This document shows, piece after piece, positions 1 through 64,000 of a stretch of 64,000 bases of DNA. Positions within the stretch are counted from its first letter, which is position 1. The number at the start of each line of letters is the position of its first letter. The notes beneath the pieces were generated by a model. It saw only the letters and a program-made list of their open reading frames with translations. It searched no databases and was not told the origin of the DNA. The stretch is from contig MGUU01000002.1 of assembly GCA_001800135.1 (NCBI GenBank), positions 2,388-66,387 on the forward strand, given 5' to 3'. Position numbers and translations under genes: made by a program. This stretch comes from Elusimicrobia bacterium RIFCSPLOWO2_02_FULL_39_32 (GTDB lineage: Bacteria > Elusimicrobiota > Elusimicrobia > 2-02-FULL-39-32).

Positions 1-1758
1 GGTTACTTTTATTAAACCATCCTGCACTAAGGTGCGCAAACCATTCTTAACCGCCACAGCTTTCACATCGTCATTTTTTATGCCTGGTTTACAAATATCT
101 CTTAAAGGGCCATTCATCACCATCAGTTCATGAATAGCGGTTCTGCCTTTCATTCCTTTGTTATTACATTTGGAACAACCTTTAATTTTCATAAAAGTTG
201 CTCCTTTGGCATCTATTCCAGACTCTTCAATAATTTTTAAGACTTCTGCGGAAGGATTTGGATCTGGCTCTTTACAAGATTTGCAAAGAGTGCGAATTAA
301 CCGCTGCGCTAAAACGCACTCTAAAGTAGATGCGATCAAGTAAGGGGCTACTCCCATTTCAGCTAAACGCGCGATCACAGACGTAGCGTCATTGGTGTGA
401 ATCGTGGAAAGCACAAGATGTCCTGTCATCGCGGCTTCACAGGCAACGTGACCAGTCTCTTCATCACGAATTTCTCCAACCATGATCGTATCTGGATCCT
501 GCCGTAAAAAGGATCTCAATGCCGCTGAAAAATCGAACTTTCTTCCATCTCCAAGAGAAAGGTCTGGATTCACCTGCACCTGAACCACGCCTTCCAAATT
601 ATATTCCACAGGATTTTCCGCTGTTAAGATTTTCTCTTCCGGGTCGCGCACAGCAGCTAGCGCCGCCATAAGAGTAAAAGATTTTCCAGAACCTGTGGGT
701 CCGCAAACTAAAATAAGTCCGTAAGGTTTGGAAAGAGATTCTAAAAAACGCTCTTGTGTGTCAGGTAAAAACCCAAGTTGATCTAAAGTAAGTTTTGCTC
801 CTGAACGGTCCAGAATTCGCATCACAGCGCTTTCTCCCATGACCGTTGGCACAACATTGACGCGAAATTCATAAGGTTTGCCTTTTACCTTGATTGCAAT
901 GCGTCCGTCCTGGGGGATGCGCCGTTCCGTAATATTCATTCCCCCCATAATTTTTACCTTTGCGATTAAAGCATTCTTAAAAGTAAATGGAACTTTAAAA
1001 GTGCTTTTTCTTAAAGCTCCATCTACCCGGTAACGGATTAATATTTTTTTTTCAAAAGGTTCAATATGAATGTCCGAAGCGCCCAAACGAATTGCCTCCA
1101 AAATAATGGCATTGATCAATTTTTCTACCACTGGCGCGGAAGCATTCACCTGCATAATGTCTTCTATGCTAAACTTATCAATTTCTACCTGACCTTTTTC
1201 TCCAGCTGGCGAACCTTCTAACCCTTGCAGCAATTGTTCTGTCATTTCCTGGGCGTCTTCCGCAAATTCCTCTTGAGAAATTTGAGGCCCCTGCTCCTCT
1301 TCAGATTCTTCCGCTTCTCCTGGAGCGGCATGAACTTTTGAAATCGCTTTTTGAATGTCGGAGGAAAGGGCAAAATGCGGTTTTATTTGAATGCCAAAGC
1401 GCAGACCAATGTCTTCCAAAACAAAACTGTCCTGCGGGTTACGCATGGCGAGTAAAACATATTCATCCTCTTTAGCATAAGGCACAACCATCTTTTCTTT
1501 GGCAAAATCTTTAGGCAGGAGTTTTCCAATTTCAGGGTCAATTTCCAATGCCGCTAAATCAATGCAGGGAACATCCATTTTCGTGGAAAGTGTCTCTAAA
1601 ATTTGATCCTTGGGGACCATGTTTAAATCCAATAAAACCTGGGGCGCGTCTTTCCCAGACTTATCACATTCTTCCATAACCTTTCCCGCCATTTCTGTGT
1701 CAATCAGCCCGCTGGCAGTAAAAAGTTCGCAAATCTCGCTAACAGTTGTATCCGCCAT
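1..1758 (-). CDS. Type II secretion / type IV pilus assembly ATPase (GspE/PilB family). The C-terminus is truncated by the window edge.
   Basis: Minus-strand translation from the ATG at 1756-1758 has an N-terminal GspII_E domain. It shows Walker A GPTGSGKS, Asp/His boxes, and a tetracysteine CKSC...CSKC. An AGGAAG RBS lies upstream. Confidence 0.85.
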   Translation of the reverse strand, partial: MADTTVSEICELFTASGLIDTEMAGKVMEECDKSGKDAPQVLLDLNMVPKDQILETLSTKMDVPCIDLAALEIDPEIGKLLPKDFAKEKMVVPYAKEDEYVLLAMRNPQDSFVLEDIGLRFGIQIKPHFALSSDIQKAISKVHAAPGEAEESEEEQGPQISQEEFAEDAQEMTEQLLQGLEGSPAGEKGQVEIDKFSIEDIMQVNASAPVVEKLINAIILEAIRLGASDIHIEPFEKKILIRYRVDGALRKSTFKVPFTFKNALIAKVKIMGGMNITERRIPQDGRIAIKVKGKPYEFRVNVVPTVMGESAVMRILDRSGAKLTLDQLGFLPDTQERFLESLSKPYGLILVCGPTGSGKSFTLMAALAAVRDPEEKILTAENPVEYNLEGVVQVQVNPDLSLGDGRKFDFSAALRSFLRQDPDTIMVGEIRDEETGHVACEAAMTGHLVLSTIHTNDATSVIARLAEMGVAPYLIASTLECVLAQRLIRTLCKSCKEPDPNPSAEVLKIIEESGIDAKGATFMKIKGCSKCNNKGMKGRTAIHELMVMNGPLRDICKPGIKNDDVKAVAVKNGLRTLVQDGLIKVT

Positions 1759-1902
1759 TTTAATTATCTACTTCCTGCTGATAAACTGTTTTCAAAACTT
1801 TTTGGAAACGAAAGTTTTTTAGATTAATCTCTTTCATATTGTTTAATTTTACTATAACCTGAATAGAAAAAATTGTCAACCCCATTTTATTTTTATATAT
1901 TG

Positions 1903-1947
1903 AACCCGAAGACTGCGCACTTTAAAACTTTGTGAAAAATTCGGGTT
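1903..1947. repeat. Mini palindromic element, copy A, related to the MITE-like family
   Basis: AACCCGAAG...TTTGTGAAAAATTCGGGTT. Same termini as the other copies. The TTTGTGAAAAA segment recurs inside copy C. Confidence 0.45.
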
Positions 1948-1954
1948 AAAGGTT

Positions 1955-2455
1955 ATGACGCTGAAAAAAAATATAAAAAAAATTTATAAAGAAACTTCCG
2001 CTGGAGGAATTGTTTTTGATTTTGAATCAAAAGAGCATGACTCTATTAAACTTTTAATGATTCAAGTAAAAAATTTAAAAAAAGAGATGGTCTGGACTTT
2101 TCCCAAAGGCCATATAGAAAAAAATGAATCTGAAACCGAAGCTGCTTTAAGAGAAGTATTGGAAGAAACCGGTTGGAAATGCAAAATCTTTAAAATCAAC
2201 AATAATAATTATTTAAAAAAAGTATTTTATCAATTTAAAAGAAACGAAAAATGGATTCATAAAAAAGTGGTCTGGTATTTAATGGTCCCTATTACAAAAG
2301 CAGGAAATAAAGATCCGGAAGAAGTGTTAGAAGTTAATTGGTTTAGTCCGGAAGAAGCGCAAAAAAAAGTAAAGTATCCTTCGGATAAAATTATCTTAAA
2401 ACTATTGGCAGGAATTAGAACTAAACTAAAAGAGAATAACCGCCGTCCGCAATAA
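1955..2455 (+). CDS. NUDIX hydrolase
   Basis: Nudix box GHIEKNESETEAALREVLEETGW (GX5EX7REUXEEXGU). Confidence 0.8.
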   Translation: MTLKKNIKKIYKETSAGGIVFDFESKEHDSIKLLMIQVKNLKKEMVWTFPKGHIEKNESETEAALREVLEETGWKCKIFKINNNNYLKKVFYQFKRNEKWIHKKVVWYLMVPITKAGNKDPEEVLEVNWFSPEEAQKKVKYPSDKIILKLLAGIRTKLKENNRRPQ

Positions 2456-3194
2456 TGGTTTGACCTACAATCCAACGCGCTTCCTCACTGCATAAAAATG
2501 AGACCACATTGGCTATATCCTGAGGATGGCCAATCCTGCCCACAGGGGTTTTTGTTTTTGCCAAATGAACCATCTCTTCATATCTGGGAATTTTTTTTAG
2601 GGATTCAGTCACCGTGGTTCCAGCCATCACCACATTCACATTGATCCCTTTAGGAGCAAGTTCCACGGCTAGATAACGACTTAAACATTCAATTCCAGAT
2701 TTTGCTAAACCCACCGCGGCATAATTAGGCAAACAGCGATTGGAGCCATGGCTTGAAATGGAAACTATTTTGCCGTGCCTTCCCTGCATCAAAGGCACAG
2801 CAGCCTTTGCGCAAATGAAAAGAGATTTTAAATTAATTTGCAGGGTTCTTTCCCATTCCTCATCCTTAAGGTCAAGAATAGGTTTTAAATCCCCAGTGGC
2901 CGCATTATGAATTAAGAAATCCAATTTACCGAATTTAAGTTTGACGGTTTCAAAAATGTTTGAAAGCTGTTCAACATTGCCCATGTTCGCTCTCAAAGGA
3001 AGCACCTGGATTCCATAAGAGGAAAGCTGTTGTTCAGCCTGCAAAGCATCCGAGCGGCTGCGCAAATAAGTAAAAACAATATGCGCTCCCTTTTTAGCAA
3101 ACTTTTCTGCAATCGCATATCCAATGCCTCGGGAACCGCCGCTAATCAAAGCGATTTTATCTTTAAAAGGTCTTAAAATATTTAACTCTTGCAC
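2421..3194 (-). CDS. Short-chain dehydrogenase/reductase (enoyl/3-oxoacyl-ACP reductase-like)
   Basis: N-terminal Rossmann motif ISGGSRGIGYAIA, the NAA motif, and a catalytic YxxxK context. Confidence 0.75.
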   Translation of the reverse strand: MQELNILRPFKDKIALISGGSRGIGYAIAEKFAKKGAHIVFTYLRSRSDALQAEQQLSSYGIQVLPLRANMGNVEQLSNIFETVKLKFGKLDFLIHNAATGDLKPILDLKDEEWERTLQINLKSLFICAKAAVPLMQGRHGKIVSISSHGSNRCLPNYAAVGLAKSGIECLSRYLAVELAPKGINVNVVMAGTTVTESLKKIPRYEEMVHLAKTKTPVGRIGHPQDIANVVSFLCSEEARWIVGQTIIADGGYSLLV

Positions 3195-3217
3195 GGATTT
3201 ATTTAATATAGCATAAT

Positions 3218-4690
3218 TTGAACACGCTTATGAATTATGAATGTGTCATTGGTTTAGAAGTGCATGTTCAGATCAATACTGAAAGCAAACTTTTCTGCTC
3301 ATGCCCCACTTTCTTTGGAGCCCCTCCGAATAGCCAGATCTGCCCGATTTGCGCAGGCTATCCGGGAGTTTTACCCGTGCTCAATAAAAAAGCGGTTGAA
3401 TCTTTAATAAAAACCGCTTTGGCTTTGGATTGCGCTGTAAATCAGGAATCTATTTTTGCCAGAAAACAATATTTTTACCCTGACCTTCCTAAAAATTATC
3501 AAATTTCCCAATATGAAAAACCTTTGGCGGAAAATGGAATTTTAATTCCTTTCTCTACAACCGGAGAAGATAAAAAAATAAAAATTAAAAGAATTCATTT
3601 GGAAGAAGATGCGGGAAAATTAATTCATACCATTGGAGCCACAGAGTTAGATTATTCTTTAGTGGATCTCAACCGCACAGGCATACCGCTCATGGAAATT
3701 GTCTCAGAGCCGGACATGAGTTCCGCAAAGCAGGCTCAGGACTATTTAACCACACTAAAGATGATCCTGGAATACTTAAAAGTTTCAGATTGTAATATGG
3801 AAAAAGGATCTCTCCGCTGTGATGCCAATATCTCAATTCGTCCAGTTGGAACCAAGACTTTAGGCAATCGAGTAGAACTAAAAAACATGAACTCTTTTCG
3901 AGGGGTGCACGATGCTTTAGTCTTTGAAATGGAACGACAAATACAAGCGCTTGAATCCGGCGGACGAATTGTTCAAGAGACTAGGCTCTGGGACACAGAT
4001 CGTAAACAGTCTGAATCCATGCGTTCCAAAGAAGAGGCGCATGACTACCGCTATTTTCCTGAACCAGATCTCCTGCCTTTAAAAGTCACAAGTCCTTGGA
4101 TTGAAGAGATCCGAGCCCAGCTGCCTGAGCTGCCTCATCAAAAACGTAAGCGTTTCATCCAAACCTACTCCCTTTCAGAATATGACACCATGGTGCTTAC
4201 ATCAAACCCTGAATTAGCTGAGTTCTATGAAAAATCCATATCATTTCTTCCCCAAAAAAAAGAGGCTGCTAAACTTATTTCTAATTGGTTAACCACTGAA
4301 CTCCTGGGCCGTTTAAACTCCTCTAATAAAACAATTTTAGAATCGCCGATTAACCCAGAAGCCTTAAGCGAACTAGTTAAACTGATTCTGGATGGCGTCA
4401 TCAGCGGTAAAATAGCTAAAAATGTGTTTGAGGAGATGTGGAAAGAACATAAAAAACCAAGCCATGTGGTGAAAGAAAAGGGCTGGGTGCAAGTACAAGA
4501 TGAAAAGGAGATTGAAAATTGGGTAACCCTTTCCATTGCCCAAAATCCTAAAGCTGTGGAAGAATTTATGAAGGGAAAAGAAAAAGCATTGGGAGCTTTA
4601 GTGGGCGCTGTCATGAAACTTTCTAAAGGGCAGGCGAATCCTGAGCTGGTGCATCAAATTTTACAGAAAAAATTAAAAAAAACTTTGTAA
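3218..4690 (+). CDS. gatB: Asp-tRNA(Asn)/Glu-tRNA(Gln) amidotransferase subunit B
   Basis: Starts YECVIGLEVHVQINTESKLFCSC and contains the GatB catalytic core. C-terminal YqeY-like tail. Confidence 0.9.
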   Translation: MNTLMNYECVIGLEVHVQINTESKLFCSCPTFFGAPPNSQICPICAGYPGVLPVLNKKAVESLIKTALALDCAVNQESIFARKQYFYPDLPKNYQISQYEKPLAENGILIPFSTTGEDKKIKIKRIHLEEDAGKLIHTIGATELDYSLVDLNRTGIPLMEIVSEPDMSSAKQAQDYLTTLKMILEYLKVSDCNMEKGSLRCDANISIRPVGTKTLGNRVELKNMNSFRGVHDALVFEMERQIQALESGGRIVQETRLWDTDRKQSESMRSKEEAHDYRYFPEPDLLPLKVTSPWIEEIRAQLPELPHQKRKRFIQTYSLSEYDTMVLTSNPELAEFYEKSISFLPQKKEAAKLISNWLTTELLGRLNSSNKTILESPINPEALSELVKLILDGVISGKIAKNVFEEMWKEHKKPSHVVKEKGWVQVQDEKEIENWVTLSIAQNPKAVEEFMKGKEKALGALVGAVMKLSKGQANPELVHQILQKKLKKTL

Positions 4691-4772
4691 TTAACCAGCC
4701 AATCAGCCAATAAAAAAAGGCATGAAAAGCGGTTGACAGGCTAAATATAAATTTGTATTTTAATCCAACTTT

Positions 4773-6197
4773 ATGATCCCTATTCGATTTGGAACCGCTG
4801 GCTGGAGAGCTATCATTGCAAAAGATTTTACCTTTGGCAATGTAAGAATTGTGGCGCAAGCGATTGCAGACTATCTGCGTTCAGAAAAATTGCATCATCG
4901 CCAACTTATTGTGGGATACGATTCCCGTTTTCTTTCAGAAGATTTTGCGCGAGCAGTGACTGAGGTTTTAACCGGCAACAGTATCCAAGTAATTCTTTGC
5001 AATCGAGATTCCCCAACGCCTGCAATCGCCTTAGAAATACTAAAGAGAAAAGCCGCAGGATCCATTAACATTACTGCCAGCCACAACCCACCGGAATATT
5101 CAGGAATTAAATTCTCTAGCGCCTGGGGCGGACCTGCTTTGCCGGAAGTCACTCGCTCCATTGAAGATCGTTGCGCCCTGCATATGAGCGATGGCAAAAA
5201 TTTGCCCAGGCTTTCCCTCAATGACGGGCGCAAAAAAAAATTAGTTGTAGATTTTGATCCTAAACCCAGTTACATAAAACAAATCTATAAACTCATAGAT
5301 TTTAAAGCTTTAAAACGGGCTAAACTTTCCTGTGTCTGCGACCTACAATACGGCACTGCCAGAGATTATCTGGATAGTCTTTTAGAAGATGCTGGCTGCA
5401 AGGTCACCATTCTGCATAACTACAGAGATGTTCTTTTTGGCGGCCATGCCCCAGATCCATCTCAAGAAAATTTAACGGAACTCATCTCGATCATGAAAAA
5501 ACAAAAATCTGACATTGGCCTTTCCACAGATGGGGATGCGGACCGATTTGGAATTATTGATTCAGATGGAACTTTTCTTACTCCTAATGAAATTTTGCCT
5601 CTTGTTTTAGATCACATTGTGCGCACCAGAAACTGGAAAGGGGTTGTTGCCAGATCCGTGATGACCAGCCATTTTCTGGATGCTGTGGCCAAAATGCATA
5701 ATATTGAAGTAAGAGAAACCCCGGTTGGATTTAAATACATTGCTGAAATTATGCTTAAAGAAAATTTTATTCTTGGCGGGGAAGAATCCGGAGGACTCAC
5801 GATTAATGGGCATATTCCGGAAAAAGATGGCATTTTAGCCTGCCTGCTTTTGGCTGAAGTAAGAGCTGTTTCCAAAAAACCTTTAAGACAATGTCTATTG
5901 GAACTCCAGAAAAAAGTAGGATCTTTCTTAACCCACCGTTTAAATTTCCATCTCATGCCTGAAAAAATGAATGCCTTAAAAGAAAAACTTTCCACACATC
6001 CCCCCACAAGCTTAGGGGATTTCACGGTCAGAAGAATAGTGGATTTAGATGGATTTAAATTTATTATGAAAGATCAATCCTGGCTGGGCATTCGCTTATC
6101 TGGAACTGAGCCTGTGGTTCGGCTTTATGCGGAAAGCGATTCTGAAAAAAAACTAAATCGTCTCGTTTCCCACGGTAAATCACTGGTCGGCGCTTAA
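4773..6197 (+). CDS. Phosphomannomutase/phosphoglucomutase (alpha-D-phosphohexomutase family)
   Basis: Active-site motif TASHNPPEYSGIKF. Metal-binding loop DGDADRFGIID. Sugar-binding motif GGEESGG. Confidence 0.85.
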   Translation: MIPIRFGTAGWRAIIAKDFTFGNVRIVAQAIADYLRSEKLHHRQLIVGYDSRFLSEDFARAVTEVLTGNSIQVILCNRDSPTPAIALEILKRKAAGSINITASHNPPEYSGIKFSSAWGGPALPEVTRSIEDRCALHMSDGKNLPRLSLNDGRKKKLVVDFDPKPSYIKQIYKLIDFKALKRAKLSCVCDLQYGTARDYLDSLLEDAGCKVTILHNYRDVLFGGHAPDPSQENLTELISIMKKQKSDIGLSTDGDADRFGIIDSDGTFLTPNEILPLVLDHIVRTRNWKGVVARSVMTSHFLDAVAKMHNIEVRETPVGFKYIAEIMLKENFILGGEESGGLTINGHIPEKDGILACLLLAEVRAVSKKPLRQCLLELQKKVGSFLTHRLNFHLMPEKMNALKEKLSTHPPTSLGDFTVRRIVDLDGFKFIMKDQSWLGIRLSGTEPVVRLYAESDSEKKLNRLVSHGKSLVGA

Positions 6198-6218
6198 CCC
6201 GAACAATTCAGTTGGATT

Positions 6219-7940
6219 GTGGGATTCGAATTATTAATGATTTGGTTTAACTCAAAATTAATCCATAAAAACCTACTATTCCTGTTTCTCTTAGTTCCCA
6301 CGCTTTTTTACACTGGGACTTACGATCCATTCATCATAAAAAAATTTCTGGCTCTCACCTTTATCTTCATGGGGAGTTGGCTCTGGATCATACGCCTATT
6401 AGAAAATAAGATTCCATTTCAAAAACCATCCCTGCTCATTCCTCTTACTCTGTTTTTAAGTTCAGTCATTCTTTCAGCAAAAAATGCTTTATACCCCGCG
6501 CTTATTTTTGACTATTTCCTCTGGACACTGGCTTTAAGTTTGCTTTATCTTTTAAGTTCGCAAATAAATAATCAAAAGTTTAAAGAAAATTTATTTTTTA
6601 CTATTGCTCTGGCCACCGCCATTTCCGGAATTTATGGCGCATTCCAACATTTTGGTTTTGATTTTGTTCCTTGGACAAAAAAATGGGATGCCCGTCCAGG
6701 CTCAACTTTTGGCAACCCAAACTTTGCCGCAGGATGGTGGATCCTCACAGCCCCTATTTTTCTTGCGCTCTCTCTGAAACAAATGCAAGAAAAACGCTCT
6801 TACTTATTCTTTAGCCTAACAGCCTTGATAGGTCTGTTAAATCTTTATTGGAGTAGAACCAAAGGCGCGTCCTTAGCTCTAGTCTTATCCCTTATTTTTG
6901 GAATTGGATTCTATCTCTATTATGTTAAAAAAGAAAAAAATAAATTTTTAATGCCTGCCTATTTTTTAATTTGCATTCTAATCTTATCCGGACTTAGCCT
7001 TTGGATAAGCCAAGAATGGAAAAAGCGCATGCAAGACCAATCGTTAAGAGAAAGAATCTTTAAATGGGAAACTGCCAAAGAGATTGTTAAAGCCAACCCT
7101 GTTTTTGGAGTGGGAGCTAACCACTTAAAAGTGCATTTTGCTCATTATCAGGCAGAAGTTAAAAAAAGAATGCGGATCCAACTAATCTCCACAAGCGAAT
7201 CAAACGTGCATAATGAATTCCTACAAATTTGGGCAGAGCTTGGGATACTTGGACTCTTCTCCTTTCTCCTCATCTTTATCCAATGGTTTTGGAAAATGAT
7301 TAAATCCTTAAATAATCAAAAAGAAAAACTGCTAGAAAATACAGGGCTTTTAACCAGTATTCTTTCATTTCTTTTTTATAGTCTTACTAACTTTCCTTTT
7401 CATCATGTTCCCACTGCCTGTCTATCCTTTTTTATTCTAGGAATAAGCGAATCTGCAATAAATGAACCGCCTTTAATCAAAACTGAAAAAACGATTTCCA
7501 AAAACATTTTTTTAAGAATAAGCGGAATCTTTTTATTTGGGCTGCTTTTTATTAAATGGATCCTGCCTGCTTTTAAAGCTGACCTTTTTCGCTTAAAAGC
7601 AGAGAATGCTTTTTTAAGCAAAGATTTTGAAACCGCAGTTCAATTTTATAAAAAAGCGATTCGCTTAGACTTTTATCATTCGGAAAGAACCGCCTACACC
7701 TTAGCTGAATCTTTAAGGGCCCAAGGCAAAATTAAAGAAGCTCTGGAAGCCTATCAAATCTCAGCGGCTTTAAGAAATTATGGAGAAGTTTACAATAATA
7801 TTGGAAATTGCTATTATCTTTTGCACAATAAAAATGCGGCGATCGAAAATTGGAAAAAAGCTATCCAACTTGGCTTACCAGATGAAAATGCTCAAAAACA
7901 AGCAGAAGAAAACCTTAAAATTATCATTGAAAACAATTAA
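6219..7940 (+). CDS. O-antigen ligase/polymerase-like (Wzy_C) polytopic membrane protein with C-terminal TPR repeats
   Basis: About 10 TM helices and a Wzy_C-like loop. C-terminal TPR motifs (AYQISAALRNYGEVYNNIGNCYY...). Confidence 0.65.
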   Translation: MGFELLMIWFNSKLIHKNLLFLFLLVPTLFYTGTYDPFIIKKFLALTFIFMGSWLWIIRLLENKIPFQKPSLLIPLTLFLSSVILSAKNALYPALIFDYFLWTLALSLLYLLSSQINNQKFKENLFFTIALATAISGIYGAFQHFGFDFVPWTKKWDARPGSTFGNPNFAAGWWILTAPIFLALSLKQMQEKRSYLFFSLTALIGLLNLYWSRTKGASLALVLSLIFGIGFYLYYVKKEKNKFLMPAYFLICILILSGLSLWISQEWKKRMQDQSLRERIFKWETAKEIVKANPVFGVGANHLKVHFAHYQAEVKKRMRIQLISTSESNVHNEFLQIWAELGILGLFSFLLIFIQWFWKMIKSLNNQKEKLLENTGLLTSILSFLFYSLTNFPFHHVPTACLSFFILGISESAINEPPLIKTEKTISKNIFLRISGIFLFGLLFIKWILPAFKADLFRLKAENAFLSKDFETAVQFYKKAIRLDFYHSERTAYTLAESLRAQGKIKEALEAYQISAALRNYGEVYNNIGNCYYLLHNKNAAIENWKKAIQLGLPDENAQKQAEENLKIIIENN

Positions 7941-7967
7941 AAGCGCTGGTCCTGGAGGCCATTTTTC

Positions 7968-9269
7968 ATGAACAAAATTCAATCAATAAAAGCGCGAGAA
8001 ATTTTAGACTCAAGAGGAAACCCCACAGTAGAAGTGGAAGTGGCGGTGGAAAAAAACAAATTTGGCAGGGCTGCTGTGCCCTCTGGAGCCTCTACTGGAG
8101 AGCATGAAGCAGTGGAATTAAGAGATGGAGACAAAACGCGTTTTAATGGGAAAGGGGTCACAAAAGCTGTAGCAAACATTCATCAAAAAATCGCTCCGGA
8201 ATTAGTTGGAATGGATGTATCCCAACAAATAGAAATTGACCAAAAACTAAAAAATTTGGATGGCACTGCCAATAAAAGCTCTTTAGGAGCCAACGCAATT
8301 TTAGGAGTTTCTTTGGCTCTCATGCGAGCATCCGCTAAAAGCCAAGAGATACCACTTTATGAAGCGATTCGCAGAGCTTATCATTTAAATCATAAAACCT
8401 ATGCGCTGCCTGTGCCCATGATGAATATCTTAAATGGAGGGGCTCACGCAGACAACAATGTGGACCTGCAGGAATTTATGATCATGCCTCTAGGATCAAA
8501 AAATTTTGCGGAAGCTTTGCGCTGGGGTTCAGAAATTTTTCATCAATTAAAAACCGTTCTGCATAAAAGAAAATTAAATACTGCGGTAGGGGATGAGGGC
8601 GGCTTTGCTCCAGACCTAAAATCAAATGAAGAAGCAGTGGAAGCTATTTTAGAAGCAGTTCGTCTTGCTGGATATAAAGCCGGCAGTGAAGTTGCCATTG
8701 CCTTAGATCCTGCAGCCAGCGAATTTTTTGAAAATAACAAATACCATTTAGAAGGAGAAACCAACGATCAAGTAAAAGATTCCCAGGCTATGGTCAAATT
8801 TTACGAAAACTGGACTAGTAAATATCCAATTGTTTCCATAGAAGATGGTGTAGCAGAAGATGACTGGGAGGGATGGAAAATTTTAACTGAAAGATTAGGC
8901 AAAAAAATACAACTGGTTGGGGATGATCTTTTCTGCACCAATACCGTGCGTTTATCTGAAGGCATCCGCAAAGGGATCGCTAATTCTATCCTGATTAAAC
9001 TAAACCAAATTGGCACTTTAAGTGAAACTGTGGAAGCGATTACCATGGCTCAAAATGCGGGTTACACCACTATTATTTCTCACCGCTCAGGCGAAACCGA
9101 GGATACTTTTATTGCGGATCTGGCGGTTGCCACCAATGCGGGGCAGATTAAAACAGGCTCTGCCTCGAGATCTGAACGCATTGCCAAATATAACCAGCTT
9201 TTACGCATAGAAGAACAACTAGGCTCCAAAGCTGAATATCCAGGAAAACAAGCGCTTCTTTTTAACTAG
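7968..9269 (+). CDS. eno: Enolase
   Basis: [17 protein letters not shown]-terminus. Enolase signature SHRSGETED. Confidence 0.95.
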
Positions 9270-9350
9270 CCCGAATCATTCATTTAGTTGTGAGAACCGA
9301 GATGAAAAAATGGCTGGATTTTTTATCGTCTTACACAATCTAAATGAATG
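9270..9350. repeat. MITE-like palindromic element, copy B (degenerate). It is inserted directly at the eno stop codon.
   Basis: It starts CCCGAAT and has an 11-bp perfect inverted repeat, CATTCATTTAG / CTAAATGAATG. Its internal core GAGAACCGAGATGAAAAAATGGCTGGATTTT is shared with the copy at 11931. Confidence 0.55.
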
Positions 9351-9378
9351 TTTTAGGCTAGGTTAATCTTTTACTTGG

Positions 9379-9669
9379 ATGAAGGAAATACCAGCTCGAT
9401 GGAAATGGATCGCTCTTGGTTTAATTTTATCTATTCTTTTTCTATCCAGCGACTCCACCCGCTCCTATTGGAAAAAAAGAAGATATTACAGCCATTTAAA
9501 AAAACAGCTGGAAGAAATAAAAACCAAAAACAAAAATTTAAAGATTGAGATTGAACGTTTAAAAAATGACCCTAGTTTAATTGGGGAAGTTGCGCGCAAA
9601 GAACTAAGAATGAGCAAGCCCGGAGAAATTGAATATCGTTTTGTGATTGAACCATCCTCTAAAAATTAA
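9379..9669 (+). CDS. ftsB: Septum formation initiator (FtsB/DivIC family)
   Basis: Single N-terminal TM helix and a coiled coil. C-terminal motif PSLIGEVARKELRMSKPGEIEY. The position downstream of eno is conserved. Confidence 0.6.
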   Translation: MKEIPARWKWIALGLILSILFLSSDSTRSYWKKRRYYSHLKKQLEEIKTKNKNLKIEIERLKNDPSLIGEVARKELRMSKPGEIEYRFVIEPSSKN

Positions 9670-9806
9670 ATGTATCTTCTTCGCACTTTGAGGCTATCCA
9701 ACGGAAATAAATTTTTAAAAAATTTTTTCTTTGGATGGCATATTTCATTCGACTAAAAAGATACAATCAATTTATATAGCCAATACTTCAAAATTAAGAT
9801 TATGCC

Positions 9807-10067
9807 ATGACACCTATAGAAACTATTGGAATGATTGCGGCAGTTGCCATGCCCTTTTGGAACATTCCTTTGATAATAAAAATTTGGAAAAGAAAATCCT
9901 CAGAAGATATTAGTTTAGTTTGGGTGATCGGGGTATGGGTTTGCATTTTACTGATGTTCCCTTCTGCCTTAACTTCTCAAGATTTAATTTTTAAAAGCTT
10001 TGGGATTGTCAACACGCTTCTATTTACCTGCGTTGTGATCGCAGTCGTCAAGTTTAGAAATCGTTAA
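9807..10067 (+). CDS. SemiSWEET / PQ-loop small sugar transporter (3 TM helices)
   Basis: 86 aa with 3 TM helices. The KRKSSEDISL motif aligns to the SemiSWEET TRSARDISL loop, and the C-terminus is KFR. Confidence 0.5.
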   Translation: MTPIETIGMIAAVAMPFWNIPLIIKIWKRKSSEDISLVWVIGVWVCILLMFPSALTSQDLIFKSFGIVNTLLFTCVVIAVVKFRNR

Positions 10068-10127
10068 TTAAATCCCAACTCTTGAACCATCCTACCCACT
10101 ATTATTTACGAATTCTACTCAATCAAG

Positions 10128-11231
10128 TTAAAATTGATTCAAGGCCCATAAAGCGTGTGTTTGAAGCATGGGGTCTGGATCTTCTTTAGCGATTTTTTCT
10201 AAATAAGGCACGGCTTCTTTAAATTTTTGATTGGCGCTCACAATACAGCTATTTCTCACTAAACCGCTTCTTTTTGCTCTTAAAATCGGCGAGCCTTCAA
10301 ATCTTTTTTTGAATTTCTCTTCACTTTCTATTTGCAAAACTTCTAAAAGAGACAAGTAAGGGCTTGCTCCAGATTCTGGCAAAAATTCTTTCCATTGGGT
10401 TTCTTTAGAAAGCCCGGTATAAGGGCAAACATCCTGACAAATATCACAGCCAAAAATCCAGTCCCCAATACTTGGACGAAAATTTTCTGGTATTTCCCCC
10501 CTATATTCTATGGTCCAATAAGAGATACATTTGCGCGCATCCAAATTTCTAGAATTTACTAAAGCTCCTGTAGGACATTCCACTAAACATTCCTTGCAGG
10601 AACCGCACTCATCTTTTGTGCTTATAGAACTCAAAACTTTTATTTCATCGCTTTCAAGTTCTAAATTAGTAAGAACTTCGCATAAAAAAATAAATGAACC
10701 TAGTTTTCTACTAATGAGTAAAGTATTTTTTCCCACAAAACCTAATCCTCCGCGCCTGGCAAAAGACCTTTCTAAAAAAGGGCTGGAATCTACTAAAATT
10801 TTATAATGAAGTTCTCCCATAATATTTTCTTGCAAAAGTTTTACCCATGCCTCTAATCTTTTTTTTAAAACAATATGATAATCCTTGCCCCAGGCATATC
10901 TTGCCACTCTTCCAAACCCAAATCTAGGCTCCATTTTCTTTGCTCCAGAAAAAAAATTAACGCCAAAAGTAATAACGCTTTTAACATCTACTAAAAGATC
11001 CTGCGGCATCCACCTTCTGGGAATAACTCTGGACATATACGACAATTCCGCGGCATGCCCTTGTTCAACCCAACTTTTATACCTTTCCTCATCTAAAGGA
11101 TCCGGATTTGCAGAGCTAATGGAAACTAGATCAAAACCAATTTGATAAGCTAACTTTTTTATCTCTTTTGTGGGCAGCATAAAAGTGATTTTTATTATAA
11201 CATACTCGCTGAATTCAGGGAGTAAAAGCAA
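10128..11231 (-). CDS. queG: Epoxyqueuosine reductase
   Basis: Two 4Fe-4S ferredoxin motifs, CGSCKECLVECP and CDICQDVCPY. C-terminal HEAT-like repeats. The track start is a TTG, and the true start may be the internal ATG near 11180. Confidence 0.8.
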   Translation of the reverse strand: MLLLPEFSEYVIIKITFMLPTKEIKKLAYQIGFDLVSISSANPDPLDEERYKSWVEQGHAAELSYMSRVIPRRWMPQDLLVDVKSVITFGVNFFSGAKKMEPRFGFGRVARYAWGKDYHIVLKKRLEAWVKLLQENIMGELHYKILVDSSPFLERSFARRGGLGFVGKNTLLISRKLGSFIFLCEVLTNLELESDEIKVLSSISTKDECGSCKECLVECPTGALVNSRNLDARKCISYWTIEYRGEIPENFRPSIGDWIFGCDICQDVCPYTGLSKETQWKEFLPESGASPYLSLLEVLQIESEEKFKKRFEGSPILRAKRSGLVRNSCIVSANQKFKEAVPYLEKIAKEDPDPMLQTHALWALNQF

Positions 11232-11291
11232 CAGCGGAATTTAAGACATTTTCTTGGTCTGTTATTAAGCCGAATATTATAAAATGATTTT

Positions 11292-11930
11292 ATGCAACTG
11301 ATTGAACATTATCTATCTCTGCAAGGAGAAGGGCTGCGTACAGGAAAATTAACCTATTTTGTCCGTTTCGCTCGATGTAATTTACGCTGCAGTTGGTGTG
11401 ACTCAACCTATACCTTTGGTAAAGGCAAACCTATTTCTTTTGAAGCAATTGCCCAAGCCATTAAAAAAAGCAAAGCCCACTATGTTTGCCTTACTGGGGG
11501 CGAACCTTTATTGCATACAAAAGATTGCATTGAACTCATCCGCCATTTTCCAAATCTGCATTTTGATGTTGAGACCAGCGGCTCTATTGCGATTCAGCCT
11601 GTACAGCTAAAGAATAGCTCTATCATCATGGATTGGAAACTGAACCACAGCAAAATGAGCCACAAGATGAAACAGGAAAACTTTAGCTGCCTGCGCAAAA
11701 ATCAGGATCTGCTTAAATTTGTTACCGACGGCTCAAAGGAAGAACAAATGGAAATTTTAAAGATTGAGAAAAAAACAAGAAAATTTGGATTTTTAATTTC
11801 CCTGCAACCTGTGTTTGGAACCAATCCAGAAAAATGCGCTAACTGGCTCATCTCTTTAAAAAATCCCAGGTTTCAATTTAATCTCCAACTCCACAAAACA
11901 ATCTGGTCTCCCACCCAAACCAGGGTTTAA
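11292..11930 (+). CDS. queE: 7-carboxy-7-deazaguanine synthase (radical SAM)
   Basis: CNLRCSWCDS cluster motif and the QueE fold. Divergent from queG. Confidence 0.8.
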   Translation: MQLIEHYLSLQGEGLRTGKLTYFVRFARCNLRCSWCDSTYTFGKGKPISFEAIAQAIKKSKAHYVCLTGGEPLLHTKDCIELIRHFPNLHFDVETSGSIAIQPVQLKNSSIIMDWKLNHSKMSHKMKQENFSCLRKNQDLLKFVTDGSKEEQMEILKIEKKTRKFGFLISLQPVFGTNPEKCANWLISLKNPRFQFNLQLHKTIWSPTQTRV

Positions 11931-12089
11931 CCCGAAGATTGCATTAGAAAATGAGAACCGAGACGGAAAAGATAGTCATTTTTTCGAAACAAAAAAGTGA
12001 GAGAATACTTGAAAGTATTCACGAACTTTTTTGTGAAAAAAAATGGCTAGATTTTCTGTCGAATTCCATTTTCTAATGCAATCTTCGGG
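11931..12089. repeat. MITE-like palindromic element, copy C (longest). It is flanked by 5-bp direct repeats TTTAA at 11926-11930 and 12090-12094.
   Basis: Inverted termini are CCCGAAGATTGCATTAGAAAATG ... CATTTTCTAATGCAATCTTCGGG. The internal core is GAGAACCGAGACGGAAAAGATAG, followed by a roughly 90-bp insert. It sits immediately after the queE TAA. Confidence 0.7.
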
Positions 12090-12140
12090 TTTAATTGTTG
12101 AAAAAAATGATGGATTCTGTTATAGTTTTCACACATTTAA

Positions 12141-12875
12141 ATGTCTACGAATAAATCAAAAATAGGTAAAATCGAATGGTTGTTTGCAATTGCCATCTTA
12201 AGCTTAGTGGCAGCTGTCTCAATCAATTGGGCCATGAAAGGAGCAATCCATTACAAAAAAGATATTGCGGTTCCGGATCTTGTGGGAAAATCATTAACTG
12301 AAGCCTTAGAGATTCTTTCCAGCTCTAATCTTGGTTTAAAAAAAGAGGGAGCGGAATTTAATGAAGCAGTTCCTCAAGGCACTATTTTACGTCAACAGCC
12401 TCCCAGCGGACTGACCGTAAGAGAGGGTAAAATTATACAAGTCATGGTTTCACAAGGCGGACAAACCATAACCATTCCAAACCTTGTAGGCCAATCCTTA
12501 AGAGCAGCGGAAATTTCCTTAAGAACAAATTTTCTTTCTCTAGGAGAAATCAATTCAAGACCTTCTTTAAAATTTCAAAAAGATACGATTGTGGAACAAC
12601 AACCTGAGGCAGGGGCTAAGACCACAAAAAATAGTCTGGTGCATATTACGCTTTCCAATGGACCGCCAAGCAATGGCACGATCTTAATGCCAGATTTTAT
12701 TGGCAAAAAGTGGGAGGATGTTCAAATTTGGGCAGAAAAATTATCCATAGAAACAGAACGGAACCAGGATCCTTCTAGCTCCATGGGACGAGATACGATT
12801 GTAAACCAAGAACCTATTCCAGACACACAACTCTCCTCTGACGCAAAAGTAAAATTTACAGTGGCAACCCGATAA
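12141..12875 (+). CDS. Membrane-anchored protein with three PASTA domains and no kinase or PBP domain
   Basis: N-terminal TM helix. Three repeats of about 70 aa, each starting PDLVGKSL / PNLVGQSL / PDFIGKKW. Confidence 0.7.
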   Translation: MSTNKSKIGKIEWLFAIAILSLVAAVSINWAMKGAIHYKKDIAVPDLVGKSLTEALEILSSSNLGLKKEGAEFNEAVPQGTILRQQPPSGLTVREGKIIQVMVSQGGQTITIPNLVGQSLRAAEISLRTNFLSLGEINSRPSLKFQKDTIVEQQPEAGAKTTKNSLVHITLSNGPPSNGTILMPDFIGKKWEDVQIWAEKLSIETERNQDPSSSMGRDTIVNQEPIPDTQLSSDAKVKFTVATR

Positions 12876-13546
12876 TGGATTCTAAAATTTTAATAGCTCC
12901 CTCTATCCTTTCTGCTGACTTTACCTGCTTAGGGAAAGAAATTAAAAGCGTGGAAAAAGCAGGCGCGGACTGGATTCATGTGGATGTGATGGACGGTCAT
13001 TTTGTGCCTAACTTAACTCTAGGCCCTGTGGTCTTGCATTGGATTCGGAAAGTAACCTCGCTTGTTTTAGACGTGCATCTGATGATTGATCAGCCTGAAA
13101 AATATGTTGAACCCTTTGCTAAAGCCGGGGCAGATAGCATCACTTTTCATTGCGAAGCGCCTTCTAATCCTAGAGAAGTAATAACCTTAATTAGAAAATA
13201 CGGCAAAAATGTAGGAGTTTCCTTGCGGCCAAAAACGCCTCTTTCCGCAATTGCTTCCTACTTACATAAAGTAGATTTAGTCTTAATCATGACGGTGGAA
13301 CCAGGTTTTGGCGGCCAAAAATTTATGCCAGAAATGCTCCCTAAAATAAAAGAGCTAAAATCTTTTATAAAAGAAAAAAATCTTTCTTGTAAAATTGAAG
13401 TGGATGGTGGAATTAACAAAGAAACAGGGATTTTAACAGTAAAAGAGGGGGCGGATATCCTAGTTGCAGGCAATTCCATTTTCAGCCAAAAGAGCCGCAG
13501 CAACGCGCTTAAAAAAATCCGATCGTCGGTTGACAAAAACGGGTAA
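12875..13546 (+). CDS. rpe: Ribulose-phosphate 3-epimerase
   Basis: IAPSILSADF...HVDVMDGHFVPNLT. Confidence 0.9.
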   Translation: MDSKILIAPSILSADFTCLGKEIKSVEKAGADWIHVDVMDGHFVPNLTLGPVVLHWIRKVTSLVLDVHLMIDQPEKYVEPFAKAGADSITFHCEAPSNPREVITLIRKYGKNVGVSLRPKTPLSAIASYLHKVDLVLIMTVEPGFGGQKFMPEMLPKIKELKSFIKEKNLSCKIEVDGGINKETGILTVKEGADILVAGNSIFSQKSRSNALKKIRSSVDKNG

Positions 13547-13622
13547 AATAAGTTATTATTGTTGTTTCCGTTTGGATTAAAAACCAAAAAGAAATTTATT
13601 AAAAATTCATTTATAAATTAAA

Positions 13623-13904
13623 ATGTCTGTACGATTACGCTTAAAAAGAGTTGGGATGACTAAACAGCCCGCTTATCGCCTTGTAGCAGTGGACCGTAGA
13701 ACTGCGCGCGATGGAGCAGAGCTGGAAATTTTAGGAACCTACAACCCTAAGGACAAAGAAAACCGTTTAATCATAAAAGAAGAAAGGATTAAATATTGGA
13801 TTTCTTGCGGTGCCGAACCTTCAGAGACTGTAAAATCTCTTTTAAAACGACATTCTAAAGTGTCAGCGCCTGCCCCAGTAGCTCTAAACAACGAAAAATC
13901 GTAA
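13623..13904 (+). CDS. rpsP: 30S ribosomal protein S16
   Basis: MSVRLRLKRVGMTKQPAYRLVAVD. Confidence 0.95.
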   Translation: MSVRLRLKRVGMTKQPAYRLVAVDRRTARDGAELEILGTYNPKDKENRLIIKEERIKYWISCGAEPSETVKSLLKRHSKVSAPAPVALNNEKS

Positions 13905-13924
13905 GCATTTTTTCTCTTAATAGC

Positions 13925-14656
13925 ATGAATCATTTAAAAATTGAACTCCTTACTTTATTCCCTAAAATGTTTGAGGGCCCGTTCCAAGAGAGCCTCATTG
14001 AAAAAGCTCAAACCAAAGGGCTGATCCAAATTACAATTCACAACTTAAGAGATTTTTCTGAAGATAAACATCACCAGGTGGACGACAAACCATTTGGCGG
14101 CGGAGCTGGCATGGTATTAAAGCTTGAGCCGGTTTTTAACGCTCTAAAAACTCTTGGAGCACTATCTAGCGACGGGGATAAAATAAAGGAAAGCAATTCT
14201 CCATGGGTTGTTTATCTTTCACCTCAAGGTGAAAATTTTAGCCAAAAAAAGGCTTTAGAACTTTCCAATAAAACACGCTTAATTTTAATTTGCGGCCATT
14301 ATGAAGGTATGGACGAAAGAGCCATGGATTGGATAGATGAAGAAATTTCTATTGGCGATTATGTTCTAACCGGCGGTGAGATTCCCGCCATGGTATTAAC
14401 AGACGCTATTGCCAGACTTATTCCCGGGGTAGTTAAAGAATGGGATTCTATCGTGCATGATTCTTTTTTTAGTTCCAAGCTGGATTATTCCCATTATACC
14501 CGGCCTCAAAAATTTTTAGAAAAAGAGGTTCCAGAAGTTTTAATCTCCGGCAACCACCAGGAAATAGATGAATGGAGAAAAAAAGATTCTCTTTCAAAAA
14601 CTTTAAAAAAAAGGCCTGATCTCCTAGATCAAAATTACTCTAATGAACCTGCATAA
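13925..14656 (+). CDS. trmD: tRNA (guanine37-N1)-methyltransferase
   Basis: SPOUT TrmD fold. Motifs LTLFPKMF and GGGAGMV. Confidence 0.9.
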
Positions 14657-15095
14657 AATTTTAAACACAGTAGAATCGCTTTATTACATTAAAACAGAAA
14701 TTCCCCATTTTCGTCCGGGAGACACGATCAAAGTACATGTAAAAGTAGTGGAAGGCGAATCAGAAAGAATTCAGCCTTTTGAAGGGGTTGTGCTCTATCG
14801 CAGAGGATCTGGTTTGTCGGAAACCTATTGCGTGAGAAAAGTTTCCTTTGGCGTAGGCATAGAACGCACCTTTCCGATGCACTCCCCTAGAATAGTTAAA
14901 ATAGAACTGCTGCGATCCGGCAAAGCCAGACGCGCGCGCCTCTATTATTTAAGAAAACTTTCTGGTAAAGCTGCCCGGCTTACAGAAAAAGAAACAGGAA
15001 CAAATGAATCTGGCTCCAACTCTATAAAAACCACTCAAGAAAAAAAATCTAAAACAGAAAAAAAAGATAGCCCTGAACCTGCCCTCTCCCTCTAG
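14643..15095 (+). CDS. rplS: 50S ribosomal protein L19 with a Lys/Ser-rich C-terminal extension
   Basis: L19 core [16 protein letters not shown]...GVGIERTFP. Confidence 0.9.
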
Positions 15096-15165
15096 CCTAA
15101 ACAGATGCTTAGAAAGTCATTTCTAATGCGAAAGCGCTTTCTAAACGTAAACTAAATAATTCCTT

Positions 15166-15816
15166 ATGGAAAGAGGAAAACCCCTCTTTACTTTTGATAA
15201 AAAATTAGCAAACCTTAGTAAAAATCTTTCTAAAAAATCCTGCATTATTGGCATTGATGAAGTTGGCCGCGGCCCTTGGGCCGGGCCTGTAGTAGCTTCT
15301 GCTATTTGCTTGTCGCCAGACTTTTTCCATCCCAAACTAAATGATTCTAAAAAATGCAGCCCTAAACTGCGTTTAGAGCTCTATCATCATCTTCAAAAAA
15401 AAGCGCGTTGGGGGCTGGGAGTGTGCGAGGTGGAAGTAATTGATTCCATTAACATCCTTCAGGCAACTTATCGGGCCATGAGAGCTGCTTTAGAAAAATT
15501 ATTATTAAAACATCCGGAAATCAAACCGGATTTAATTCTTGTAGATGGACGTTCTATTCCAAATTTTAAATTTCGACAAAAAGCGATTGTAAAAGGGGAC
15601 TCAAAAAGCGCGGCAATAGCCTCGGCCAGCATTATCGCAAAAGTGGAAAGAGACAAAATGATGGAATCTTTGGACAAACTCTATCCGCAATATGGTTTTG
15701 CCAGACATAAAGGTTATGGCACAAAAATCCATCAGGAAAATTTAGAAAAATATGGCCCTTGCCCAATCCATAGAAAAAGTTTTGCGCCTGTAGGCAAACT
15801 GCTCCTCTCCTCATGA
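15166..15816 (+). CDS. rnhB: Ribonuclease HII
   Basis: IGIDEVGRGPWAGPVV active site. DSK motif. Confidence 0.9.
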   Translation: MERGKPLFTFDKKLANLSKNLSKKSCIIGIDEVGRGPWAGPVVASAICLSPDFFHPKLNDSKKCSPKLRLELYHHLQKKARWGLGVCEVEVIDSINILQATYRAMRAALEKLLLKHPEIKPDLILVDGRSIPNFKFRQKAIVKGDSKSAAIASASIIAKVERDKMMESLDKLYPQYGFARHKGYGTKIHQENLEKYGPCPIHRKSFAPVGKLLLSS

Positions 15817-16187
15817 TGATAAAAAAAACAACGCGCCAAATTGGCCAGGAAAAAGAAAAAGAGGCGTTACATTTTTTTGAAGAAAAAGGCTGGAAACTGA
15901 TCGCTAAAAATGTGCTTTACCGCACAGGAGAAATTGATCTTATCTTAAAAGATCAAGAAAATACGATCATCTTTGTAGAAGTAAAATATCGTTCCAGCTT
16001 ATCCCACGGAGTTCCTCAGCTAACTGTTCTTCCCTATAAACAAAACCGCCTAATTAAAAGCGCTCTTACCTTTATTAAAAAAAACAAACTCCAAGGCCAT
16101 GATTTTCGCTTTGATGTGCTTGCCCTATTTCCCGCAGGAATAGAACATATTCCCAACGCATTCTCTTCCGCAAAATATAGTATTTAA
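15813..16187 (+). CDS. yraN: YraN-family endonuclease (UPF0102)
   Basis: GEIDLILKDQENTIIFVEVKYR. Confidence 0.8.
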   Translation: MMIKKTTRQIGQEKEKEALHFFEEKGWKLIAKNVLYRTGEIDLILKDQENTIIFVEVKYRSSLSHGVPQLTVLPYKQNRLIKSALTFIKKNKLQGHDFRFDVLALFPAGIEHIPNAFSSAKYSI

Positions 16188-16250
16188 TATCAGTGTAAGG
16201 AAGAGTGATAAAGAAATCCCTCAAAGAGGAGTTCTAAAATATTTATTTAA

Positions 16251-17789
16251 ATGAATGGGTTTAAGAATATTCTATCCGCTTCGGTTTATGGAATTAACGG
16301 CCACCTAGTGCATGTGGAGGTGGATATCTCAAGCGGCTTGCCTCATCTGTCCATTATTGGACTGCCAGATGCAACTGTAAGAGAAGCCAGGGATCGGGTG
16401 ATTTCTGCAATAAAAAATTCTGGGTACCAGTTCCCTACCAAAAAAATTATTGTGAATTTAGCCCCGGCAGAAATAAGAAAAGAAGGCTCTGCATTTGATT
16501 TGCCAATCGCTATCGGCATCCTAGCTGCCTCTGGGCAAATTAAAACAAAATCATTAGAAGAATGGTGCTTTATCGGAGAGTTAGCCTTAGATGGTCAATT
16601 AAGAGCTGTCAGAGGTATTCTGCCCATTGCAATGGAACTATCTGCTCAAAAAATAAAAAAATTGATTCTTCCATTTTCTAATTTAAAAGAAGCTGCAATT
16701 GTGCAAAGCATAGATTCTATAGGAATCCATTCCTTAAAAGAACTCATTCAGCTTTTGGAACAGGAATTCATTCCTCTTTCTAAAGAGCCTCTTCATTTTT
16801 CTCCTTATCAAGAAGATCCATTAAATTCTCTAGATTTCGCAGATGTTAAAGGCCAAAAATTTGCTAAAAGAGCTTTAGAAATTACAGCTGCCGGAGCTCA
16901 TAACCTGCTTTTGATCGGCCCTCCGGGCTCTGGAAAAACCATGCTCTCCAAAAGGATCGTAACAATTCTACCCCCTTTAAGTTTAGAGGAAGCGATAGAA
17001 ACCACAAAAATTCATTCAGTCATAGGATTATTTTCTTCAAAAAAAGGGCTCATGAGAATGCGCCCATTTAGAAATCCTCATCACACCATCTCAGATATCG
17101 CTTTAATTGGAGGAGGACAAAATCCAAAACCAGGAGAAATCTCTTTAGCCCATAATGGGGTTTTGTTTTTGGATGAACTGCCGGAATTTGAGCGCCATGT
17201 ACTGGAAGTCTTAAGGCAGCCTTTAGAATCAAGAGAAGTGGTCATTGCCCGCTCAAAAGATACGATTACCTACCCTGCAAATTTCATGTTGATCGCTGCC
17301 ATGAACCCATGCCCTTGCGGCTTTCTAGGACACCCTTTGCATGAGTGCGTTTGCACTCCTTACCAAATACAAAAATATATGGCTAAAATCTCTGGGCCTC
17401 TCTTAGATAGGATAGATCTTTTTCTGGAAGTCCCCTGCTTAAAAATTGAAGAATATGAGGAAGAAAACACAGAACCCTCTCAAACAATTTGCAAAAGAGT
17501 GATGGCAGCTAAAGAACAACAAAAAAAACGGTTTCAAAAAGAAAATATCCACTCTAATGCTGAGATGAACGCAAAACAGATTAAAAAATTCTGCAAATGT
17601 ACGCCGGAAGCTAAAAGTTTACTTAAAAACGCAACTGAAAAATTAAGGTTTTCTGCCAGAGCTTATGATAGAATATTAAAAGTTGCAAAAACCTTAAGCG
17701 ACATGCTGAATCAAGAAGAAATAGAGGCAACTCATATTGCAGAAGCTTTGCAATATAGAAGCCTGGATCGAATAAATTATTTAAATTGA
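16251..17789 (+). CDS. comM: YifB/ComM-family Mg-chelatase-like AAA+ ATPase
   Basis: N-terminal Lon-like domain, Walker A GPPGSGKT, and a C-terminal ChlI domain. Confidence 0.9.
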   Translation: MNGFKNILSASVYGINGHLVHVEVDISSGLPHLSIIGLPDATVREARDRVISAIKNSGYQFPTKKIIVNLAPAEIRKEGSAFDLPIAIGILAASGQIKTKSLEEWCFIGELALDGQLRAVRGILPIAMELSAQKIKKLILPFSNLKEAAIVQSIDSIGIHSLKELIQLLEQEFIPLSKEPLHFSPYQEDPLNSLDFADVKGQKFAKRALEITAAGAHNLLLIGPPGSGKTMLSKRIVTILPPLSLEEAIETTKIHSVIGLFSSKKGLMRMRPFRNPHHTISDIALIGGGQNPKPGEISLAHNGVLFLDELPEFERHVLEVLRQPLESREVVIARSKDTITYPANFMLIAAMNPCPCGFLGHPLHECVCTPYQIQKYMAKISGPLLDRIDLFLEVPCLKIEEYEEENTEPSQTICKRVMAAKEQQKKRFQKENIHSNAEMNAKQIKKFCKCTPEAKSLLKNATEKLRFSARAYDRILKVAKTLSDMLNQEEIEATHIAEALQYRSLDRINYLN

Positions 17790-19330
17790 CCACTCCCTAT
17801 ATAAAAATTTTTTTAACCCTTATTTTCTTCTCAGGCTGCGCTTATAATGTTACTGTTAAACATTACTCTACGCCTACTAAATTACCTCCAGACCAGATTT
17901 TCAGACCTTCCCGCACATTTTTAATCCTGCGAGTCCCACCCCTAGATGACCCAGAACAAAGCAGCTTTGGTAAAGCCTTGGATTTGATTGGATCTTTTTT
18001 ACCCAAAAAAACAAAACAAAGATATGATCTGCCTTTATCTAGAGCTAATCTGGATCAAATTGCAGAGCATACTGCAAAAACGTTTCGTGATTCTGGAAAT
18101 AAGGTAGTAGCCTTTCAAATTTCCTATAGTTCTCAGCCCCCGGTTTGGATGAACCAATTTACACCCACTAGCAGCCTTTGGATCAGCCCTTCTGATTTTG
18201 TTGTAAAACAGGAAGAATATGAAGTAACCACTAAAACAGAACAGGGAGAAAAAAAGGAAAAAAAATATAAGGTTAAAGTTGACTATGGCGTGTTTTGGTC
18301 TTTTTATGCAGAGCCAGAACATAAACTCTTAAGCGAAGGGAGCCTTGCAGGTTATGCGCCCATCCTAGAAGAAGAAAAAATGGCTCAAATCAATGACTTA
18401 GAGGAATATCTTAATCCTCAATTTTGGACCTTAGCTACAAAATTTTTGAATCCTTTAAAAGAAGAGATACTTCCTCACGAAGTCACTAAATACCGTCAAA
18501 TTAGTAAAGGTAAAGAAAAATTAGAGCTTGCATATAAAAAAATAGAAAGTAACCAGTGGCAGGAAGCGCAGAGCTTATGGCAAGAACTTCTTAAAACTGA
18601 TCCTAAAAACTGGGAAGCGCATTATAATTTAGGGGTTTCCTATGAAAGAGTTGCGGAATGGAATCAAGCAAAAAAAGAATATCTTCTTGCTGAGGAGCTT
18701 GCTCCAAATCCAAAGATAAGGAAAAAAATAGAAAAGATATTAATCGAGCTCAGCCGTTTAGTCAGCCCAGCCCAAAAAATTTCAAAATCTGAAAGCTATA
18801 ACTTCTATAAACAAAAAATTGCTGTTTTACCTTTTGCCAATGAAAGCATTGACTTAACTGGCCATGAATATTTACGCTTAAAAATAGCGGATTCTCTTTC
18901 TCATGCAGGGTATAGTCTTATCCCAATCCCCACGATTGATGCAAAGCTAAAAGAAAAAGGGATTGAAGAAGGAGGACAACTTAACCTGCTTTCCCCTAAA
19001 GCAATTGCAAAACATCTGGGGGGCGATCTCCTGCTTTATGGGACATTAGAAGAGTTTAAAGTTATAAATGTTGGCATCTATTATAAAAGGCAGGTGCGTC
19101 TAGCAGTGCAACTTCTGGATAAAGAGGGAAAAACTCTCTGGAAAACCACTGCTCAAACTATCAATCAAAGCGGTATAAAGCCAGAAGCGGTTGCGGAATC
19201 CTTTTTAATCAATCTGGCTACCACTCAATTAGAAAAAATTGTGAAGACCTACCTTAAAGCAGAATCGGATGAAACTGCTCATCGGGCTTTAGAAACATTG
19301 CCAAAACCTGTGGGCCAAACGTTAAAATGA
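17786..19330 (+). CDS. Hypothetical lipoprotein with TPR repeats and a C-terminal LpoB/CsgG-like domain
   Basis: Lipobox FFSGC. TPR repeats (WEAHYNLGVSYERVAEWNQA). C-terminal IAVLPFANES motif. Confidence 0.45.
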   Translation: MTTPYIKIFLTLIFFSGCAYNVTVKHYSTPTKLPPDQIFRPSRTFLILRVPPLDDPEQSSFGKALDLIGSFLPKKTKQRYDLPLSRANLDQIAEHTAKTFRDSGNKVVAFQISYSSQPPVWMNQFTPTSSLWISPSDFVVKQEEYEVTTKTEQGEKKEKKYKVKVDYGVFWSFYAEPEHKLLSEGSLAGYAPILEEEKMAQINDLEEYLNPQFWTLATKFLNPLKEEILPHEVTKYRQISKGKEKLELAYKKIESNQWQEAQSLWQELLKTDPKNWEAHYNLGVSYERVAEWNQAKKEYLLAEELAPNPKIRKKIEKILIELSRLVSPAQKISKSESYNFYKQKIAVLPFANESIDLTGHEYLRLKIADSLSHAGYSLIPIPTIDAKLKEKGIEEGGQLNLLSPKAIAKHLGGDLLLYGTLEEFKVINVGIYYKRQVRLAVQLLDKEGKTLWKTTAQTINQSGIKPEAVAESFLINLATTQLEKIVKTYLKAESDETAHRALETLPKPVGQTLK

Positions 19331-19345
19331 AAAAAATCAACCTAG

Positions 19346-20593
19346 CTATTTTTTTATGTCGCTAAATGTATGTTGTCTGGGAGGAATAGGAGCATCCAAT
19401 ATCCCAAACTGTTGCGCATAGTTTAGCCTCAATGGTTTTAAACTAAAAAATCCAAATTTTCGATTAATTTCATCCATTGTTGAATTTATCTTTTTCCTTT
19501 GCCTCATTGTTTCAAATAAAAATCCTTGAGAAGGCTCCCTAATCAGAGAAGAGACGCTAATGCCCAGAAGTCTTATGGGCTGTAAAAAAGGTTGAATTTT
19601 TTTTAAAATAGCAAAGCTGGTTGCAAAAATTTCATATCCATCATCGGTAGGCTCTTTTCTTTGAACCTGCCTTGTAAAAGTAGTGAAATCCTTATAACGC
19701 AGGGTCAAGACAACAGTTAACCCTTGATAACGCCCTTTCCTTAACCGCACCGCCACCTTCTCGCTTAAAAGCCTTAAAAAAGATTGTAAAATTTCCATGT
19801 CAGATGTGTCTTTTGGAAAAGTTGTAGAGTGTCCTATGGATTTTACAGTTTCCTGTTCTGTGCTTCTCCTTACTCGGCTTTCATCCTTGCCCTGCCCCAT
19901 TCTTTTTAAAATATTTCCCCAGAATCCAAAATAATTCTGTAGTTTTCCTAACTCCATATCCCCTAAATCTTTGCAGCTCCTAATCCCAAGCTGGTTTAAT
20001 TTTTGTTTTATCTTATCTCCAATGCCGCATAATTCATCCACAAGAGTTTCAGATAAAATTTTTTCTATTTCTTCCGGCAAAATAACTGTAAGACCATTTG
20101 GTTTCTTTTTTTCAGAAGCTAATTTTGCCAAAAGCTTATTTGGAGCCACTCCAATAGATGAAGAAAGACCCAAGACAGATTTTATTTTTTCCTGAACCAT
20201 TTTTGCTAGGCCAACCCCATCCTTTGCAAAACATTTTAGGCTGTGCGTTACATCTAAAAAAGCTTCATCGCAGGAGAACATCTCCACCTGGTCCGTAAAA
20301 GATTCTAAAATATTCACTAACTTTCTAGTTGAATCCAAATATTTTTCAGAACTGCCTTCTACCACAATTGCTTGAGGACAAAATTTCTTGGCTTCATACA
20401 AATTCATCCCTGTTTTAACGCCGAACTTCCTGGCAGGGTAAGAAGCAGTCATCACTACAGAACGCCTGCGAGAATCTGCCACCACAAGCACTGGCTTTTC
20501 CCTTAAAAATGGATTTGCCTTTTGCTCAATAGAAGCGAAAAAAGCATCCATATCCACATGTAAAATAACTCGATTTTTCTGATTCTGGTTCAT
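19346..20593 (-). CDS. dinB: DNA polymerase IV (Y-family)
   Basis: ILHVDMDAFFASIEQ. The SxDEAFLD palm motif. Confidence 0.9.
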   Translation of the reverse strand: MNQNQKNRVILHVDMDAFFASIEQKANPFLREKPVLVVADSRRRSVVMTASYPARKFGVKTGMNLYEAKKFCPQAIVVEGSSEKYLDSTRKLVNILESFTDQVEMFSCDEAFLDVTHSLKCFAKDGVGLAKMVQEKIKSVLGLSSSIGVAPNKLLAKLASEKKKPNGLTVILPEEIEKILSETLVDELCGIGDKIKQKLNQLGIRSCKDLGDMELGKLQNYFGFWGNILKRMGQGKDESRVRRSTEQETVKSIGHSTTFPKDTSDMEILQSFLRLLSEKVAVRLRKGRYQGLTVVLTLRYKDFTTFTRQVQRKEPTDDGYEIFATSFAILKKIQPFLQPIRLLGISVSSLIREPSQGFLFETMRQRKKINSTMDEINRKFGFFSLKPLRLNYAQQFGILDAPIPPRQHTFSDIKK

Positions 20594-20597
20594 TGCT

Positions 20598-21203
20598 TTA
20601 ACCTGAATATTTCCTAATCAAACCAACCACTTTACCCACAATCTCTGCTCCTTTTGCCAAAATAGGTTTGTATTTAGGATTTGCAGGAACTAAATAAAAC
20701 TCTTTTCCTTTTTTCTTAAAATATTTTACTGTTGTTTCATCCCCATATCGGGCCACTACAATTTCTCCATTCTCTGCAAATTGCTGAATTTTTACAACTA
20801 CAATATCTTTTTCAAAAATACCTGCCTCCTGCATGCTATCCCCCTTGACCTCCAAAGCAAAAACAGGACCTTTTGCCAAAGAAGAGTCCAGATCAATAAA
20901 GCGATCGTATTCTTCCAAAGCAAGCTGAGGCTCTCCTGCTGGAACCTGACCCAAAACCGGAATTCTAACAGCATTGGCAAACGGGGTTACCTCTTTTCTT
21001 AGTTCTATAGTTCTAAATTGACCTTTAGGACAGTGAAGGTATCCTTTTTTTTCAATCCTTTTAAGATGGTAATCAATGGTATTAGGGGATTTAAAGCCCA
21101 CCTGCTCTGCTAATTCTCTTTGGGAAGGGGTGTAACCATTCTTTCTAATAAAAGAAAGAATGCCATTAAAAATCTTTTTTTCTTGTTCAGTTAAAGGTTC
21201 CAT
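20598..21203 (-). CDS. lexA: LexA repressor
   Basis: Winged HTH (TPSQRELAEQVGFKSPNTIDYHL) plus an S24 peptidase domain (Ala-Gly cleavage site, Ser in GDSM, Lys). A 4-bp gap separates it from dinB. Confidence 0.9.
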   Translation of the reverse strand: MEPLTEQEKKIFNGILSFIRKNGYTPSQRELAEQVGFKSPNTIDYHLKRIEKKGYLHCPKGQFRTIELRKEVTPFANAVRIPVLGQVPAGEPQLALEEYDRFIDLDSSLAKGPVFALEVKGDSMQEAGIFEKDIVVVKIQQFAENGEIVVARYGDETTVKYFKKKGKEFYLVPANPKYKPILAKGAEIVGKVVGLIRKYSG

Positions 21204-21216
21204 TAATTGTAAGTAT

Positions 21217-21234
21217 ATAGGACATTTGTCCTAT
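21217..21234. promoter_or_regulatory. Putative LexA operator: the perfect palindrome ATAGGACA-TT-TGTCCTAT, 14-31 nt upstream of the lexA start
   Basis: An 8+2+8 perfect inverted repeat in the lexA promoter region. It does not match the classical CTGT-N8-ACAG or CGAAC-N4-GTTCG boxes. Confidence 0.5.
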
Positions 21235-21454
21235 TGTCAAATAAGAGCGATTTATTCTTTAATATTCATTGAGATATCTACGAACTTTAACCTCTCAAAT
21301 TTAACATTTGAATATTGTATGATTGTAAATAGTTCATGCTGATAAAGTCATTTCTCTTATGAAAACTTTTTATCAGCACGAACTAAATATAAAATTTTCC
21401 AAAATAATGCAGGTCTTCTTTTTAACCCATAAGGTCTGTAAGGAGGAGGTTTTT

Positions 21455-22450
21455 ATGGCTAAACAAAATAAGGTTCTCTTGTTTTCTCTACTTTATCTTT
21501 TCATTCTTTCTGTTTCTCCACTTTTAGCTGCAATGCCAAGAGCAGTGATTGATCTTATTGTTACGGAGGAAAAATCTGGAAAATATTTTCCAAATGTTAA
21601 AGTTTCCGGAACCTTTGAAGATGAATCTGGCGCCAAGAAAGATCTTGCAGAAAAAAATACGGATATTCGCGGCCAATATGAAGAGTTTGTAACAGTCAAT
21701 GGTAAATTTATTCTTACAGTTTCAGCTCCAGGATATCAAACTGAAATTGTGGAAGGCCAAGTAAAAGGAACTGATGTTAAAGTTTCAAGGCGCATAAGAA
21801 ATAAAATTACTTTAAAAAGAGCTGTTATAAAAAAAGAAGAGCCTAAAGAAACTCCTTTAATTCAAGAACAAAAGCCGCCTGCAATCACTCCTCAAACACA
21901 AACAGAATATAGTCCACAAATAGAAACTATTCCATATTCACCTCCCCCCATGACTTTAGGGGACATGACTGCTGAAACCGGATGGGACAAAAATCGAATT
22001 CATCGTCTTGCCTTAGAATCTCTTTTTGAAGGAGATATTCATTTTGGTTATGTTACACGCAAACTGTGCGAAGCCACTTTAACGCATCAGGAATCATTCT
22101 TAAAAGGTCTTTTAGAAATAGCAAAACAATATGTTTTAAGTAAAAACTTTTCGCAAGACTATCTGGAGATGCGCTCCAATTGGTTCGGCATAAAAGATAA
22201 TGTGGAGGATGCTAAGGTTCCTTTATCCGTAAATGAGCTGATTAAAAAAAGATTGCAGTGGTTCTTAGATGAATCTCTAAGCGTAGATTTTAATGCTGAA
22301 ACAACCAGCAAAGATTGTTGGGTAGTGTTTGTTAAAGAGGATTATGAAAAAAAGTCTAAGATCTGGAAAAAATGTTACCGGGCAGGACCGCGCCTTACAA
22401 AAATCGCAAGAGATTTCGCCACGGACTTGCTTAACACCTTAAAAAAATAA
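21455..22450 (+). CDS. Hypothetical secreted protein
   Basis: Strong RBS AAGGAGGAGG. Signal peptide MAKQNKVLLFSLLYLFILSVSPLLAA. No recognisable domain. Confidence 0.5.
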   Translation: MAKQNKVLLFSLLYLFILSVSPLLAAMPRAVIDLIVTEEKSGKYFPNVKVSGTFEDESGAKKDLAEKNTDIRGQYEEFVTVNGKFILTVSAPGYQTEIVEGQVKGTDVKVSRRIRNKITLKRAVIKKEEPKETPLIQEQKPPAITPQTQTEYSPQIETIPYSPPPMTLGDMTAETGWDKNRIHRLALESLFEGDIHFGYVTRKLCEATLTHQESFLKGLLEIAKQYVLSKNFSQDYLEMRSNWFGIKDNVEDAKVPLSVNELIKKRLQWFLDESLSVDFNAETTSKDCWVVFVKEDYEKKSKIWKKCYRAGPRLTKIARDFATDLLNTLKK

Positions 22451-22455
22451 AATCT

Positions 22456-23088
22456 ATGGCTACTATTGATATATCCATAGAAATAAAAAATGGCATGGTC
22501 CATTGGCCAGATAACCCACCTGTCTCCATTAAGCGGATCTTAGATTTAAAACGAAAAGATTCCTGCACACTCTCTTTAATCTCCATGGGTAGCCATACAG
22601 GAACTCATATGGATGCACCTGTCCATTTTTTAAAAAATGGACAGGGAATTGACAAAATGCCTTTAGATGCTGTGCTTGGCAAAGCGCGAGTAATTGAAAT
22701 CAAAGATCCAGAAGCGATTAAGGTTAAAGAATTAATAAAATATAAAATTCGTTCGGGAGAACGGATTCTTTTTAAAACAAGAAATTCTAAACAATGTTGG
22801 AAAACTAACAGCTTCATAAAAAATTTTGTTTACATTAGTAAAGAAGCTGCCCAATTTTTAGGTAAACTAAAAGTAAAAACTGTTGGAATTGACTATCTTT
22901 CTGTCGGAGGATATGCAAAGAATGGGGTTGAAATCCATCGCACTCTAATCTCTTCAAAAATTTGGATTATTGAAGGATTAAATCTTTCCAAAGTAAAACC
23001 AGGGAGATATGATTTAATCTGCCTCCCTTTAAAAATTTTAGATGGAGATGGAAGCCCTGCCAGAGCAATCTTAAAAACAACCTCTTAG
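22456..23088 (+). CDS. Cyclase-family protein (kynurenine formamidase-like)
   Basis: HTGTHMDAPVHF metal-binding motif. Confidence 0.75.
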   Translation: MATIDISIEIKNGMVHWPDNPPVSIKRILDLKRKDSCTLSLISMGSHTGTHMDAPVHFLKNGQGIDKMPLDAVLGKARVIEIKDPEAIKVKELIKYKIRSGERILFKTRNSKQCWKTNSFIKNFVYISKEAAQFLGKLKVKTVGIDYLSVGGYAKNGVEIHRTLISSKIWIIEGLNLSKVKPGRYDLICLPLKILDGDGSPARAILKTTS

Positions 23089-23228
23089 GAAAAACTTTGA
23101 GTTTAAAAAAATAAAACTCTATACATTCTTTGGATTATGATCGTAACTATAAAGTCTTAGAAGATTTAATCACTACGCTTATAAAGCTACTTCTTGCATT
23201 CAATCATAAAACAATATGCCTAAAATAA

Positions 23229-23783
23229 TTGATGAGTGAATCAAAATCAGACTCTGATATTATTCAGGAAATTAGAAATGGAGAGATTCAATCCTTTGCT
23301 GAAATTATTAAAAAATATCAAAATAAGGTTTTAAACCTTTGTCATTCAATTGTAGGCGAGTCCCATGCTGAAGATGCTGCCCAGGAAATCTTCATAAAAG
23401 CTTATCAATCTCTTCCTAATCTTAAAATATCATCCTTTTTTTCTACCTGGCTTTATAGAATCGCTTACAACCACTGCCTCAACATCCTTTCTAAACAAAA
23501 AATAAATAATACTGTATCTTTAGATGCTCTAGATCAGGAAATAGAGGGAATTGATCCTACTTTTCCATCCAAATTAGAAACCGAAGAAGCAAAAGAGCTG
23601 ATCCAAAAAGCTTTAGAACTTCTCCCCCCAGAGGCTCGAATGATTCTTACCCTTAGAGAAATGGAAGGTTTAAGCTATAAAGAACTCGCTCTATTACTTG
23701 AAATTCCTGTAGAGACCATCAAGGTTCGACTTTTTAGAGCAAGAAAATCACTGATCTTAGCCTTTAAAAAAATAGGCCTGTAA
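23229..23783 (+). CDS. ECF-type RNA polymerase sigma-70 factor
   Basis: Sigma-70 region 2 (FSTWLYRIAYNHCLN) and region 4 HTH (LSYKELALLLEIPVETIKVRL). Confidence 0.85.
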   Translation: MMSESKSDSDIIQEIRNGEIQSFAEIIKKYQNKVLNLCHSIVGESHAEDAAQEIFIKAYQSLPNLKISSFFSTWLYRIAYNHCLNILSKQKINNTVSLDALDQEIEGIDPTFPSKLETEEAKELIQKALELLPPEARMILTLREMEGLSYKELALLLEIPVETIKVRLFRARKSLILAFKKIGL

Positions 23784-23823
23784 CATTTCTCTTTTAATCT
23801 TGTCTAAATAAAGGAGATAAAAA

Positions 23824-24369
23824 ATGAAACATGAAGAAATAGAAGAACTCCTATCTGCCTTTTATGATGATGAACTAGAACCCCTGCAAAAAAATCTAAT
23901 AACCCACCATCTTCAATCTTGCCAGAACTGTCATTTAATCCTAGAATCTTGGAAAAAAATTAAACAAAGCGCTTTTTTACAGGTTCCACTTCAAATTAAG
24001 GAAAGTTTTGCAGAAAAAGTAATGGCTAGGATTGAAGAAAAACCTAATTCTGTTTCTTTCACTTTATTTAAACTTTCAGAAACTTTTACTTTTTCTGCCT
24101 TGAAAACCAGTTTTAATACTCATTGGAGGTCGCCAGACTTAAGGATTCAATGGAAAATTGCTTTAGCCTTATCTAGTTTGCTTTTTATCCTGCTTATTCC
24201 TTTGGAAAGAAACTCAGATATGCGGGAAGAACCTGACTCCAGCGAGATACTTCTAGGAAATATTGAAAACAACTCTTTGCAAGCTGAAAATTGGCTATTT
24301 TCTGAAAGCGAAGATCAAAAAGAAGATTTTATGGAAATGGTTTTTGAAAAGTACAATGAAAATATTTAG
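23824..24369 (+). CDS. Anti-sigma factor, zf-HC2 (ZAS) type, with a TM segment
   Basis: HLQSCQNCH (H-x3-C-x2-C) follows the sigma gene. One TM helix (IALALSSLLFILLIPL). Confidence 0.7.
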   Translation: MKHEEIEELLSAFYDDELEPLQKNLITHHLQSCQNCHLILESWKKIKQSAFLQVPLQIKESFAEKVMARIEEKPNSVSFTLFKLSETFTFSALKTSFNTHWRSPDLRIQWKIALALSSLLFILLIPLERNSDMREEPDSSEILLGNIENNSLQAENWLFSESEDQKEDFMEMVFEKYNENI

Positions 24370-24381
24370 GAGGAAATTTTA

Positions 24382-24774
24382 ATGAATCTTAAAAAAATTA
24401 TTGTATCTTTCCTGATAGGCCTTCTGGCAGGAGCAGCTCTCTATAAATGGTCTGCTTATTACTGCGGATTTCATTGTCATGGCAAGTGGGGATGGGGAAT
24501 GCATCGAGAATTTAAGACTGGTAAAATGCTGGAGAAATACACAAAAAAATTGAACTTAACTGATGACCAAAAACAAAAAATTGAAAAAATCTTAAATGAT
24601 AACTTTCAACAATTTAAAGAGTTAAAAAGTAAAGCGCGTCCTCAATTTGAAGAGCTTAAATCCAAAACCCACTTAGAGATTAAAAAAATTCTAAGCCCTG
24701 AACAAACTGTTAAGTTTGAAAAAATGATAGAGGAACGAAAGAAAAAAAGGAAAAAGAGGTTTGAAACCCATTGA
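24382..24774 (+). CDS. Spy/CpxP-family periplasmic stress protein
   Basis: Signal/TM helix. LTDDQKQKIEKIL (LTxxQ) motifs. Confidence 0.6.
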   Translation: MNLKKIIVSFLIGLLAGAALYKWSAYYCGFHCHGKWGWGMHREFKTGKMLEKYTKKLNLTDDQKQKIEKILNDNFQQFKELKSKARPQFEELKSKTHLEIKKILSPEQTVKFEKMIEERKKKRKKRFETH

Positions 24775-26027
24775 TTTTACTTTACTTATTAATAACCGCA
24801 ATGATTCCCGCTATTGCTTTTTCAGATGAAAAAGATTCAGATTCCATGAATCTAACTTGGGAACAGATTGTTCAAACTGCGGAAAAAAACAATCCAGACA
24901 TTCTAGCTGCGCGCTCAAACATTAAATCGTCAGAAGCAAAAATTAAAATTAATCTTAGCGATTTTTTTCCACAGTTATCTGGAAATGCTTCCTATTCTAA
25001 GTCCAAAACTCAAAGCAACATAAGTGAAGAGGATACTTCTCTTGGTTTAACTGCCCAGCAATCCATTTTTTCAGGATTCTCCTCTAAAGGAAATGTGGAT
25101 TCTGCCAAAGCTCTTTTTTTAAAAAGCAAAGCTAGCCTGTTAGAGACAGAATCGCGTGTATTGTACGAACTACGGTCTGCGTATATCAATGTCTTATATT
25201 CCCAAGAAAATAGTAAACTTCTTCAAAAAATTTTGGATCGTAAAGAGGATAACAAAAAATTAATTGAGCTGCGCTATCAGGGCGGGAGAGAAAATCGCGG
25301 ATCTTTCTTACGAGCCCAAGCTCAAGCTAGTCAATCCCAATTTGAACTAAAGCAGGCAGAACGTAATTTGCGTGTGGCTAAAAAAACTTTAAGCCGCGCT
25401 ATGGGAAAAGATTTAAACCCTTCTCAGAAAATTTTAGGATATTTTGAAGTTGAGATCCAAAACAACTCACCCGATTTTGAATTGTTAGCTAAACAAAACC
25501 CAACAGTTCGAAATAGTGAAGCTACTTTAATGAATGCTCAAAGCCTGCTGATTCAAGCCAGGTCCAATTTTTTTCCATCTTTGTCGCTTTCTGCCAGCGG
25601 AAAAAAGCAAGGTAAAAATTTAACACTGAATAATGATAGCTGGTCTATTGGAGGATCAATCTCTTACCCGTTTTTTGCCGGAGGGAGACATTATTATAAT
25701 GTGCTTGAGGCTAAAGCAGAAATAGAGCAAGCTCTAGCCCAACTAGAAAGCCAGGAACAAAAAATTAAAATTGCTTTAGAAGATGCTTATGTAAAATTCG
25801 AGAATGCGCTAGAGCAGGTTAAAATTCAAAAACAATTTTTGGAAGCTGCCCAAGAGCGGGCAAAAATTGCCCGCTCACAATATAATAACGGCATGCTTTC
25901 TTATCAAGACTGGGACTTAATTGAAAATGACCTTACCCTTACGGAAAAACAAACTCTAGAATCCTTACAGAGAGCAGCGCTGGCTGAAGCTGCATGGTTT
26001 GAAACCCAAGGGAAAAGTTTACATTAA
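24771..26027 (+). CDS. TolC-family outer-membrane efflux protein
   Basis: Signal peptide. Two OEP repeats. Confidence 0.8.
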   Translation: MILLYLLITAMIPAIAFSDEKDSDSMNLTWEQIVQTAEKNNPDILAARSNIKSSEAKIKINLSDFFPQLSGNASYSKSKTQSNISEEDTSLGLTAQQSIFSGFSSKGNVDSAKALFLKSKASLLETESRVLYELRSAYINVLYSQENSKLLQKILDRKEDNKKLIELRYQGGRENRGSFLRAQAQASQSQFELKQAERNLRVAKKTLSRAMGKDLNPSQKILGYFEVEIQNNSPDFELLAKQNPTVRNSEATLMNAQSLLIQARSNFFPSLSLSASGKKQGKNLTLNNDSWSIGGSISYPFFAGGRHYYNVLEAKAEIEQALAQLESQEQKIKIALEDAYVKFENALEQVKIQKQFLEAAQERAKIARSQYNNGMLSYQDWDLIENDLTLTEKQTLESLQRAALAEAAWFETQGKSLH

Positions 26028-26037
26028 ACCCAAATAT

Positions 26038-27033
26038 ATGAAAACTAAAAAAATCCTAAAAATAACTCTAATTCTAATTCTGATTGGAATTTGTTTGTTT
26101 TTCTGGAAAAAATTTAAGCGCAAAAATTTAAAAGAGAGATTTAAAACCATAGCTGTAGAAAAAGGAAATATTAAAATTACAGTGCAAGCTACTGGCACCC
26201 TGATGCCGCAAAATCGGCTGGAAATAAAACCACCTATTCCTGGAAGGATAGAGAACATCCGTGTTGAGGAAGGACAAACAGTTAAAAAAGGAGAGATTCT
26301 TGCCTGGATCAGCAGCACAGAAAGGGCCGCTCTCCTGGATGCAGCCCGCTCCAAAGGTGAAAAAGAACTTACCTACTGGAAGGATCTCTATAAGCCAACC
26401 CCATTAATATCTCCCATGGATGGAGTGATTATTGTGCGCAACATGCAGCCAGGCCAAAGCATTACAATTCAAGATGCTCCTCTTGTGTTATCGGACCGTC
26501 TAATTGTTAAAGCTCAGGTAGATGAAACGGATATTGGACAGTTGCTCCTTCAGCAAAAAGTAGAAATTATTTTAGATGCTTACCCAAATGTAAAGATTAA
26601 AGGCACAGTGAATCACATCGCCTATGAATCTAAAACCGTGAACAATGTGACGATGTACGAGGTGGAGGTATTGCCGGAAAAAATTCTAGATTTTATGCGC
26701 TCTGGCATGACTGCAAATCTTAAATTTACTATTCAAGAGAAAGAACATATTCTCATTATTCCACAGGAAGCTGTGAAAACCATGGATAACCAGACAACTG
26801 TGTTTGTTCCTTCTAAAGAAGAAAAAAATAAAAAAAACAGAATTCCAAAAACCATTGAAACTGGAATAACAGATGGAAAAAAAATTGAAATCCTTCAAGG
26901 TCTTTCTGAAGGCGAACCTGTCTTAGTTCCTGAAATAAGATTCCAAAACTTAAAATTAAAAAACAACGGGGTTAACCCATTTATGCCTGCAAGAAGAGGT
27001 TCAGGAAATAGAACAAGCGAAACAAAAAAATAA
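26038..27033 (+). CDS. macA: Efflux periplasmic adaptor subunit (MacA/HlyD family)
   Basis: N-terminal TM helix, then biotinyl/lipoyl-like and beta-barrel MFP domains. Start chosen at ATG 26038 (MKTKKILK). Confidence 0.8.
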   Translation: MKTKKILKITLILILIGICLFFWKKFKRKNLKERFKTIAVEKGNIKITVQATGTLMPQNRLEIKPPIPGRIENIRVEEGQTVKKGEILAWISSTERAALLDAARSKGEKELTYWKDLYKPTPLISPMDGVIIVRNMQPGQSITIQDAPLVLSDRLIVKAQVDETDIGQLLLQQKVEIILDAYPNVKIKGTVNHIAYESKTVNNVTMYEVEVLPEKILDFMRSGMTANLKFTIQEKEHILIIPQEAVKTMDNQTTVFVPSKEEKNKKNRIPKTIETGITDGKKIEILQGLSEGEPVLVPEIRFQNLKLKNNGVNPFMPARRGSGNRTSETKK

Positions 27034-27050
27034 TTTTTTAAAATTTCATT

Positions 27051-29039
27051 ATGCTAATCGAAATAAAAGGAATTAAAAAAACATACCAGATGGGTGAGAC
27101 CATGGTGCCAGCTCTTCGCAACATTAACTGTTCCATTGATTCAGGAGAATTTGTAGCGATTATGGGCCCTTCCGGATCAGGAAAATCCACGCTCATGCAC
27201 ATCCTGGGACTTCTGGACACCCCAGACTCTGGTTCCTACAGGTTAGCTGAACAGGAAATTTCAGGTTTAACTGAAGATGAACTCTCCCGATTGCGCGGAA
27301 AAATAATCGGATTTGTCTTTCAACAATTCAATCTCATTCCAAGAACATCCGCTTTAGAAAATGTTGCTCTGCCCTTGCTTTACACACAATCTAAAGATCA
27401 TAAAACATTTCCAAAACATCTATTAGAACAGGTAGGACTTGAAGGAAGAATAAACCACAAGCCCAATGAACTCTCCGGAGGGCAGCAACAAAGAGTTGCC
27501 ATTGCCAGAGCTCTTGTGAACCAGCCAAGAATCATTTTTGCAGATGAACCAACCGGCAATCTTGATTCAAAATCTCAAAATGAGATCATGCATATTTTTA
27601 AAAAACTAAATGAACAAGGACTGACTATTATTTTAGTGACTCATGAAGAAGAAGTAGCGGCTAATGCTAACAGGATCATTAAAATGCGAGATGGAATGAT
27701 CCTCTCAGATGAAATCCGCTCAGAACTAGAAAAATTTAACACTGTCCGAACAATAACAAAACCCGCTATAAAAACCCTTGAGGCGCTCTTTCCACAAACA
27801 AAAAATAGTCCTTCCTATTCTCTTTTTGAAGCCTCTGAACATTTTAAACAGGCATGGCGCTCATTATCCATCAATAAAGTGCGCACAGGACTTTCCATGC
27901 TTGGAATCCTGATTGGGGTGGGAGCAGTGATCAGCATGCTCGCGTTAGGTCAAGGCGCAAAAGAAACCCTTGAAAAGCAGTTATCTTCCCTGGGGTCTAA
28001 CCTTTTAGTTTTGCGGCCTGGTTCCATGAGAGCAAGAGGAGTTGCTTTACAAACCGGAGAAGTCACAAAATTTACTATCCAAGATGCTGAAGAAATTAAA
28101 AAAAATATTCCCATGGTAAAAGATGTCTCACCTTCAGTGACTGGGCGTGGCCAAATCGTAGTTGGAAATAAAAATTGGAACAGCCAAATTTTAGGCGCAT
28201 CTCCTCAATACGCTTCCATGCGAGCATCCTCCCCTTATCTTGGCAGATTTTTTACTCATGATGAAGACCGCCAAAGGGCTCGCGTTGCAGTTTTAGGACA
28301 AACCATTGTTAGGGAACTTTTTTTAAACTCTAACCCTATTGGAGAAATGATTAAAATTAATAAAATTAATTTTCAGGTGATCGGTATCTTGCCGGAAAAA
28401 GGAGCCACTTCTTGGCGTGATCAAGATGACATTGTAGTGATCCCACTCAATACTGCAATGCGCCGGGTTTTAGGAAAAGATTTTGTGGATTCCATAGACA
28501 TAGAGATCATGGATGCAAACAGCATGGAAGATTCCCAAGAACAAATTAAAAACCTAATCATTCAGAACCATCGGATCCCTGCTTCCCAACAAGAATCTTT
28601 TGAAATACGAAATTTAGCGGAAATCCAGGCTGCGCTTTCTGAAACCAGCAGAACCATGTCCTTGCTTTTAGGATCAATCGCTTTGATTTCTCTAATTGTA
28701 GGCGGGATTGGTATTATGAACATTATGCTGGTTTCTGTCACTGAGAGGACCCGAGAGATTGGCCTGCGTAAAGCTGTGGGAGCAAAACAGTTTGATATCC
28801 TTAGCCAATTTTTGATTGAAGCAGTGGTGGTCAGTTGTTTAGGAGGATTGGCAGGGATAGTATTAGGCGCTTCTATTTCCTTTACTATTACCCAGCTAGC
28901 AGGTTGGACCACAAATATATCCTTAGAATCAATACTAATCGCTCTGCTTTTTTCTTTAGGAGTCGGAATAGGATTTGGTCTTTGGCCAGCTAAAAAAGCA
29001 GCTTCTCTTAATCCTATTGACGCTTTGCGTTACGAATAA
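27051..29039 (+). CDS. macB: MacB-type ABC transporter, fused ATPase-permease
   Basis: Walker [25 protein letters not shown], a periplasmic MacB_PCD domain and a C-terminal FtsX domain. Confidence 0.9.
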
Positions 29040-29187
29040 AAATCTATTGATCCTTTCTCCAAATAAAAAAATCAGAATTGCGCTTGTTTAGGGCGCAGCC
29101 ATATTTAATCACCTAAAAAATCTCTGTAAGATTCTCCAAAACTTGACGACTAAGGGGTAGAAGCTGTATTGTAAAGGAGAATCTTTC

Positions 29188-30297
29188 ATGAGCATAAGTG
29201 TCTTCATTTTATTTGCTGGACTCTTTTTATCTTATTCAAACGGAGCGAACGATAATTTTAAAGGAGTAGCGACTTTGTTTGGAAGCGGAGCTTCCAATTA
29301 TAAACGCGCTCTCTATTGGGCAACGTTCACAACTTTCCTTGGATCTTTGGCTGCTTTATTTTTTTCAAAAGGGTTAGTTGCAGTTTTTAGTGGAAAGGGG
29401 TTGGTGCCAAACTTAAGTACAGAGATGCCCTTGTTTTTATTCTCTCTTGGTTTAGGGTCAGCGCTCACTATTTATCTCGCTACTGTGACAGGTTTCCCCA
29501 TCTCTACAACTCATGCTCTTGTTGGCGGACTGATCGGCGCAGGCCTTGCAGTAGGACAAAACATTCAGATCGAAAAACTCTGGAACATTTATCTATTACC
29601 ACTCCTATTTTCTCCTCTAATCTCTCTAATTCTAACTCGAGCTTTCTATCCTTTATTTCAATCTCTAAGAGAAGTGTGTGGCATCAATGGCCAAACCTGT
29701 TTTTGTATTAATGGTAAAGAAGAGATTGTGGAAGTAACACCAGGAGGAGCTGCAATATTAAAATCATCTGGTATTACTTTAACAATAGATCAGGTCTCTG
29801 TGTGCCAAACCCGCTACATGGGCACGCTTTTAGGTTTGAGAGCACAGACTGTTCTTGACCGGGTTCATTATCTCAGCGCAGGCGCAGTGAGCTTTGCCCG
29901 AGGACTGAATGACGCCCCTAAGATAGCGGCTTTGATGATTGGCGCTAAAATTTTTGGAATTAATAATGCCATCTTGTGGGTTGGGAGCCTTATGGTTTTG
30001 GGAGGATTACTCAATGCGCGCAAAGTAGCTCAAACCATGAGCAAAAAAATTACTCCGATGAACCACGGTCAAGGCTTTACAGCCAATTTAGTTTCTGCGA
30101 TTCTTGTGACTACAGCATCATTTTTTAGTCTTCCTGTTTCAACCACGCATGTGACCTGCGGCGCGATTTTTGGAATTGGCATGGTAAGCCAGAAAGCTGA
30201 TTGGAGGATGATTAGAAATATTTTAATCTCTTGGCTAATTACGCTGCCGGTTGCCGGAATATTATCGGCATCAATTTTATTATTACTGAAAAATTAG
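29188..30297 (+). CDS. PiT-family inorganic phosphate (potentially arsenate) transporter
   Basis: GANDNFKGVATLFGSG and duplicated PISTTH / PVSTTH signature motifs of the PHO4/PiT family. Confidence 0.8.
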   Translation: MSISVFILFAGLFLSYSNGANDNFKGVATLFGSGASNYKRALYWATFTTFLGSLAALFFSKGLVAVFSGKGLVPNLSTEMPLFLFSLGLGSALTIYLATVTGFPISTTHALVGGLIGAGLAVGQNIQIEKLWNIYLLPLLFSPLISLILTRAFYPLFQSLREVCGINGQTCFCINGKEEIVEVTPGGAAILKSSGITLTIDQVSVCQTRYMGTLLGLRAQTVLDRVHYLSAGAVSFARGLNDAPKIAALMIGAKIFGINNAILWVGSLMVLGGLLNARKVAQTMSKKITPMNHGQGFTANLVSAILVTTASFFSLPVSTTHVTCGAIFGIGMVSQKADWRMIRNILISWLITLPVAGILSASILLLLKN

Positions 30298-30449
30298 GGG
30301 AAAAATATGACCGAGCTTCAGCGACTGGAGGTGACGTCCCAAAGGGACTGTCCCTTCCTAATAAAAAATTTTTTAAGAGGAGGGACGAAGTCACACTCTC
30401 GTCCTTTAGGAAGGAATGGTTGTTCATTGATCTGTTTTAGGAGAAAACC
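30298..30449 (+). promoter_or_regulatory. Structured intergenic leader: stem-loops with alternative pairings upstream of the radical-SAM/ArsM gene
   Basis: Hairpins AAGGGA-CTG-TCCCTT and GGACGA...TCGTCC. GTGACGTCCC can also pair with GGGACGAAGTCAC. A strong RBS AGGAGAAAACCATG follows. Confidence 0.35.
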
Positions 30450-32966
30450 ATGACTGAAGAGATTAAAAATTCCACTATTTTTTATAAACCTAATTTAGAG
30501 ACATGGGGAAAAAATGAGTTTCAGTTTTTTTTAGATGGCGATTCACCCAACTGGATCGCTGTAGATGAGAGAGGATCCCAGATTCTTCAATGGGTGAATG
30601 GGCAAAGGAACTTTGGTGAGATCCTGCGACTCTACAGCCAAACTCAAATGTTTGATTTTGCAAAATCCTGGCTCCATTGTCACACTTTTCTAAAAGAGGC
30701 ATTGCAGCGAGGGATTATTTCTCTCCAACCTTTTGAAACATCCCCCTATCTAGGCAGAAGCCATTATCTTAAAACCGAAAAGCTAAAAGAATTTTGGATT
30801 CATTTAACTCAAACCTGCAACCTCGCCTGCACCCATTGTTTGGTTTCTTCCGGCCCCCAAGGAGAGAAAGGAATGAATACAGAATTTTATATCCGCGCCA
30901 TTGACGAAACTAGCGGTTTAGGCGTTGAACGCTATTACTTTACCGGCGGGGAACCTTTCGCTCGTCCGGATATTTTTGAACTTATTCGATATACAACAGA
31001 AACAAAACAAAAAGAATTAATTATTCTAACGAATGCAACCCTTTTTACCAATGCGCGGATTGAACAGCTTAAAAAACTGAGTCGAGAAAAAGTGAAATTT
31101 CAGGTGAGCATAGATGGAACGACTGCTCTAACAAACAATGCTATCCGGGGAACAGGTGTTTTTGAAAAGGCATGTCAGGGACTACGCGCCTTAAGCGAAC
31201 TTAGGTTTGAAACTTCTTTAACTGCCGTGGTCACAAAAAAGAATATAAAGGAACTAGAAAACTTGCCCAAGCTTGCCAAGGAACTGGGAGCCAAATCTAT
31301 TCACCTCATGTGGCTCCATAAAAGAGGCCGAATTTTGGAATCTGCGGATTCTTCTTTTCCAACCACAGCGGAACTTTTGCATTTGGCAAAAAGTGTAAAG
31401 CTCTCCTCAGAAAATTTAGGAATTGTTTTTGATAATATGGAATCTCTTAAACTTCGTATAAACGGTCAACCTAATGTTAAATACGATTTAGGAATGATGG
31501 GTTGGGAAAGTTTGTGCCTCTATCTCAATGGGGAGCTCTATCCTTCTGCTGCAATGGCTGGTCACACGGATTTAACTCTTGGCGCTCTCAATGGCAAAAC
31601 AATTCAAGAGCTTTGGCTTAAAAGCGATTTAGCGGATCGCATCCGCAATTTAAGCGTGATTCAAAAAGTTTCAACCCTGAAGAATCCTTTTCAGTTTCTA
31701 ACAGGCGGCGGAGACATTGAACATAGTTATTTTTTCTCTGCCAATGGACAGCAAGGAAACTTTCTCGCGCCAGATCCTTATTACGAAATTTATGTTGAAC
31801 TGATAAAAGAGATCATGCTAGATTTAGCAGTTCAAAAAAAAGAAACGATTAATCAAAAATCTGGGTTCAATGCTCCAGTTATTTTCCATTCCATGGGAGA
31901 AGATGCTATCACTTGCAGTGAAGATGCTTTAGGCTGGTTAAATTCAAACGAATTGCCAACAGTGCGCTTGCTCCATTCTAACTGCGTCCTTTCCTTTGAT
32001 GTAGAAAAACCATATAAAGCGGTACAAAAATTTTATGGAAAAGCTGCTGAAAAACCGCAGGAAGAGCTTTGCTGCCCAATAAAATATGACGACCATGAGA
32101 TCAGCCACATTCCACAAGAGGTGCTTGATCGTTTTTATGGGTGCGGCTCCCCCATTTCCCTTTCTCAAGTAAAAGAAGGAGAAACAACTCTGGATCTAGG
32201 TTCTGGCGCTGGCATAGACTGTTTTATAGCGGCAAAAAAAGTAGGCGCTTTGGGAAAAGTGATTGGCATTGACATGACAGATCAAATGCTTGAAGTTGCA
32301 AATCGCTGCAAAGAAACAGTAACAAAAAATCTTGGGTACGATGTAGTGGAATTTAAAAAAGGGTATCTGGAAAAAATTCCTGCGCCAGACCGATCTATAG
32401 ACTTAGTCACTTCTAACTGCGTAATCAATTTATCCCCAAATAAAAAAAAGGTGTTTGCGGAAATTTGGCGCATCTTAAAAGATACCGGCCGTTTTGTGGT
32501 GGCAGATATAGTCTCTGACATATCTGTGCCAATTTCTCTGCAAGCTCACCAAGAGCTTTGGGGGGAGTGTATTTCCGGCTCTTTATCGGAAGATGAATTT
32601 CTCGCTCAGCTCCAAAAAGCGGGGTTCTACGGGATTTCGCTTCTAAAAAAAACATTCTGGAAAGAGGTGGAAGGCGTAAAGTTTTACTCCATCACAGTGC
32701 GCGGATTCAAATTTGAAAAAAAGGAAGGATGTAAATTTATAGGACAAAAAGCGATCTATCTTGGTCCCTACCAATCCATAATGGATGAAGAAGGTCACCT
32801 CTTCCCTCGTGGAGAAGCAGTAGAGATTTGCACAGATACCGCTGCCAAACTACAAGCAGAACCGTACATGAACCAATTTCATATTCTAGAGCCCAGAAAT
32901 CAAACAAAAATTAAATTTGAAGTTAAAGAGAACAGTTCAAACTGTTGTGGTCCAAGCTGCTGCTGA
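30450..32966 (+). CDS. Fusion protein: PqqD-like (RRE) domain, then radical SAM domain, then ArsM-type As(III) S-adenosylmethionine methyltransferase with a Cys-rich tail
   Basis: N-terminus [27 protein letters not shown] is PqqD-like. CNLACTHC is a radical SAM cluster motif. The C-terminal half aligns to ArsM ([40 protein letters not shown]). All four As-binding Cys equivalents are present: LCCP, GCGSP, SNCV, WGECISG. It ends NCCGPSCC. Confidence 0.8.
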
Positions 32967-33141
32967 AGGGACATTTTTGCATCATTATTCTTAAAAGGAA
33001 TGCGCGTAGAATGATCTTGTGAGCTCAGGACTTGTGGAAGCGGGCCATATGGTAGACGCGCTTTTAGAAGAACTAGCGAATCAACTTAAAGAAAGTCAGG
33101 TAGAATTGGCGACTTTTACAAAGAATAACTGAGGATTTATC

Positions 33142-34248
33142 ATGAAAGCGATTGCTATTTTTCCGGGAAAAATTGGGAGCGCTCATTTAAGGGAAATTCC
33201 TAAACCTAAAGTAGAAGATGCCGCCAACGGACGAGGAGTATTAGTAAAGGTCTTGCGGGTTGGAGTTGACGGAACGGACAAAGAAATAGACGCGGCTGAA
33301 TATGGAACTGCTCCAAAAGGTTCTGATTTTCTTGTCACAGGACACGAAAGTTTTGGGATTGTGGAATCGGTTGGGAAAAATGTGAGCGAGTTTGTGCCGG
33401 GCGATTTTGTGGTGGCAACAGTGCGCAGACCCGGGAATAGTATTTATGACAGAATCGGAACCTACGACATGACTTTAGATGAAATTTACTATGAACGGGG
33501 AATTAATCTTTTACATGGATATCTCACGGAATATTATGTGGACGAACCAGAATATATTGTAAAAGTGCCGCAAGGATTAAAAGAAGTTGGAGTTCTGCTG
33601 GAACCCACCAGCGTGATAGAAAAAGGGATTGCTCAGGCCTACGAAATCCAAAGAAGGTTAAAAGTTTGGCAGCCAAAAAGAGCAGCTGTTTTGGGAGCAG
33701 GAACCATTGGTTTGTTGGCAACAATCGCGCTTCGCTTAAGAGGGATTGAAGTTTGCGCCTTTGCCAGAACCAAACCTCCGTATCTTAATTCCAATTTAGT
33801 CAAAAAAATTGGCGGCTGCTATCATAGCCTGCAAGAAATTTCCCTTACCGAATCTTCCAAAAATCATGGGCCTTTTGATCTGATTTTTGAAGCGACAGGT
33901 TTTGCTCCACTCGCTTTTGAGGCGATGAATGTTCTTGGAAAAAATGGAGTGTTAGTTCTTTCCAGTGTCACTGGAGGAGGGCGAAATATCCAAATTCCTG
34001 CGGACCAAATTAACCTTGGATTTGTTCTTGGAAACAAGGTAATGGTGGGAACAGTAAATGCCAACCGAGAATATTTTGAGATGGGCGTCAAAGATCTTTC
34101 TCAGGCGGAGCTTACCTGGCCCGGCTGGCTTAACAAACTCTTAACCCATCCTATTCAAGGATTAGAAAATTATAAACAGTTAATTGAAACGTTAAAGGGA
34201 AAAAAGGAAGCGATAAAAGTTTTTTGTGAGGTGGCGCCTCTACCATGA
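33142..34248 (+). CDS. Zn-dependent medium-chain dehydrogenase (archaeal-type glucose 1-dehydrogenase-like)
   Basis: [12 protein letters not shown] Zn motif. Rossmann motif GAGTIGLLA. Confidence 0.7.
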
Positions 34249-36941
34249 AAACCGAAGAAGAAAAAAGGCTAAAAGAGTCCCGAGATCAAACAGCCCACTG
34301 GAAACGATGGGGCCCATACGTTAGTGACAGGCAATGGGGCACGGTTAGAGAAGATTACAGCGCCCATGGAACGGCATGGGACTATTTTCCCCACGATCAT
34401 GCACGTTCGCGAGCGTACCGATGGGGCGAAGATGGAATCTTTGGCATTTCGGATAATCACCAAAAACTTTGTTTCGCTTTAGCTTTGTGGAATGGGGAAG
34501 ATCCTATTTTAAAAGAGAGATTCTTTGGACTCTCCGGAACCGAAGGGAATCATGGGGAAGACGTAAAAGAGTATTATTTCTATTTAGACAATACCCCCAC
34601 CCATTCCTATATGAAAGCTCTCTACAAGTATCCCCAATCTGCGTTCCCCTATTCTTGGCTCGTACAAGAAAATAGAAAGCGAGGCCGCCAAAAACCTGAG
34701 TTTGAATTGTTGGGTACAGGTCTCTTTAATGAAGATCGGTACTTCGATGTCTCTGTAGAATATGCGAAGAGCTCTCCGGAAGAAATTTGTATTCGCATTC
34801 AGGTAACGAACCGTGGACCGGAAGAAAAAACAATACATCTGCTGCCAACACTTTGGTTCCGCAACACATGGTCGTGGAAAGAAAACTCAAACAAACCACT
34901 ATTGAAAGCAGTGGGAACAAAAGCCAATGTTAAAGTGATTGAATCTGAACATCTCACCCTTGGCAAACGCTGGCTCTACTGCGAAGGAAATCCAGAACTC
35001 CTCTTTACAGAGAACGAAACAAACTTTAGCCGACTCTATGGAACACCTAACCCATCGCCCTATGTAAAGGACGGAATTAACGAAACTATCGTCCAAGGAA
35101 ATAAGAACGCGGTCAACCCGGATCGCACAGGGACAAAAGCTTCCGCCTATTATTTAATCAATGTCGCGCCTCAAGGAACTAAGACGATACAACTCGTTTT
35201 AACTCCTCAAACAAAATCCCGTCCCTTTGGCGCCGCGTTTAAAAAAACTTTTGAACTGCGTCAAAGGGAAGCGGACGACTTTTATAAAAATCTTTGTCCC
35301 TATCCTATGATGGAAGATATGAAGAATGTTCAAAGACAAGCATTCGCAGGAATGCTTTGGACAAAACAATTCTATCATTATGTTCTGGAAGATTGGTTAA
35401 AGGGGGACCCAACTCAACCTGCTCCTGCGCCGCAACGTAAGAACGGCAGAAATGGGGATTGGAAACATCTTTATAGTGAAGATATTCTTTCCATGCCGGA
35501 CAAATGGGAATACCCTTGGTTTGCTTCGTGGGACTTGGCGTTTCACCTTATTCCTTACGCCATGATTGATCCGGACTTCGCTAAACACCAACTCCAATTG
35601 CTTACGCGCGAATGGTACATGCACCCGAATGGGCAAATCCCCGCGTACGAGTGGGCCTTTGGCGATGTGAATCCCCCGGTTCATGCCTGGGCAGCATTAC
35701 GAATCTATCGAATAGAAAAAAAGATGACAGGGAATTCCGACCGACAATTTCTGGAAAGAGTGTTCCAAAAGCTTCTGCTTAATTTTACATGGTGGGTCAA
35801 TAAAAAAGATACCGAAGGAAAAAATATATTTGAAGGCGGATTCCTTGGGCTAGACAATATTGGAATATTTGATCGCAGCAAACCCCTTCCTAACGGAAGA
35901 TTCATTGAGCAGTCGGATGGCACCAGTTGGATGGGCATGTATTGTTTAAATATGCTTCAAATTGCTTTAGAACTTGCAAAAGAAAATTCTTCCTATGAAG
36001 ACATTGCCAGCAAGTTCTTTGAACATTTTCTTTATATTGCCGACGCCATGAACCATCGTGGAGGTGAAGAATTAGAACTTTGGGATGAGGAAGATGGTTT
36101 TTATTATGACGTTCTTCACTATAAAGGCGGACGCCACACTCCCATAAAAATTAGATCCATGGTAGGGCTTATCCCGCTTTTTGCAGTGGAAACTTTAGAG
36201 CCGGAAATCATCAATCGTTTTCCCGGATTCAAAAAGAGAATGGAATGGTTTATTAAAAATAGGCCCGACCTTGCGCGGAATATTGCCAGCATGGAAAAGC
36301 CCGGAATGGGCGAGCGCAGGCTTTTATCTATTGTAAACCAAGAAAAGTTGAAGCGTATCCTCGAAAAAATAGTAGATGAATCAAGATTCCTAGGAAAACA
36401 TGGTGTGCGCGCCGTGTCTAAAATTCATCAGAATAACCCTTATGTTTTTAGCATGGATGGCTTTGAGGCGCGCATTGACTACGAACCTGCGGAGTCGTCT
36501 AGTGGGCTCTTTGGCGGCAACAGCAATTGGCGTGGACCCATTTGGTTTCCTCTAAACTTTTTATTGATAGAATCTCTTCAGAAATTTCATCACTATTTAG
36601 GAAACGAGTATAAAATTGAGTGCCCTTCGGGTTCAGGGAAACAGGCTACGCTTTGGGAAGTGGCCGCAGAAATTTCTCACCGCTTAATTGGTATATTCTT
36701 GAAGGATGAGTCTGGGGATAGACCTGTTTATGGGGATGTAGAAAAGTTTCAAAAGGATCCTCATTGGAAAGATCACATTTTATTCTACGAATATTTTCAC
36801 GGCGACAATGGCTCTGGGATTGGAGCCAGCCACCAAACAGGCTGGACCGGCATCATCGCCAAACTTTTGCAACAGTGCGCAGAATACTGTGGTCAACACA
36901 AACCGCCCCGGCTGTTGAAGGAGTCAAAAATTGAAAACTAA
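34245..36941 (+). CDS. Glycoside hydrolase, GH63-like (alpha/alpha)6-barrel (glucosyl-/mannosylglycerate hydrolase or processing alpha-glucosidase family)
   Basis: Length and motifs ([35 protein letters not shown]) match the GH63/MGH family. It overlaps the upstream gene by 4 nt. Confidence 0.6.
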
Positions 36942-37665
36942 ATTTTTTATTTATGCTGTTGGGGTATTCCTAGCGGGATTCTTTGGGAATGAAAGAGTAT
37001 ATGCAGAATTTGTGATTGATCGTTTTTCTTCTCAAACCGAAAGTAACGGAATTCCCAAGGGTTGGGAAGAGCTTACATTTAAAAAAATCCCAAACCATAC
37101 CCGATATACGGTAGTTCAAGAAGGAAACAATTTTGTTCTTCAAGCGGTAAGTAGAAACTCTTCTTCCGGAATCCTAAAAAAAGTACCTCTAAATCCGAAA
37201 GATTATCCCATTCTTAAATGGCAGTGGAAAGTGGAAAATATCTTAAGCAAAGCAGACGCAAAGAAAAAGTCCGGAGACGATTATCCTGCTCGAATTTATG
37301 TGGCGTTTAAATATGACCCAACCCAAGCGAGCCTGTTAGAAAAAGCAAAATATGGGACGGTGAAAAAACTTTACGGAGAATATCCTCCTCAAGGAGCTTT
37401 AAACTACATTTGGGATAACCGGCTTCCTGTTGGAACCGCTCTGGATAACGCCTACACAGACCGGGCGAAAATGATCGTGGTAGAGAGCGGGCGAGACAAA
37501 ATAGGACAGTGGGTTTCCGAAGAAAAAAATATTTATGAAGATTACAAAAGGATATTCGGTTCCGAACCCCCGGAAATAGAATTTATTGCCGTTATGAGCG
37601 ATACCGATAACACGGAAGATTTCGCTGTGGCTTACTTTGATAACATTGTTTTGGAGAATAAATGA
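36931..37665 (+). CDS. DUF3047-family secreted protein
   Basis: Signal peptide. Conserved YPARIYVAF / NYIWDN blocks. Confidence 0.55.
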
Positions 37666-38366
37666 AAAATAAATTAAATTCCACACTTAAAGGGATCATT
37701 GTTTTTAGCGCAATAGCTCTTTTAATTGTTGCCGCAAATAAATTCAATGTTCAAGAGCTTTTAAAAAATTCTTTAGACAAAATTCAAGAGCTTGGGATAT
37801 TAGGAATAGGACTCTTTATTCTCATTTATCTTCTAGCTTGCGTTTTGTTTCTCCCGGGTTCTATTTTAACTCTGGGAGCAGGAGCGATCTTTGGTGTCAT
37901 CAAAGGTTCCGTTATTGTTTCTTTGAGTTCTACCCTTGGAGCCACTTGCACTTTTCTTATTGGAAGGTATCTTGTAAGACATTGGGTGGAATCTAAAATT
38001 GAAGGGAACCCAAAATTTAAAGCCGTGGACGAAGCTGTGGCAAAAGAGGGGTGGAAAATTGTGGGGCTCACCCGTCTATCTCCTATCTTTCCATTTAATC
38101 TGCTTAACTACGCCTATGGGGTAACCAAGGTAACGATACGGGATTATATTCTTGCATCCTGGATCGGCATGATGCCGGGAACGGTAATGTACGTTTATAT
38201 CGGTTCTCTCGCAGGAGACATAGCCACACTTGGGTCAAGAGCAACCACCGGAGCCGTGAGTTCGGTACAGTGGACAATAAGAATTATAGGATTCATTGCC
38301 ACAGTGCTTGTGACAGTTTATGTAACGCGAGTAGCCAAGAAAGCCCTCAATGAAAAAATTTCTTGA
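37662..38366 (+). CDS. DedA / TVP38-TMEM64 family membrane protein
   Basis: VLFLPGSILTLGAGAIFG motif. Confidence 0.8.
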   Translation: MKNKLNSTLKGIIVFSAIALLIVAANKFNVQELLKNSLDKIQELGILGIGLFILIYLLACVLFLPGSILTLGAGAIFGVIKGSVIVSLSSTLGATCTFLIGRYLVRHWVESKIEGNPKFKAVDEAVAKEGWKIVGLTRLSPIFPFNLLNYAYGVTKVTIRDYILASWIGMMPGTVMYVYIGSLAGDIATLGSRATTGAVSSVQWTIRIIGFIATVLVTVYVTRVAKKALNEKIS

Positions 38367-38416
38367 AAGATGGGAAATTAGTGACTGCCCCCCATTTCCT
38401 AAGGAGGAATTCGTTT

Positions 38417-39955
38417 ATGCCATTAACTAAAGATATTGTAACCATCCCCCCCATGGACAAGCACAACCAAACCCTTGTTTCCAACGTGCATCCATCCAAC
38501 TGGGAAAATCCAACCCCTACAGAAGTCTATAACTTAGTTGTGATTGGAGGAGGTACTGCCGGGCTGGTTACCGCGATTGGGGCAGCAGGTCTGGGAGCAA
38601 AGGTAGCCCTCATAGAAAAACATTTAATGGGCGGAGACTGCTTAAACGTGGGCTGCGTTCCTTCTAAGGCGATAATTCGTTCTTCCCGAGTAGTCGCAGA
38701 AATTCGTGAAGCCTCTTCCTATGGAGTCCGAGTTCCGGATGGGACCGAAGCTAACTTTGCAGCAGTCATGGAGCGGGTGCGTAAGCTCCGAGCTGGCATT
38801 AGCCACCACGACTCTGCGGAAAGATATAAAAATTTAGGTATAGATGTATTTCTTGGGGAAGCGCAATTTAAAACAAGTTATAGCGTTGAAGTAAACGGAA
38901 AAATTCTAAAATTTAAGAAGGCGGTTATTGCCACCGGAGCCAGAGCCGCTCACCCACCTATTCCGGGACTTCCAGAAGCGGGGTTTCTTACTAACGAAAC
39001 TGTTTTCAATCTTACCTCTCTACCAAAAAGATTTCTCATTGTTGGCGCAGGTCCCATCGGCTGTGAGTTAGCCCAAGCATTTAGTCGTTTAGGATCCGAA
39101 GTCCATCTTTTTGAGGCGATGCATGGATTTCTTCCCAGAGAGGATCAGGATGCGGCAGGAATTTTAAAGAATGGTTTTGATAAAGAGAAAATCCATTCCC
39201 TTTGCTGCTGCAATATTTTAAAGGTAGAAAAGCGCGGGATGGAAAAGATTGTACATTTCACGGCGAAACACGAGGGGGAAAAACCTCAAGAAATTGCGGT
39301 AGATGAAATTTTGATTGGGGTAGGACGAATTCCTAATGTAACCGGTTTGAACCTTGAAACCGTCGGAGTAAAATATGATTCGAAGTCCGGAGTTCAAACG
39401 AACGATTATCTCCAAACGACCAACCCCAACATTTATGCCGCCGGTGACATCTGTCTTAAATATAAGTTTACTCACACTGCGGATGCAACAGCTCGCATTG
39501 TGATACAAAATGCTCTTTTCTTTAACAGTAAAAAAGTAAGTTCTCTAATTGTTCCCTGGTGCACTTACACAGACCCGGAAATCGCGCACGTTGGTCTCTA
39601 TGAACAGGAAGCGAAAGAAAAGGGAATTGAAGTTGAAACTTTTACGCGTGAATTTAAAGAAGTGGACCGAGCGATCCTAGACGGAGAAACAGAAGGCTTT
39701 GTGAAAGTGCATGTAAAAAAAGGGACAGATACAATTCTGGGATCCACGATTGTTTCCCGCCACGCGGGAGACATGATTAGCGAAATCACTTTAGCGATGA
39801 CCGCAAAAGTGGGGCTAGGAACCATTGCAAACGCAATTCATCCTTACCCAACACAAGCCGAAGCGATTAAACAGGTTGCAGATGCCTACAATCGTACCCG
39901 ACTCACCCCAACCATTAAAAAAATAATTTCCAATTGGCTTGTCTGGAGAAGGTAG
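38417..39955 (+). CDS. FAD-dependent pyridine nucleotide-disulfide oxidoreductase (class I; dihydrolipoamide dehydrogenase / MerA-like core without the C-terminal Cys pair)
   Basis: GGGTAGLVTA FAD motif. Redox disulfide GGDCLNVGCVPSK. NAD motif and dimerisation domain. RBS AAGGAGG precedes the ATG at 38417. Confidence 0.8.
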   Translation: MPLTKDIVTIPPMDKHNQTLVSNVHPSNWENPTPTEVYNLVVIGGGTAGLVTAIGAAGLGAKVALIEKHLMGGDCLNVGCVPSKAIIRSSRVVAEIREASSYGVRVPDGTEANFAAVMERVRKLRAGISHHDSAERYKNLGIDVFLGEAQFKTSYSVEVNGKILKFKKAVIATGARAAHPPIPGLPEAGFLTNETVFNLTSLPKRFLIVGAGPIGCELAQAFSRLGSEVHLFEAMHGFLPREDQDAAGILKNGFDKEKIHSLCCCNILKVEKRGMEKIVHFTAKHEGEKPQEIAVDEILIGVGRIPNVTGLNLETVGVKYDSKSGVQTNDYLQTTNPNIYAAGDICLKYKFTHTADATARIVIQNALFFNSKKVSSLIVPWCTYTDPEIAHVGLYEQEAKEKGIEVETFTREFKEVDRAILDGETEGFVKVHVKKGTDTILGSTIVSRHAGDMISEITLAMTAKVGLGTIANAIHPYPTQAEAIKQVADAYNRTRLTPTIKKIISNWLVWRR

Positions 39956-39965
39956 TGGTTCACAC

Positions 39966-40463
39966 CTATTTTTCCTCAAAAGAATTTAATCGTTCCAAAT
40001 CTTGAAGATCCTGATATCTTCCTGCAAGTTTTTTTAACTTGATCAGTAAATCTTTAGAAATGAAATAGGCTGGCTCACCAAAAAATTCTCCTAAGACTTT
40101 CTTTCCCCATGCTTCGTCAAATTCTACTCCTTCGAGGTAAGTCATCATTTCTATTTTAAATTCTCCACTCCCAATTTCAATTCTCTGTTTAGGCGCCATG
40201 ATTGTTTCTATAGATAGTTTAGAACCTGAAAATTCCATAACAGCGTTGGAAACGCGTTGACCATTTTCATAAGATTGCCTAATCCAAAAATCCATATCCT
40301 TACTAGAACGAGCAAAATGTCCATGAAACATGGACGCGTGAGCGCCTATAATGAGATACTCTACTTCATGTTTATTCAAAACTTTTAAAAATACGGCGTA
40401 ATCGTCTTGGAGAGGTAAATTTTCCATTCTAAAAAACGAGGAATCTAACCTTACTACGATCAA
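39966..40463 (-). CDS. Hypothetical protein, possible pol-beta-type nucleotidyltransferase
   Basis: G-x(14)-DMD motif (IIGAHASMFHGHFARSSKDMDFW). Confidence 0.4.
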   Translation of the reverse strand: MIVVRLDSSFFRMENLPLQDDYAVFLKVLNKHEVEYLIIGAHASMFHGHFARSSKDMDFWIRQSYENGQRVSNAVMEFSGSKLSIETIMAPKQRIEIGSGEFKIEMMTYLEGVEFDEAWGKKVLGEFFGEPAYFISKDLLIKLKKLAGRYQDLQDLERLNSFEEK

Positions 40464-40620
40464 TACGGATAGATTTAGGATCCATTTTCAATATTCCTAC
40501 ATAACTATTCCGCATAATAAAAGCCCACGATCTTAAAACATCAGAATAAGATTTTTCTTTCAAGTCCTGTGGAGCGTTCCAAGGCACTATTTTTATTTCA
40601 AAGCGACTATCCATAACCAT
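40429..40620 (-). CDS. Small hypothetical ORF overlapping the downstream nucleotidyltransferase-like gene by 35 nt
   Basis: ORF only. Possible antitoxin-like partner or frameshifted N-terminus. Confidence 0.25.
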   Translation of the reverse strand: MVMDSRFEIKIVPWNAPQDLKEKSYSDVLRSWAFIMRNSYVGILKMDPKSIRIDRSKVRFLVF

Positions 40621-40740
40621 TCTCCTTCCGCTTTAAATAGATTACATAAATCATTATAACATGAGAACTTAAGAACTTGCGATCAAAAATTTACAAAAAA
40701 TTTGAAAGAAGGGTTTTGCTAGATTACAATTTTCATAAAA

Positions 40741-40774
40741 TCTGTTTACTATGATTATACTTGTTTACCAAAAA
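40741..40774. repeat. Direct repeat copy 1 (TCTGTTTACTATGATTATACTTGTTTACCAAAAA)
   Basis: Near-identical to 41728-41766. It contains TATAAT on the minus strand. Confidence 0.6.
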
Positions 40775-40852
40775 TCCTGACTTTCGCAAAACTGGGATAA
40801 ATTGTTAGTGCAATGTGCAAATTGCATTGATAAATCAATGGGACATATCTAT

Positions 40853-41119
40853 CTAATATTTTGATTTACGCAGATGCAATTTGATCTGAGATTTTTTTTC
40901 TTGAGAAAGGTTTATGTTAGAGACTAAACTGACTGTATGATCTGCCCAGCCTTTAAGGACTCGGCGCAAAAAATCAAGTTGCCTCATGTAAGTTGGGCAG
41001 ACTTTACACATGGCAAGATGGATTTTAAGAGAAACTTTTTCCCAAAAAGGAATGGCATGATCCATTGATTCTGAGATCAATTTAGAAGCTTCTTCACAAG
41101 AGATCATTCTTAAACTCAT
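40853..41119 (-). CDS. Anti-sigma factor, zf-HC2 (ZAS) type, soluble
   Basis: HLAMCKVCPTY motif. Immediately downstream of the ECF sigma. Confidence 0.65.
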   Translation of the reverse strand: MSLRMISCEEASKLISESMDHAIPFWEKVSLKIHLAMCKVCPTYMRQLDFLRRVLKGWADHTVSLVSNINLSQEKKSQIKLHLRKSKY

Positions 41120-41125
41120 ATTTTT

Positions 41126-41737
41126 CTACTTATTAAACCAATTCTTTTCTAAACAACTTTTAAGGCGGTTGCGAATCCGATAAAGCATGACCCATAGATT
41201 GGTCGTTGTGACATTAAAAATCTTACAAAGCTCGTCGCTTTCCACTTCGCTGATCTCGCGCATGAGGAAAAGTTGCTTTGCCTTTTCCGGCAGATGATCT
41301 AAACAATTTTGAAGAGTTTCTCTAAAGCTAAGTTCCTCTACAATCTTTTCTGGAGAAAGTTCCCATTCTTTCACTAAAATTTTTTGAGGTCGTGGACCAC
41401 TTGACTCCTCATCCGCATTTAAACAAGCAAAACTTGTCTCTTCCAAAGAAATTGTTTTCTTTTGAGATCTAAAATGATCCATGATCTTGTGCTTTAAAAT
41501 TCCAATGAGCCATGTTTTTGGAGAGGATTGGTTACGAAAGGAATCTATAGATTTTAGCGCAGCAACAAATGTGTCCTGCACAAGATCCTCTGCAATAGTA
41601 GAATTTTGAACACGAACTAATGCAAAGCGATACAAAACATCTGAATGGTCGTCAACCCAAAGGTCAAAAAGCGCATTTTGTCCGTTATTATCTATTGAAT
41701 CAGATTGTTTTTGTTCTTCGCCTTCACTCTGTTTCAT
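41126..41737 (-). CDS. ECF-type RNA polymerase sigma factor
   Basis: Region 2 (DLVQDTFVAALKS) and region 4. The track start at 41761 is a TTG. The ATG at 41735-41737 is the likelier start. Confidence 0.85.
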   Translation of the reverse strand: MKQSEGEEQKQSDSIDNNGQNALFDLWVDDHSDVLYRFALVRVQNSTIAEDLVQDTFVAALKSIDSFRNQSSPKTWLIGILKHKIMDHFRSQKKTISLEETSFACLNADEESSGPRPQKILVKEWELSPEKIVEELSFRETLQNCLDHLPEKAKQLFLMREISEVESDELCKIFNVTTTNLWVMLYRIRNRLKSCLEKNWFNK

Positions 41738-41766
41738 GCTATGATTATACTTGTTTACCAAAAAAA
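41728..41766. repeat. Direct repeat copy 2 (TCTGTTTCATGCTATGATTATACTTGTTTACCAAAAAA). It spans the sigma start codon and the divergent promoter region.
   Basis: Identical to copy 1 except for a 4-nt indel. Confidence 0.6.
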
Positions 41767-41787
41767 TATCTGTAAGGAGGAGGAATC

Positions 41788-42021
41788 ATGTCCAAACAGA
41801 ATGCCCCATACGTTATTCAGGAACAACCAGGGAAAAAAGCATGGTGTGCCTGCGGAGAATCGGAAATGCAACCCTACTGCGATGGTTCCCATGCAAGAAA
41901 AAATACAGGAAAAAAGCCTATAGTCGTTGAGATCACCGAAGCTAAAACAGTTGCATGGTGCGGCTGTAAAGAGTCAGGCAATAAACCATACTGTGATGGT
42001 ACGCATGCTAAGCTAAAATAG
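41788..42021 (+). CDS. CDGSH iron-sulfur domain protein (two CDGSH motifs)
   Basis: CACGESEMQPYCDGSH and CGCKESGNKPYCDGTH. RBS AAGGAGGAGG. Confidence 0.8.
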   Translation: MSKQNAPYVIQEQPGKKAWCACGESEMQPYCDGSHARKNTGKKPIVVEITEAKTVAWCGCKESGNKPYCDGTHAKLK

Positions 42022-42036
42022 GAAAGGAATCAAATC

Positions 42037-43059
42037 TTGTCTGAGCTAAGACAAAACTTATGCAGCAAAGAATGGGTGGTGATCGCTCCCAAAAGGAGAG
42101 AAAAGCCTAATGCTCTAAAAACAAAAATAAAGTCAGTCCCTCTTTCCACTGAATCTTATAGTTCAAAGTGCCCATTTTGTCCAAATAATGAGAAACTGTT
42201 CCCATTAGAGGAAAAGATGAGGATTCAGAATTCGAACGGGGAGTGGGTGACGAGAGTCATAGAAAATAAATATAAAATTCTGGACTCCTATGATTCTTGT
42301 CCAACTGTCACACAGCCTTTTGATAAAGAAGGAATCTACCAGAAATTAAAAGGGTGCGGCAGCCACGAACTTGTGATAGATTCTAACCGTCATGACAAAA
42401 ATATTTTGAACATGTCTCCTATAGAGATACGAAATATTCTTGAAGCTGCATTACAAAGGGCAGTTGCGCTTAAAAAAAATCCAAATAACCTCATCACCCT
42501 CATCTTTAAAAATTACGGAGCGATGTCTGGACAAACCCAACTTCATTCTCATACCCAAATTGTAGGAAGTAGGGTTGTGCCTTCCTATATTCGAACGCTC
42601 CTCCATGAAGCAGAAAAACATTTTGATTCATTTGGCAGCTGTGTTTTTTGCGATATGATTGTCTATGAAATAGGCGAGGGGGTACGCTTAATTACTCAAA
42701 ACGAAAATTATGTTTCTTTTGTCCCTTTTGCCGCTGGTACAGAACATGAAACTTGGATCTTACCTAAATTTCATGCTGCTGGCTTAGAAGAGATCGTAGA
42801 AAAAAAATTGGAGGATCTTGCGAAAATTCTACAATCTATCTTTCAACGATTTCATCAGAAGATCGAAAACCCAGATTTTAATTTTGTCATCCGATCTGCG
42901 CCTTATCCTTTATCTAACGTTCCCTACTACCATTGGCACATCCAACTCCTTCCCCGCACAAAAATCATAGGCGGATTTGAGGTTGGAACAAGAATCCAAG
43001 TGAACACGATCCTCCCGGAAGATTCAGCCAAGCTGTTGCGGGAATGCTCTCATTTCTAG
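42037..43059 (+). CDS. GalT-like HIT-family nucleotidyltransferase/phosphorylase
   Basis: CPFCPNNE zinc motif. HSHTQ in place of HPHGQ. Confidence 0.65.
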   Translation: MSELRQNLCSKEWVVIAPKRREKPNALKTKIKSVPLSTESYSSKCPFCPNNEKLFPLEEKMRIQNSNGEWVTRVIENKYKILDSYDSCPTVTQPFDKEGIYQKLKGCGSHELVIDSNRHDKNILNMSPIEIRNILEAALQRAVALKKNPNNLITLIFKNYGAMSGQTQLHSHTQIVGSRVVPSYIRTLLHEAEKHFDSFGSCVFCDMIVYEIGEGVRLITQNENYVSFVPFAAGTEHETWILPKFHAAGLEEIVEKKLEDLAKILQSIFQRFHQKIENPDFNFVIRSAPYPLSNVPYYHWHIQLLPRTKIIGGFEVGTRIQVNTILPEDSAKLLRECSHF

Positions 43060-43136
43060 TTCTAAAAAGTTATCCAACATTTTGCCTTCCTAAAAAACTT
43101 ATCCGACCTTTTGTGAAAAATTTTATAAAATAAGTC

Positions 43137-43168
43137 TTGACTCTATACCATAGTATAGGGTTTATACT
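43137..43168 (+). promoter_or_regulatory. MerR-type promoter: -35 TTGACT, a 20-bp spacer containing the dyad CTATAC-CATA-GTATAG, then -10 TATACT
   Basis: The long spacer carries a perfect 6-bp inverted repeat between -35 and -10, as in MerR-family operators. It lies 24 nt upstream of the merR ATG. Confidence 0.55.
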
Positions 43169-43191
43169 TTAACTGGCGCTATCCTACTTTT

Positions 43192-43611
43192 ATGAATGAA
43201 CTAACCATTGGACAAATTGCAAAAAAGGCTGACGTAAACGTTCAAACGATCTATTTCTATGAACGTAAGAACTTAGTAACGCCCGTGAAACGAAGGGATA
43301 CGGCTATTTCTCATTCTGGTTATAGGATTTATAGTGAAGCAGAGGTTCAAAAAATCCGGTTTATTAAAAACGCGCAAGAGCTTGGATTTAGCCTAAAAGA
43401 AATTTCCGAATTACTTCACTTGCGTATTTCTACAAAAGCTCAGTGTGGTCTGGTTCAGTTAAAAGCTGAAAAAAAACTTAAAAGCATTGAGGAAAAATTG
43501 AAATCTTTAAGTCAGTTAAAAAAAGTTCTAGGAAATTTACTGAATGTTTGCAGGAATCGTAAAACTACAGATGCTTGTCCTATTTTAAAAAGTTTACAAA
43601 AAAGGAGGTGA
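43192..43611 (+). CDS. merR: MerR-family transcriptional regulator with Hg(II)-type metal-binding cysteines
   Basis: N-terminal HTH. Cys85, Cys120 and Cys129 give spacings of 35 and 9, identical to the spacing of the three metal-binding cysteines in canonical MerR. Confidence 0.85.
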   Translation: MNELTIGQIAKKADVNVQTIYFYERKNLVTPVKRRDTAISHSGYRIYSEAEVQKIRFIKNAQELGFSLKEISELLHLRISTKAQCGLVQLKAEKKLKSIEEKLKSLSQLKKVLGNLLNVCRNRKTTDACPILKSLQKRR

Positions 43612-43617
43612 AATAAA

Positions 43618-43740
43618 ATGAAACAGATCATGATAGTTCTGGGATTGCTAACCTTAGTAAGCGGAGGGATTTGGGCATATTCCACTTTAGGTAATGTTTG
43701 CTGCGGCAACCCTTCAGCGCTGTGCTGCCCTTTAAAATAA
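43618..43740 (+). CDS. Unannotated 40-aa single-TM peptide with a CC-x6-CC tail (MKQIMIVLGLLTLVSGGIWAYSTLGNVCCGNPSALCCPLK)
   Basis: AGGAGG RBS 9 nt upstream. Located between merR and merTP. Below the 60-aa cutoff of the ORF track. Confidence 0.55.
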   Translation: MKQIMIVLGLLTLVSGGIWAYSTLGNVCCGNPSALCCPLK

Positions 43741-43754
43741 GGAAGTTTTCTAAA

Positions 43755-44336
43755 ATGAAAAAAATATTTCTTGCAGCGGGAGCAGTTGTATCCTCAGCTC
43801 TGGCGTCGGTCTGTTGTCTAGGACCTATCGTTCTTTTAGGCTTAGGAGTGGGGGGTGTTGGTTTTGCGGCTGTGTTAGCAAAATATCGTCCTCTCTTTTT
43901 AGGTTTGACTTCAATTCTTTTAGGGATTGCATTCTATCTAACCTATAGAAAAAGAGAAGTTGCTTGCGAAGATGGCAGCTGTGAACTTCAATCAGGAAGT
44001 AAACCTATGAAGAGGGCTTTATGGATTGTTACAGTTGCAGCGCTTGGATTCGCTACGTTCCCCAACTGGTCCACTTTTGCTTTGAAAAGAGCTCCTCCGG
44101 TTGAGCAATCAAATATGGAAACTATTCGATTATCCATTGCCGGCATGAGCTGTACCGCCTGCGCTGTGAGCATACAGAAGTCCCTCAAGAAAGTGCCGGG
44201 CGTGGAGATTGCATCCGTAGATTTCGAAAAGTCCGAAGCTGTGGTTCAAATTCACCCGGGAAAAATCGAAAATGATGCGTTGATTCGAGCTGTTCAAACA
44301 GCCGGCAGCTATACAGCAAAAATAAAAGAGAATTAA
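43755..44336 (+). CDS. merT: MerT-MerP fusion: mercuric-ion transport membrane protein fused to an HMA metallochaperone domain
   Basis: ALASVCCLGPIVLLGLG and KYRPLFLG match MerT TM1/TM2. A second Cys pair (CEDGSC) is present. The C-terminal HMA domain carries GMSCTAC. Confidence 0.85.
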   Translation: MKKIFLAAGAVVSSALASVCCLGPIVLLGLGVGGVGFAAVLAKYRPLFLGLTSILLGIAFYLTYRKREVACEDGSCELQSGSKPMKRALWIVTVAALGFATFPNWSTFALKRAPPVEQSNMETIRLSIAGMSCTACAVSIQKSLKKVPGVEIASVDFEKSEAVVQIHPGKIENDALIRAVQTAGSYTAKIKEN

Positions 44337-44347
44337 GGAGAAACTCT

Positions 44348-44815
44348 ATGTCTCAACCCATTCAGTCTCATGAAGAATGCTGCAAGATATCAACCACTTT
44401 ATGCCCCTGCCCAGTCTGCGGGAATATGGGAAGGAGAGTGACGCCTCGAACTCTAGACAACCATGTGCCAAGCCCTTTGAGAGAATCAATAGGAGATGAT
44501 GCCACTTTCTGTACGAATCCTGACTGCAAAGTTGTTTATTGCAATCCCAAAAAGATGGTGGTTCTAAGGGGCGAAACCAAATTCCCTGTAACCATTAAGG
44601 ACTCTGGAGATGATGTGTACGTCTGCTACTGTTTCCAACATAAACGCAGAGATCTGCGGCGGGATCTTAAAGAAAAAGGAACCACAGATATTCCAGATAG
44701 AATCCGAAAGTGCGTTAAAGAGGGTATGTGCGATTGCGAACGTAAAAATCCACAGGGAGCCTGCTGTTTAGGAAACATGACTAACGCCATTAAAAGCATC
44801 CAAGAGGGACGTTAG
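44348..44815 (+). CDS. Cysteine-rich (14 Cys) putative metal-binding protein
   Basis: CC, CPCPVC, CTNPDC, CYC, CDC and ACC motifs. No recognised family. Confidence 0.55.
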   Translation: MSQPIQSHEECCKISTTLCPCPVCGNMGRRVTPRTLDNHVPSPLRESIGDDATFCTNPDCKVVYCNPKKMVVLRGETKFPVTIKDSGDDVYVCYCFQHKRRDLRRDLKEKGTTDIPDRIRKCVKEGMCDCERKNPQGACCLGNMTNAIKSIQEGR

Positions 44816-44823
44816 TTATTTAA

Positions 44824-47199
44824 GTGCAATTTTTAATAATTAAAAATCGTTTTATTTTCATAGGAGCTGTTTTTTTTGTAGGATTGTTCTGGAACTTATC
44901 TTCCAACAATCATGGAAATGGTAAAGACAATCCTGTGAAAACCAATACAGCAAACCTCCTCATTCACGAAAAAAGTCCATACCTTTTACAGCATGCCTAT
45001 AACCCAGTGAATTGGTATCCTTGGGGAGAGGACGCGTTTAAAAAAGCAAGAAAAGAAAACAAACCTATTTTTCTCTCTATTGGCTATGCAACTTGCCACT
45101 GGTGTCATGTGATGGAAAAAGAATCTTTTTCAAATCCAGAGATCGCAGCTGTGATGAACGAACACTTTGTATCCATCAAGGTGGATCGTGAAGAAAGACC
45201 GGATGTGGACAAGATTTACATGACCGCAGCTCATGCCGCAGGATGGGGAGGCGGCTGGCCTTTATCCATGTGGCTTACTCCAGAATTAAAACCATTCTTT
45301 GGTGGCACCTACTTCCCTCCCAATGAGCGCTGGGGCAATCCAGGATTTAAACAAATCTTGCTCCGACTCTCTGAACTATGGAAGACAAAACAAAAAGATA
45401 TAGCCTTAAATGCTGATCGCATGGAACAAGAATTAAAACAATATTCTCAGGTAGAGGGTAGATTTGGCGCGCTTGATACAGAATCTTTGGATAAAGGATT
45501 TGCTGCCTTTAAAGGAGACTTTGTGCCCTCTAAAGGTGGGTTTGGTGGAGCGCCGAAGTTTCCCATGCCAGTTAACCAAAACTTTCTATTGCGTACCTAT
45601 GCAAGAAGCAAGGAGAAAAAAGCGTTAGAAATGATCACGCATACGCTGCATGAAATTTCAAAAGGAGGGATCTACGACCAGATCGGTGGAGGTTTTCATC
45701 GCTATTCCACTGATGAAAACTGGCATATTCCCCACTTTGAAAAGATGCTTTATGACAATGCGCAACTGACAATGAACTATCTTGAAGCCTATCAAATCAC
45801 CAAAGAAAAAGAATTTGCCAGAATTGCCCGGGAAACTTTAGATTATATCTTGCGTGACATGACTCATAGAGAGGGAGGGTTTTATTCCGCAGAAGATGCG
45901 GATAGCCTGCCGACCGAGTTTCAGCGACAGGAGGCGTCGCAGACGCACTCAGCGAAGCAGTCCCCTTTGGGGGCTCGTCCTTTAGGAGGAAGTGCCGTCT
46001 CCAAAGATGTTATAGGCAAGCGGCCGACCGAGTTGAAAGGTAAAATTGAAGATACTAGCCATGAACATGGTTCCGAAGGCGCTTTCTATATCTGGGAAAA
46101 AAGAGAGATTATGGAAATTTTAGGAAAGGAATCTGGTGAAATCTTCAGCTACCGATATGGCGTAGAAGAGAATGGTAACGCCAAGTCCGATCCACAGGGT
46201 GAATTCATAAATAAAAACATTCTTTACCTTGCTCATTCTATTGGAGAAACAGCTAAAAAATTTGGAAAAAAAGAAGAGGAAATCCAAAAAGTTTTAGATG
46301 AATCTAGAGATAAACTTTTGTCCGTGCGTTCTAAACGTCCTAGACCACAACTGGATGATAAAATTCTAGTGGATTGGAACGGACTAATGATTTCAGCTTT
46401 TGCTAAAGCAGCTCAAGTGTTGGCTGACCCAGAATATCTAAAAGCTGCAGAGAAAGCCGCGCTTTTTCTAAAAAACCATCTCTATGATGATAAAGACAAT
46501 CGTCTTTATCATCGCTGGAGGGAAGGAGATAGAAATATTCCTGCTTTATCCTTAGATTATGCGCTTTTAACCCAAGGAGTTATTGATCTCTACGAAACAT
46601 CCCTAAATGTAGAATGGCTCATATGGGCAATTGAACTAACAGAAACAGAAATCAAACTTTTTTATGACAAAGAAAAAGGTGGATTCTTTATGACCAGTCC
46701 TGATCATGATAAGAACCTCCTTGTGCGAGCCATGGATGATACAGACAATGTTATTCCTTCAGAAAGTTCTGTGACTGCTCTTAATCTTTTGCGCTTGTCG
46801 CAATTTACTAGTCAAGAGGAGTATCGAAAAGCAGCAGAAAAAACCCTTATGCGATTTGGAGCCCAGATGAAACAACAACCCAGATCTCTCCCACAAATGT
46901 TAGTGGCCCTAGATTATGCGCTATCTAAACCAAAAGAAATTATTATAGCAGGCGATCCAAAATCAGCTGATACAATTAAAATGGTGCAGGAGGTTCATCG
47001 TCGATTTATTCCCAACAAGATCCTCATGGTTATAGATGAAGGAAAAAATCGTGAATCCCTAACTCATTTTTTACCATTTCTGGAAGGGATTAGACGTATT
47101 AAGGGGAAGTCCACAGCCTATGTCTGCATCAATTACGCCTGTGAGCTGCCAACCAATGATCTTCAAATATTGCAAAAAATATTGGATGAAAATCGCTAA
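44824..47199 (+). CDS. Thioredoxin-domain (DUF255) protein with a C-terminal six-hairpin glycosidase-like domain (YyaL/SSP411-like)
   Basis: [20 protein letters not shown] motif. Contains a low-complexity insertion. Confidence 0.8.
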
Positions 47200-47201
47200 A
47201 A

Positions 47202-47471
47202 TTATGCCGCTCGAAGATCGCTTTTAGCCTCATATAAATCTATTGCATTTTGCAGGTTCATCCAAAATTCAGGGGTTGTTTTAAGTATTTTAGACAAAAG
47301 AATCGCAGTTTCTGCAGTAACGCCTCTCTTTCCATTAATGAGGGTATTAATCCGCTGAATTGGAATATTCATTCGCCTTGCTAACTCAAGCTGGCTCATT
47401 CCCATGGGTTTAAGGAACTCAATTAAAAGTATTTCACCGGGATGAGTGGGTCTTCTCTGTTTTGGAATCAT
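47202..47471 (-). CDS. higA: HigA-family antitoxin (XRE HTH)
   Basis: HTH_XRE. Position downstream of higB. Confidence 0.8.
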   Translation of the reverse strand: MIPKQRRPTHPGEILLIEFLKPMGMSQLELARRMNIPIQRINTLINGKRGVTAETAILLSKILKTTPEFWMNLQNAIDLYEAKSDLRAA

Positions 47472-47481
47472 GTCAATTCTC

Positions 47482-47775
47482 CTAATCGTGATAATCTAAA
47501 ATTCTAACACCGTCGATATTGTTGTTCATCCATTTAAAGACAATTCGATATTGATCGTTGATTCGAATGCTATAGAATCCTTTCATGTTTCCCTTGAGGA
47601 GTTCGAGTCTGTTTCCCGGAGGAGCAAGCAAATCCTGTAAGGCATGCGCTGTATTAATCATATCAAGTTTTCTTGTAGCAACTTTCCAAAGCTGCAAAGG
47701 AATCCTTCTTGCCTCTTTAGAGTTGATTCCATGGTAGATATCTTCAGTTGTCTTGTCTCCAAAGCTCGTAATCAC
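47482..47775 (-). CDS. higB: HigB-family toxin (RelE/ParE superfamily)
   Basis: 97 aa plasmid-maintenance killer-like protein. Toxin-first order. Confidence 0.75.
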   Translation of the reverse strand: MITSFGDKTTEDIYHGINSKEARRIPLQLWKVATRKLDMINTAHALQDLLAPPGNRLELLKGNMKGFYSIRINDQYRIVFKWMNNNIDGVRILDYHD

Positions 47776-47846
47776 CGCTTAATGATAACACATTAACGTT
47801 ATCTGTGCAAGTGTTAAAATAAAGAAGTTGATGAAGAGAATCCGCT

Positions 47847-50800
47847 TTAGGCTTGCTGCTTATAGAGCTGGGATATTTTTTGTTCTTCATCCTTAGAAGG
47901 CGGTTCCAGTGGAACTCCTTGGATGGTCAGACGATCTCCTATAATTTCCACTCCTCGTTCCCCCTTTAAGCCCTCTGCCCAGTCTCTTAACCCTGAATTC
48001 CTTGCCCCCATCTCTATTAAGCTTAAGCTCACTTCTTCACTAATATCTAGAACTTGCGGAATCAAAATCTTGATATTCCATTCTTGAGCCTCTTTTCCTA
48101 AAAGGTTTGTCCATACCATTGAACTCTTCTCTGTGGTAACAATCCTTAAGGAGAAAGATTCGATCATGGCTATTCTCTTTAACTCAATCACCGCTTCTTC
48201 CGCGCTTTCTAAAATAGCTATTCTCCCCCTTATGCCCAATGCTTTTTCTATCTCTCCAATGGCTGCGCCATTCTTATTCACAAAAAGATACTGAACTTTC
48301 TTAAATGGATGCTTCTTTTTCTCTTCTTCAATCTGCTGAATGGTTCTTAATTGCAGTAAACGATCGTTCTCAGTCTTTGCGCTCTTAAAATCTATCAGAC
48401 AAATCTCTATCTGATTCACCTCTGCGCTCCAAAATTGAAAAACTTTATCTAGCGCAGAGGAATAAGAGAATTCGGTTTGCAATAGAAGTTCCTTAATCTT
48501 ATCTGTTGAATCCCCCAAAGCTTGGGCTACTTGTACAATTCCTTGAAGGTTAGGATTGATTCCCCTTTCAATTCCAGCAAAAGTTTTTGAAACATTCGTA
48601 AGGTAATGAACGATTACGGAAGCAGCTAAGAGTAGAGGAAATGAAATCCAGAAGGGAACAGGAATAATTAGTTGGATAATACCTAAAAGCAAGTTGATGC
48701 GAGCGATCTTTTTTGCAGATTCAAGAAATTGTGGTGGAGCACGGGAATCAAAACGATTAGCGATCCATTCTTTGTGACCTTCCACAAATACGCGCACACT
48801 AGAAAAGAAAGAGACTTGCAGCGCTACTTGAAAATTGCTCCCTGTCAAAATATAAGTTAAAAGCCCGATAGACAACGCACTCAAGCCAAAAGAGATCACA
48901 TCCTCTAACAACGCCCACTTCCGATTGTACTCCTCTAGGGTAAGATCAGGGAAGAAATGTTTTCTAAGCAACTTATATAACCATAACCAGTTGCCGCCAC
49001 CAGAAAAGTCATCAGCGTGATTAGAAGGAAATTCTCCTAATATTTGTTGTATTCTGACCGACTCTACAAGGAATGCGGCATGTGGATAGCTATTTTTAAT
49101 TTCGTCGCATATTTTTGAATAAAGATCATTTTGAGGGGTGTAAATATCAACAGAACTTACTCGCTGAGTCATCACTACATTATTGATCACATCAGCAAAA
49201 AATCTGGCTAGAATTCTCATCTCCCAAGATAAAAGGCGGGATGGAACATTAAATGAAAAAGTGTGAGTATTATCATTAGCGTGAATCAATATTGTTATTT
49301 TTTCATTTTGATCTGGAATCGCTGACTCTGTCAACCTTCTTCCCACATCCACTATGTTTCCAGACTTTTCTACAACGCTAATTGGAAGCGGGCTTCGCCT
49401 GCCATATTTTATCGCCTCATCAATCTCATGAATTTTGGTTTCTAAATCATTGAGACCATCTGGTCCCAATGTTCTAAACGACCACACGCCCAAATTTTCT
49501 GCTGGCTCAACATCTTTTAAATAATCATTCCCAACATAAACAATTTGACTGGGACTCACTCCAAGCGCTGCCAAGACCCTTTCATAAAAAATTGGTTCTG
49601 GTTTAGAGGCTTTTACCCGATCTCTGGTAATAAGAAGCGACGGATCAAAACATTCCTCAATGCCAATGATTTGCAATATTCTTTTAACCACCTCTTTGCC
49701 ACTATTAGTTGCTATCGCTAAAGTATAACCCTGTTGTTTAAGATGGTCTAAGAACTCTTTTAGCTTTGGATTAGGCTTTATCAAATCGAACGGCATATGC
49801 TTCAGTTCTCCTATTTCTTTTCCTCCCCAACTGATGCTGAATTCAAGGGATAATTGGTTGCTGCTTACCGCGCCTTTGTTTGAAAGCTCATCACTTTTAT
49901 TTTGGATTACCTCTCTGGCTGTTTCGATTGAGACATTATTTCTTTCAGCATAGGTTCGTACAAGCGCTTCCCTATACATAGCCTCGAACTCTGGAGCATG
50001 GTAAAGAGTTCCATCCAAATCAAATAAAATCAATTTAATTTTTTCATTGCTGCTGGAATGTGTGTCGGTTCTATCCTGAACTTGACCTTGCGCTTTAGTT
50101 TTTGACTCTTTTAGGAGGGCACGAACAGGAGGATGATTGGAGATACCATCAGCAAGGCTTGCTAGGATTGTGCCGCCGGCAGTGGTACGCTGAATAGCAG
50201 GGTTTAACTCGCGGCCACCCCAATCCTTTTCACGAACCTCATTCACAGCCTTGAGCATATCACCACCAACCAGAAAGACTGGAACTCCGGCTCCCCTTGC
50301 TTTCTCTAGTTTTTCTAAAAGTTGCCGTGTGGCTGTACGCCCGTCATTCCGTTCAAAAACTCCAGTACCGCCATTGGCGATAATCCAGCCATCGCCATTA
50401 TTTTTATGGCGCTCTATGATCTTATCAATCTCTACAAGTATTACATCCAGTGTCTTAGAACCAATGTCTATCGCTTTTTGCTCAATACCAATCCGATCGA
50501 CAAGTTCTGCTGTGTCCTCGTCCCGCACAATGACTCTATGATCTATAGGTAACAATAACTTCATATCGTTCTCTTGCGCTCTCTCTCTAATTTTGGAAAT
50601 AGCTTTTTCAACCTTGAGCGCCGCTTCCCCCTTTGGCAGCCTTGACTTACCTATGGACTGATCTGCCTGTTTAAGGAAAGGATATGCTAAGGCTCCTACA
50701 ACGACCATGATATCCCCAGCATGTTGTTGCCCACTCGACACATATTTGAGCAAATGTTTGTATATCTTATCTGGTTTAGTTCCTCCCCAAATAATAAGTC

Positions 50801-53800
50801 CTGCACCACGAGCTTCCGCTTCAAACTCAAGCTTTTTGTTGACTTCTTTAACAAATGAAATTCCAGCTGCCCGTGCCTCTACAGGAAAATGGTTTACCAT
50901 TCGCACTGTTGCATCCGTGTTGTGACTTTCTATCGCCTCATTAATATAAGCTGCAGGATGACCTAATGCGTTAAGAAGTCGTTCAATAAATTTGTCCTGA
51001 TCTTCAGGAATCGGCTGTGAACCAGAATAATAACTGCTCTCCTCTGGATAGAAACGGCTGTTGGGTAACATAAAGACAATCTTTTTATTTTGATATACCT
51101 TACGCGCAGATTCAATGGCAGCGGGAATTGCGTCAATATCTTCTGGAAGCATAACGATTCCAGCGTCAATGCCTATTTCCATCATACGCTTTTCGGCTAT
51201 TGGAAGCACTCTTCTTTCAACATCAAACTTCTCTCGCGTAACGGAATCATCAAGCTCTTCTTTACTGGGTCGTCCAAGATGGGTACAGATAAAAAGTTCG
51301 TCAAATTTTTCTAAGGCACTTTTAACGGTTTCCACAGTCTGCACGATCTTTGTATCCCCATCTCCCGGATCCTCTCCAATATCCCAGTTAATCTTGAGAA
51401 ATGCAGATATCCCATCAGGTAAATCCTCTATGGTTCGTATTGCCCCGGACTGATCAGATGATGTAAGAAAAATCTTTTCTGATTCTGGAGCTGGAGACGG
51501 TTCGTATGCGTCACCTCCGCCACTGCTTGTGCCAGATATTTGATGAGGACCATGATCCTTTGGTAAATTCTTGTCTAACCCCCGACTCTTTATTTCATTC
51601 TGATAATTCATCCGCCCTAAAGTGAGCGCCATGGAAATCTTAAGATTGACATCTTTTGTTTCATTCAGCCATTCAATAAGCATATCCTTATTGAATAAAT
51701 AATTCCCGCGTTCCGTTTGTATAACTTCAAATTCATCCCACGCGGGCACAATATTTCGTACTTCTAAAACTTGATCTTCACGATCCTTGAATAATTTTTC
51801 AGATTCATGGATGATGGACTCTTCAATGGATTCACCCTTAGTCTTAGCCAAAAATTCTGGACCCCACTTAGGTTTTACAAGTTCCTTAGCGGAAATTTTT
51901 CCGGTTTCCGCTAGATTTAAATTGTTATCTGCGGCATTAGCAGTGCTATTTTCTTGAAACCGCCTCATGAGATACTTGAGCGCCTTCTCGATTCCTCCCT
52001 TGATGACAAAAGGCACATAAGAATAGACGCGGGGAAGAGCCTTATCTTCTCCCCAAAAAAATCTAAAAATTTCCTGAAGAGCTCGTTTCAAATTTTCCGT
52101 CATTCCAAACAAGGATTGAAATTCCAAATGTTGTGGATCCACATCCAATTTCTTTGCCCACAATAGAGCGCTTACAATAGTTCTCGCATCATGACTGGCG
52201 ATCCCGATTCTTTGGATGAGTTTATGTTTTCTAAATAATAGTCGCACTATTTCCAAATAGTTTTCGTCGGTTTTCCAATTTCCCATCCAAACAGGAATTG
52301 GATCACCACGCTCTTCTGCATCGCGAACCTCCTGCGAATGATAAGCTCCCTTAACAGGACGGATGGCGATAGGCATTGGATCCTCAGGATCCTTTTCCAT
52401 CCAGTTTATGAGCCCCTCAACTTCAGCCAATGAATCTACAAAATAGGCTTGTACCACCATCCCGACGTCCGGAATACGCCTGCCGTTTTCTCGCACCATC
52501 TTCAAATTTGGATCTAACTGATTTTCAAGCTCTTCCAGAACAGTCTGGATTACTTCATTAGCAACATCACGATAAATGTACTCTTCTTTATCAACCCAGA
52601 CAATTGCTCCCATCTGTCCTGCTCTTTTAACTTCACGCACTTTTGCCACTATCTTTTTGTAATTCTGAACAGCCAAATTGAATCCTTCTCTTCTCACAGA
52701 TTCAACTTCACTATCCAGCCAACTTTGCGGTGTAAGATTAGTTACCTTTGAGGAAATATTAGGTTCTAGACCATAGGACGCCATTTTTTCAATAAGATCC
52801 ACACAAGCTTGAGCATTTTCCATAGCTTCTTGTTCCGTATGAATTCCTTCACCCAAAATGTCTGCTATAGATAAAACAGGTCTGGACTCGGACTTCCCAT
52901 CTCTTACAACCCGTATCCCTTTAGCCGCCATTTCTCGTATAACTTTTTCTACCGCCTTTTCTTGTGAGAGATTTTTCATGGATTTAAGTGCTTCATCCTC
53001 AGTGTCTCCCACAATATACTGCGCTGTCATAAAAAACAATAACTTGCGCAGCCATTCCTTAAAAATTTCCGGTGTCCTATCAGACTGGATGATTTTATCA
53101 GCCAAATCTACACTCCCAGTTAAGAGTTTTGCAAACCAAGGGGTGGGGTACATTTTTAAAATGAACTTTGTGATTCCGTTTCTTAAGAGCTCTAGTACAT
53201 TTAAGTTCCGTTCTCTTTCTTGTCGGATTAATTTGGATGCTTCCACGAGTCTTTCTGTCTCACGAACGATTTCAGACTCCGGTATTCCCCATCCGCTATT
53301 ATCCTCTTCTATCTCGTCTCCATTTTGGAAATGCGTTTGGGGTTTACTAGGTTGAAAACGGGGACGTTTCACATTTCCCTCTAAATTAGAAACGTCCTTG
53401 TTTTTCCTTAATATGTCACTCAAGTCTGTTGGGCCCAGAGCAAAAAATAGATTGGCGAGGATCGCCGCAACTGCTGTAGGTATGGTTAGCCAGTGAAATC
53501 CAGCCACTGCAAAGATGGCCACAGCCGCAACTAAATTTGCATAAATGCCTGAACTTCCATGAGCTCCCGGAACTGTTAAGCGAAAACCCAAAACCTTTTG
53601 CAAACCCGGCGGCCAATCATCAAAAGCAATCACGCCTTTTGTGTCAAACTTGGGCCAACTCCATTCTTTAAATGGTTTTTTCCAGTTGACCTCAATCATG
53701 TGGCCAACCTCATTGATAACAATGGCAAGAAAAACAGCGGAAATTGCGCTGCCCCAAAGAGAATTAGCGTCAACTACAATGCCGAAAAATCCTGCTAAAA

Positions 53801-55196
53801 CGATCGCGGATAGATAAGTAACGACTGGAACAACAAATGGAAGAGCAATTAGATCGCTCGCATTTTCCAAATGAGCTTTGTCCGGATCATATTCGCCGAT
53901 CACTCTCATATTGACCCGTGTGGGATCTACTAAGATTTCTGATAATTTATCATGGGATCCTTTAGAGTAAAGATATTCTTTTACAATTCCTCTAATCCCC
54001 CATTTCTCTATATCAAGCGATTTAAAAGTTTCATTAAACGATATGAGTTCGAACAAATGCTGGATTGGATCCCAAGCTAACCAAGTAACCGGGGCGGGAG
54101 GATTACTTTTTTCATCGAACCATTGCCGACGAAAATGCTCTACAACCCTTTCCCTCCCAATTTTCAATACTTCTTTTAGCGATCCATAAAAGGTTCTTTC
54201 TAATATTTGCCCTGGCACAAGAGGGTGTCTCCTACTCCCAAAATGGTAAGCCACAACTCTTTCCCCACGATACAAGCGATTAAGCAATTCCTCTTCTGAT
54301 TTAATCTCTTCCATTCTAATTAATGGAGCGCTGGCAAGTGATTCCTGGGGTATGGATTTAAGAGATAGTTCGACTTCATAAAGATACGCCGCTTTAAATG
54401 CCCGCGGATAAAAAAATATAGAACGTGCCCGTGAGAGAGGAGTTCTCACATTAGGTGAAAGTTCTGGAGACATGTTAGAATTAAGTGAGGTGTCTCCAAT
54501 CTTTCTACCGCCTGACTTGCCATCTTTCTTTCTTCCAGACATTGCGGATAAATGTGGACTTAAAACATTATCTTTTTTCTGTCTAAAGATGTTGGCTAAT
54601 GAGGAGGTTTTGGATCGGCTCTTCCTATTCATGGTCATTGCAACATAGAACTTACGCGCTTTTTTAACGCGTCGGTTCATGAGATTAGATAAATCAATGT
54701 TAACAGGTATAAGAGACGGGGTTTTCAAAAAAATCTGTCTCAAAAGTTCTAAGCTGTCTTCCCAATCTTGAGAGATCTTCTCTTCAACTTTGTAATAGCA
54801 TTGTACCGCGTAATCTAAAACTGTTTCAAAAATCTTCACTGATTTTTCACGGATCAGATCAAATTCCTCTTTTGCATTATTCAGAATAGAGTTAGAAAAT
54901 CCCATATTTCGGTCTAATGGCTGGAGATTAGAATTTTGAGGAATATATTTGTTAAGCACTACTTGCTGTTCCGTCGGTGATTTTACAGAAAGAGGTCTTC
55001 CCCGAAATTGAAAACTCTCGGCTTTGGAGGAAGAAGTTTGTTTGGCTTGGGCAAAGGGCGGGAGGATAATAGAAATCAACAAAGCGCCGACAACGACGAG
55101 CGCGGTGCTCTGTTTAAAAAACCTGATGATTTTTTTATTCCAAAAGTTGTGCATATCACGAACGCGCATTACGCGTATATAAAAATAATTATACAA
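47847..55196 (-). CDS. Giant (2449 aa) multidomain protein. Domain order: signal peptide, Ser/Lys-rich low complexity, TM bundle, proline-dehydrogenase-like TIM barrel, phosphoglycerate-kinase-like domain, HAD phosphatase, TM segments, C-terminal domain.
   Basis: Uninterrupted ORF. Signal peptide MHNFWNKKIIRFFKQSTALVVVGALLISIILPPFAQA, so the probable start is the internal ATG near 55154. PRODH signatures: RPVKGAY and YVPFVIKGGIEKALKYLMRRFQEN. PGK-like motifs: ICTHLGRPSKEE, NSRFYPEE, IANGGTGVFER, GGDMLKAV. HAD motif I: LILFDLDGTLY, followed by the YVGND motif. Confidence 0.8.
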   Translation of the reverse strand: MYNYFYIRVMRVRDMHNFWNKKIIRFFKQSTALVVVGALLISIILPPFAQAKQTSSSKAESFQFRGRPLSVKSPTEQQVVLNKYIPQNSNLQPLDRNMGFSNSILNNAKEEFDLIREKSVKIFETVLDYAVQCYYKVEEKISQDWEDSLELLRQIFLKTPSLIPVNIDLSNLMNRRVKKARKFYVAMTMNRKSRSKTSSLANIFRQKKDNVLSPHLSAMSGRKKDGKSGGRKIGDTSLNSNMSPELSPNVRTPLSRARSIFFYPRAFKAAYLYEVELSLKSIPQESLASAPLIRMEEIKSEEELLNRLYRGERVVAYHFGSRRHPLVPGQILERTFYGSLKEVLKIGRERVVEHFRRQWFDEKSNPPAPVTWLAWDPIQHLFELISFNETFKSLDIEKWGIRGIVKEYLYSKGSHDKLSEILVDPTRVNMRVIGEYDPDKAHLENASDLIALPFVVPVVTYLSAIVLAGFFGIVVDANSLWGSAISAVFLAIVINEVGHMIEVNWKKPFKEWSWPKFDTKGVIAFDDWPPGLQKVLGFRLTVPGAHGSSGIYANLVAAVAIFAVAGFHWLTIPTAVAAILANLFFALGPTDLSDILRKNKDVSNLEGNVKRPRFQPSKPQTHFQNGDEIEEDNSGWGIPESEIVRETERLVEASKLIRQERERNLNVLELLRNGITKFILKMYPTPWFAKLLTGSVDLADKIIQSDRTPEIFKEWLRKLLFFMTAQYIVGDTEDEALKSMKNLSQEKAVEKVIREMAAKGIRVVRDGKSESRPVLSIADILGEGIHTEQEAMENAQACVDLIEKMASYGLEPNISSKVTNLTPQSWLDSEVESVRREGFNLAVQNYKKIVAKVREVKRAGQMGAIVWVDKEEYIYRDVANEVIQTVLEELENQLDPNLKMVRENGRRIPDVGMVVQAYFVDSLAEVEGLINWMEKDPEDPMPIAIRPVKGAYHSQEVRDAEERGDPIPVWMGNWKTDENYLEIVRLLFRKHKLIQRIGIASHDARTIVSALLWAKKLDVDPQHLEFQSLFGMTENLKRALQEIFRFFWGEDKALPRVYSYVPFVIKGGIEKALKYLMRRFQENSTANAADNNLNLAETGKISAKELVKPKWGPEFLAKTKGESIEESIIHESEKLFKDREDQVLEVRNIVPAWDEFEVIQTERGNYLFNKDMLIEWLNETKDVNLKISMALTLGRMNYQNEIKSRGLDKNLPKDHGPHQISGTSSGGGDAYEPSPAPESEKIFLTSSDQSGAIRTIEDLPDGISAFLKINWDIGEDPGDGDTKIVQTVETVKSALEKFDELFICTHLGRPSKEELDDSVTREKFDVERRVLPIAEKRMMEIGIDAGIVMLPEDIDAIPAAIESARKVYQNKKIVFMLPNSRFYPEESSYYSGSQPIPEDQDKFIERLLNALGHPAAYINEAIESHNTDATVRMVNHFPVEARAAGISFVKEVNKKLEFEAEARGAGLIIWGGTKPDKIYKHLLKYVSSGQQHAGDIMVVVGALAYPFLKQADQSIGKSRLPKGEAALKVEKAISKIRERAQENDMKLLLPIDHRVIVRDEDTAELVDRIGIEQKAIDIGSKTLDVILVEIDKIIERHKNNGDGWIIANGGTGVFERNDGRTATRQLLEKLEKARGAGVPVFLVGGDMLKAVNEVREKDWGGRELNPAIQRTTAGGTILASLADGISNHPPVRALLKESKTKAQGQVQDRTDTHSSSNEKIKLILFDLDGTLYHAPEFEAMYREALVRTYAERNNVSIETAREVIQNKSDELSNKGAVSSNQLSLEFSISWGGKEIGELKHMPFDLIKPNPKLKEFLDHLKQQGYTLAIATNSGKEVVKRILQIIGIEECFDPSLLITRDRVKASKPEPIFYERVLAALGVSPSQIVYVGNDYLKDVEPAENLGVWSFRTLGPDGLNDLETKIHEIDEAIKYGRRSPLPISVVEKSGNIVDVGRRLTESAIPDQNEKITILIHANDNTHTFSFNVPSRLLSWEMRILARFFADVINNVVMTQRVSSVDIYTPQNDLYSKICDEIKNSYPHAAFLVESVRIQQILGEFPSNHADDFSGGGNWLWLYKLLRKHFFPDLTLEEYNRKWALLEDVISFGLSALSIGLLTYILTGSNFQVALQVSFFSSVRVFVEGHKEWIANRFDSRAPPQFLESAKKIARINLLLGIIQLIIPVPFWISFPLLLAASVIVHYLTNVSKTFAGIERGINPNLQGIVQVAQALGDSTDKIKELLLQTEFSYSSALDKVFQFWSAEVNQIEICLIDFKSAKTENDRLLQLRTIQQIEEEKKKHPFKKVQYLFVNKNGAAIGEIEKALGIRGRIAILESAEEAVIELKRIAMIESFSLRIVTTEKSSMVWTNLLGKEAQEWNIKILIPQVLDISEEVSLSLIEMGARNSGLRDWAEGLKGERGVEIIGDRLTIQGVPLEPPSKDEEQKISQLYKQQA

Positions 55197-55374
55197 CGGA
55201 AGGGGCTATCGGCGTCTCAAACTTTTTGTAACAAATTTGCAACAATTTTGTAAAGTTTCAAAACTCCAAAAACTAAAATTGTATATCCAGCCAATTCTAG
55301 AACCAAAAAGCGACATCAGTTAATTGCAGGGTCAACCATCGCTTAAGCCATTTGTGATAGAATATCGCAATGCT

Positions 55375-55959
55375 ATGAATAGGTTTGGCGAGGCGCGTTA
55401 TTTAAAGTCCATATATAATCCTATGGAACTTGGGGATTGTGAGGCTGAAGTGGCTTTTGTGGGACGGTCTAATGTAGGGAAAAGTACTGTCTTGAACGTG
55501 ATTTGCGGCAATAAAAATCTTGCGCGGACTTCCCAGACCCCTGGGATGACCCGTACGATCAATGTGTTTCTTATTGGTAAAAATAAATGGATCGTTGATC
55601 TGCCGGGATACGGATTTGCGGCGGGGCCAAAAAATGATCTGCATAAATTTAAAGAAATGATTAAAGGTTATCTGCTAAGCCGTCCAACATTGCGCATGGC
55701 GCTCATGCTGGTGGATGGGAATGTCGGCGTTACTAAACTTGACGAACATATGGCTATGTGGCTCCAGCTCAATAATATTCCTTATTATGTCATTGTAAAC
55801 AAATGCGACAAGATCAATTCTTCTAAACAGCAGAATCGCCGTATGGAAATAGCCCATAAACTAGGGATGACTCCTGAAAAACTACGTTGGGTAAGCGCTG
55901 AAAATGGTATGGGAATGAGCGCGCTTAGAAATGAAATTGCGGAACTACTTGAGCTTTAA
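55375..55959 (+). CDS. engB: Ribosome biogenesis GTP-binding protein YihA/EngB
   Basis: G1 GRSNVGKST, G3 DLPG, G4 NKCD. The track ORF starts at a TTG at 55324. The ATG at 55375 is chosen. Confidence 0.85.
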   Translation: MNRFGEARYLKSIYNPMELGDCEAEVAFVGRSNVGKSTVLNVICGNKNLARTSQTPGMTRTINVFLIGKNKWIVDLPGYGFAAGPKNDLHKFKEMIKGYLLSRPTLRMALMLVDGNVGVTKLDEHMAMWLQLNNIPYYVIVNKCDKINSSKQQNRRMEIAHKLGMTPEKLRWVSAENGMGMSALRNEIAELLEL

Positions 55960-55974
55960 TTAAAAAAAAGGATT

Positions 55975-57795
55975 ATGAAAAATCAAATTCTTGAAACATT
56001 GACAAAATACTGGGGATATACCAGCTTCCGCTTGTTTCAGGAAGAGGCCATTCTCTCTATCCTTGAGGATCGGGACACTCTTACCGTACTGCCCACGGGC
56101 GGAGGAAAGTCTGTCTGTTTCCAACTGCCAGCGCTTATTTCCGATGGGACGGCTGTTATTATTTCCCCTCTAATATCGCTAATGAAAGACCAAGTGGATT
56201 ATCTAAAAGATTTAGGGATTGACGCTGAATGCCTAAACTCCAGCCTCTCCTCTTCAGATCAATTCACAGTGATTGAAAAAATCAGGGCAGGAGGATTAAA
56301 ACTTCTTTATCTGTCGCCGGAACGACTGATGTTTGAGCAGACCACAGAACTTCTTAAAAGTGTTAAACTTTCATTCTTTGTGATTGATGAAGCGCACTGC
56401 ATTAGCCATTGGGGACACAATTTCCGCGAAGAATATCGGCAATTAGGATTCATCAAAAAAGAATTTAAAAATATTGGAGTCCATGCTTTTACCGCCACTG
56501 CCACGCTTGAGGTGCAACAGGATATTGTAAAGCAGTTGAATCTGGACGCGCCCCATCTGTATATCGGAAATATTGATCGTCCCAATCTAAACTATCGCAT
56601 TTTGCCGCGTTCAAGCCATCTCCTCGGACAGATTGTAGAGGTCATAAAAAAACATCCGAATGATCCGGGGATAATCTATTGTCTTAGGCGCGCGGATGTT
56701 GACGAACTCTCAAAAAAACTTAACGACATCGGCTACCAAAACCTGCCTTACCATGCCGGACTTTCAGATGAGGAACGCAAAAAAAATCAGGACGAATTTT
56801 CTTCAGAAAGAATTAACATTATCGTGGCAACCATTGCTTTTGGGATGGGAGTTGACTGCTCAAATATTCGCTACGTCATACATTCTGCCATGCCTAAATC
56901 AATAGAACACTATCAGCAAGAAACAGGCCGCGCCGGTCGAGATGGTCTAAGCGCGGACTGCACTCTCTTTTATTCCGGCGGTGATTACCGAACATGGGAA
57001 ACTATGCTGCGCGACTCATCCGACAAGGAAATGCTTCTTTCAAAACTAAAGGCGATGTACAACTTTTGCGTAAGGCCTGAATGCAGACACCGAACCCTTG
57101 TCAACTACTTTTCGCATACATATGAAAATAATAATTGCGGGGCCTGCGATGTTTGTCTGGGCGAGGTGGAGATGGTGCAAGAGCCGCTCGTCATTGGACA
57201 AAAAATCATTTCTTGTGTAGCGCGAGTACAGCAAAGGTTCGGCGCGGACCATATATCAGATATCCTGAAAGGGAACCGCACCGCATCCATCGAGAGATGG
57301 GGACACGAAAAACTTTCAACATTCTCCCTGATGAACTCTGAAACAAAAGTTTTCATTCGGTTCATGATCGAACAGCTTCTTGGTCAGGGTTTTCTGCGTC
57401 GGGAAGGTGAATACTTAACAATTGCCATCACCGGGTTAGGACAAAACCTTCTTAAAGGTGAAGCGGTTCCCGTGCTGGCAAAACCAATTGTGGCAGTAAA
57501 AAAGAAAGAAATAGAAATAAAGCGCAGATCAAAGCGCACCCAGGAATGGGAAGGATTGGATGAAAAACTTTTTAACGCATTGCGCGCCAAACGCGCGGAA
57601 CTCGCGCAGAGCAAAAGCGTTCCCGCCTATATCATATTTAGCGATAAAACCCTCAAAGATATGACCCTGACCAGTCCAAAAACCATTGAGCAATTCGCCA
57701 ACGTATTCGGCGTAGGCGCTACCAAACAAAAACAATATGGCCAAATATTTATTGACGTCATCAAAAAATATGAAGGGACTAATGGTCAGGGTTAA
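55975..57795 (+). CDS. recQ: ATP-dependent DNA helicase RecQ
   Basis: DEAH motif, RecQ zinc-binding cysteines, RQC and HRDC domains. Confidence 0.9.
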   Translation: MKNQILETLTKYWGYTSFRLFQEEAILSILEDRDTLTVLPTGGGKSVCFQLPALISDGTAVIISPLISLMKDQVDYLKDLGIDAECLNSSLSSSDQFTVIEKIRAGGLKLLYLSPERLMFEQTTELLKSVKLSFFVIDEAHCISHWGHNFREEYRQLGFIKKEFKNIGVHAFTATATLEVQQDIVKQLNLDAPHLYIGNIDRPNLNYRILPRSSHLLGQIVEVIKKHPNDPGIIYCLRRADVDELSKKLNDIGYQNLPYHAGLSDEERKKNQDEFSSERINIIVATIAFGMGVDCSNIRYVIHSAMPKSIEHYQQETGRAGRDGLSADCTLFYSGGDYRTWETMLRDSSDKEMLLSKLKAMYNFCVRPECRHRTLVNYFSHTYENNNCGACDVCLGEVEMVQEPLVIGQKIISCVARVQQRFGADHISDILKGNRTASIERWGHEKLSTFSLMNSETKVFIRFMIEQLLGQGFLRREGEYLTIAITGLGQNLLKGEAVPVLAKPIVAVKKKEIEIKRRSKRTQEWEGLDEKLFNALRAKRAELAQSKSVPAYIIFSDKTLKDMTLTSPKTIEQFANVFGVGATKQKQYGQIFIDVIKKYEGTNGQG

Positions 57796-57817
57796 TTTGA
57801 TTTAGATGATGAACTCA

Positions 57818-59041
57818 TTAAAAATAAATTAATGTTTCATTCGGATGATCCAGAGAAAGAAAGAGCAGCATGTATTCCCTTAGATGGCGGGTAAGAAGAA
57901 AGTTATTCCGCACCTGTTCCCTTCCGTTATCCCCAAGTTTTTTTGCGTACTCTGGATTTTGCAGAAGCTGTTTTAGCCAGTGAGCGGTCCCTTCAATAGA
58001 GTGCGTCAGAATGCCAGAATATTTGTGGGTAATTTGTAAGGGAATGCCTCCTACAGAGCTGGCTATAACTGGTTTCCCTTTCCAAAGCGCTTCCGAGACT
58101 GTAAGTCCAAAACCTTCTTTGAGCGATTTCTGTAAAATAACTGTGGATGCTCGTTGTAACGCGTTGATCTCAATATGACTAGTAGGAGGCAAACAAAGAA
58201 TATGAATGTCGGGATCTTCTCCTGCTTTTTGACGCACCTCCGCCAGCACTTTAACTCCCTCAGGATCATCATCCGCTGAACCGCCTGCTAGCACAAGCTG
58301 ACAATTCACATATTGTTTTACAAGTTTGTATGCCTCAATCACTCCTACAGGGTCTTTAAGATAATCAAACCTAGAAATTTGTGTGACAATGGGACGCTCC
58401 GCGTCAATTTTAAAACGAGAAAGAACCTCATCTATTGTTTGTCGCGGCAATTCCTTATTTTTATCGCTTAAAGGATCAATAGAAGGCGGGATCAACATCT
58501 GCCGATGGAGAAGTCCCTGAGTGAACGAGGGGGCGGAAAAAACCGAGGCATCATATTGTTCAATCATCGGCTTTAAAAAATTCCAAAGATTTTCGTCTCT
58601 TTGCGAAAGATCAATGTGGCATCTCCAAATCCAGCGGTTTTTATATTTGTTTCTTTCAAGCACCAAAGCAGCGGGTTGAGGGTCGTGGATAAAGAGGATG
58701 TCCGCATCCAACGATAAACTTAAGACATTATCCCGAACCGTATCCAAATACAATTCAAAATCTTCTTTACTCAACTGTTCTTTTTTCCCATGCAAGGCAT
58801 TATGAAACTTTTTAGTAATGATAAAAAACTTCTCCCCGCCTTTAATGCATTCCCACCGAACATTCACACCCATATCTTTTAAAAGCGGAACCATCCGGTT
58901 TAAAATCTCAGCCACTCCTCCTCCTATGGAGGTTGAATTAATATTGACAATGGATTTGCCTCTTAATTTTTCTGAGATCAATCTCAATTCCGATATTTCA
59001 TTTTCCCCTACGATGGAAATATAATCATCCAGATTAAACAC
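57818..59041 (-). CDS. treT: Trehalose glycosyltransferring synthase (TreT, GT4)
   Basis: Strong match to archaeal TreT. Motifs VNSTSIGGGVAEIL, HDPQPAAL, WRCHIDLS, PPSIDPLS and EGFGLTVSEALWKGKPVIAS. Confidence 0.8.
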   Translation of the reverse strand: MFNLDDYISIVGENEISELRLISEKLRGKSIVNINSTSIGGGVAEILNRMVPLLKDMGVNVRWECIKGGEKFFIITKKFHNALHGKKEQLSKEDFELYLDTVRDNVLSLSLDADILFIHDPQPAALVLERNKYKNRWIWRCHIDLSQRDENLWNFLKPMIEQYDASVFSAPSFTQGLLHRQMLIPPSIDPLSDKNKELPRQTIDEVLSRFKIDAERPIVTQISRFDYLKDPVGVIEAYKLVKQYVNCQLVLAGGSADDDPEGVKVLAEVRQKAGEDPDIHILCLPPTSHIEINALQRASTVILQKSLKEGFGLTVSEALWKGKPVIASSVGGIPLQITHKYSGILTHSIEGTAHWLKQLLQNPEYAKKLGDNGREQVRNNFLLTRHLREYMLLFLSLDHPNETLIYF

Positions 59042-59708
59042 GCATCATCTCCTGTATTCTTCTTTCAACAAGATGAATCACTTGCTGTCTTAATCCTTCC
59101 AAAGTGTGCGTGTAGGGGTCCATTTTAGCAACATCTTTGGCGAGCTTAGTTTCTCCCAAAGCAGTTTCAAACCAATTGGAAAAATCATTGATCCCAAGAG
59201 GCGGACGAATTCTCGCTTCAAAAATATGGTGATAAAGAGAATTGATGCTTACTTTTTTTAGCGCTTTGGCAAATTCACTTAAATTCCACGCCTCATAAGG
59301 CGTTGGCAACACAAAGCTGATAGATTGCTTAAAGTAAAATTCATCTCCTTCAGGCGCATCATGGTAATTGTTATATGAAATAAGATGGTTCTCAATCGTT
59401 TGAATGATTTTCTCTCTAATGTCTCGAATAGTCGGAAAACGGATGGTGTCTATCGCAAATAGCTTTTCCGCCAATTTTTCATCCTGCAAGGCAGTGTCCA
59501 CCCAATAGGCAAAATCGTTGGGGGGCTCAGGCGATAAGAACTGATGCTGTTTTAGAAATCGGTGGGTGTGATGATAAATTACCGAACCTGGGACTTCCTT
59601 TAGACAGCTGAGAAGTTCATGGATATTTTTTGCTTTCCAATGAGTAATTTGAGTAATGCTAATTTGGGTTACAAATCTAAATGGCGCGCTTGCCATTTTA
59701 AGTTCCAT
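59034..59708 (-). CDS. Hypothetical protein (tandem ~90-aa repeats) between treT and otsB
   Basis: Overlaps treT by 8 nt. Internal duplication (FAYWVDTALQDEKLAEKLFAIDT / FSNWFETALGETKLAKDVAKMDP). Confidence 0.45.
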   Translation of the reverse strand: MELKMASAPFRFVTQISITQITHWKAKNIHELLSCLKEVPGSVIYHHTHRFLKQHQFLSPEPPNDFAYWVDTALQDEKLAEKLFAIDTIRFPTIRDIREKIIQTIENHLISYNNYHDAPEGDEFYFKQSISFVLPTPYEAWNLSEFAKALKKVSINSLYHHIFEARIRPPLGINDFSNWFETALGETKLAKDVAKMDPYTHTLEGLRQQVIHLVERRIQEMMRV

Positions 59709-59709
59709 T

Positions 59710-60546
59710 TTAACTCCCTATCTGGAATTGTTGCTTACCTGTATTTGCCAATGTAACTAAAAATTTTTCAACCTCAGGAACATTTTTTAAAAAATATTGA
59801 GCAGCAGAGCTTTTCTTTCGACCCACTCGAATGGAGACTCCTTTAGAAGCAAGCGCCTTAAACGCCGATTCATCAGTAACGTCGTCCCCAATAAAGATTG
59901 GGAAGGTTTCTTTAGGATGCCGAGCTAAAATCCATTTTACTGCCTTTCCTTTGTCCCAAAGGATGGGAGGGAGCACTTCCCATCCTTTTTTTATCTCTAA
60001 AACGTGAATCTTTTGACCCTTAACCCAAGGATCAATTCGCTCAAAAAATTCTGTCTTAATTCTTGAATACAAACTCGGATTTGTCAACCTGTAATGATAA
60101 GCAAGTGAAATTTTTTTATCTTCAAGAAAGGAGCCAGGGAATTTTTCTTGGAGAGGTTTAAGCTCTTGTTTCATCTCTTTAATTCTGTATTTAAATCCCT
60201 CAGCGAGATTGTACCGATCCTTTAATTTCGGACTCCATAACTGAAGACCATGGTTTCCCCCAATGATTACTTTTTTCAAGCCTAGCAAACGCTTTATCTG
60301 TTGTACAGATCTTCCCGTAATAATCCCAATGGTAAATCGTGAATTTTTTGTCAACGCTTTTAAAACAGTTTGGGTGGAACTCTTTAACCGCGCCTCTTGC
60401 GGTGTGGACACAATTGGAGATAAAGTTCCATCATAGTCCAGTAAAAGCAAAATATGGGAAGAGCATTGAATCTTCTCGACAATTTTTTTTTGAAGAGAAG
60501 CGCTAAAATAGCGCATTTTTAGCTTAACTCTATAAACCAAAAACAA
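59710..60546 (-). CDS. otsB: Trehalose-6-phosphate phosphatase (HAD-IIB)
   Basis: LLLLDYDGTLSP motif I. GDDVTDE. Confidence 0.85.
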   Translation of the reverse strand: MFLVYRVKLKMRYFSASLQKKIVEKIQCSSHILLLLDYDGTLSPIVSTPQEARLKSSTQTVLKALTKNSRFTIGIITGRSVQQIKRLLGLKKVIIGGNHGLQLWSPKLKDRYNLAEGFKYRIKEMKQELKPLQEKFPGSFLEDKKISLAYHYRLTNPSLYSRIKTEFFERIDPWVKGQKIHVLEIKKGWEVLPPILWDKGKAVKWILARHPKETFPIFIGDDVTDESAFKALASKGVSIRVGRKKSSAAQYFLKNVPEVEKFLVTLANTGKQQFQIGS

Positions 60547-60557
60547 TGAAAATAGAG

Positions 60558-62861
60558 TTAAGCCATGGGTTCATGAGCAATTTCCTCCGAAGGTATGGAC
60601 TCTTTGGGAACGGATTCTATTTGAGAAATCGCAGTAATTATGTTGGCCGCCCACCGATAGATATTTCTATCCTGAACAATAGCGCGCATCTGTTTCATTC
60701 TTCTTGATCTTTCTACCGAATCCATCATCAAAGCAAGGCGAATTGATTCTGCCACTTCTTCTATATCGTATGGGTTTACAATCAACGCCTCTTTAAGTTC
60801 ACGGCTGGCTCCTGTAAATTGGCTTAAGATCAGTACCCCATCCTCATCGCCTCTAGTGGCAATAAATTCTTTAGCAACTAAGTTCATGCCGTCATGCAAA
60901 GAGGTCACCAAACATAAATCAGCCGCTTTATAAAAAGGGAGAATTTCTTCGTGGCTGTGGTGCGCTTTTAGAAAAAGGATGGGTTTCCACTCCTTTGTTT
61001 GAAGCTTCCAGTTAATTTCATCCACGGTTTTTTCAACTTCCGCAATGAAATCGTGATATTTCTGAATATGTGTTCTTGAGGGAGCGCCCAACTCAATAAA
61101 AGTAAATTTCCCAATATATTGTGGGTATTTAGCAAAGAACCTCTCGACCGCTTTAAAGCGTTCCACGATCCCTTTGGTATAATCCAGACGATCCACTCCC
61201 ACTCCAATAGTTTCCGTATGAATCCCATAATCTTTGGAAAGAGATTCCAATATTCTTGCTTTATTTGTTTCCGGAGAAACTTCACCTTGAGTGAAAGAGG
61301 TTTCCATGGGTGAAGATACACTAATGGGAAATGGTTTGACAGAAGTCGTGTGTCCTAATCTTTGAACGGAAAAATTTTCCCAATTCACTTTTGATTCCAA
61401 AACATTGTCAACCGTATCTAAAAAATTGTTGCAATGAAATTGAATGTGAAATCCAAGAATATCTGCGCCTAACATTCCTAACAATATCTCTTGTTTCCAA
61501 GGACAAATGCTGAAAGATTCTGGGTTAGGCCATGGAATATGCCAAAAAACAGCGATATGTACATCTGGCCGTTTCTTCCGAATGAGAAGGGGAAGCAGCG
61601 CAAAGTGATAATCTTGGATTAAAATGAGCGGGCATTCTTCGTTTTTTATCTCTTCCAAAAGAGTGTCTGCAAATTTTTGGTTCACTTTCTGATATTGAAT
61701 CCAATCTTCCAGACGAAATGTGGGTCTTGTGTGAGTAATATGACAAAGCGGCCAAAGTCCCTCATTAGAAAAACCATAGTAGTGACCGTCTTCTTCTTCT
61801 TTGCTAAGCCAGATCCGTTTAAGAGTGTAAGCAGGTTCGTTTGGCGGAACTTTAAGTTTATCTTGTGAATCGCAAACTTCACGGTCACTATCGCCTGCTC
61901 CATGAGCAATCCATATTCCTCCGCAAGCTCGCATCACTGGCTCTAAAGCAGTCACTAACCCACTTGCAGGAACAATACATTCAACCTTTCTTTTTTGTTT
62001 TACATGCATGTATGGCTCTCGGTTAGAAATTAAAAATAGAGTTTTTTCTCCTAACTTATTGCGAACATGTTCTTTCAACTTTTCTGGGGTCCATACCGAT
62101 TCAGAAGAAAGTCTAAGCCGAGCCTCCTGTTCTGCTGCTGCCCGCGCTGTTGTAAGACTCTTTGCCAACTGTCTCACTTCAGAAGCCAAAGGCCCTAAAA
62201 CATCCCCCCTAGGCAAATGAGTTAACTGATTATTTTCTCCCAACCTTAATTCTTTAATCCAATCTGCAATTTGGGCGATGGGGCCGGTAATACTCCAGCG
62301 AACAACAATGAGAGTTGTGATCACAATCAGAAAAGACAAAATAAGAAGGCGAATAAAATTGTTTCCCCAAATCTCTTTTATTCGAGTGTCAATGTAGGCG
62401 GAATCATGCAAAAGCATAAGAGCTCCTGAAACACTGCTATCTTCATCCTGAACAATGGGAGTAATATGATAGTAGATATGCCTTTGCTCAATTTTTTTAA
62501 AAAAACTTTTATTTTGACCCTCTTGTATTGCTTGAATAATTTCAGAAGAAAGTTGCTTGAAACTTTCAGGCAAACCTGAAGTTTGGGAAAGAATTTGACT
62601 GTCCGCATTATAAATAATAACTCCCAACAACCGCTCTCGGTTACCAAACCGATCCACTAATTTAGTTAGCTTTGATGGGTTATTGCTTTTTAGAATAAGC
62701 AAAACAGATTCTTTCAAACTTTCCGACAAAACAATATTCTTACGTTCTAACTCATCTACTAAACGTTTCTTCTCAGCTCTAGCTTGTAAGAATGAAAAAA
62801 GCGCTGCCACAGAAGCAGCGACAATGATAAGGGATATAATCAACCGCAGGGTAATTTTCAT
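60558..62861 (-). CDS. otsA: Trehalose-6-phosphate synthase (GT20) with an N-terminal ~280-aa two-TM sensor-like/HAMP extension
   Basis: OtsA core (FSNEGLWPLCH, GT20 motifs). N-terminal TM1, a periplasmic-like domain, TM2 and an amphipathic HAMP-like helix (TGPIAQIADWIKELRLG). Confidence 0.85.
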   Translation of the reverse strand: MKITLRLIISLIIVAASVAALFSFLQARAEKKRLVDELERKNIVLSESLKESVLLILKSNNPSKLTKLVDRFGNRERLLGVIIYNADSQILSQTSGLPESFKQLSSEIIQAIQEGQNKSFFKKIEQRHIYYHITPIVQDEDSSVSGALMLLHDSAYIDTRIKEIWGNNFIRLLILSFLIVITTLIVVRWSITGPIAQIADWIKELRLGENNQLTHLPRGDVLGPLASEVRQLAKSLTTARAAAEQEARLRLSSESVWTPEKLKEHVRNKLGEKTLFLISNREPYMHVKQKRKVECIVPASGLVTALEPVMRACGGIWIAHGAGDSDREVCDSQDKLKVPPNEPAYTLKRIWLSKEEEDGHYYGFSNEGLWPLCHITHTRPTFRLEDWIQYQKVNQKFADTLLEEIKNEECPLILIQDYHFALLPLLIRKKRPDVHIAVFWHIPWPNPESFSICPWKQEILLGMLGADILGFHIQFHCNNFLDTVDNVLESKVNWENFSVQRLGHTTSVKPFPISVSSPMETSFTQGEVSPETNKARILESLSKDYGIHTETIGVGVDRLDYTKGIVERFKAVERFFAKYPQYIGKFTFIELGAPSRTHIQKYHDFIAEVEKTVDEINWKLQTKEWKPILFLKAHHSHEEILPFYKAADLCLVTSLHDGMNLVAKEFIATRGDEDGVLILSQFTGASRELKEALIVNPYDIEEVAESIRLALMMDSVERSRRMKQMRAIVQDRNIYRWAANIITAISQIESVPKESIPSEEIAHEPMA

Positions 62862-63234
62862 TTTTTGGGAGAACTTTGATCCTTCTCTTTATTTTTTCTG
62901 CCGCTAATGGCAACGTATAGGACAAACCAGAGGAAGACTCCAATCAGAACAAAAACTGGCCATTCTTGAGAAAAATTAAAATGCATTCTTTTATTCCTCC
63001 AATGAAGCCCTTTTATTTTTCTACAAAAAATAAAAAAGCCGCTCACCTTAAGGCAACTCAAAACCTTAAAGTGATGGCGGCCCGACCATCTTATTGTTTA
63101 ACCTCCAAGAACTTGAACTTAAATTCTTGGACCCTTTTCCTAACCTAATTTATAGCATGGTTTCTCTAGAATTACAACCCTATTCTTTCTCTTTGATGTC
63201 GCATTGGATTCTGATGAAGTGAGGAAAACTCCCT

Positions 63235-63573
63235 CTAGCTTTTGTTAGCGCGGTACATGACAACATTCACGCTTTCCAACGTAATAAGGCCTTCTTGCAC
63301 CATTGAATCTAAGGAGGGTAAAAAACGGTTTATTTTTTCTTCGCTATCTACAATTTCTATGATGATAGGTAAATCTTCTGACAAACGCAGTAACTTAGCT
63401 GTATGCATGTGGCTTTTGCAGCCAAATCCCATGAAACCTTTAATCGCAGTGGCTCCGGCCATCCCTTCTTTTTTTGCTAAATGAATAAGCGCTTCATAAA
63501 GAGGCTGACTTTGCCACACGTCTCTTTCCCCTATAAATATTCTTAAAAGTTTTCCATTCGATGGTATTTTCAT
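63235..63573 (-). CDS. DUF190 (PII-like) protein, of the type typically associated with crcB/fluoride response
   Basis: LLRIFIGERDVWQSQPLYEALI...GATAIKGFMGFG. Confidence 0.75.
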   Translation of the reverse strand: MKIPSNGKLLRIFIGERDVWQSQPLYEALIHLAKKEGMAGATAIKGFMGFGCKSHMHTAKLLRLSEDLPIIIEIVDSEEKINRFLPSLDSMVQEGLITLESVNVVMYRANKS

Positions 63574-63600
63574 TCCTTATTTACCTCCATAAAGGTTCTA

Positions 63601-63670
63601 CCCGAAACTTGCATTAGAAAATGAGAACTGAGACGGAAAAGATAGCCAATTTCTAATGCCAACATTCGGG
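63601..63670. repeat. MITE-like palindromic element, copy D (minimal 70-bp form). It is flanked by 5-bp direct repeats TTCTA at 63596-63600 and 63671-63675.
   Basis: Termini CCCGAAACTTGCATTAGAAAATG ... TTTCTAATGCCAACATTCGGG. Core GAGAACTGAGACGGAAAAGATAG. The right-hand repeat overlaps the crcB stop codon. Confidence 0.7.
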
Positions 63671-63672
63671 TT

Positions 63673-64000
63673 CTATACTAATTCAGCCGCAATTTGTCCA
63701 AGATAAAATAAAAATAGCCCGAACACAAAACTTCCCATCCCATTTAGAATCGCTTTCAATAATTCCCCATCTTTAAGGAGATTAACAGTTTCTAAAATAA
63801 GAGTAGAAAATGTGGTGAAGGCGCCGCAAAATCCAACCATGAGTAAAATTCTTGCATTTGGGTTCAATAAAAATTTTACTTCAGCCAAAGCATTCAAAAA
63901 ACCAATCAGAAAACATCCGGATAAATTTACCGCTAATGTGCCATAAGGAAAATTGCTGCCAAAAAATTTGTAAACTAATCCCGCTAGCACATAACGGGAA
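63673..64000 (-). CDS. crcB: Fluoride ion channel CrcB/Fluc. The 5' end may lie beyond the window, since the in-window start is a GTG at 63990.
   Basis: GTLAVNLSGCFLIGFL and FCGAFTTFSTL motifs. Confidence 0.8.
   Translation of the reverse strand, partial: SRYVLAGLVYKFFGSNFPYGTLAVNLSGCFLIGFLNALAEVKFLLNPNARILLMVGFCGAFTTFSTLILETVNLLKDGELLKAILNGMGSFVFGLFLFYLGQIAAELV

Follow-up and report, generated by a model that had tools for sequence, protein, structure and literature searches.

Short palindromic repeats resembling MITEs have long been described in bacteria, i.e., Correia in Neisseria, ERIC in enterobacteria, and RUP and BOX in pneumococcus, and for Correia and ERIC an influence on RNA processing and expression has been documented. 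The elements analysed here share with these classic repeats the form of an imperfect palindrome of ~100-170 bp with inverted termini, the position in transcribed intergenic DNA, often near gene ends, and the occurrence of internal deletion and insertion variants. They differ from them in their unrelated sequence, in their targets (TA for Correia) and in the presumed transposase families.

The ends of our elements are of the type known from the IS982 family (IS982 of Lactococcus, ISRa1 of Riemerella, IS1187 of Bacteroides), which, like the termini described below, occurs widely in Bacteroidota and in other phyla. A precedent for an IS982-derived MITE in Bacteroidota is MITECca01 of Cardinium, which is reported to be confined to a single strain whose genome also harbours the parental IS (PMC9769881). 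MITECca01/02, derivatives of ISCca4 (Halter et al. 2022, PMC9769881) that we compared by description only, are likewise non-autonomous, ~240 bp long, present in high copy and mostly intergenic. In contrast to MITECca01, the termini reported here span many families and several phyla, and their parental IS was not found in the collections searched.

The window, a 64-kb stretch of DNA analysed as a whole, comes from an Elusimicrobia MAG from the Rifle aquifer, the genome of which is 89% coding. The hairpins flagged in it are genuine copies of a small non-coding transposon with IS982-type ends (Table 1), and they are probably non-autonomous MITEs moved in trans by a transposase of the IS982 family. 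The family is very widespread and apparently undescribed, but as bacterial mobile DNA it is of an ordinary kind. The original prediction had called it novel, and a full-text literature search on the terminus, on MITEs of Bacteroidetes and on the combination of IS982 with MITEs indeed found no account of this MITE family; the terminus itself, however, marks a widespread superfamily with the end signature of the IS982 family.

Table 1. Positions in the window of the MITE copies, their terminal inverted repeats (TIRs) and their flanking repeats.
Feature	Coordinates	Strand	Description
Copy C	11931..12089	.	full-length 159-bp palindromic MITE, between the queE stop codon and the promoter of the next operon
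Left TIR of C	11931..11953	+	CCCGAAGATTGCATTAGAAAATG; exact pattern match, chance expectation 0.01
Right TIR of C	12067..12089	-	perfect reverse complement of the left TIR
Left target-site duplication of C	11926..11930	.	TTTAA, includes the queE stop TAA
Right target-site duplication of C	12090..12094	.	TTTAA
Copy D	63601..63670	.	70-bp internally deleted derivative, left arm and right terminus; within the crcB-DUF190 operon
Target-site duplication of D, DUF190 side	63596..63600	.	TTCTA
Target-site duplication of D	63671..63675	.	TTCTA; minus strand TAGAA includes the crcB stop TAG
Copy B	9270..9357	.	88-bp older, diverged member, between the eno stop codon and divIC
Flanks of B	9266-9269 and 9358-9361		CTAG on both sides
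Copy A	1905..1945	.	doubtful 41-bp remnant, CCCGAAGACTGC...TTCGGG; flanks TTGAA and TTAAA

The predicted count of at least four copies resolves into two secure members (C and D), a diverged one (B) and a doubtful one (A) in the 64 kb, and no further copies were found in 17.7 kb of additional flanking host DNA. A 14-nt match at 16669-16682 of the window lies within a coding region and was set aside as chance. With lengths of 159 (C), 70 (D), 88 (B) and 41 bp (A), the copies are far too short for a transposase.

Shared termini and a shared core had been attributed to all four copies; both hold for C and D, but B is without that terminus and the full core, and the similarity of A is not significant. 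Copy C has the 23-nt terminus on both arms (23/23 identical; 28 nt at 96% with the flanks included), and the preceding A together with its left TIR reads ACCCGAA..., an IS982-type end. Owing to the inverted termini and the palindromic interior, C folds into a long hairpin (169 nt, dG -85.3 kcal/mol, z = -16.5). C and D agree over 59 nt at 88%, including the left terminus and the core GAGAACYGAGACGGAAAAGATAG, a pattern with a chance expectation of 0.00-0.01; D aligns globally to C with a score of 77.5 (shuffles 12.8 +/- 4.1) and has an nhmmer E of 1.5e-8. The TIRs of B and D are imperfect, and in D it is the right terminus that has diverged, next to perfect target duplications. Copy B carries CCCGAA, TGAGAACCGAGA and AAAAAATGGCTRGATTTT in the same order as C, with a global alignment score of 42 (shuffles 14.3 +/- 5.0, max 35.5), an nhmmer E of 0.1-0.3 and a fold of -36.5 kcal/mol (z = -6.75). 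Only CCCGAAGAYTGC, TTCGGG and TTNAA-like flanks are common to A and C; their alignment score of 18 falls within the range of shuffles (9.2 +/- 3.5, max 22), the pattern CCCGAA-N20-50-TTCGGG alone occurred in 7 of 100 shuffles, and the fold of A is weak (dG -14.2 kcal/mol). The idea of a modular family, in which C had received an insertion of ~90 bp, has to be turned around, as C is the full palindromic form. D is without the right interior and B without the left one, as if each derived from a palindromic master copy by an internal deletion on one side; these two hairpins may have arisen in this way.

Beyond the host, the 20-mer terminus CCCGAAnnnTGCATTAGAAA was found at a minimum of 120 loci in species-representative genomes, the loci being 8-kb tiles in which nearness to a tile edge is uninformative on contig ends. 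Among the matches listed, most are from Bacteroidota and a few from Ignavibacteriota, Omnitrophota and other MAGs, and other genomes carry at least ~9-24 loci each. Both ends lie within 400 bp of each other in 71 elements among these matches, which measure 52-309 bp and typically ~165 bp. In the majority of the loci listed, the element is 50-290 bp long and lies between TTNAA duplications of 5 bp. The termini are constant and the interiors lineage-specific, and the adjoining genes are unrelated across phyla. A metagenome scan with the window-type terminus returned only five stretches, and blastn of a MITE and of the terminus against PLSDB gave a decayed Microscilla copy as its sole match. The record of this Microscilla plasmid, pSD15, the sole annotated record examined, has no annotation at the MITE copy.

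The perfect 5-bp direct repeats reported at C (TTTAA) and D (TTCTA) were confirmed by sequence, and the superfamily extends them. Its flanks, among the matches listed, read T (84%), T (90%), W (86%), A (93%) and A (84%), and in 38 of the 71 elements the 5-mers on the two sides agree exactly; when the pairings were shuffled in 1000 trials, such agreement averaged 14 elements and never exceeded 22. The central base of the flanking 5-mers is the same in 57 of these 71 listed elements and complementary in eight. The MITE-like reading, comprising inverted termini, A/T-rich 5-bp duplications and mobilisation in trans, is borne out, with duplications that are statistically real and orthologous sites that are empty.

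The link to IS982 is based on the ends. The superfamily consensus ACCCGAATTATGCATT fits the end consensus of the IS982 family, 5'-AC(N)6T(N)5TT-3' (PMC7335449): among the matches listed, 84% of the ends have an A ahead of CCC, 98 of 123 carry T at position 9, and positions 15-16 are fixed as TT; copies C and D of the window have the AC and the TT, not the T at position 9. IS982 of L. lactis has the ends ACCCGAATTGCTAGTT.../...AATTCGGGT, the first 9 nt being identical to the MITE end. Together with its preceding A, the MITE terminus has ACCCGAATT in common with IS982 and ACCCG..TGCATTA..AA in common with ISRa1. The end ACCCGTTGTGCATTATGAA of ISRa1 and an ISRa1-like element agrees with the MITE end at 17 of 19 positions aligned by eye across a 2-nt gap, the MITE having two extra nucleotides between ACCCG and TTRTGCATTA, and the start ACCCG is common to IS982, ISRa1, the ISRa1-like element and IS1187. 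In IMG/VR, where the ends of the 45 IS982-family loci were located in part only, and in PLSDB, all identifiable IS982-family termini start with CCCG(T/A)(T/A), nearly always after an A. Unlike IS982-family IS of about 1 kb, the MITEs have no transposase gene and measure about 40-290 bp. Listed IS982 members have duplications of 0-10 bp and no reported preference for TTNAA, whereas the MITE target is strictly TTNAA with an apparent 5-bp duplication; one ISRa1-like copy has a 7-bp duplication and A...T boundaries.

The window was predicted to contain no transposase, and tblastn with IS982 and IS1380 transposases and Pfam searches of the called genes and extra ORFs agree with this. An IS982-type DDE transposase (PF01609/PF13612) was not found in ~82 kb of host DNA (the window and ~18 kb of flanks), nor did tblastn with IS982 and IS1380 transposases detect any in the window and 127 loci, including 125 MITE-bearing ones. 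ORFs beside solo or long elements yielded no autonomous partner, and all-against-all clustering of the ORFs from 120 loci revealed no recurrent transposase. At one locus (L048), an IS1595-like ORF adjoining a solo end was considered as a partner and rejected as a truncated, unrelated IS. Scanning of IMG/VR with the 20-mer gave one chance-like match, and with a relaxed 14-mer 120 loci with no IS982 gene. The suggested search for an IS with CCCGAAG-type termini led to a match with IS982 ends at the level of the family, but not to an IS with the exact terminus: no autonomous IS of ~1 kb with such ends was present among the 45 IS982-family loci of IMG/VR or in PLSDB, and the ends of these loci and of several PLSDB members are related, not identical.

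A more far-reaching version of the IS982 reading is that the termini belong to a distinct, site-specific IS982-type branch, defined by TTNAA and a 5-bp duplication, in which the interiors are replaced but one 20-nt end is kept constant across Bacteroidota, Ignavibacteriota, Omnitrophota, Elusimicrobia and other MAGs. Its transposase would be rare, unlinked or located off a canonical IS, and the Elusimicrobia elements may favour or re-use stop-codon sites. We offer this version as a tentative and rather unlikely one.

Another source of the transposase could be the IS1380 family, which is related to piggyBac and whose members have ends starting with CC and duplications of 4-5 bp. The MITE ends start with CCC and are flanked by a 5-bp duplication at a TTAA-like site, and the left end of ISEcp1, CCTAGATTCTACGTCAGTACTTC, equals the MITE end at 13 of 23 positions by eye. 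Little beyond the CC is held in common, however: the ISEcp1 ends CCTAGATTCTACGT and the IS942 ends CCTCAAATCCGCAAC are unlike the MITE end, an end of the type CCCGAA..TGCATTAG occurred in 0 of 44 IS1380-family loci of IMG/VR, and the ends of the IS982 family match far better. We therefore regard a derivation of the elements from an IS1380-family transposon as improbable.

The position of the copies deserves separate attention, as insertion exactly at stop codons had been proposed as a property of the family. This holds for B, C and D, where the stops of eno (TAG), queE (TAA) and crcB (TAG, minus strand) each lie inside the flanking repeat, but in the superfamily as a whole only 7 of 74 elements among the matches listed are so placed, which is close to the ~10% expected if TTNAA sites beyond the gene bodies were hit at random. 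Of the elements in the Elusimicrobia lineage, four out of four lie on stop codons, compared with roughly 10% expected. Such a position directly 3' of a stop codon would also suit conserved cis-acting RNA, i.e., terminators, mRNA-stabilising 3' hairpins or small RNAs kept for their function. All of B, C and D lie in transcribed positions, the folds are very stable (z from -3.7 to -16.5), and the termini of C are perfectly complementary though the site has decayed in relatives. Searches of Rfam with the window, with the element and with 15 related loci nevertheless gave no match at the gathering threshold, and at the E-value threshold returned only generic hairpin models of microRNA precursors, far below their cut-offs; a terminator scan placed no canonical terminator at the elements. 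In different phyla, moreover, the same termini enclose interiors and adjoin genes that are unrelated to one another, and target duplications are present.

Related Elusimicrobia genomes also speak against conservation for function. Copy B is missing from the sister genome L191, where CTAG occurs once and the spacer measures 17 nt, and is present and drifting in L238, where the differences from the window make and break pairs about equally. Copy C is unchanged across seven assemblies of the same species; in L192 its site is empty, queE ending with ...TTTAA followed by ATT and ATG, and L238 and L191 hold decayed remnants of 36 nt and 64 nt, respectively, the latter nearly unfolded at -7.4 kcal/mol. 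The check for empty sites in relatives, as suggested at the outset, was thus positive for both B and C, and the opposite outcome, a conserved and non-mobile 3'-UTR structure, was not seen. The empty sites for B and C and the decayed remnants at C indicate that the elements are mobile DNA. With no Rfam family, no canonical terminator and copies that are decayed or absent in sister species, the proposed role as terminators or small RNAs found no support, and we consider it very improbable that the hairpins are conserved RNA elements; individual copies may be put to secondary use as such. One Elusimicrobia site hence occurs in empty, remnant and pristine states in close relatives, and a pristine C opposite decayed remnants at the same site in genomes ~5-15% diverged calls for a second event, which could be re-insertion, replacement or conversion. 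REP/REPIN-type palindromes spread by a RAYT (an IS200/IS605-like tyrosine transposase), or chance palindromes, would also appear as long extragenic hairpins with no linked transposase, but the chance of either is negligible, since REPINs are not known to make a target duplication or to have DDE-type termini, whereas here the duplications are statistically real, the termini are IS982-like and no transposase-like ORF recurs near the elements in 120 loci, and the pattern statistics and fold z-scores exclude chance.

We hypothesize that the IS982-type MITEs are moved as follows. A DDE transposase of the IS982 family, encoded elsewhere in the genome now or formerly, would bind the ~23-26-bp termini (A)CCCGAAnnnTGCATTAGAAA and insert the element at a TTNAA-like site by a staggered cut, the repair of which would give the 5-bp duplication. 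Should the terminal A/T be assigned to the element, as is the convention for IS982, the duplication would instead be a 3-bp TNA in the context T-TNA-A. Movement could be by cut-and-paste or by copy-and-paste, and might continue at present. As TTNAA often includes a stop triplet, which the duplication would restore, an insertion of this kind on a gene's own stop codon would leave the gene intact, and such a gene-sparing site may be the kind that survives in an 89%-coding genome.

Recognition of these termini would allow thousands of unannotated hairpin repeats in Bacteroidota and candidate phyla to be labelled as IS982-type MITEs, and with these labels fewer repeats would be misread as terminators or novel RNAs. 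That the target is strictly TTNAA and the 20-nt end stays the same from phylum to phylum suggests a conserved module of transposase-DNA recognition. In the host itself, copy D splits the otherwise tight crcB-DUF190 pair of a fluoride-resistance operon, with a spacer of 99 nt compared with 10-19 nt in other genomes, and could alter downstream expression. The copies are marks of recent mobile-DNA activity in a streamlined lineage of groundwater Elusimicrobia.

The element family of the window belongs to a very widespread superfamily that derives from IS982-type elements; the original reading of it as a MITE family was right in substance. With its flanks, the full palindromic form, copy C, is predicted to fold into a 169-nt hairpin (-85.3 kcal/mol, z = -16.5), the interior arms being an imperfect palindrome as well. 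Copy D aligns with C over 59 nt at 88% (nhmmer E = 1.5e-8; global alignment 77.5 vs 12.8 ± 4.1 in shuffles) and consists of a C-like left part followed directly by a right terminus, as if C had lost internal sequence on one side. Copy B carries TGAGAACCGAGA and AAAAAATGGCTRGATTTT in the order of C, with a stem sequence unlike that of C; the only significant test of its kinship with C is the global alignment (42 vs 14.3 ± 5.0 shuffled, maximum 35.5), and in nhmmer it reaches E = 0.1-0.3. Copy A is without statistical support in pattern shuffles, nhmmer and global alignment. Of the four copies first proposed, C and D are real, B is weaker and A doubtful. The perfect 5-bp direct repeats described at two copies are present at C (TTTAA) and D (TTCTA), and the reported lack of a transposase gene in the window extends to 17.7 kb past its ends. 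The window elements match no Rfam family.

Locations of the elements, their relatives and neighboring features (positions refer to the window unless a locus is named)
Feature	Position	Strand	Description
Copy A	1905-1945		Common to C: only CCCGAAGAYTGC, TTCGGG and TTNAA-like flanks
Copy B	9270-9357		Starts CCCGAA; CTAG on either flank
Copy C	11931-12089		159 bp; 23-nt termini CCCGAAGATTGCATTAGAAAATG, perfect reverse complements
Copy D	63601-63670		Left terminus and next 30 nt common to C
MerR / MerT-HMA / zf_CopZ cluster	43192-44815	+	
HigB-like toxin and HTH_3 antitoxin pair	~47202-47775	-	Directly after thioredoxin-domain gene
Single ORF of 2449 aa (gene call: 2435 aa)	47847-55196	-	Pfam: proline dehydrogenase, phosphoglycerate kinase, HAD hydrolase
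Trehalose operon	57818-62861	-	OtsA-like Glyco_transf_20, trehalose phosphatase, DUF5752, TreT_GT1
nhaA-I (Na+) riboswitch RF03057	63072-63134	-	47.7 bits; upstream of trehalose operon
Decayed superfamily copy	L128 ~2995-3165		~165 bp; Microscilla sp. PRE1 plasmid pSD15, NC_002806.1 near 55.5 kb
Relative element	L180 4283-4540		Metagenome contig Ga0209343_10000004; second organism; same left terminus as D; begins at stop codon of upstream ORF
Solo terminus	L048 971-1610		Bacteroidetes bacterium UKL13-3, CP012155.1; adjoins 5'-truncated IS1595-like transposase ORF
Solo left terminus	L179 1132-1154		Metagenome contig Ga0156032_105; ...GCATTAGAAAATG, ending in ATG

The presence and absence of B, C and D among related Elusimicrobia is the behavior of mobile DNA. 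The gene order eno-divIC-...-queG-queE-PASTA is kept in the relatives. In locus L191 (queE DNA 85% identical to the window, third codon positions 71%) eno and divIC are separated by 17 nt with a single CTAG, thus B is absent there, while the closer L238 (GCA_016180425.1; queE 95%, third positions 90%) has B (21-155) with a handful of differing positions, decaying termini and an extra internal 25-nt G+C-rich segment, CCCCCTTGGCTTTGCTCGGGACAGG. The C site is empty in a third relative, L192, with ATT and then the ATG after the queE end ...GCATTTAA; it holds a 64-nt decayed, barely folding relative (-7.4 kcal/mol) in L191 and a 36-nt remnant in L238. The D site lies between crcB and DUF190, which are 99 nt apart in the window species vs 10-19 nt in two other genomes, and the ribosome-binding site of DUF190 is kept downstream of the second TAGAA. 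Orthologous sites that are empty or decayed argue against a conserved 3'-UTR structure, the alternative raised together with the original prediction. The window is found on contig MGUN01000014.1 of GCA_001799945.1, and proteins identical to those it encodes are deposited for Elusimicrobia bacterium MAGs of the Rifle aquifer. Copy C is identical in seven assemblies of the window species, and copy D is present in all of those read. C is pristine only in this species, and its counterpart in the ~5%-diverged genome differs at ~30% of positions (counted by eye) and misses ~120 nt, which requires that an element newly inserted here or replaced the old one, or that another copy converted it.

The terminus CCCGAAnnnTGCATTAGAAA, scanned against ~186,000 species-representative genomes, was found in at least 120 stretches. 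Among the matches listed, Bacteroidota predominate, with Saprospiraceae, Flavobacteriaceae, Bacteroidales, Aquimarina and Marinilabiliales-type isolates, the last including Thermophagus, Labilibacter and Draconibacterium. Complete elements also occur in one MAG each of Ignavibacteriae, Omnitrophica (from the same Rifle aquifer), Campylobacterota, Actinomycetota and Hyphomicrobiales, where mis-binning of single contigs is possible. In 71 of the matches listed a matching right end lies at most 400 bp away, giving lengths of 52-309 bp that peak near 165 bp; the termini are constant, and the interiors vary by lineage. The five bases outside the terminus are T (84%), T (90%), W (86%), A (93%) and A (84%). 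Left and right flanking 5-mers are the same in 38/71 elements (random re-pairing: mean 14, maximum 22 in 1000 trials), and the central bases of the two sides agree in 57/71 and are complementary only in 8/71, hence the flanks are true TTNAA target duplications rather than a continuation of the inverted repeat. No transposase adjoins an element at the superfamily loci listed, Rfam holds no model for them, and no description of the MITE family was found in the literature searched. The decayed, unannotated plasmid copy in Microscilla, flanked by ATTAT/ATTAT, lies within a region of IS3-like pseudogenes. The arrangement in strain UKL13-3 probably arose by insertion into another IS followed by deletion. 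An alanine-dehydrogenase-like ORF starts with the ATG of the solo terminus in L179, and the element end may supply or abut the translation start.

The IS1380 family of ISfinder, whose ends start with CC and whose duplications are 4-5 bp, was considered as a source; the element has little in common with the real ends of ISEcp1 and IS942, and nothing similar was present in 44 further loci. Compared at the level of end sequence, the IS982 family fits the termini much better. The superfamily consensus ACCCGAATTATGCATT conforms to the one published for IS982-family ends, 5'-AC(N)6T(N)5TT-3' (PMC7335449), once the preceding A, present before CCC in 84% of copies, is counted. The IS982 type element of a Lactococcus plasmid, with ends ACCCGAATTGCTAGTT... 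and ...AATTCGGGT, has the same first 9 nt as the MITE. The end of Riemerella ISRa1 and of a widespread ISRa1-like element, ACCCGTTGTGCATTATGAA, differs from it by a 2-nt gap (17/19 aligned positions match by eye), and IS1187 ends are ACCCGTTGGCGGAATTAA. In 45 IS982-family IMG/VR loci, some with ends that could not be located, every identifiable terminus starts CCCG(T/A)(T/A), nearly always preceded by A. An IS982-derived MITE has already been described in a Bacteroidota endosymbiont (PMC9769881). The end consensus, the shared end sequences and this precedent led us to assign the elements to IS982-type MITEs; an autonomous partner with exact termini was not found in any collection searched. With the terminal A/T counted as part of the element, the duplication would be 3-bp TNA, and with it counted as flank, 5-bp TTNAA. 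Many outer flank positions in the old superfamily copies are discordant. A length of 5 bp is favored by four outer pairs that agree with each other but depart from the consensus (T/T, G/G, A/A and C/C, e.g. TTTAG/TTTAG and ATTAA/ATTAA) and by the empty site of B, against which the element begins exactly at CCCGAA after G.

Insertion exactly at stop codons, proposed as a property of the family, holds for B, C and D, whose flanking repeats each contain a stop codon (of eno, queE and, on the minus strand, crcB), and for the relative in L180, which contains TCCTAAAGGACGAGAGTG twice in its interior, lies upstream of a ClpC-like gene and has no intact right terminus in view. In the superfamily it is about chance level: 7/74 listed elements lie directly at the end of an ORF (80 codons or more), next to its stop codon, and of the 106 window TTNAA sites that are not within gene bodies 11 overlap one, so that the supply of targets by itself predicts ~10%. 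Insertions there are harmless, as the stop codon is re-created by the duplication; the host genome is 89% coding, and its other non-coding sites are probably mostly promoters or ribosome-binding sites. The enrichment at B, C and D is likely due to selection and small numbers.

Elsewhere in the window, the riboswitch ahead of the trehalose operon suggests sodium-responsive control of osmolyte synthesis, the 2449-aa ORF is an unusual fusion, and the MerR cluster looks like a metal-resistance module.

The 38 nt directly 3' of C (12095-12132) are host sequence outside the element; identical in L191 despite ~71% synonymous-site identity, they contain a promoter-like TTGAAA-17-TATAGT, extended by a TG, which probably serves the PASTA-rpe-rpsP operon as its conserved promoter. 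A role as terminator or small RNA, suggested initially, was not borne out: the terminator scan gave no terminator-like site at the elements, the copies are decayed or absent in sister species, and nothing supports a dedicated function of either kind. The hairpins are certainly transcribed together with queE, eno and crcB, and therefore they may influence mRNA stability or the expression of DUF190.

Follow-up and report, generated by a model that had tools for sequence, protein, structure and literature searches.

The window, by which we mean the whole 64-kb stretch of DNA that was analysed, carries a lexA gene followed on the same strand by the gene of a translesion-type polymerase, and a palindrome lies in the promoter in front of lexA. 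The features are listed below in the order in which lexA is read, with window coordinates.

21235-21240, minus strand: -35 hexamer TTGACA of the lexA promoter, found by promoter scan; TTGACA or a close variant occurs in all relatives
21218-21233, no strand assigned: 16-bp dyad TAGGAC-N4-GTCCTA, the proposed LexA operator, seen upstream of lexA in relatives too
21212-21217, minus strand: -10 hexamer TATACT, abutting the 16-bp core; found by promoter scan and conserved in the stacked promoters
20598-21203, minus strand: lexA, 201 aa, with Pfam domains LexA_DNA_bind and Peptidase_S24
19346-20593, minus strand: gene of a dinB-like Y-family DNA polymerase, 415 aa, with Pfam domains IMS, IMS_C and IMS_HHH_1

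The LexA protein is 100% identical to the 'repressor LexA' of Elusimicrobia bacterium RIFCSPLOWO2_02_FULL_39_32 and combines an N-terminal winged helix-turn-helix (PF01726, E = 8.3e-19, residues 1-65) with a C-terminal S24 peptidase (PF00717, E = 5.5e-33). Over residues 1-72 it aligns with E. coli LexA without any gap, so that residue numbers are shared between the two proteins there, and the alignment places the recognition helix at K38-S-P-N-T-I-D-Y-H-L47. The alignment also points to a putative cleavage site at Ala89-Gly90 and a catalytic dyad Ser123/Lys160; these four residues are invariant across the clade in a 20-sequence alignment and align with A84-G85, S119 and K156, the cleavage and catalytic residues named for E. 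coli LexA (PMC3091678).

The polymerase gene starts 4 nt past the lexA stop codon on the same strand, and the two genes are probably co-transcribed. A same-strand Y-family polymerase gene also lies downstream of lexA in loci L001, L082, L083, L085 and L210, sometimes with an 82-aa ORF, yaeQ, an RF-1-domain gene or a DUF72 gene in between; the minimal controlled unit would therefore be a lexA-translesion-polymerase cassette. The 82-aa ORF belongs to an uncharacterised family with 24 invariant columns, members of which separate lexA from the polymerase gene in L082, L083 and L085 and immediately follow lexA in L087 and L210, and its only Pfam matches are weak ones to DUF6504 (E = 0.008 and 0.13). 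In the sister strain L001 it sits between lexA and dinB (L001 3667-3915); comparison of window 20593-20598 with L001 3607-3926 shows that ~325 nt with the ORF have been cleanly lost in the window strain, which is why lexA and dinB are just 4 nt apart. This ORF may encode an accessory protein for the SOS cassette.

The palindrome itself, ATAGGACATTTGTCCTAT at 21217-21234, is a perfect 8+2+8 inverted repeat, as an earlier sequence-only reading of this DNA had reported. Its 18 bp consist of the 16-bp core plus one flanking base pair per side, and within the core the half-sites GGAC-ATTT-GTCC are two inverted tetranucleotides with a spacer of exactly 4 nt. Read in the sense of lexA, the order is TTGACA-A-TAGGACAAATGTCCTA-TATACT-TACAATTA-ATG, the first T of TATACT doubling as the last base of the 18-bp palindrome. 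The distance of 14 nt to the lexA start codon given by that reading is essentially right: 13 nt separate the 18-nt palindrome from the ATG, and 14 nt the 16-nt core. The promoter, TTGACA/17/TATACT with 11/12 matches, was the top promoter-like site of the scan between 19000 and 22000. Its 17-nt spacer is filled by the 16-bp dyad, which touches both hexamers; a repressor that blocks RNA polymerase typically sits in the spacer between -35 and -10. From the -10 hexamer to the lexA ATG there are just 8 nt (TACAATTA), with no Shine-Dalgarno sequence, and the lexA mRNA is thus probably leaderless or nearly so; the same distance is likewise 6-8 nt in L001, L083, L087 and L210. The exact 18-mer is single-copy in the window, and GGAC-N4-GTCC occurs once in the 64 kb. 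Further upstream, in the intergenic stretch that separates the lexA promoter from the divergent gene, lies an imperfect inverted repeat (21323-21392) with 24-nt arms that are 83% complementary and a 22-nt loop; it has no Rfam match and is kept in L001 (2822-2891) with a different loop.

Conservation of the dyad upstream of lexA

The relatives considered here are the lexA loci of the closest homologues: L001, an Elusimicrobia metagenome-assembled genome, stands at 95% LexA identity to the window protein, and L081, L082, L083/L084, L088, L089 and L211 at 51-59% (tblastn). Together with the window these are the GGAC-box loci: TAGGAC-N4-GTCCTA occupies the same promoter position in 8/8 loci whose LexA has the helix KSPNT[IV][DH]Y, perfectly in seven and with one mismatch in L211, and in the relatives too it overlaps a TTGACA/TATAAT-like promoter. 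Stacking 12 clade lexA promoters on the box leaves just three conserved blocks, namely the box and the two promoter hexamers (-35 and -10). Outside these blocks the sequences are unrelated; the loci span low to high GC content and have different neighbours, among them cstA, a DCC1-like gene and brnT. There is one site per clade locus, and lexA is the sole gene that always adjoins it.

The motif is also specific to this clade among the loci searched. GGAC-N4-GTCC was found upstream of lexA in 0/79 lexA loci from other phyla and in 0/80 loci retrieved with a LexA alignment from a viral/prophage collection; LexA identity there peaked at 41%, so that these loci include no clade members. Anywhere in 746 kb of control lexA loci, GGAC-N4-GTCC occurs 6 times; many of these loci have GTGAAC-N4-GTTCAC, and one (L005) has TGCAC-N4-GTGCA. 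The KSPNT helix occurs in 13 of the best 120 LexA clusters, and the clade that bears it is small; P0002-P0004 and P0006-P0008 are predicted to carry GGAC boxes as well.

Covariation of the box with the LexA recognition helix

In the protein alignment, the LexA proteins of GGAC-box loci have the helix K38-S-P-N-T-[IV]-[DH]-Y-[HY]-L47 in common, and close relatives with other helices have other boxes. L087 (protein P0012, helix KSLNTIHFHL) has TAGAAC-AATT-GTTCTA in the identical promoter slot. P0011 shares this KSLNTIHFHL helix, and a GAAC box was forecast for it before its DNA was read; the promoter, TTGACA-A-TAGAACATTTGTTCTA-TATACT, bears the forecast out with a TAGAAC-N4-GTTCTA box. L213 (P0015, KSTNTVDYYL) has TAGAAC-AGTT-GTTCTA, and its helix differs from the GGAC type at residue 40 only. 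L085 (P0017, KSTWTIRYHL) has TAGCAC-AAAT-GTGCTA, again in the same promoter slot, and L212 (P0019, with Pro40 but Ser41) a degenerate GAAC-type box, TAGAAC-ATTT-GTTTGA. As a separate observation, the L213 LexA is short at 173 aa, with ~33 residues of the wing/linker missing, and its promoter still has a perfect GAAC box; this LexA may be defective or an assembly artefact.

The changes in the half-sites are symmetric (GGAC/GTCC, GAAC/GTTC, GCAC/GTGC) and leave the dyad intact, and what is fixed in the stacked boxes is TAG..CTA and G.AC..GT.C. Of all the arguments for LexA itself as the protein that reads the site, this covariation of the box with its helix is the strongest. Taken with the position in the spacer and the clade-wide conservation, it upholds the earlier proposal of a candidate LexA box for the lexA-dinB operon, and we consider that the TAGGAC-N4-GTCCTA dyad is very probably (roughly 85%) the autoregulatory LexA operator of lexA-dinB.

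Which residues could set the specificity is suggested by the same series. Across the 11 proteins of the correlation, Pro40 goes with GGAC in 8/8 and Leu40 or Thr40 with GAAC in 3/3. Residue 40 cannot be the sole determinant, because P0019 has Pro40 and yet a degenerate GAAC-type box. Asp44/Tyr45 were also considered as specificity determinants and are ruled out by P0009 (His44, GGAC box) together with P0015 (Asp44-Tyr45, GAAC box); residue 40 fits better. E. coli LexA contacts DNA through Ser39, Asn41, Ala42, Glu44 and Glu45 of helix III (PMC3091678), and the variable residues of the clade lie in helix III, at or beside these contact residues, with residue 40 between two of them. In a neighbour-joining tree of low resolution, the GAAC-box proteins are interspersed among the GGAC-box ones, a placement that suggests repeated box switches. 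We therefore entertain, tentatively and at well below even odds, a more specific scenario in which the LexAs of this clade of uncultured bacteria switched back and forth among GAAC, GGAC and GCAC, with one residue that caps the recognition helix at its N-terminus (Pro40 versus Leu/Thr40) largely responsible for the GAAC/GGAC switch. If true, all four bases would be used in nature at this operator position, the cyanobacterial GTAC box included, and the clade would illustrate a minimal, repeatedly used route for the co-evolution of a global repressor with its operator, as well as a source of orthogonal LexA/operator pairs.

Other sites and other readings of the palindrome

Beyond lexA, where further copies would point to the SOS operator of the whole lineage that the sequence-only reading had put forward as a possibility, the box was sought in the window, in the flanks of the relatives and in metagenomes. 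Allowing up to three mismatches, TAGGAC-N4-GTCCTA has 12 matches in the 64-kb window against 12.9 expected, and fewer than two mismatches are reached at the lexA site only. The Pfam-based gene inventory of the window contains no recA, uvrA, ruvAB or imuB; a RecQ helicase gene (55975-57795; DEAD, Helicase_C, RQC, HRDC) is the only other DNA-repair-type gene in the window, and its upstream region lacks a GGAC box. The relatives' flanks (~50 kb) yielded no second site either, and in a metagenome scan for TAGGACANNTGTCCTA there was no lexA, dinB or other SOS gene among the at least 80 loci listed.

The metagenome scan nevertheless bears on the main alternative, that the palindrome is the operator of another regulator, for example a TetR-family or Crp-like protein encoded elsewhere, which would control lexA-dinB instead of or besides LexA. 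On unrelated metagenome contigs among the matches listed, TAGGACA-N2-TGTCCTA immediately precedes TetR-family genes in L140, L147, L153 and L158 and Crp-like genes in L145 and L148 (the former with an LmrA/YxaF-like C-terminal domain, the latter cNMP-binding), so that the 16-mer by itself is not diagnostic of LexA; moreover, most of the at least 80 listed matches are intergenic, which suggests that other proteins use this sequence. Other regulators thus probably use the same palindrome independently. At the lexA loci themselves this explanation seems improbable: there is no TetR or Crp gene in any clade lexA locus, nor among the window ORFs scanned against Pfam, and an unrelated regulator would not explain why the second half-site base changes with the helix of LexA itself. 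A few metagenome copies look different again: L125, a 2.7-kb contig, has three copies of the 16-mer (722, 2061, 2617), each in a longer repeated unit, and L101 has overlapping tandem copies at a contig end (3736, 3750); these may be repeat elements unrelated to lexA.

Could the palindrome have arisen by chance, or be a structural feature of the spacer to which no protein binds? Perfect 8+8 palindromes with a loop of 0-4 nt are not rare in this AT-rich window, where 20 were observed against ~9.5 expected and a maximum of 21 in first-order Markov simulations, and the palindrome by itself is therefore weak evidence. Two things do exceed chance expectation: the palindrome lies exactly within the spacer, and it recurs in front of lexA in independent genomes. 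Its 12-base core occupies this promoter position in 8 independent loci whose surroundings are unrelated; the sequence of a promoter spacer ordinarily varies. The base changes that do occur are symmetric and preserve the dyad. A chance origin is accordingly very improbable, more so than a foreign regulator. Least likely of all is an RNA or DNA hairpin (terminator, attenuator or mRNA 5' stem-loop), for although an 8-bp stem is possible and several of the listed metagenome matches lie within longer terminator-like hairpins followed by T runs, the site at lexA precedes the -10 hexamer, so that transcripts from the lexA promoter probably do not include it, the loop would be of 2 nt only with no T run after the palindrome, Rfam gives no match for it, and it is the sequence (TAG..CTA, G.AC..GT.C) and not mere pairing that is conserved.

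Relation to known LexA boxes and proposed mechanism

The sequence-only reading held that the palindrome resembles no known SOS box, which goes too far: its dyad and 4-nt spacer are those of GAAC-N4-GTTC and of AGTACWNWTGTACT, with one base per half-site different. GAAC-N4-GTTC, the 'Cheo box', is the LexA box of Firmicutes and Actinobacteria, and variants of it are known from Cyanobacteria and Chloroflexi (PMC4951493). Published consensus sequences are CGAACN4GTTCG for B. subtilis and AGTACWNWTGTACT for cyanobacteria, the latter regarded in the literature as a variation of the Gram-positive box (PMC3091678). The window site shares with GAAC-N4-GTTC the inverted 4-nt half-sites, the 4-nt spacer and three of the four half-site bases (G-AC...GT-C), and we therefore regard it as a variant of this family; a position in SOS promoters, that of lexA itself included, is a further likeness. 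That it was called non-canonical is likewise an overstatement. In close relatives with 52-55% LexA identity, TAGAAC-N4-GTTCTA takes this very place in the promoter. The difference lies in the second half-site base, which in the window is G (C on the other arm) and not A (T); with GGAC/GTCC as the half-site in the window and seven relatives, the box falls outside strict GAAC-N4-GTTC membership. GAAC-N4-GTTC was found nowhere in the window, nor near lexA even with one mismatch, and none of 10 published LexA box patterns (including CTGT-N8-ACAG and the alphaproteobacterial GTTC-N7-GTTC) matched within 21150-21460 with up to one mismatch. In contrast to the B. subtilis box, the conserved flanks are TA...TA and not C...G, and the window helix KSPNTIDYHL differs from that of the Bacillaceae LexA P0094 (ASSSTVHGHL). 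A search of the searchable literature, which does not cover all journals, returned no LexA box for Elusimicrobia and none of the GGAC type.

The cyanobacterial box shares the architecture and differs at the second half-site base only (GTAC as against GGAC in the window), while the helix in cyanobacterial loci, KSPAPIQSRL, is unlike that of the window. GCAC-type boxes (TAGCAC-N4-GTGCTA in L085, TGCAC-N4-GTGCA in L005) keep the spacing and the dyad and have C instead of G as the variable base; the L085 LexA is 48% identical to the window protein, with its KSTWTIRYHL helix unlike that of the window. These GCAC-type boxes are similar to the box of Fibrobacter succinogenes, which Mazon et al. reportedly described in 2004 as TGCNCN4GTGCA. 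The Verrucomicrobia box TGTTC-N4-GAACA (PMC4951493) likewise exemplifies how the LexA motif drifts while its architecture stays, its half-sites being opposite in orientation and of other sequence. With the E. coli SOS box CTGT-N8-ACAG the window site shares the protein family, the identical numbering over residues 1-72 and an operator that overlaps the promoter, but the E. coli spacer is of 8 nt and the half-sites are unrelated. A change of specificity through this helix is not without precedent: the engineered altered-specificity LexA408 recognises a symmetrically altered operator (PMC7102963). In LexA408, changes at the N-terminus of helix III retarget LexA, and in the present clade it is residue 40 that tracks GGAC versus GAAC. 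The LexA408 substitutions are said to be P40A/N41S/A42S. What the locus offers is not a new kind of regulatory system; it is a natural specificity switch within the known LexA box family.

From the anatomy, conservation and covariation observed here, we infer binding, repression and RecA-dependent induction as established for LexA generally (PMC3091678, PMC4951493). A LexA dimer would bind the dyad, one winged-helix-turn-helix domain per TAGGAC half-site; since the site fills the TTGACA-TATACT spacer, bound LexA would block RNA polymerase there and repress the lexA-dinB transcript. Upon DNA damage, RecA filaments would trigger self-cleavage of LexA at Ala89-Gly90 through Ser123/Lys160, which would free the promoter; the translesion polymerase would be induced and the LexA pool restored. 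The box itself probably derives from the widespread GAAC-N4-GTTC by an A-to-G change at the second half-site position, along with a change in the recognition helix, where residue 40 is the candidate for the residue that causes the specificity.

The drift of a global regulator's binding motif from phylum to phylum is classically illustrated by LexA. Among the locus and its relatives there is a natural series of boxes in close steps (GAAC, GGAC, GCAC); the promoter context is otherwise identical and the helices differ very little, meaning that the residue-to-base recognition code of LexA becomes directly testable. For annotation, SOS genes in these genomes are best sought with TAGGAC-N4-GTCCTA and not with Firmicutes or E. 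coli matrices.

Some features of the wider window can be mentioned. At ~2 kb from the lexA promoter, a co-directional cluster (23229-29039) comprises genes for an ECF sigma factor, a putative anti-sigma factor, an outer-membrane efflux protein, an HlyD-like adaptor and a MacB-type ABC transporter. A MerR-family regulator gene followed by a MerT-HMA fusion gene (43192-44336) looks like a small mercury/heavy-metal module, and a DUF255 thioredoxin-like gene lies further downstream of the fusion gene (44824-47199). Finally, proline dehydrogenase, phosphoglycerate kinase and HAD hydrolase domains are joined in a single 2449-aa ORF on the minus strand (47847-55196), an unusual fusion.

Follow-up and report, generated by a model that had tools for sequence, protein, structure and literature searches.

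An RRE–radical-SAM–ArsM fusion beside a PiT-family permease as a candidate arsenic-processing biosynthetic enzyme

We analyzed a 64,000-nucleotide stretch of DNA from an Elusimicrobia genome (hereafter, the window) and found that it encodes an 838-aa protein in which an RRE/PqqD-fold domain is followed by a radical-SAM core with a SPASM-derived region and then by an ArsM-type methyltransferase (Table 1). Judging from its sequence and the gene neighborhoods of its relatives, this protein is probably an arsenic-processing biosynthetic enzyme, with ArsM joined to a radical-SAM domain that would fill the role played by ArsS in arsenosugar clusters. It most likely both methylates arsenic and makes a C–As bond in an arsenosugar-like pathway and, because it replaces the two known arsenosugar enzymes in related genomes, is a strong candidate to represent a third type of C–As bond-forming enzyme. 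More than 120 full-length homologues with 50–99% identity occur in at least eight phyla, and the family carries no function-based name in any source. For this family, we establish the domain identities, the conservation of cysteines and the gene-neighborhood associations.

Table 1 Features of the fusion gene and surrounding cluster in the window
Feature	Position (nt)	Strand	Basis
PiT/PHO4-family permease (369 aa)	29188..30297	+	ORF, Pfam PHO4
RRE–radical-SAM–ArsM fusion protein (838 aa)	30450..32966	+	ORF, stop codon included
RRE/PqqD-fold domain (aa 1–105)	30450..30764	+	Family Pfam matches, AF2, Foldseek
Radical-SAM core (aa 110–300)	30777..31349	+	PF04055, CX3CX2C, GGEP
Degenerate SPASM/twitch-like region and linker (aa 301–520)	31350..32009	+	Cys conservation, Foldseek
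ArsM-type As(III) SAM methyltransferase (aa 521–838)	32010..32963	+	NCBIfam, PDB, Foldseek
C-terminal Cys-rich tail NCCGPSCC (aa 831–838)	32940..32963	+	Family conservation
Glucose-dehydrogenase-like MDR	33142–34248	+	Pfam Glu_dehyd_C, E 1e-49
GH63/MGH-like hydrolase	34245–36941	+	Pfam MGH1-like_GH, E 2.9e-23
DUF3047 protein	36931..37665	+	Pfam DUF3047, E 1.1e-79
VTT/DedA-type membrane protein	37662..38366	+	Pfam VTT_dom, E 1.7e-30
Class-I flavoprotein disulfide reductase (530 aa)	38363..39955	+	NCBIfam NF004991, 828 bits (cut-off 620)

Domains and cysteines of the fusion protein

An earlier note on this DNA had described an ArsM with four liganding cysteines and a Cys-rich tail, fused to a CNLACTHC radical-SAM domain and a PqqD/RRE-like domain, and this architecture was borne out throughout. 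All of the motifs quoted there are present in the translation, including CNLACTHC (aa 123–130, nt 30816–30839), LCCP (540–543), GCGSP (564–568), SNCVINLS (655–662), WGECISG (704–710) and the terminal NCCGPSCC. The AF2 model of the full-length protein had a pLDDT of 87.4 and a pTM of 0.87.

The best PDB sequence matches of the fusion were the ArsM structures 4fr0/4kw7 (E 9e-42, aa 551–809), and its top 13 Foldseek matches were all ArsM/AS3MT (E about 1e-22, 33–36% identity). C565, C657 and C707 align with Cys72, Cys174 and Cys224 of CmArsM in the PDB alignment, and C541/C542 are positioned where Cys44 is expected. In an alignment of 149 family sequences, conservation is complete at C541, C542 and C565, 99% at C657 and C707 and 95–97% at C833, C837 and C838 of the tail (family consensus C-x3-CC). 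The cysteines of ArsM are required for catalysis (PMC8552651). Two further cysteines, C761 and C794, lie in the ArsM C-terminal domain, and the tail is disordered in the model (pLDDT <50 for aa 825–838). Counting against our main reading, the isolated ArsM half passed no curated ArsM cut-off, scoring 239 bits on the arsinothricin-type ArsM model (cut-off 500) and 234 bits on PRK11873 (cut-off 263). A stand-alone ArsM found beside a true ArsS in a Nitrospirae locus (L045) scored 229 bits on PRK11873 and ends in a similar tail, CSPDGGCC.

The radical-SAM core matched PF04055 (E 8.4e-21, aa 119–272) and carries a GGEP SAM motif at aa 166–169. No family member varies at C123, C127 and C130 of the CX3CX2C motif or at T165-G166-G167-E168, and these motifs suggest an active radical-SAM site. 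The best NCBIfam radical-SAM matches were the SPASM-type families MftC, AhbD, StsB, PqqE and AlbA, all below cut-off, and in Foldseek the N-terminal half aligned with CteB (over 482 columns), SkfB, SuiB, anSME and PqqE. The radical-SAM half is descended from peptide maturases of the SPASM type, but their auxiliary-cluster cysteines are missing from the window protein and most of the family. What remains of the SPASM motif in the fusion is C356, with GGGD-E (aa 419–424) in place of the CX2CX5CX3C box, and Pfam SPASM gave no match in the window protein; an invariant C512 sits in an H-S-N-C-V-L motif. In three relatives (P0251, P0255 and P0258), the CxxCx5CGGGC box is intact and SPASM is matched.

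The likening of this half to ArsS in the earlier note did not hold: its score of 74 bits fell short of the cut-off of 300, it matched within the first 150 model positions only and it lacks the ArsS C-terminal domain. ArsL was rejected as well, as the fusion has no RCCLKC motif and ArsL was absent among the best 25 radical-SAM families listed. Beyond the common core, the radical-SAM half is unrelated to ArsS or ArsL, which counts against our main reading.

For the N-terminal domain, the window protein itself gave a sub-threshold match to NCBIfam PqqD (E 0.088), and 32 of 43 diverse N-domains of the family matched Pfam PqqD (PF05402; best 2.7e-07). The top PDB matches of the family profile were TbiB1, PqqD and TfuB1, the same three proteins that Foldseek returned at probability 1.00 (target-normalized TM 0.72–0.77) for the AF2 model of the domain (pLDDT 94, beta-beta-beta-alpha-alpha-alpha topology). 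P33 and W35 are invariant in the family.

Gene neighborhoods of the fusion and its relatives

The gene immediately 5' of the fusion, on the same strand, encodes a PiT-family transporter, as the earlier note had it (Pfam PHO4, E 9.4e-64, 216 bits versus a cut-off of 33.7), which reaches no curated NCBIfam equivalog (CysP, 93 bits versus 400; PitA, 66 versus 800). Pit systems are established routes of arsenate uptake, and this permease is a candidate for supplying the module with arsenate (or phosphate), with transport presumably directed inward. Of 47 fusion loci, 13 have a PiT homologue beside the fusion, either upstream or downstream of it.

Could this adjacency be coincidental, the PiT being a housekeeping phosphate or sulfate permease outside the pathway of the fusion? 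Such a reading draws on the 34 of 47 fusion loci that lack a PiT, on two of four sampled PiT homologues that have no fusion within 6 kb (it is directly adjacent in the other two), on the lack of a curated model assigning a substrate and on the structured 152-nt spacer between the two genes in the window. We nonetheless regard it as doubtful. The adjacency recurs in five phyla (Elusimicrobiota, Planctomycetota, Omnitrophota, Acidobacteriota and Desulfobacterota) and in both gene orders, with 14 bp from the PiT stop to the fusion start in the relative L001, and ArsC-like LMW-PTP genes abut the PiT in L006, L007 and L073. A PiT of the window type also follows a bona fide pair of ArsM and true ArsS (453 bits versus 300) in Nitrospirae (L045/L046), and the PiT locus L075, which has no fusion, still has the cluster genes Transglut, DsbH, GT2, reductase and VTT.

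In 34 of the 47 fusion loci, one or more recurrent-cluster genes occur; the other 13 have none nearby, which counts against an arsenic-processing biosynthetic role. TIGR04282/3-like genes occur in 21 loci, five of which were confirmed above curated cut-offs: L069 (230 bits versus 182 and 208 versus 134), L072 (192 versus 134), L073 (187), L076 (233 and 186) and L011 (254). NCBI names these families "arsenosugar biosynthesis glycosyltransferases", a name which we take to rest on co-occurrence with ArsS and not on experiment, a further point against the main reading. Canonical ArsS was absent from every one of the 47 loci. In L004 and L070, an ArsR/SmtB gene lies between fusion and PiT (98 and 94 bits versus a cut-off of 55). 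The ArsC-like proteins fall below curated cut-offs (about 90 bits versus 158), again counting against the main reading. Together with the PiT that follows ArsM–ArsS in Nitrospirae, the confirmed TIGR04283 and TIGR04282 genes and the ArsR and ArsC-like genes of some clusters support the earlier idea of a biosynthetic module rather than plain resistance.

The earlier note had also reported no ArsR, ArsB or ArsC, and tblastn over the full 64 kb gave none, either with approximate reference Ars queries or with the ArsR and ArsC-like proteins of related loci. The window likewise has no TIGR04282/3, GT-C, DUF547 or efflux gene, and these absences count against the main reading. With TIGR04282/3, ArsR and ArsC missing, the module here is therefore a reduced version consisting of PiT, fusion, DUF3047, VTT and flavoprotein reductase. 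DUF3047 homologues adjoin the fusion in L002, L004, L070 and L072; VTT is present in 14 of 47 loci and the reductase in 13, nearly always paired with VTT. The MDR and GH63/MGH-like genes, located between fusion and DUF3047, are uncertain members of the module; L001 and the Omnitrophota locus L010 have the same pair between fusion and VTT.

Proposed pathway and alternative readings

From these associations we infer that arsenic is the substrate, in what order the steps follow, what kind of radical is involved, what the product is and whether the RRE domain has a role in the pathway. Arsenate would enter through the adjacent PiT permease and be converted to As(III), in some relatives by the neighboring ArsC-like LMW-PTP. 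As(III) would be bound by cysteine thiols, four from ArsM and others from the flexible C-x3-CC tail, while the ArsM domain methylates it with SAM. The radical-SAM domain would then reductively cleave a second SAM to form a further C–As bond on the thiol-bound trivalent arsenical, in the simplest case by 5'-deoxyadenosyl transfer as with ArsS, whose substrate for 5'-dA addition is a methylated arsenical (10.64898/2026.04.29.721666). Candidates for positioning the arsenic are C356, C489 and C512. The product would next be elaborated in relatives, possibly into a sugar- or lipid-linked arsenical, by TIGR04282/TIGR04283 transferases, an AglJ-like GT2, a GT-C enzyme and DedA/VTT.

Two points weigh against this pathway: the nearest radical-SAM relatives act on peptides, and a well-conserved RRE would be superfluous for an ArsS-like small-molecule reaction. 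Both would suit a RiPP or protein maturase in which the RRE recruits a peptide encoded elsewhere, or the Cys-rich tail of the protein itself or of a partner, the radical-SAM domain makes a peptide radical and the methyltransferase either methylates that peptide or supplies it with arsenic to give a peptide-linked arsenical, as hinted at earlier. The fold of the N-domain is that of a true RRE and is conserved, RRE-containing CteB, SkfB and SuiB are structural matches to the N-terminal 520 aa, the best sequence families are the peptide maturases MftC, StsB, PqqE and AlbA, and some relatives, stand-alone as well as fused, retain an intact SPASM. However, no conserved precursor-peptide ORF was found within 1.5 kb of the fusion gene in 39 loci, where recurring small ORFs were all shadow frames of known genes, and the hint gained no support. 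Nor is there a recurrent RiPP-type protease, leader peptidase or exporter, the neighbors being glycosyltransferases, transporters and redox proteins. Most peptide maturases use the auxiliary-cluster cysteines that are lost here, and methylating a peptide would not call for the four invariant cysteines of ArsM. A maturase is thus unlikely.

Detoxification is the best-known role of ArsM enzymes (PMC12159101). If the fusion served this purpose only, ArsM would produce volatile or exportable species, the radical-SAM domain would be an accessory (electron delivery, ArsM dithiol regeneration or C–As cleavage) and the PiT would be an ordinary phosphate transporter. While ArsR and ArsC-like neighbors in some loci resemble resistance genes and 13 of 47 loci lack biosynthetic neighbors, a stand-alone ArsM is enough for methylation, and its fusion to ~520 extra residues, conserved with an intact radical-SAM site in at least eight phyla, speaks for a further chemical step. 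A tblastn search of 48 sequences with approximate queries gave no efflux gene of the ArsB, Acr3 or ArsP type, and the TIGR04282/3 association points to elaboration rather than export, making pure detoxification quite improbable.

That another soft element (Sb(III), Se or Te) is the true substrate, its oxyanion handled by PiT, VTT/DedA and the flavoprotein reductase, would accommodate a window cluster with no arsenic-specific gene (PiT, VTT, a MerA/lipoamide-dehydrogenase-like flavoprotein and DUF3047), a MerR/MerTP-like set 3 kb downstream, the methylation of other metalloids by ArsM enzymes, the links of tellurite and selenite uptake to PitA and DedA-family proteins and the reduction of these oxyanions by flavoprotein disulfide reductases, but it is very improbable given that the specific markers beside the fusion are arsenic ones (ArsR/SmtB with a C-terminal Cys pair, ArsC-like LMW-PTP and ArsS-associated TIGR04282/3) and that the four-Cys signature of ArsM is conserved in full.

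Comparison with known systems

The N-terminal part of the fusion resembles the RRE–SPASM/twitch maturases (CteB, SkfB, SuiB, AlbA, PqqE/PqqD and MftC/MftB) in its order of RRE, radical-SAM core and SPASM-like region, in its structural matches (CteB at a target-normalized TM of 0.68; SkfB, SuiB and PqqE), in the best sequence families of its radical-SAM half and in an RRE fold that matches leader-peptide-binding domains. It differs in the loss of auxiliary Fe-S cysteines, in being joined to ArsM and in its setting, with no precursor gene nearby and neighbors that are not RiPP-like. The C-terminal part shares with canonical ArsM/AS3MT (CmArsM 4fr0 and human AS3MT 8xt7) a Rossmann core, the ArsM C-terminal domain, the equivalents of Cys72, Cys174 and Cys224 and an upstream Cys pair; unlike these enzymes, it belongs to a larger protein, has the extra conserved Cys761 and Cys794 and the C-x3-CC tail, and scores below the PRK11873 cut-off.

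As in arsinothricin biosynthesis by ArsL (the radical-SAM enzyme with an RCCLKC tail, NF040542) and ArsM, a radical-SAM domain and ArsM would act together on As(III). The ArsM half scores highest on the arsinothricin-type ArsM model, aligning to its last position, and the terminal Cys-rich motif plausibly holds As(III), as the C-terminal Cys motif of ArsL does (10.1101/2024.02.01.577332). The fusion, however, has neither an RCCLKC motif nor an ArsQ-type permease, bears its Cys-rich tail on the methyltransferase rather than the radical-SAM half and contains RRE and SPASM-like parts that ArsL lacks.

Compared to the ArsM and ArsS pair of the Synechocystis type (ArsS, TIGR04167), the fusion is one polypeptide instead of two, its radical-SAM half is not ArsS and it has an additional N-terminal RRE and SPASM-derived region. 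In both systems, a four-Cys ArsM-type methyltransferase is combined with a radical-SAM enzyme; ArsS-associated TIGR04282 and TIGR04283 occur in the neighborhoods of the fusion relatives, and the Nitrospirae pair shares with the fusion both the type of PiT and a Cys-rich ArsM tail.

Domain architecture of the fusion protein

We confirmed by translation the two open reading frames proposed in the earlier note, encoding a 369-aa PiT permease and an 838-aa fusion protein, and found in the latter every motif that had been quoted from it. GC content is even around both ORFs (0.41–0.42). The PiT product is a full-length PHO4 permease (Pfam, 216 bits versus a cut-off of 33.7, with aa 18–360 covering model positions 1–350 of 350) and reached no curated NCBIfam equivalog, scoring 93 bits versus 400 for the CysP-type sulfate permease and 66 versus 800 for PitA. 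The gap separating the two genes measures 152 nt in the window and 14 bp in L001, the closest related locus, and in both cases ends in the same ribosome-binding site. In the window this spacer is predicted to fold strongly into nested hairpins (−48.1 kcal/mol, z −2.65); we rejected it as a repeated or mobile element, given its single copy in the window and its absence from L001. Promoter and terminator scans of window positions 28900–33300 returned sites no commoner than in shuffled sequence, and a search for known RNA control of the operon gave a single Rfam match in the window, an unrelated nhaA-I riboswitch-class RNA at 63 kb (RF03057, 47.7 bits versus a gathering score of 37).

Coordinates of the features discussed
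Feature	Position	Strand	Remarks
Sigma factor and efflux block	window 23229–29039	+	directly upstream of PiT
Window cluster	window 29188–39955		PiT to flavoprotein reductase
PiT permease gene	window 29188–30297	+	
PiT–fusion spacer	window 30298–30449	+	
Fusion gene	window 30450–32966	+	
Dehydrogenase/GH63 pair	window 33142–36941	+	
Four-gene run	window 43192–47199	+	
nhaA-I RNA	window 63072–63134	−	
RRE/PqqD domain	fusion aa 1–105		
Radical-SAM core	fusion aa about 110–300		CX3CX2C = C123/C127/C130 plus GGEP, invariant
SPASM/twitch-derived region	fusion aa about 300–520		C356 kept
ArsM half	fusion aa about 521–838		
Radical-SAM protein near fusion	L011 13863–16013	+	about 700 aa
Radical-SAM gene near fusion	L073 8348–10480		710 aa
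DUF692/MNIO-like and DUF2063-like pair	L006 8296–10158	+	by eye
Shorter rSAM–ArsM fusion	L043 5972–7843	+	623 aa

Judging from its sequence and AF2 model, the C-terminal half is a complete ArsM-type methyltransferase. It combines a class-I SAM methyltransferase fold with the ArsM C-terminal domain (Pfam Methyltransf_31, E 3e-30; phmmer against PDB ArsM structures, E 9e-42 over aa 551–809), and the top 13 Foldseek matches are all ArsM/AS3MT. The four-cysteine set is present: Cys72, Cys174 and Cys224 of CmArsM align to C565, C657 and C707, and a C541/C542 pair lies 23–24 residues upstream of C565, the position expected for CmArsM Cys44. Across 149 homologues C541, C542 and C565 are invariant and conservation reaches 99% at C657 and C707; for C761, C794 and the terminal C-x3-CC it is 94–97% in the family alignment. 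The isolated half reached none of the curated ArsM cut-offs (PRK11873, 234 versus 263; NF038099, 151 versus 400; and NF040538, the arsinothricin-type ArsM model that gave its top score, 239 versus 500), and these misses, some narrow and some wide, fit poorly with an arsenic reading. The ArsM of the Nitrospirae locus L045, encoded beside a true ArsS, likewise falls under the PRK11873 cut-off (229 versus 263).

The N-terminal half carries an invariant CNLACTHC motif (aa 123–130) and GGEP (aa 166–169) and matches the radical SAM superfamily (PF04055, E 8.4e-21). The auxiliary-cluster cysteines of SPASM/twitch domains (CX9-15GX4C ... CX2CX5CX3C) are not retained in the region that follows, and Pfam SPASM was unmatched: C356 alone is kept, S366 takes the place of the second cysteine and an invariant GGGD-E stands in place of the CX2CX5CX3C box. 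The motif is intact in the relatives P0251, P0255 and P0258. C512 is invariant within an H-x-x-C-V-L motif; in stand-alone relatives, H-C-x-C-V-L forms the extreme C-terminus of the radical-SAM protein. Foldseek matched this half to RRE-containing CteB (482 columns), SkfB and SuiB, then to anSME and PqqE, and the best NCBIfam families for the radical-SAM half were MftC, AhbD, StsB, PqqE and AlbA, all far under cut-off. The full-length AF2 model (pLDDT 87.4, pTM 0.87) shows disorder only in the Fe-S loop and the Cys-rich tail.

The N-terminal domain had been described as PqqD/RRE-like, an assignment that agrees with its predicted fold and with most of the homologous N-domains scanned, the window copy alone being sub-threshold (no Pfam match; NCBIfam PqqD, E 0.088). 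PF05402 was matched by 32 of 43 diverse homologous N-domains at E ≤0.1 (best 2.7e-07), and a profile built from the family N-domains found the leader-peptide binders TbiB1, PqqD and TfuB1 as its best PDB matches. The AF2 model of the domain (pLDDT 94) is predicted to adopt the beta3-alpha3 winged helix of an RRE, with strands at 16–21, 24–29 and 35–38 and helices at 40–48, 55–66 and 70–86; Foldseek returned TbiB1, PqqD and TfuB1 with probability 1.00.

Gene neighbourhood in the window and at related loci

In the window, PiT and the fusion are followed by glucose-dehydrogenase-like, GH63/MGH-like, DUF3047, VTT and flavoprotein reductase genes. Since the cluster runs this far, the interval of the earlier note captured the two core genes and missed likely downstream members. 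Between the fusion and the DUF3047–VTT–reductase genes come the glucose-dehydrogenase-like MDR and the GH63/mannosylglycerate-hydrolase-like gene; L001 and the Omnitrophota locus L010 have this pair in the same position, a hint that it processes sugar for the cluster. TIGR04282/3 transferases had no tblastn match in the 64 kb, and the arrangement expected of an arsenosugar cluster, with these genes beside arsenic enzymes, is lacking from the window and present at L069, L072, L073, L076 and L011. GT-C, DUF547 and ArsS genes were likewise found nowhere in the 64 kb. The reported absence of canonical ars genes was borne out: queries for ArsR, ArsC, ArsB and Acr3 (approximate references) were unmatched in the 64 kb, as were the ArsR and ArsC-like proteins of related loci when used as queries.

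Two flanking blocks were also observed. Downstream of the cluster, a run of four genes comprises a MerR-like regulator (123 bits versus 150.85, below cut-off), a MerTP-like membrane/HMA protein (106 bits versus 180), a 155-aa Cys-rich ORF 33.8% identical to a zf_CopZ gene of L076, and a 791-aa ORF whose L069 and L075 homologues carry Thioredox_DsbH. This set may belong to a wider neighbourhood, because its homologues flank the ArsM–ArsS–PiT locus L046 (MerR, 52% identity) and the fusion clusters at L076, L069, L010 and L006. Upstream of PiT, an ECF sigma/anti-sigma pair precedes TolC-like, HlyD-like and MacB-like efflux genes (by eye); the block is probably unrelated to the module, since among the fusion loci L001 alone shares its synteny.

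To describe the neighbourhood more broadly, we predicted ORFs for the window and 46 homologous loci and grouped them by clustering, added contexts carrying precomputed Pfam labels, and counted neighbours by tblastn among the 47 fusion loci. Of the 47, 34 have one or more members of a recurrent cluster: PiT (n = 13), VTT/DedA (n = 14), NF004991-type flavoprotein disulfide reductase (n = 13), DUF547 (n = 16), DUF3047 (n = 5), GT-C of the MptA/B/GT87 type (n = 11), AglJ-like GT2 (n = 13), TIGR04283-like GT2 (n = 13) and TIGR04282-like DUF2064 protein (n = 11). These neighbourhood statistics, like the domain identities and residue conservation, are direct observations. The remaining 13 loci have no cluster genes, which fits poorly with the arsenic-biosynthesis reading.

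At least one TIGR04282/3-like gene occurs at 21 of the 47 fusion loci (tblastn). The TIGR04283 cut-off of 182 was passed at L069 (230) and L076 (233) and by the N-half of an L011 protein (254), and the TIGR04282 cut-off of 134 at L069 (208), L072 (192), L073 (187) and L076 (186). Both families bear the NCBI name 'arsenosugar biosynthesis glycosyltransferase'; we take their original definition to rest on co-occurrence with ArsS, and their functional label is, to our knowledge, not experimental. We found no canonical ArsS in the fusion loci, each tblastn match to ArsS being the fusion's own radical-SAM core (25–29% identity).

Other arsenic-related genes appear at individual loci. ArsR/SmtB regulators lie between fusion and PiT at L004 (98 bits, with a Cys pair at the C-terminal end) and L070 (94 bits; cut-off 55). 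LMW-PTP genes adjoin PiT at L006, L007 and L073 and, scoring about 90 bits versus a cut-off of 158, are therefore ArsC-like and not confirmed ArsC. In the Nitrospirae loci L045 and L046, a stand-alone ArsM (tail CSPDGGCC; 229 bits on PRK11873) is followed by a true ArsS (453 bits versus 300) and then by a PiT of the window's type. Among four contexts sampled from PiT homologues, the fusion was directly adjacent in two, and recurrent-cluster genes occurred without it in the other two.

Several further genes were seen near fusion loci. Lipid enzymes (acyltransferase, patatin, fatty acid hydroxylase or desaturase) occur now and then. The Vicinamibacterales locus L011 encodes a radical-SAM protein with an HMPTM-type N-terminal zinc ribbon close to the fusion; proteins of this type are also found at L012, L013, L015, L021, L022, L026 and L032 (Pfam from the L011 copy only), and the radical-SAM gene at L073 is possibly of the same type. 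At L006, where the ArsC-like gene accompanies PiT and the fusion, all three are followed downstream by a pair resembling, by eye, a DUF692/MNIO enzyme and a DUF2063-like partner. A metallophosphoesterase beside the solitary fusions L068 and L071 was considered as an arsenosugar-linked phosphoesterase and rejected, as no such family was matched.

Distribution of the family and related architectures

A protein search yielded over 120 full-length homologues (50–99% identity), whose source names go no further than 'methyltransferase domain-containing protein'. In L001, a groundwater Elusimicrobia MAG and the closest relative, the fusion protein is 86% identical and the gene order is the same, so that the window almost certainly derives from an Elusimicrobiota genome. 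Among species-representative genomes, full-length copies occur in Elusimicrobiota, Planctomycetota, Omnitrophota, Vicinamibacterales and other Acidobacteriota, Nitrospirota, Gemmatimonadales, Desulfobacterota and an anammox lineage; the family ranges widely over uncultivated phyla of groundwater, soil and sediment, including Elusimicrobiota, Omnitrophota, Planctomycetota, Nitrospirota, Vicinamibacterales and others.

Searching the whole representative library with the RRE–rSAM half gave 140 clusters at E ≤1e-30. These include SPASM-intact fusions (P0251, P0255, P0263 and P0272), a protein with the order reversed to MTase–rSAM–SPASM (P0286), stand-alone RRE–rSAM proteins and versions of about 1000–1080 aa with DUF5714 added. 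The union of this radical-SAM lineage with an ArsM-like domain appears to be old and recurrent, since most fused relatives keep the ArsM cysteines in YGCG, SNCVxN and GEC. The DUF5714 proteins (P0249, P0259, P0287 and others) form a sister group that joins the same lineage, of GGGD type, to an ArsM-like domain and a C-terminal DUF5714. A shorter rSAM–ArsM fusion from Planctomycetota (L043 and L044) is without an RRE and has a CGPECC tail as in the family; its gene adjoins a divergently transcribed gene for a 629-aa radical-SAM protein, and its own radical-SAM half is not ArsS (64 bits versus 300).

Proposed function and relation to known enzymes

On the reading with the best support, the fusion takes on the tasks of both ArsM and ArsS in an arsenosugar-like pathway, and we consider a role in arsenic biosynthesis somewhat probable. 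Arsenic as the substrate, what PiT does, the sequence of steps, the radical type and the product are all inferred. PiT would import arsenate, cysteine thiols would bind the As(III) derived from it, and the ArsM half would methylate this As(III); the radical-SAM half would next form a further C–As bond on the trivalent arsenical. By analogy with ArsS and ArsL, the arsenic might be presented to the radical site by the flexible C-x3-CC tail or by a C356/C489/C512 set. That the group added is specifically 5'-deoxyadenosyl is a tentative and rather doubtful assignment. A sugar- or lipid-linked end product is speculation, drawn from the glycosyltransferase, GT-C and DedA neighbours and the occasional lipid enzymes. 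If the fusion acts on arsenic, organoarsenical biosynthesis (arsenosugar-like or lipid-linked) would reach well past cyanobacteria and a few Proteobacteria, and the fusion would provide a genetic marker by which to trace a branch of the arsenic cycle that is now hidden. It would also offer a single-polypeptide system in which to study the passage of As(III) from methyltransferase site to radical site, and a first functional context for the PiT, VTT/DedA, flavoprotein reductase, DUF547, DUF3047 and GT-C partners.

A peptide- or protein-directed reaction is conceivable because the radical-SAM lineage is that of peptide maturases, and the arsenic reading offers no ligand for the conserved RRE. 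However, a short precursor ORF, which the earlier note proposed looking for, was not found: when ORFs of 18–110 aa within 1.5 kb of the fusion gene were clustered across 39 loci, none was conserved, and the recurring small ORFs were all rejected as antisense or alternate frames of PiT, GT2, GT-C or the fusion itself. We regard such a reaction as improbable. Its arsenic-containing form is very unlikely: with a functional RRE, the radical-SAM half would make a carbon radical on a ribosomal peptide or protein, which would be coupled to thiol-bound arsenic before methylation by ArsM. The target could be a distal precursor, or the Cys-rich tail of the enzyme itself or of a partner. Such a reaction, if true, would yield the first RiPP or protein modification to contain arsenic; mechanistically, it would add a third class of radical-SAM C–As bond formation to those of ArsS and ArsL.

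For the arsenic-biosynthesis reading, the relevant comparison is with ArsS and ArsL, the only known radical-SAM enzymes that form C–As bonds according to 2025–2026 papers (PMC12159101; 10.64898/2026.04.29.721666). In the ArsS reaction, a methylated arsenical gains a 5'-deoxyadenosyl radical (10.64898/2026.04.29.721666; PMC12159101); ArsL transfers the ACP radical and depends on its C-terminal RCCLKC motif for holding As(III) (10.1101/2024.02.01.577332). The ArsS-like module proposed in the earlier note did not hold for the radical-SAM half, which we rejected as ArsS: it scored 74 bits versus 300 on TIGR04167, with the match limited to model positions 2–150 of 303 and lacking the C-terminal Cys/Sec-containing domain of ArsS, and the ArsS of L045 shares 26.5% identity with the fusion over 147 aa (tblastn). 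We likewise rejected it as ArsL, as the RCCLKC motif is missing from the translated fusion and NF040542 is not among the best 25 NCBIfam families for this half. Full-text searches found no description of an RRE–rSAM–ArsM fusion or of its gene neighbourhood. The parts, and the general logic of an ArsM with a radical-SAM partner, are already known; the architecture, evolutionary origin, loss of the SPASM clusters and composition of the gene cluster are new. The fusion family is a candidate third C–As-forming radical-SAM enzyme, with a radical-SAM domain descended from peptide maturases and not from ArsS or ArsL.

Follow-up and report, generated by a model that had tools for sequence, protein, structure and literature searches.

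The locus examined here, within a 64-kb stretch of DNA (the window), poses the question of why an almost identical sequence of about 35 bp occurs on both sides of a gene pair encoding an ECF sigma factor and a ZAS-type anti-sigma factor. The initial annotation offered two explanations, a duplicated promoter or operator serving sigma autoregulation and control of the downstream nucleotidyltransferase (NTase)-like genes, or the footprint of a recombination or cassette-insertion event that brought in the pair. We favor, with a probability of roughly 0.7, a native leaderless promoter of the sigma gene (copy 2) accompanied by a small recent duplicate (copy 1). The features referred to below are as follows.

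39966–40427, minus strand: 153-aa open reading frame (ORF), weakly NTase-like (DUF6036/DUF2204; Pfam E ~0.04, below cut-off)
40429–40620, minus strand: small ORF, 63 aa in full; a start at the ATG at 40614 (61 aa) is more likely
40709–40976, no strand assigned: lineage-variable segment comprising the anti-sigma 3′ half and the spacer with copy 1
40732–40761, plus strand: promoter-like TTCATA-18-TATACT over copy 1, antisense to anti-sigma and sigma (9/12 consensus match only)
40741–40774, minus strand: copy 1, partial sigma-promoter copy without the ATG, TTTTTGGTAAACAAGTATAATCATAGTAAACAGA (repeat search, alignment)
40853–41119, minus strand: ZAS-type anti-sigma gene, 88 aa, HxxxCxxC (Pfam zf-HC2; NCBIfam antisigmaE subfamily)
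41126–41737, minus strand: ECF sigma gene, 203 aa from the ATG at 41737 (Pfam Sigma70_r2, Sigma70_r4_2)
41723–41751, plus strand: promoter-like TTCACT-17-TATACT over copy 2, toward the CDGSH gene at 41788–42021 (9/12 consensus match only)
41728–41764, minus strand: copy 2, sigma core promoter, start codon and first 10 nt of the coding sequence, TTTTTGGTAAACAAGTATAATCATAGCATGAAACAGA (orthologue alignment)
41744–41749, minus strand: TATAAT, the -10 hexamer of the sigma promoter, separated from the downstream ATG by 6 nt (invariant in 8 orthologues)

Extent of the Repeat and Its Gene Context

The core of the direct repeat is an exact 26-nt match between 40749–40774 and 41739–41764, at a spacing of 990 nt. 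A 7-nt flank, TCTGTTT, lies 5′ of the core at both copies (40741–40747 and 41728–41734), which brings the shared length to 34 nt in copy 1 and 37 nt in copy 2. On the gene strand, the repeat reads TTTTTGGTAAACAAGTATAATCATAG[CATG/T]AAACAGA. Allowing up to three mismatches, it matches exactly twice in the window, and 0 of 100 dinucleotide shuffles gave any match, confirming the direct repeat reported around the module. Self-BLAST of the window returned no third copy. A candidate third, decayed promoter remnant beside PHO4 (29040–29112), which carries TAAACAAG at approximately the right spacing, was rejected because its alignment is not significant (p = 0.07 to 0.28).

Some details of the initial annotation need adjustment. 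Its limits hold for copy 1, but copy 2 ends at 41764 rather than 41766, the extra AA at 41765–41766 having no counterpart in copy 1 (position 40775 is T). The copies are indeed nearly identical, but they do not differ by a clean 4-nt indel: on the plus strand A stands against CATG, a net difference of 3 nt that needs at least two mutational events, e.g., a 3-nt deletion and a substitution. Copy 1 does lie 3′ of the anti-sigma gene, though 78 nt past the stop codon (40853–40855) and not directly behind it. Correctly described were the TATAAT on the minus strand of both copies (41749 to 41744 and 40759 to 40754) and the position of copy 2 across the sigma start codon (ATG at 41737 to 41735). The repeat has sharp boundaries, since local alignment shows no similarity in the sequence flanking it on either side (p = 0.63 and 0.51). 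Around copy 1, neither a stable secondary structure (z = -0.37 on the minus and -1.71 on the plus strand) nor an Rfam match at E ≤ 1 was found.

The sigma factor is closest to the PRK12520 and TIGR02943 models of NCBIfam; as both score below their curated cut-offs, an assignment to ECF18 was considered and not adopted. For the 63-aa and 153-aa proteins, searches of PADLOC, NCBIfam, and PDB sequences returned nothing that would suggest a function, and the Pfam NTase matches are sub-threshold; the only distant homologue of the 153-aa protein, P0124, carries PF09970 and PF19502. The 61-aa ORF has an extended -10 of its own, TGTTATAAT, at 40651 to 40643, which is conserved in the sister genome L011, and a ribosome-binding site, GGAAGGAG; copy 1 is therefore not needed for its expression. 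Other annotated neighbors encode a pyridine-nucleotide-disulfide oxidoreductase, VTT, DUF3047, CDGSH, and GalT-like proteins, as well as MerR, MerT/HMA, CopZ-like, and thioredoxin-like proteins.

Copy 2 and the Sigma Gene Promoter

Alignment of eight orthologous sigma genes (59–93% amino acid identity) shows that GTATAAT-N6-ATG is invariant, with exactly 6 nt between TATAAT and ATG in all eight. Free variation is seen in the spacer itself (CATAGC, TATGGC, CTTATT, CTTGTT, ATTATC, TTTATT, TTGAAA) and in the codons that follow the ATG, and none of the eight spacers contains a Shine-Dalgarno or GGAGG-like sequence. In the relatives, a -35 element, TTGAGY or TTGTAT, is found at 17 nt from the -10, and together with TATAAT it is predicted to form a complete sigma-70-type promoter. 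In the window and in L011, a deletion of ~24 nt relative to L001 removed this ancestral -35 and left the junction TTTTTGG/TAAAC, so that the -35 position is now occupied by CAGATA at copy 2 and by AGTCAG at copy 1. The TGn of an extended -10 is absent from the sigma promoter of this lineage as well, and with the ancestral -35 deleted the strength of both copies is uncertain. A consensus promoter scan did not call the minus-strand site in the repeat.

Because TATAAT lies only 6 nt upstream and no ribosome-binding site is present, transcription is predicted to start on the A of the ATG or on a neighboring nucleotide and to yield a leaderless mRNA for the sigma/anti-sigma operon, a start mode that we regard as quite probable for the sigma gene. 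The conserved elements thus point to a housekeeping-type, leaderless start rather than an ECF-type motif. Other genes in the window, including the first ECF sigma gene at 23232, also show TAnnnT-N5-7-ATG. In Mycobacterium and Deinococcus, TANNNT lies 7–12 bp before the transcription start, and leaderless AUG starts occur (PMC3898074; PMC4007540).

Origin of Copy 1

Copy 1 corresponds to -29 to +10 of the sigma gene, and the single difference between the copies takes the ATG away from it. That it also carries 10 nt of the sigma coding sequence (AAACAGA following the ATG position) argues for copying, not for convergence on a binding site. The junction TTTTTGG/TAAAC is also found in copy 1; as this junction is lineage-specific, copy 1 would derive from a copy 2 that had already suffered the deletion. 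Recent copying in the direction from copy 2 to copy 1 is thus very probable. The ends of copy 1 coincide with microhomologies of 4–5 nt (TTTT and ACAGA), with TTTT both preceding and following the insert. No homologue of its 78-nt and ~30-nt flanks was found in any relative locus compared, and copy 1 is present, and identical, in all same-species contigs that span the site. In substance, then, the initial annotation was right to speak of a duplicated promoter: copy 2 is the conserved sigma promoter, and copy 1 is a duplicate of it upstream of two small genes.

We propose that copy 1 arose as a recent, sharply bounded 34-nt promoter copy through an illegitimate duplication at the level of microhomology. 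It may have formed by tandem duplication of the 990-bp unit followed by loss of nearly all of the second unit, in which case the tandem intermediate would read AGTCAGGATTTTTGG and continue into a full second sigma gene; alternatively, a direct short templated copy would give the same product. As copy 1 keeps everything of copy 2 from -29 onward, it would be expected to fire, possibly as a weak promoter with a -10 only, adding a leader of ~133 nt before the 61-aa/153-aa pair; overall, we put promoter activity and a silent scar at about even odds.

The sister genome (L011/L030) carries the sigma, anti-sigma, and 62-aa genes in the same order at the same locus with copy 2 only, indicating that copy 1 is dispensable. 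The window and L011 are 93% identical in sigma and 96.5% in the 5′ half of anti-sigma, vs. 57% in the anti-sigma 3′ half, and instead of the sequence at 40709–40976 L011 has ~160 nt that are divergent or unrelated. L011/L030 is the only relative that shares the deletion junction, but L011 is itself recombinant in the anti-sigma 3′ half, which is closest to that of L019 (70%); copy 1 may once have been present in L011 and been lost. The 153-aa gene is absent from L011/L030, and the distant relative L029 has a 64-aa/153-aa pair together in another context. A 59-nt insertion seen in L028 proved to be an N-gap scaffolding artifact.

Alternative Explanations

A mobile unit that brought in the sigma/anti-sigma pair and has the repeats as its boundaries (att sites, a target-site duplication, or cassette ends) is suggested by their bracketing exactly one 990-bp two-gene unit in a recombination-prone region, and by the different neighbors of the module in relatives, where it is divergent from PHO4/radical-SAM genes (L001, L002, L020, L022). 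The module was ancestrally divergent from PHO4 and changed neighbors in the deeper past, but the 35-bp repeat is not the mark of that event. The sister genome has the pair at this very locus with copy 2 only, and copy 2 consists of the promoter and start codon native to the sigma gene; as its orthologue is found with this sigma gene at other loci as well (L001, L002, L018–L022), it belongs to the gene and not to a target site. Moreover, ancestral homology upstream of sigma, CTTACAGATATTTTTTTGG, runs beyond the end of the repeat, which is therefore not a translocation breakpoint. No recombinase, integrase, or transposase gene was found among the annotated neighboring genes, and the 24 same-species contigs read (retrieved via those of the CDGSH protein) contained no empty site, deletion variant, or circular junction. 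The presence/absence comparison that had been suggested for the bracketed segment thus gave no support to its arrival as a cassette, the unit being present in 24/24 of these contigs and in the sister genome. A search for further copies, likewise suggested, yielded the two in the window and nothing related beyond the sister: a degenerate 20-mer scanned against GTDB matched the sister MAG alone, at one copy, and scans of JGI metagenomes and IMG/VR gave 6 and 3 matches respectively, all to unrelated sequences. With two copies in 64 kb and one in the sister genome, a dispersed REP/MITE-like family was rejected too, and we consider delivery by a mobile unit very improbable.

The other proposal, a duplicated ECF-dependent promoter/operator through which sigma would control its own operon and the downstream NTase-like genes, agrees with the observation that ECF sigma factors usually autoregulate (PMC7826278). 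The GTAAAC of the repeat also loosely resembles an ECF -35 'AAC' element, and the distant orthologue L002 has GGGAAAT-N16-CGTT upstream of TATAAT. However, the orthologue alignment shows no conserved pair of an ECF-type -35 (GGAAC/GAAAC-like) and a CGT-like -10 at a 16–17-nt spacer, and no AAC-N16/17-CGT-type pair is conserved across the eight promoters; the invariant element is instead a housekeeping TATAAT that matches the consensus perfectly and always keeps 6 nt to the ATG. At 16–17 nt after GTAAAC, a -10 would fall on the CATG/T patch in which the copies differ, and the AAC stretch of the relatives sits between their sigma-70-type -35 and -10. The identity of 26 + 7 nt, coding nucleotides included, indicates recent copying rather than selection for an element of ~10 nt. 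Sigma autoregulation through the repeat is accordingly not borne out by the alignment, and we regard it as improbable.

A role for the plus strand, with TATACT driving the CDGSH/GalT-like operon from copy 2 and an antisense RNA across anti-sigma and sigma from copy 1, is somewhat less improbable but still doubtful. The consensus scan flagged both promoter-like sites listed above, the -10 hexamers of the two strands overlap (41744–41749 on the minus and 41746–41751 on the plus strand), and with just 50 nt between the sigma ATG and the CDGSH start, there is room for a CDGSH promoter only in overlap with the repeat or with sigma coding sequence. Nevertheless, these are 9/12 consensus matches in AT-rich DNA, where the scan gave 10 sites vs. 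6.5 ± 2.6 in shuffles, and their -35-like hexamers, which are not the same at the two copies, fall beyond the shared sequence or on its border. For the antisense RNA, neither structure nor termination was predicted (z = -1.7) and no Rfam match was found, and the sister lineage does without copy 1. More elaborately, the sigma/anti-sigma operon could be framed by a small regulatory device made of two identical core promoters, each bidirectional. In one form of it, antisense RNA from the plus strand of copy 1 could run through anti-sigma and sigma into the CDGSH operon and couple the divergent units; in a different form, the 34-nt repeats could let the 990-bp unit pop out reversibly, or amplify in tandem, at the RecA level. 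If pop-out occurred, the NTase-like pair would come directly under the sigma promoter in a subpopulation, but we think such a device improbable, even more so than the plus-strand role by itself.

It is also very unlikely that GTATAAT-N6-ATG encodes an N-terminal extension (...N-K/R-Y-N-x-x-M...) and that the repeat is a copied piece of 5′ coding sequence. In every orthologue TAT-AAT shares the reading frame of the ATG, a TTG start at 41761 gives a 211-aa product in the ORF list of the window, and the gene call P0005 in L020 begins at an upstream ATG (MNKYNII...). Yet TATAAT shows no synonymous variation across 59–93% amino acid identity, whereas the 'codons' next to it and the actual N-terminus are free to vary. 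The upstream starts are inconsistent (TTG, GTG, ATG, CTG, or none) and no Shine-Dalgarno sequence accompanies them, the downstream ATG is where most gene calls and every N-terminal alignment begin, and the relatives carry a well-spaced -35 upstream. We thus return to the native sigma promoter and its duplicate: the repeat reflects a small duplication of an ordinary kind and is neither the boundary of a mobile cassette nor a special operator.

Implications

The outcome is a clean negative, in that a striking 35-bp repeat around a two-gene unit reduces to the unit's own promoter and a recent small duplicate, rather than the signature of a mobile cassette or a regulon operator. An ECF sigma gene in this groundwater Elusimicrobia-labelled clade appears, on sequence grounds, to be expressed from a conserved housekeeping-type leaderless promoter, and for this reason the sigma factor may not be autoregulated. 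The conserved GTATAAT motif is accordingly unsuitable as an ECF target motif in regulon prediction. The locus also shows that tiny illegitimate duplications can place promoter copies before neighboring accessory genes.

Comparison with Known Systems

As with mobile-element boundaries (IS target-site duplications, att sites, integron cassettes), two direct repeats here bracket a discrete two-gene unit. Unlike in those systems, the unit comes without a recombinase or transposase gene and without inverted terminal repeats, the 34–37-nt repeat is the cargo gene's own promoter and start codon, and the sister genome carries the unit with a single repeat, no other related copies having been found.

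Autoregulated ECF promoters have an AAC-rich -35 and a CGT-type -10 upstream of the sigma/anti-sigma operon and of regulon genes. The arrangement is similar here, with copy 2 directly upstream of the sigma/anti-sigma operon and a second copy before neighboring genes. It differs in that a housekeeping-type TATAAT is conserved instead of an ECF-type -35/-10 pair, and in that copy 1 is a verbatim 34-nt duplicate including coding nucleotides rather than a degenerate instance of a motif.

Short segmental or tandem duplications with microhomology junctions can duplicate or capture promoters in bacteria. The repeat resembles them in its sharp ends, perfect identity, and TTTT/ACAGA microhomologies, and in that copy 1 is lineage-specific and not associated with a recombinase. 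In contrast to a textbook tandem duplication, only the first 34 nt of the putative second 990-bp unit are left, and the intermediate is a reconstruction.

Leaderless promoters with a TANNNT -10 at ~6–7 nt before the start codon have been mapped genome-wide in Mycobacterium tuberculosis and Deinococcus (PMC3898074, PMC4007540, PMC12340547). We know of no such maps of transcription starts for the groundwater Elusimicrobia-labelled MAG clade, in which the start is predicted from sequence; the gene here is also an ECF sigma gene, for which autoregulation from an ECF-type promoter would be the usual expectation. The sigma promoter of the window resembles the mapped ones in its perfect -10, at an unvarying distance of 6 nt from the ATG, the lack of a Shine-Dalgarno sequence, and the weak or absent -35 in the window lineage, a geometry that has been kept across the orthologues.

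Repeat structure and gene context

A repeat search of the window found an exact 26-nt direct repeat (40749-40774 and 41739-41764, spaced 990 nt). TCTGTTT precedes each copy on the plus strand, and the sole difference between the copies on this strand is A in copy 1 vs CATG in copy 2. With up to 3 mismatches allowed, the window contains the 26-mer at exactly two places and none of 100 dinucleotide-preserving shuffles contains it; self-BLAST gave no third copy in the window. Local alignment of 240-nt windows around the copies recovered only TTTTTGG...CATAG[CATG/T]AAACAGA, and the similarity of their flanks did not exceed that of shuffles (p = 0.63 and 0.51). These results establish a real, non-random repeat with sharp boundaries, 34 nt long in copy 1 and 37 nt in copy 2. 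Re-reading the sequence, together with the exact match, upheld the two copies described in the initial annotation, with some corrections. Copy 1 does not share the A pair at 41765-41766; the single differing patch stands, but its length difference is 3 nt rather than 4 and requires at least two mutational events; and copy 1 does lie 3' of the anti-sigma gene, 78 nt from its stop codon.

All four genes within 39966-41737 are on the minus strand:

39966-40427, minus: 153-aa ORF, weak DUF6036/DUF2204 nucleotidyltransferase relative
downstream of the anti-sigma gene, minus: small ORF, 61-63 aa
40741-40774, minus: copy 1
40853-41119, minus: ZAS anti-sigma factor (zf-HC2; NCBIfam antisigmaE)
41126-41737, minus: ECF sigma factor (Sigma70_r2 + r4_2)
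41728-41764, minus: copy 2

On the gene strand, copy 2 reads TTTTTGGTAAACAAG-TATAAT-CATAGC-ATG-AAACAGA, i.e., a perfect -10 hexamer, 6 nt without a Shine-Dalgarno sequence, the sigma start codon, and 7 further coding nt. Copy 1 reads TTTTTGGTAAACAAG-TATAAT-CATAG-T-AAACAGA, with the same promoter core and coding nt and no ATG.

Conservation of the sigma promoter

About 1,400 proteins are homologous to sigma, and contigs of the closest were retrieved; a sister genome, L011 (a groundwater MAG labelled Elusimicrobia, JACPBF010000001), came from a GTDB scan. Its sigma gene is 92% (protein) and 93% (DNA) identical to that in the window, and it shares the CDGSH/GalT-like/MerR synteny. In the upstream alignment, GTATAAT, a variable 6-nt spacer, and ATG are present in 8/8 sigma orthologues (59-93% amino acid identity), and in most relatives TTGAGY or TTGTAT precedes the -10 by exactly 17 nt. 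By sequence, this arrangement is a complete housekeeping-type promoter, its -10 placed where a leaderless mRNA would start. The proposed promoter duplication thus held up, copy 2 being the conserved sigma promoter and copy 1 its duplicate. No ECF-type AAC...CGT pair is conserved in the eight aligned promoters; the housekeeping-type motif is therefore no evidence of the sigma autoregulation suggested initially, and an ECF operator was rejected for the same reason.

It is formally conceivable that the GTATAAT stretch encodes an N-terminal extension of sigma, as TAT-AAT shares the reading frame of the sigma ATG and a TTG, GTG, or ATG lies upstream in some orthologues. However, these start codons are inconsistent among orthologues, and TATAAT lacks synonymous variation while adjacent positions are free to vary. 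The shared frame leads ORF finders, and also certain gene callers, to lengthen sigma by 8-10 residues (MVNKYNHS-/MNKYNII-), from a TTG at 41761 (minus) in the window and from 3031 in the relative L020. These upstream starts are probably mis-annotations; alternatively, they may produce a longer sigma isoform, as known for some ECF12 sigma factors.

Elsewhere in the window, TAAAAT/TAnnnT lies 5-7 nt before a start codon with no obvious ribosome-binding site at 23232, 27051, 11292, and 9807 (all plus). Genes with this TAnnnT-N5-7-ATG geometry include the first ECF sigma (23232) and a MacB-like ABC permease, and many transcripts of this organism may be leaderless.

Origin and distribution of copy 1

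Relative to the more distant L001 (81% amino acid identity), the window and L011 have in common a ~24-nt deletion that took out the ancestral -35 region and made the junction TTTTTGG|TAAAC. Copy 1 holds this junction plus 10 nt of sigma coding sequence, which indicates copying from a copy 2 that already carried the deletion, after divergence from the L001 lineage. The insert has TTTT on either side, and ACAGA at its distal end is similar to what L011 has in the matching place; these ends fit microhomology-level illegitimate recombination. Copy 1 could have arisen by a 990-bp tandem duplication followed by loss of the second unit except its first 34 nt, or by direct short templated copying, with the same end product. 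No homologue of the sequence beside copy 1 (78 nt on its upstream side, ~30 nt on its downstream side) turned up in the window or any fetched locus.

Both copies are present in every same-species contig spanning the copy 1 site (Rifle groundwater assemblies, including NCBI GCA_001799945.1), and L005, L007, L024, and L026 are 100% identical to the window across 39850-41830. L011 and an independent sister-lineage contig, L030, have sigma, anti-sigma, and a 62-aa gene in the same order, without copy 1; the 153-aa gene is also missing (L011 85-158). DNA identity between the window and L011 is 93% in sigma, 96.5% in the 5' half of anti-sigma, and 57% in its 3' half, with a sharp breakpoint at about 40977 (codon ~48; L011 side 455-590). 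The L011 3' half is closest to the far more distant L019 (70%), and L011 is therefore recombinant at this spot. The segment replaced there may have taken copy 1 with it; copy 1 could have been either gained in the window lineage or lost in L011, and in both cases it is young and dispensable. In all relatives, evolution is much faster in the C-terminal half of the ZAS anti-sigma factor than in its N-terminal, zinc-binding half.

The alternative first considered, a cassette or att footprint of the sigma/anti-sigma pair, did not survive these comparisons: copy 2 is the sigma gene's own orthologous promoter rather than target DNA, ancestral upstream homology (CTTACAGATATTTTTTTGG) continues beyond the repeat end, no recombinase gene is among the annotated neighbours, and the sister genome has the module with a single repeat. 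Nor did same-species contigs differ in the presence of the bracketed segment, as no empty site was found and 24/24 CDGSH-carrying contigs keep the sigma module. A dispersed repeat was rejected with two copies in 64 kb; searches of GTDB, JGI, and IMG/VR added one copy, in the sister genome, the remaining matches being unrelated sequences. An RNA element was dismissed, with no significant fold and no Rfam match.

An older rearrangement is visible nearby. In L001, L002/L003, L020, and L022, sigma and a PHO4/(DUF2064)/radical-SAM-methyltransferase operon are arranged divergently; in the window, this operon (29188-32966) is 12 kb off. Ancestral intergenic sequence of about 25 nt, CCWAAAAAATNTCTGTAAGATTYTC, is kept on both the PHO4 side (29112-29136) and the sigma/CDGSH side (41758-41776; L011 1368-1400), so a short stretch at the junction was duplicated as well in this rearrangement. 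At 29040-29112, a candidate remnant of a decayed sigma promoter did not reach significance (p = 0.07).

Possible function of copy 1

Copy 1 comprises the sigma promoter sequence from -29 to +1; the -35 region, outside the repeat, is poor in both copies. Copy 1 probably fires as a promoter if copy 2 does, and its transcript would begin about 133 nt ahead of the pair of 61-aa and 153-aa ORFs. These ORFs are also neighbours in the distant relative L029 (353-559), in a different context, and hence form an independent two-gene unit; the 61-aa gene has its own extended -10, TGTTATAAT, conserved in L011, so copy 1 is not required. The inter-copy difference abolishes the leaderless ATG in copy 1, a single observation, which hints at transcription of copy 1 and at a spurious leaderless start not having been tolerated. 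We give copy 1 roughly even odds of promoter activity; that it is a silent scar has about the same chance. A consensus scan also gave a promoter-like score on the plus strand at both copies (TTCAnn-17/18-TATACT). These are consensus-level candidates: the one at copy 2 may be used by the CDGSH operon (just 50 nt separate the start codons of CDGSH and sigma), and the one at copy 1 would yield an antisense transcript.

The 153-aa and small ORF proteins are extremely rare (2 clusters each among 5.8 billion proteins), and may be an orphan toxin-antitoxin-like pair.

Other features in the window include an imperfect inverted repeat of ~170 nt (11924-12094) that is 79% self-complementary and recurs in part, as a 59-nt stretch (88%), some 51 kb off at 63594-63652; a perfect 28-nt palindrome (22618-22645) that precedes the first ECF sigma gene by about 600 nt; and an Rfam nhaA-I RNA (riboswitch candidate; 63072-63134, minus) whose score of 47.7 bits (E = 2.4e-06) exceeds the gathering threshold.

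Comparison with known leaderless promoters

In sum, the conserved, predicted leaderless promoter of an ECF sigma gene, of housekeeping type, has undergone an ordinary small duplication. A TAnnnT -10 with a leaderless start has been mapped in Mycobacterium (PMC3898074) and Deinococcus (PMC4007540), and the -10-to-ATG arrangement of the sigma promoter, here read from sequence, agrees with theirs.
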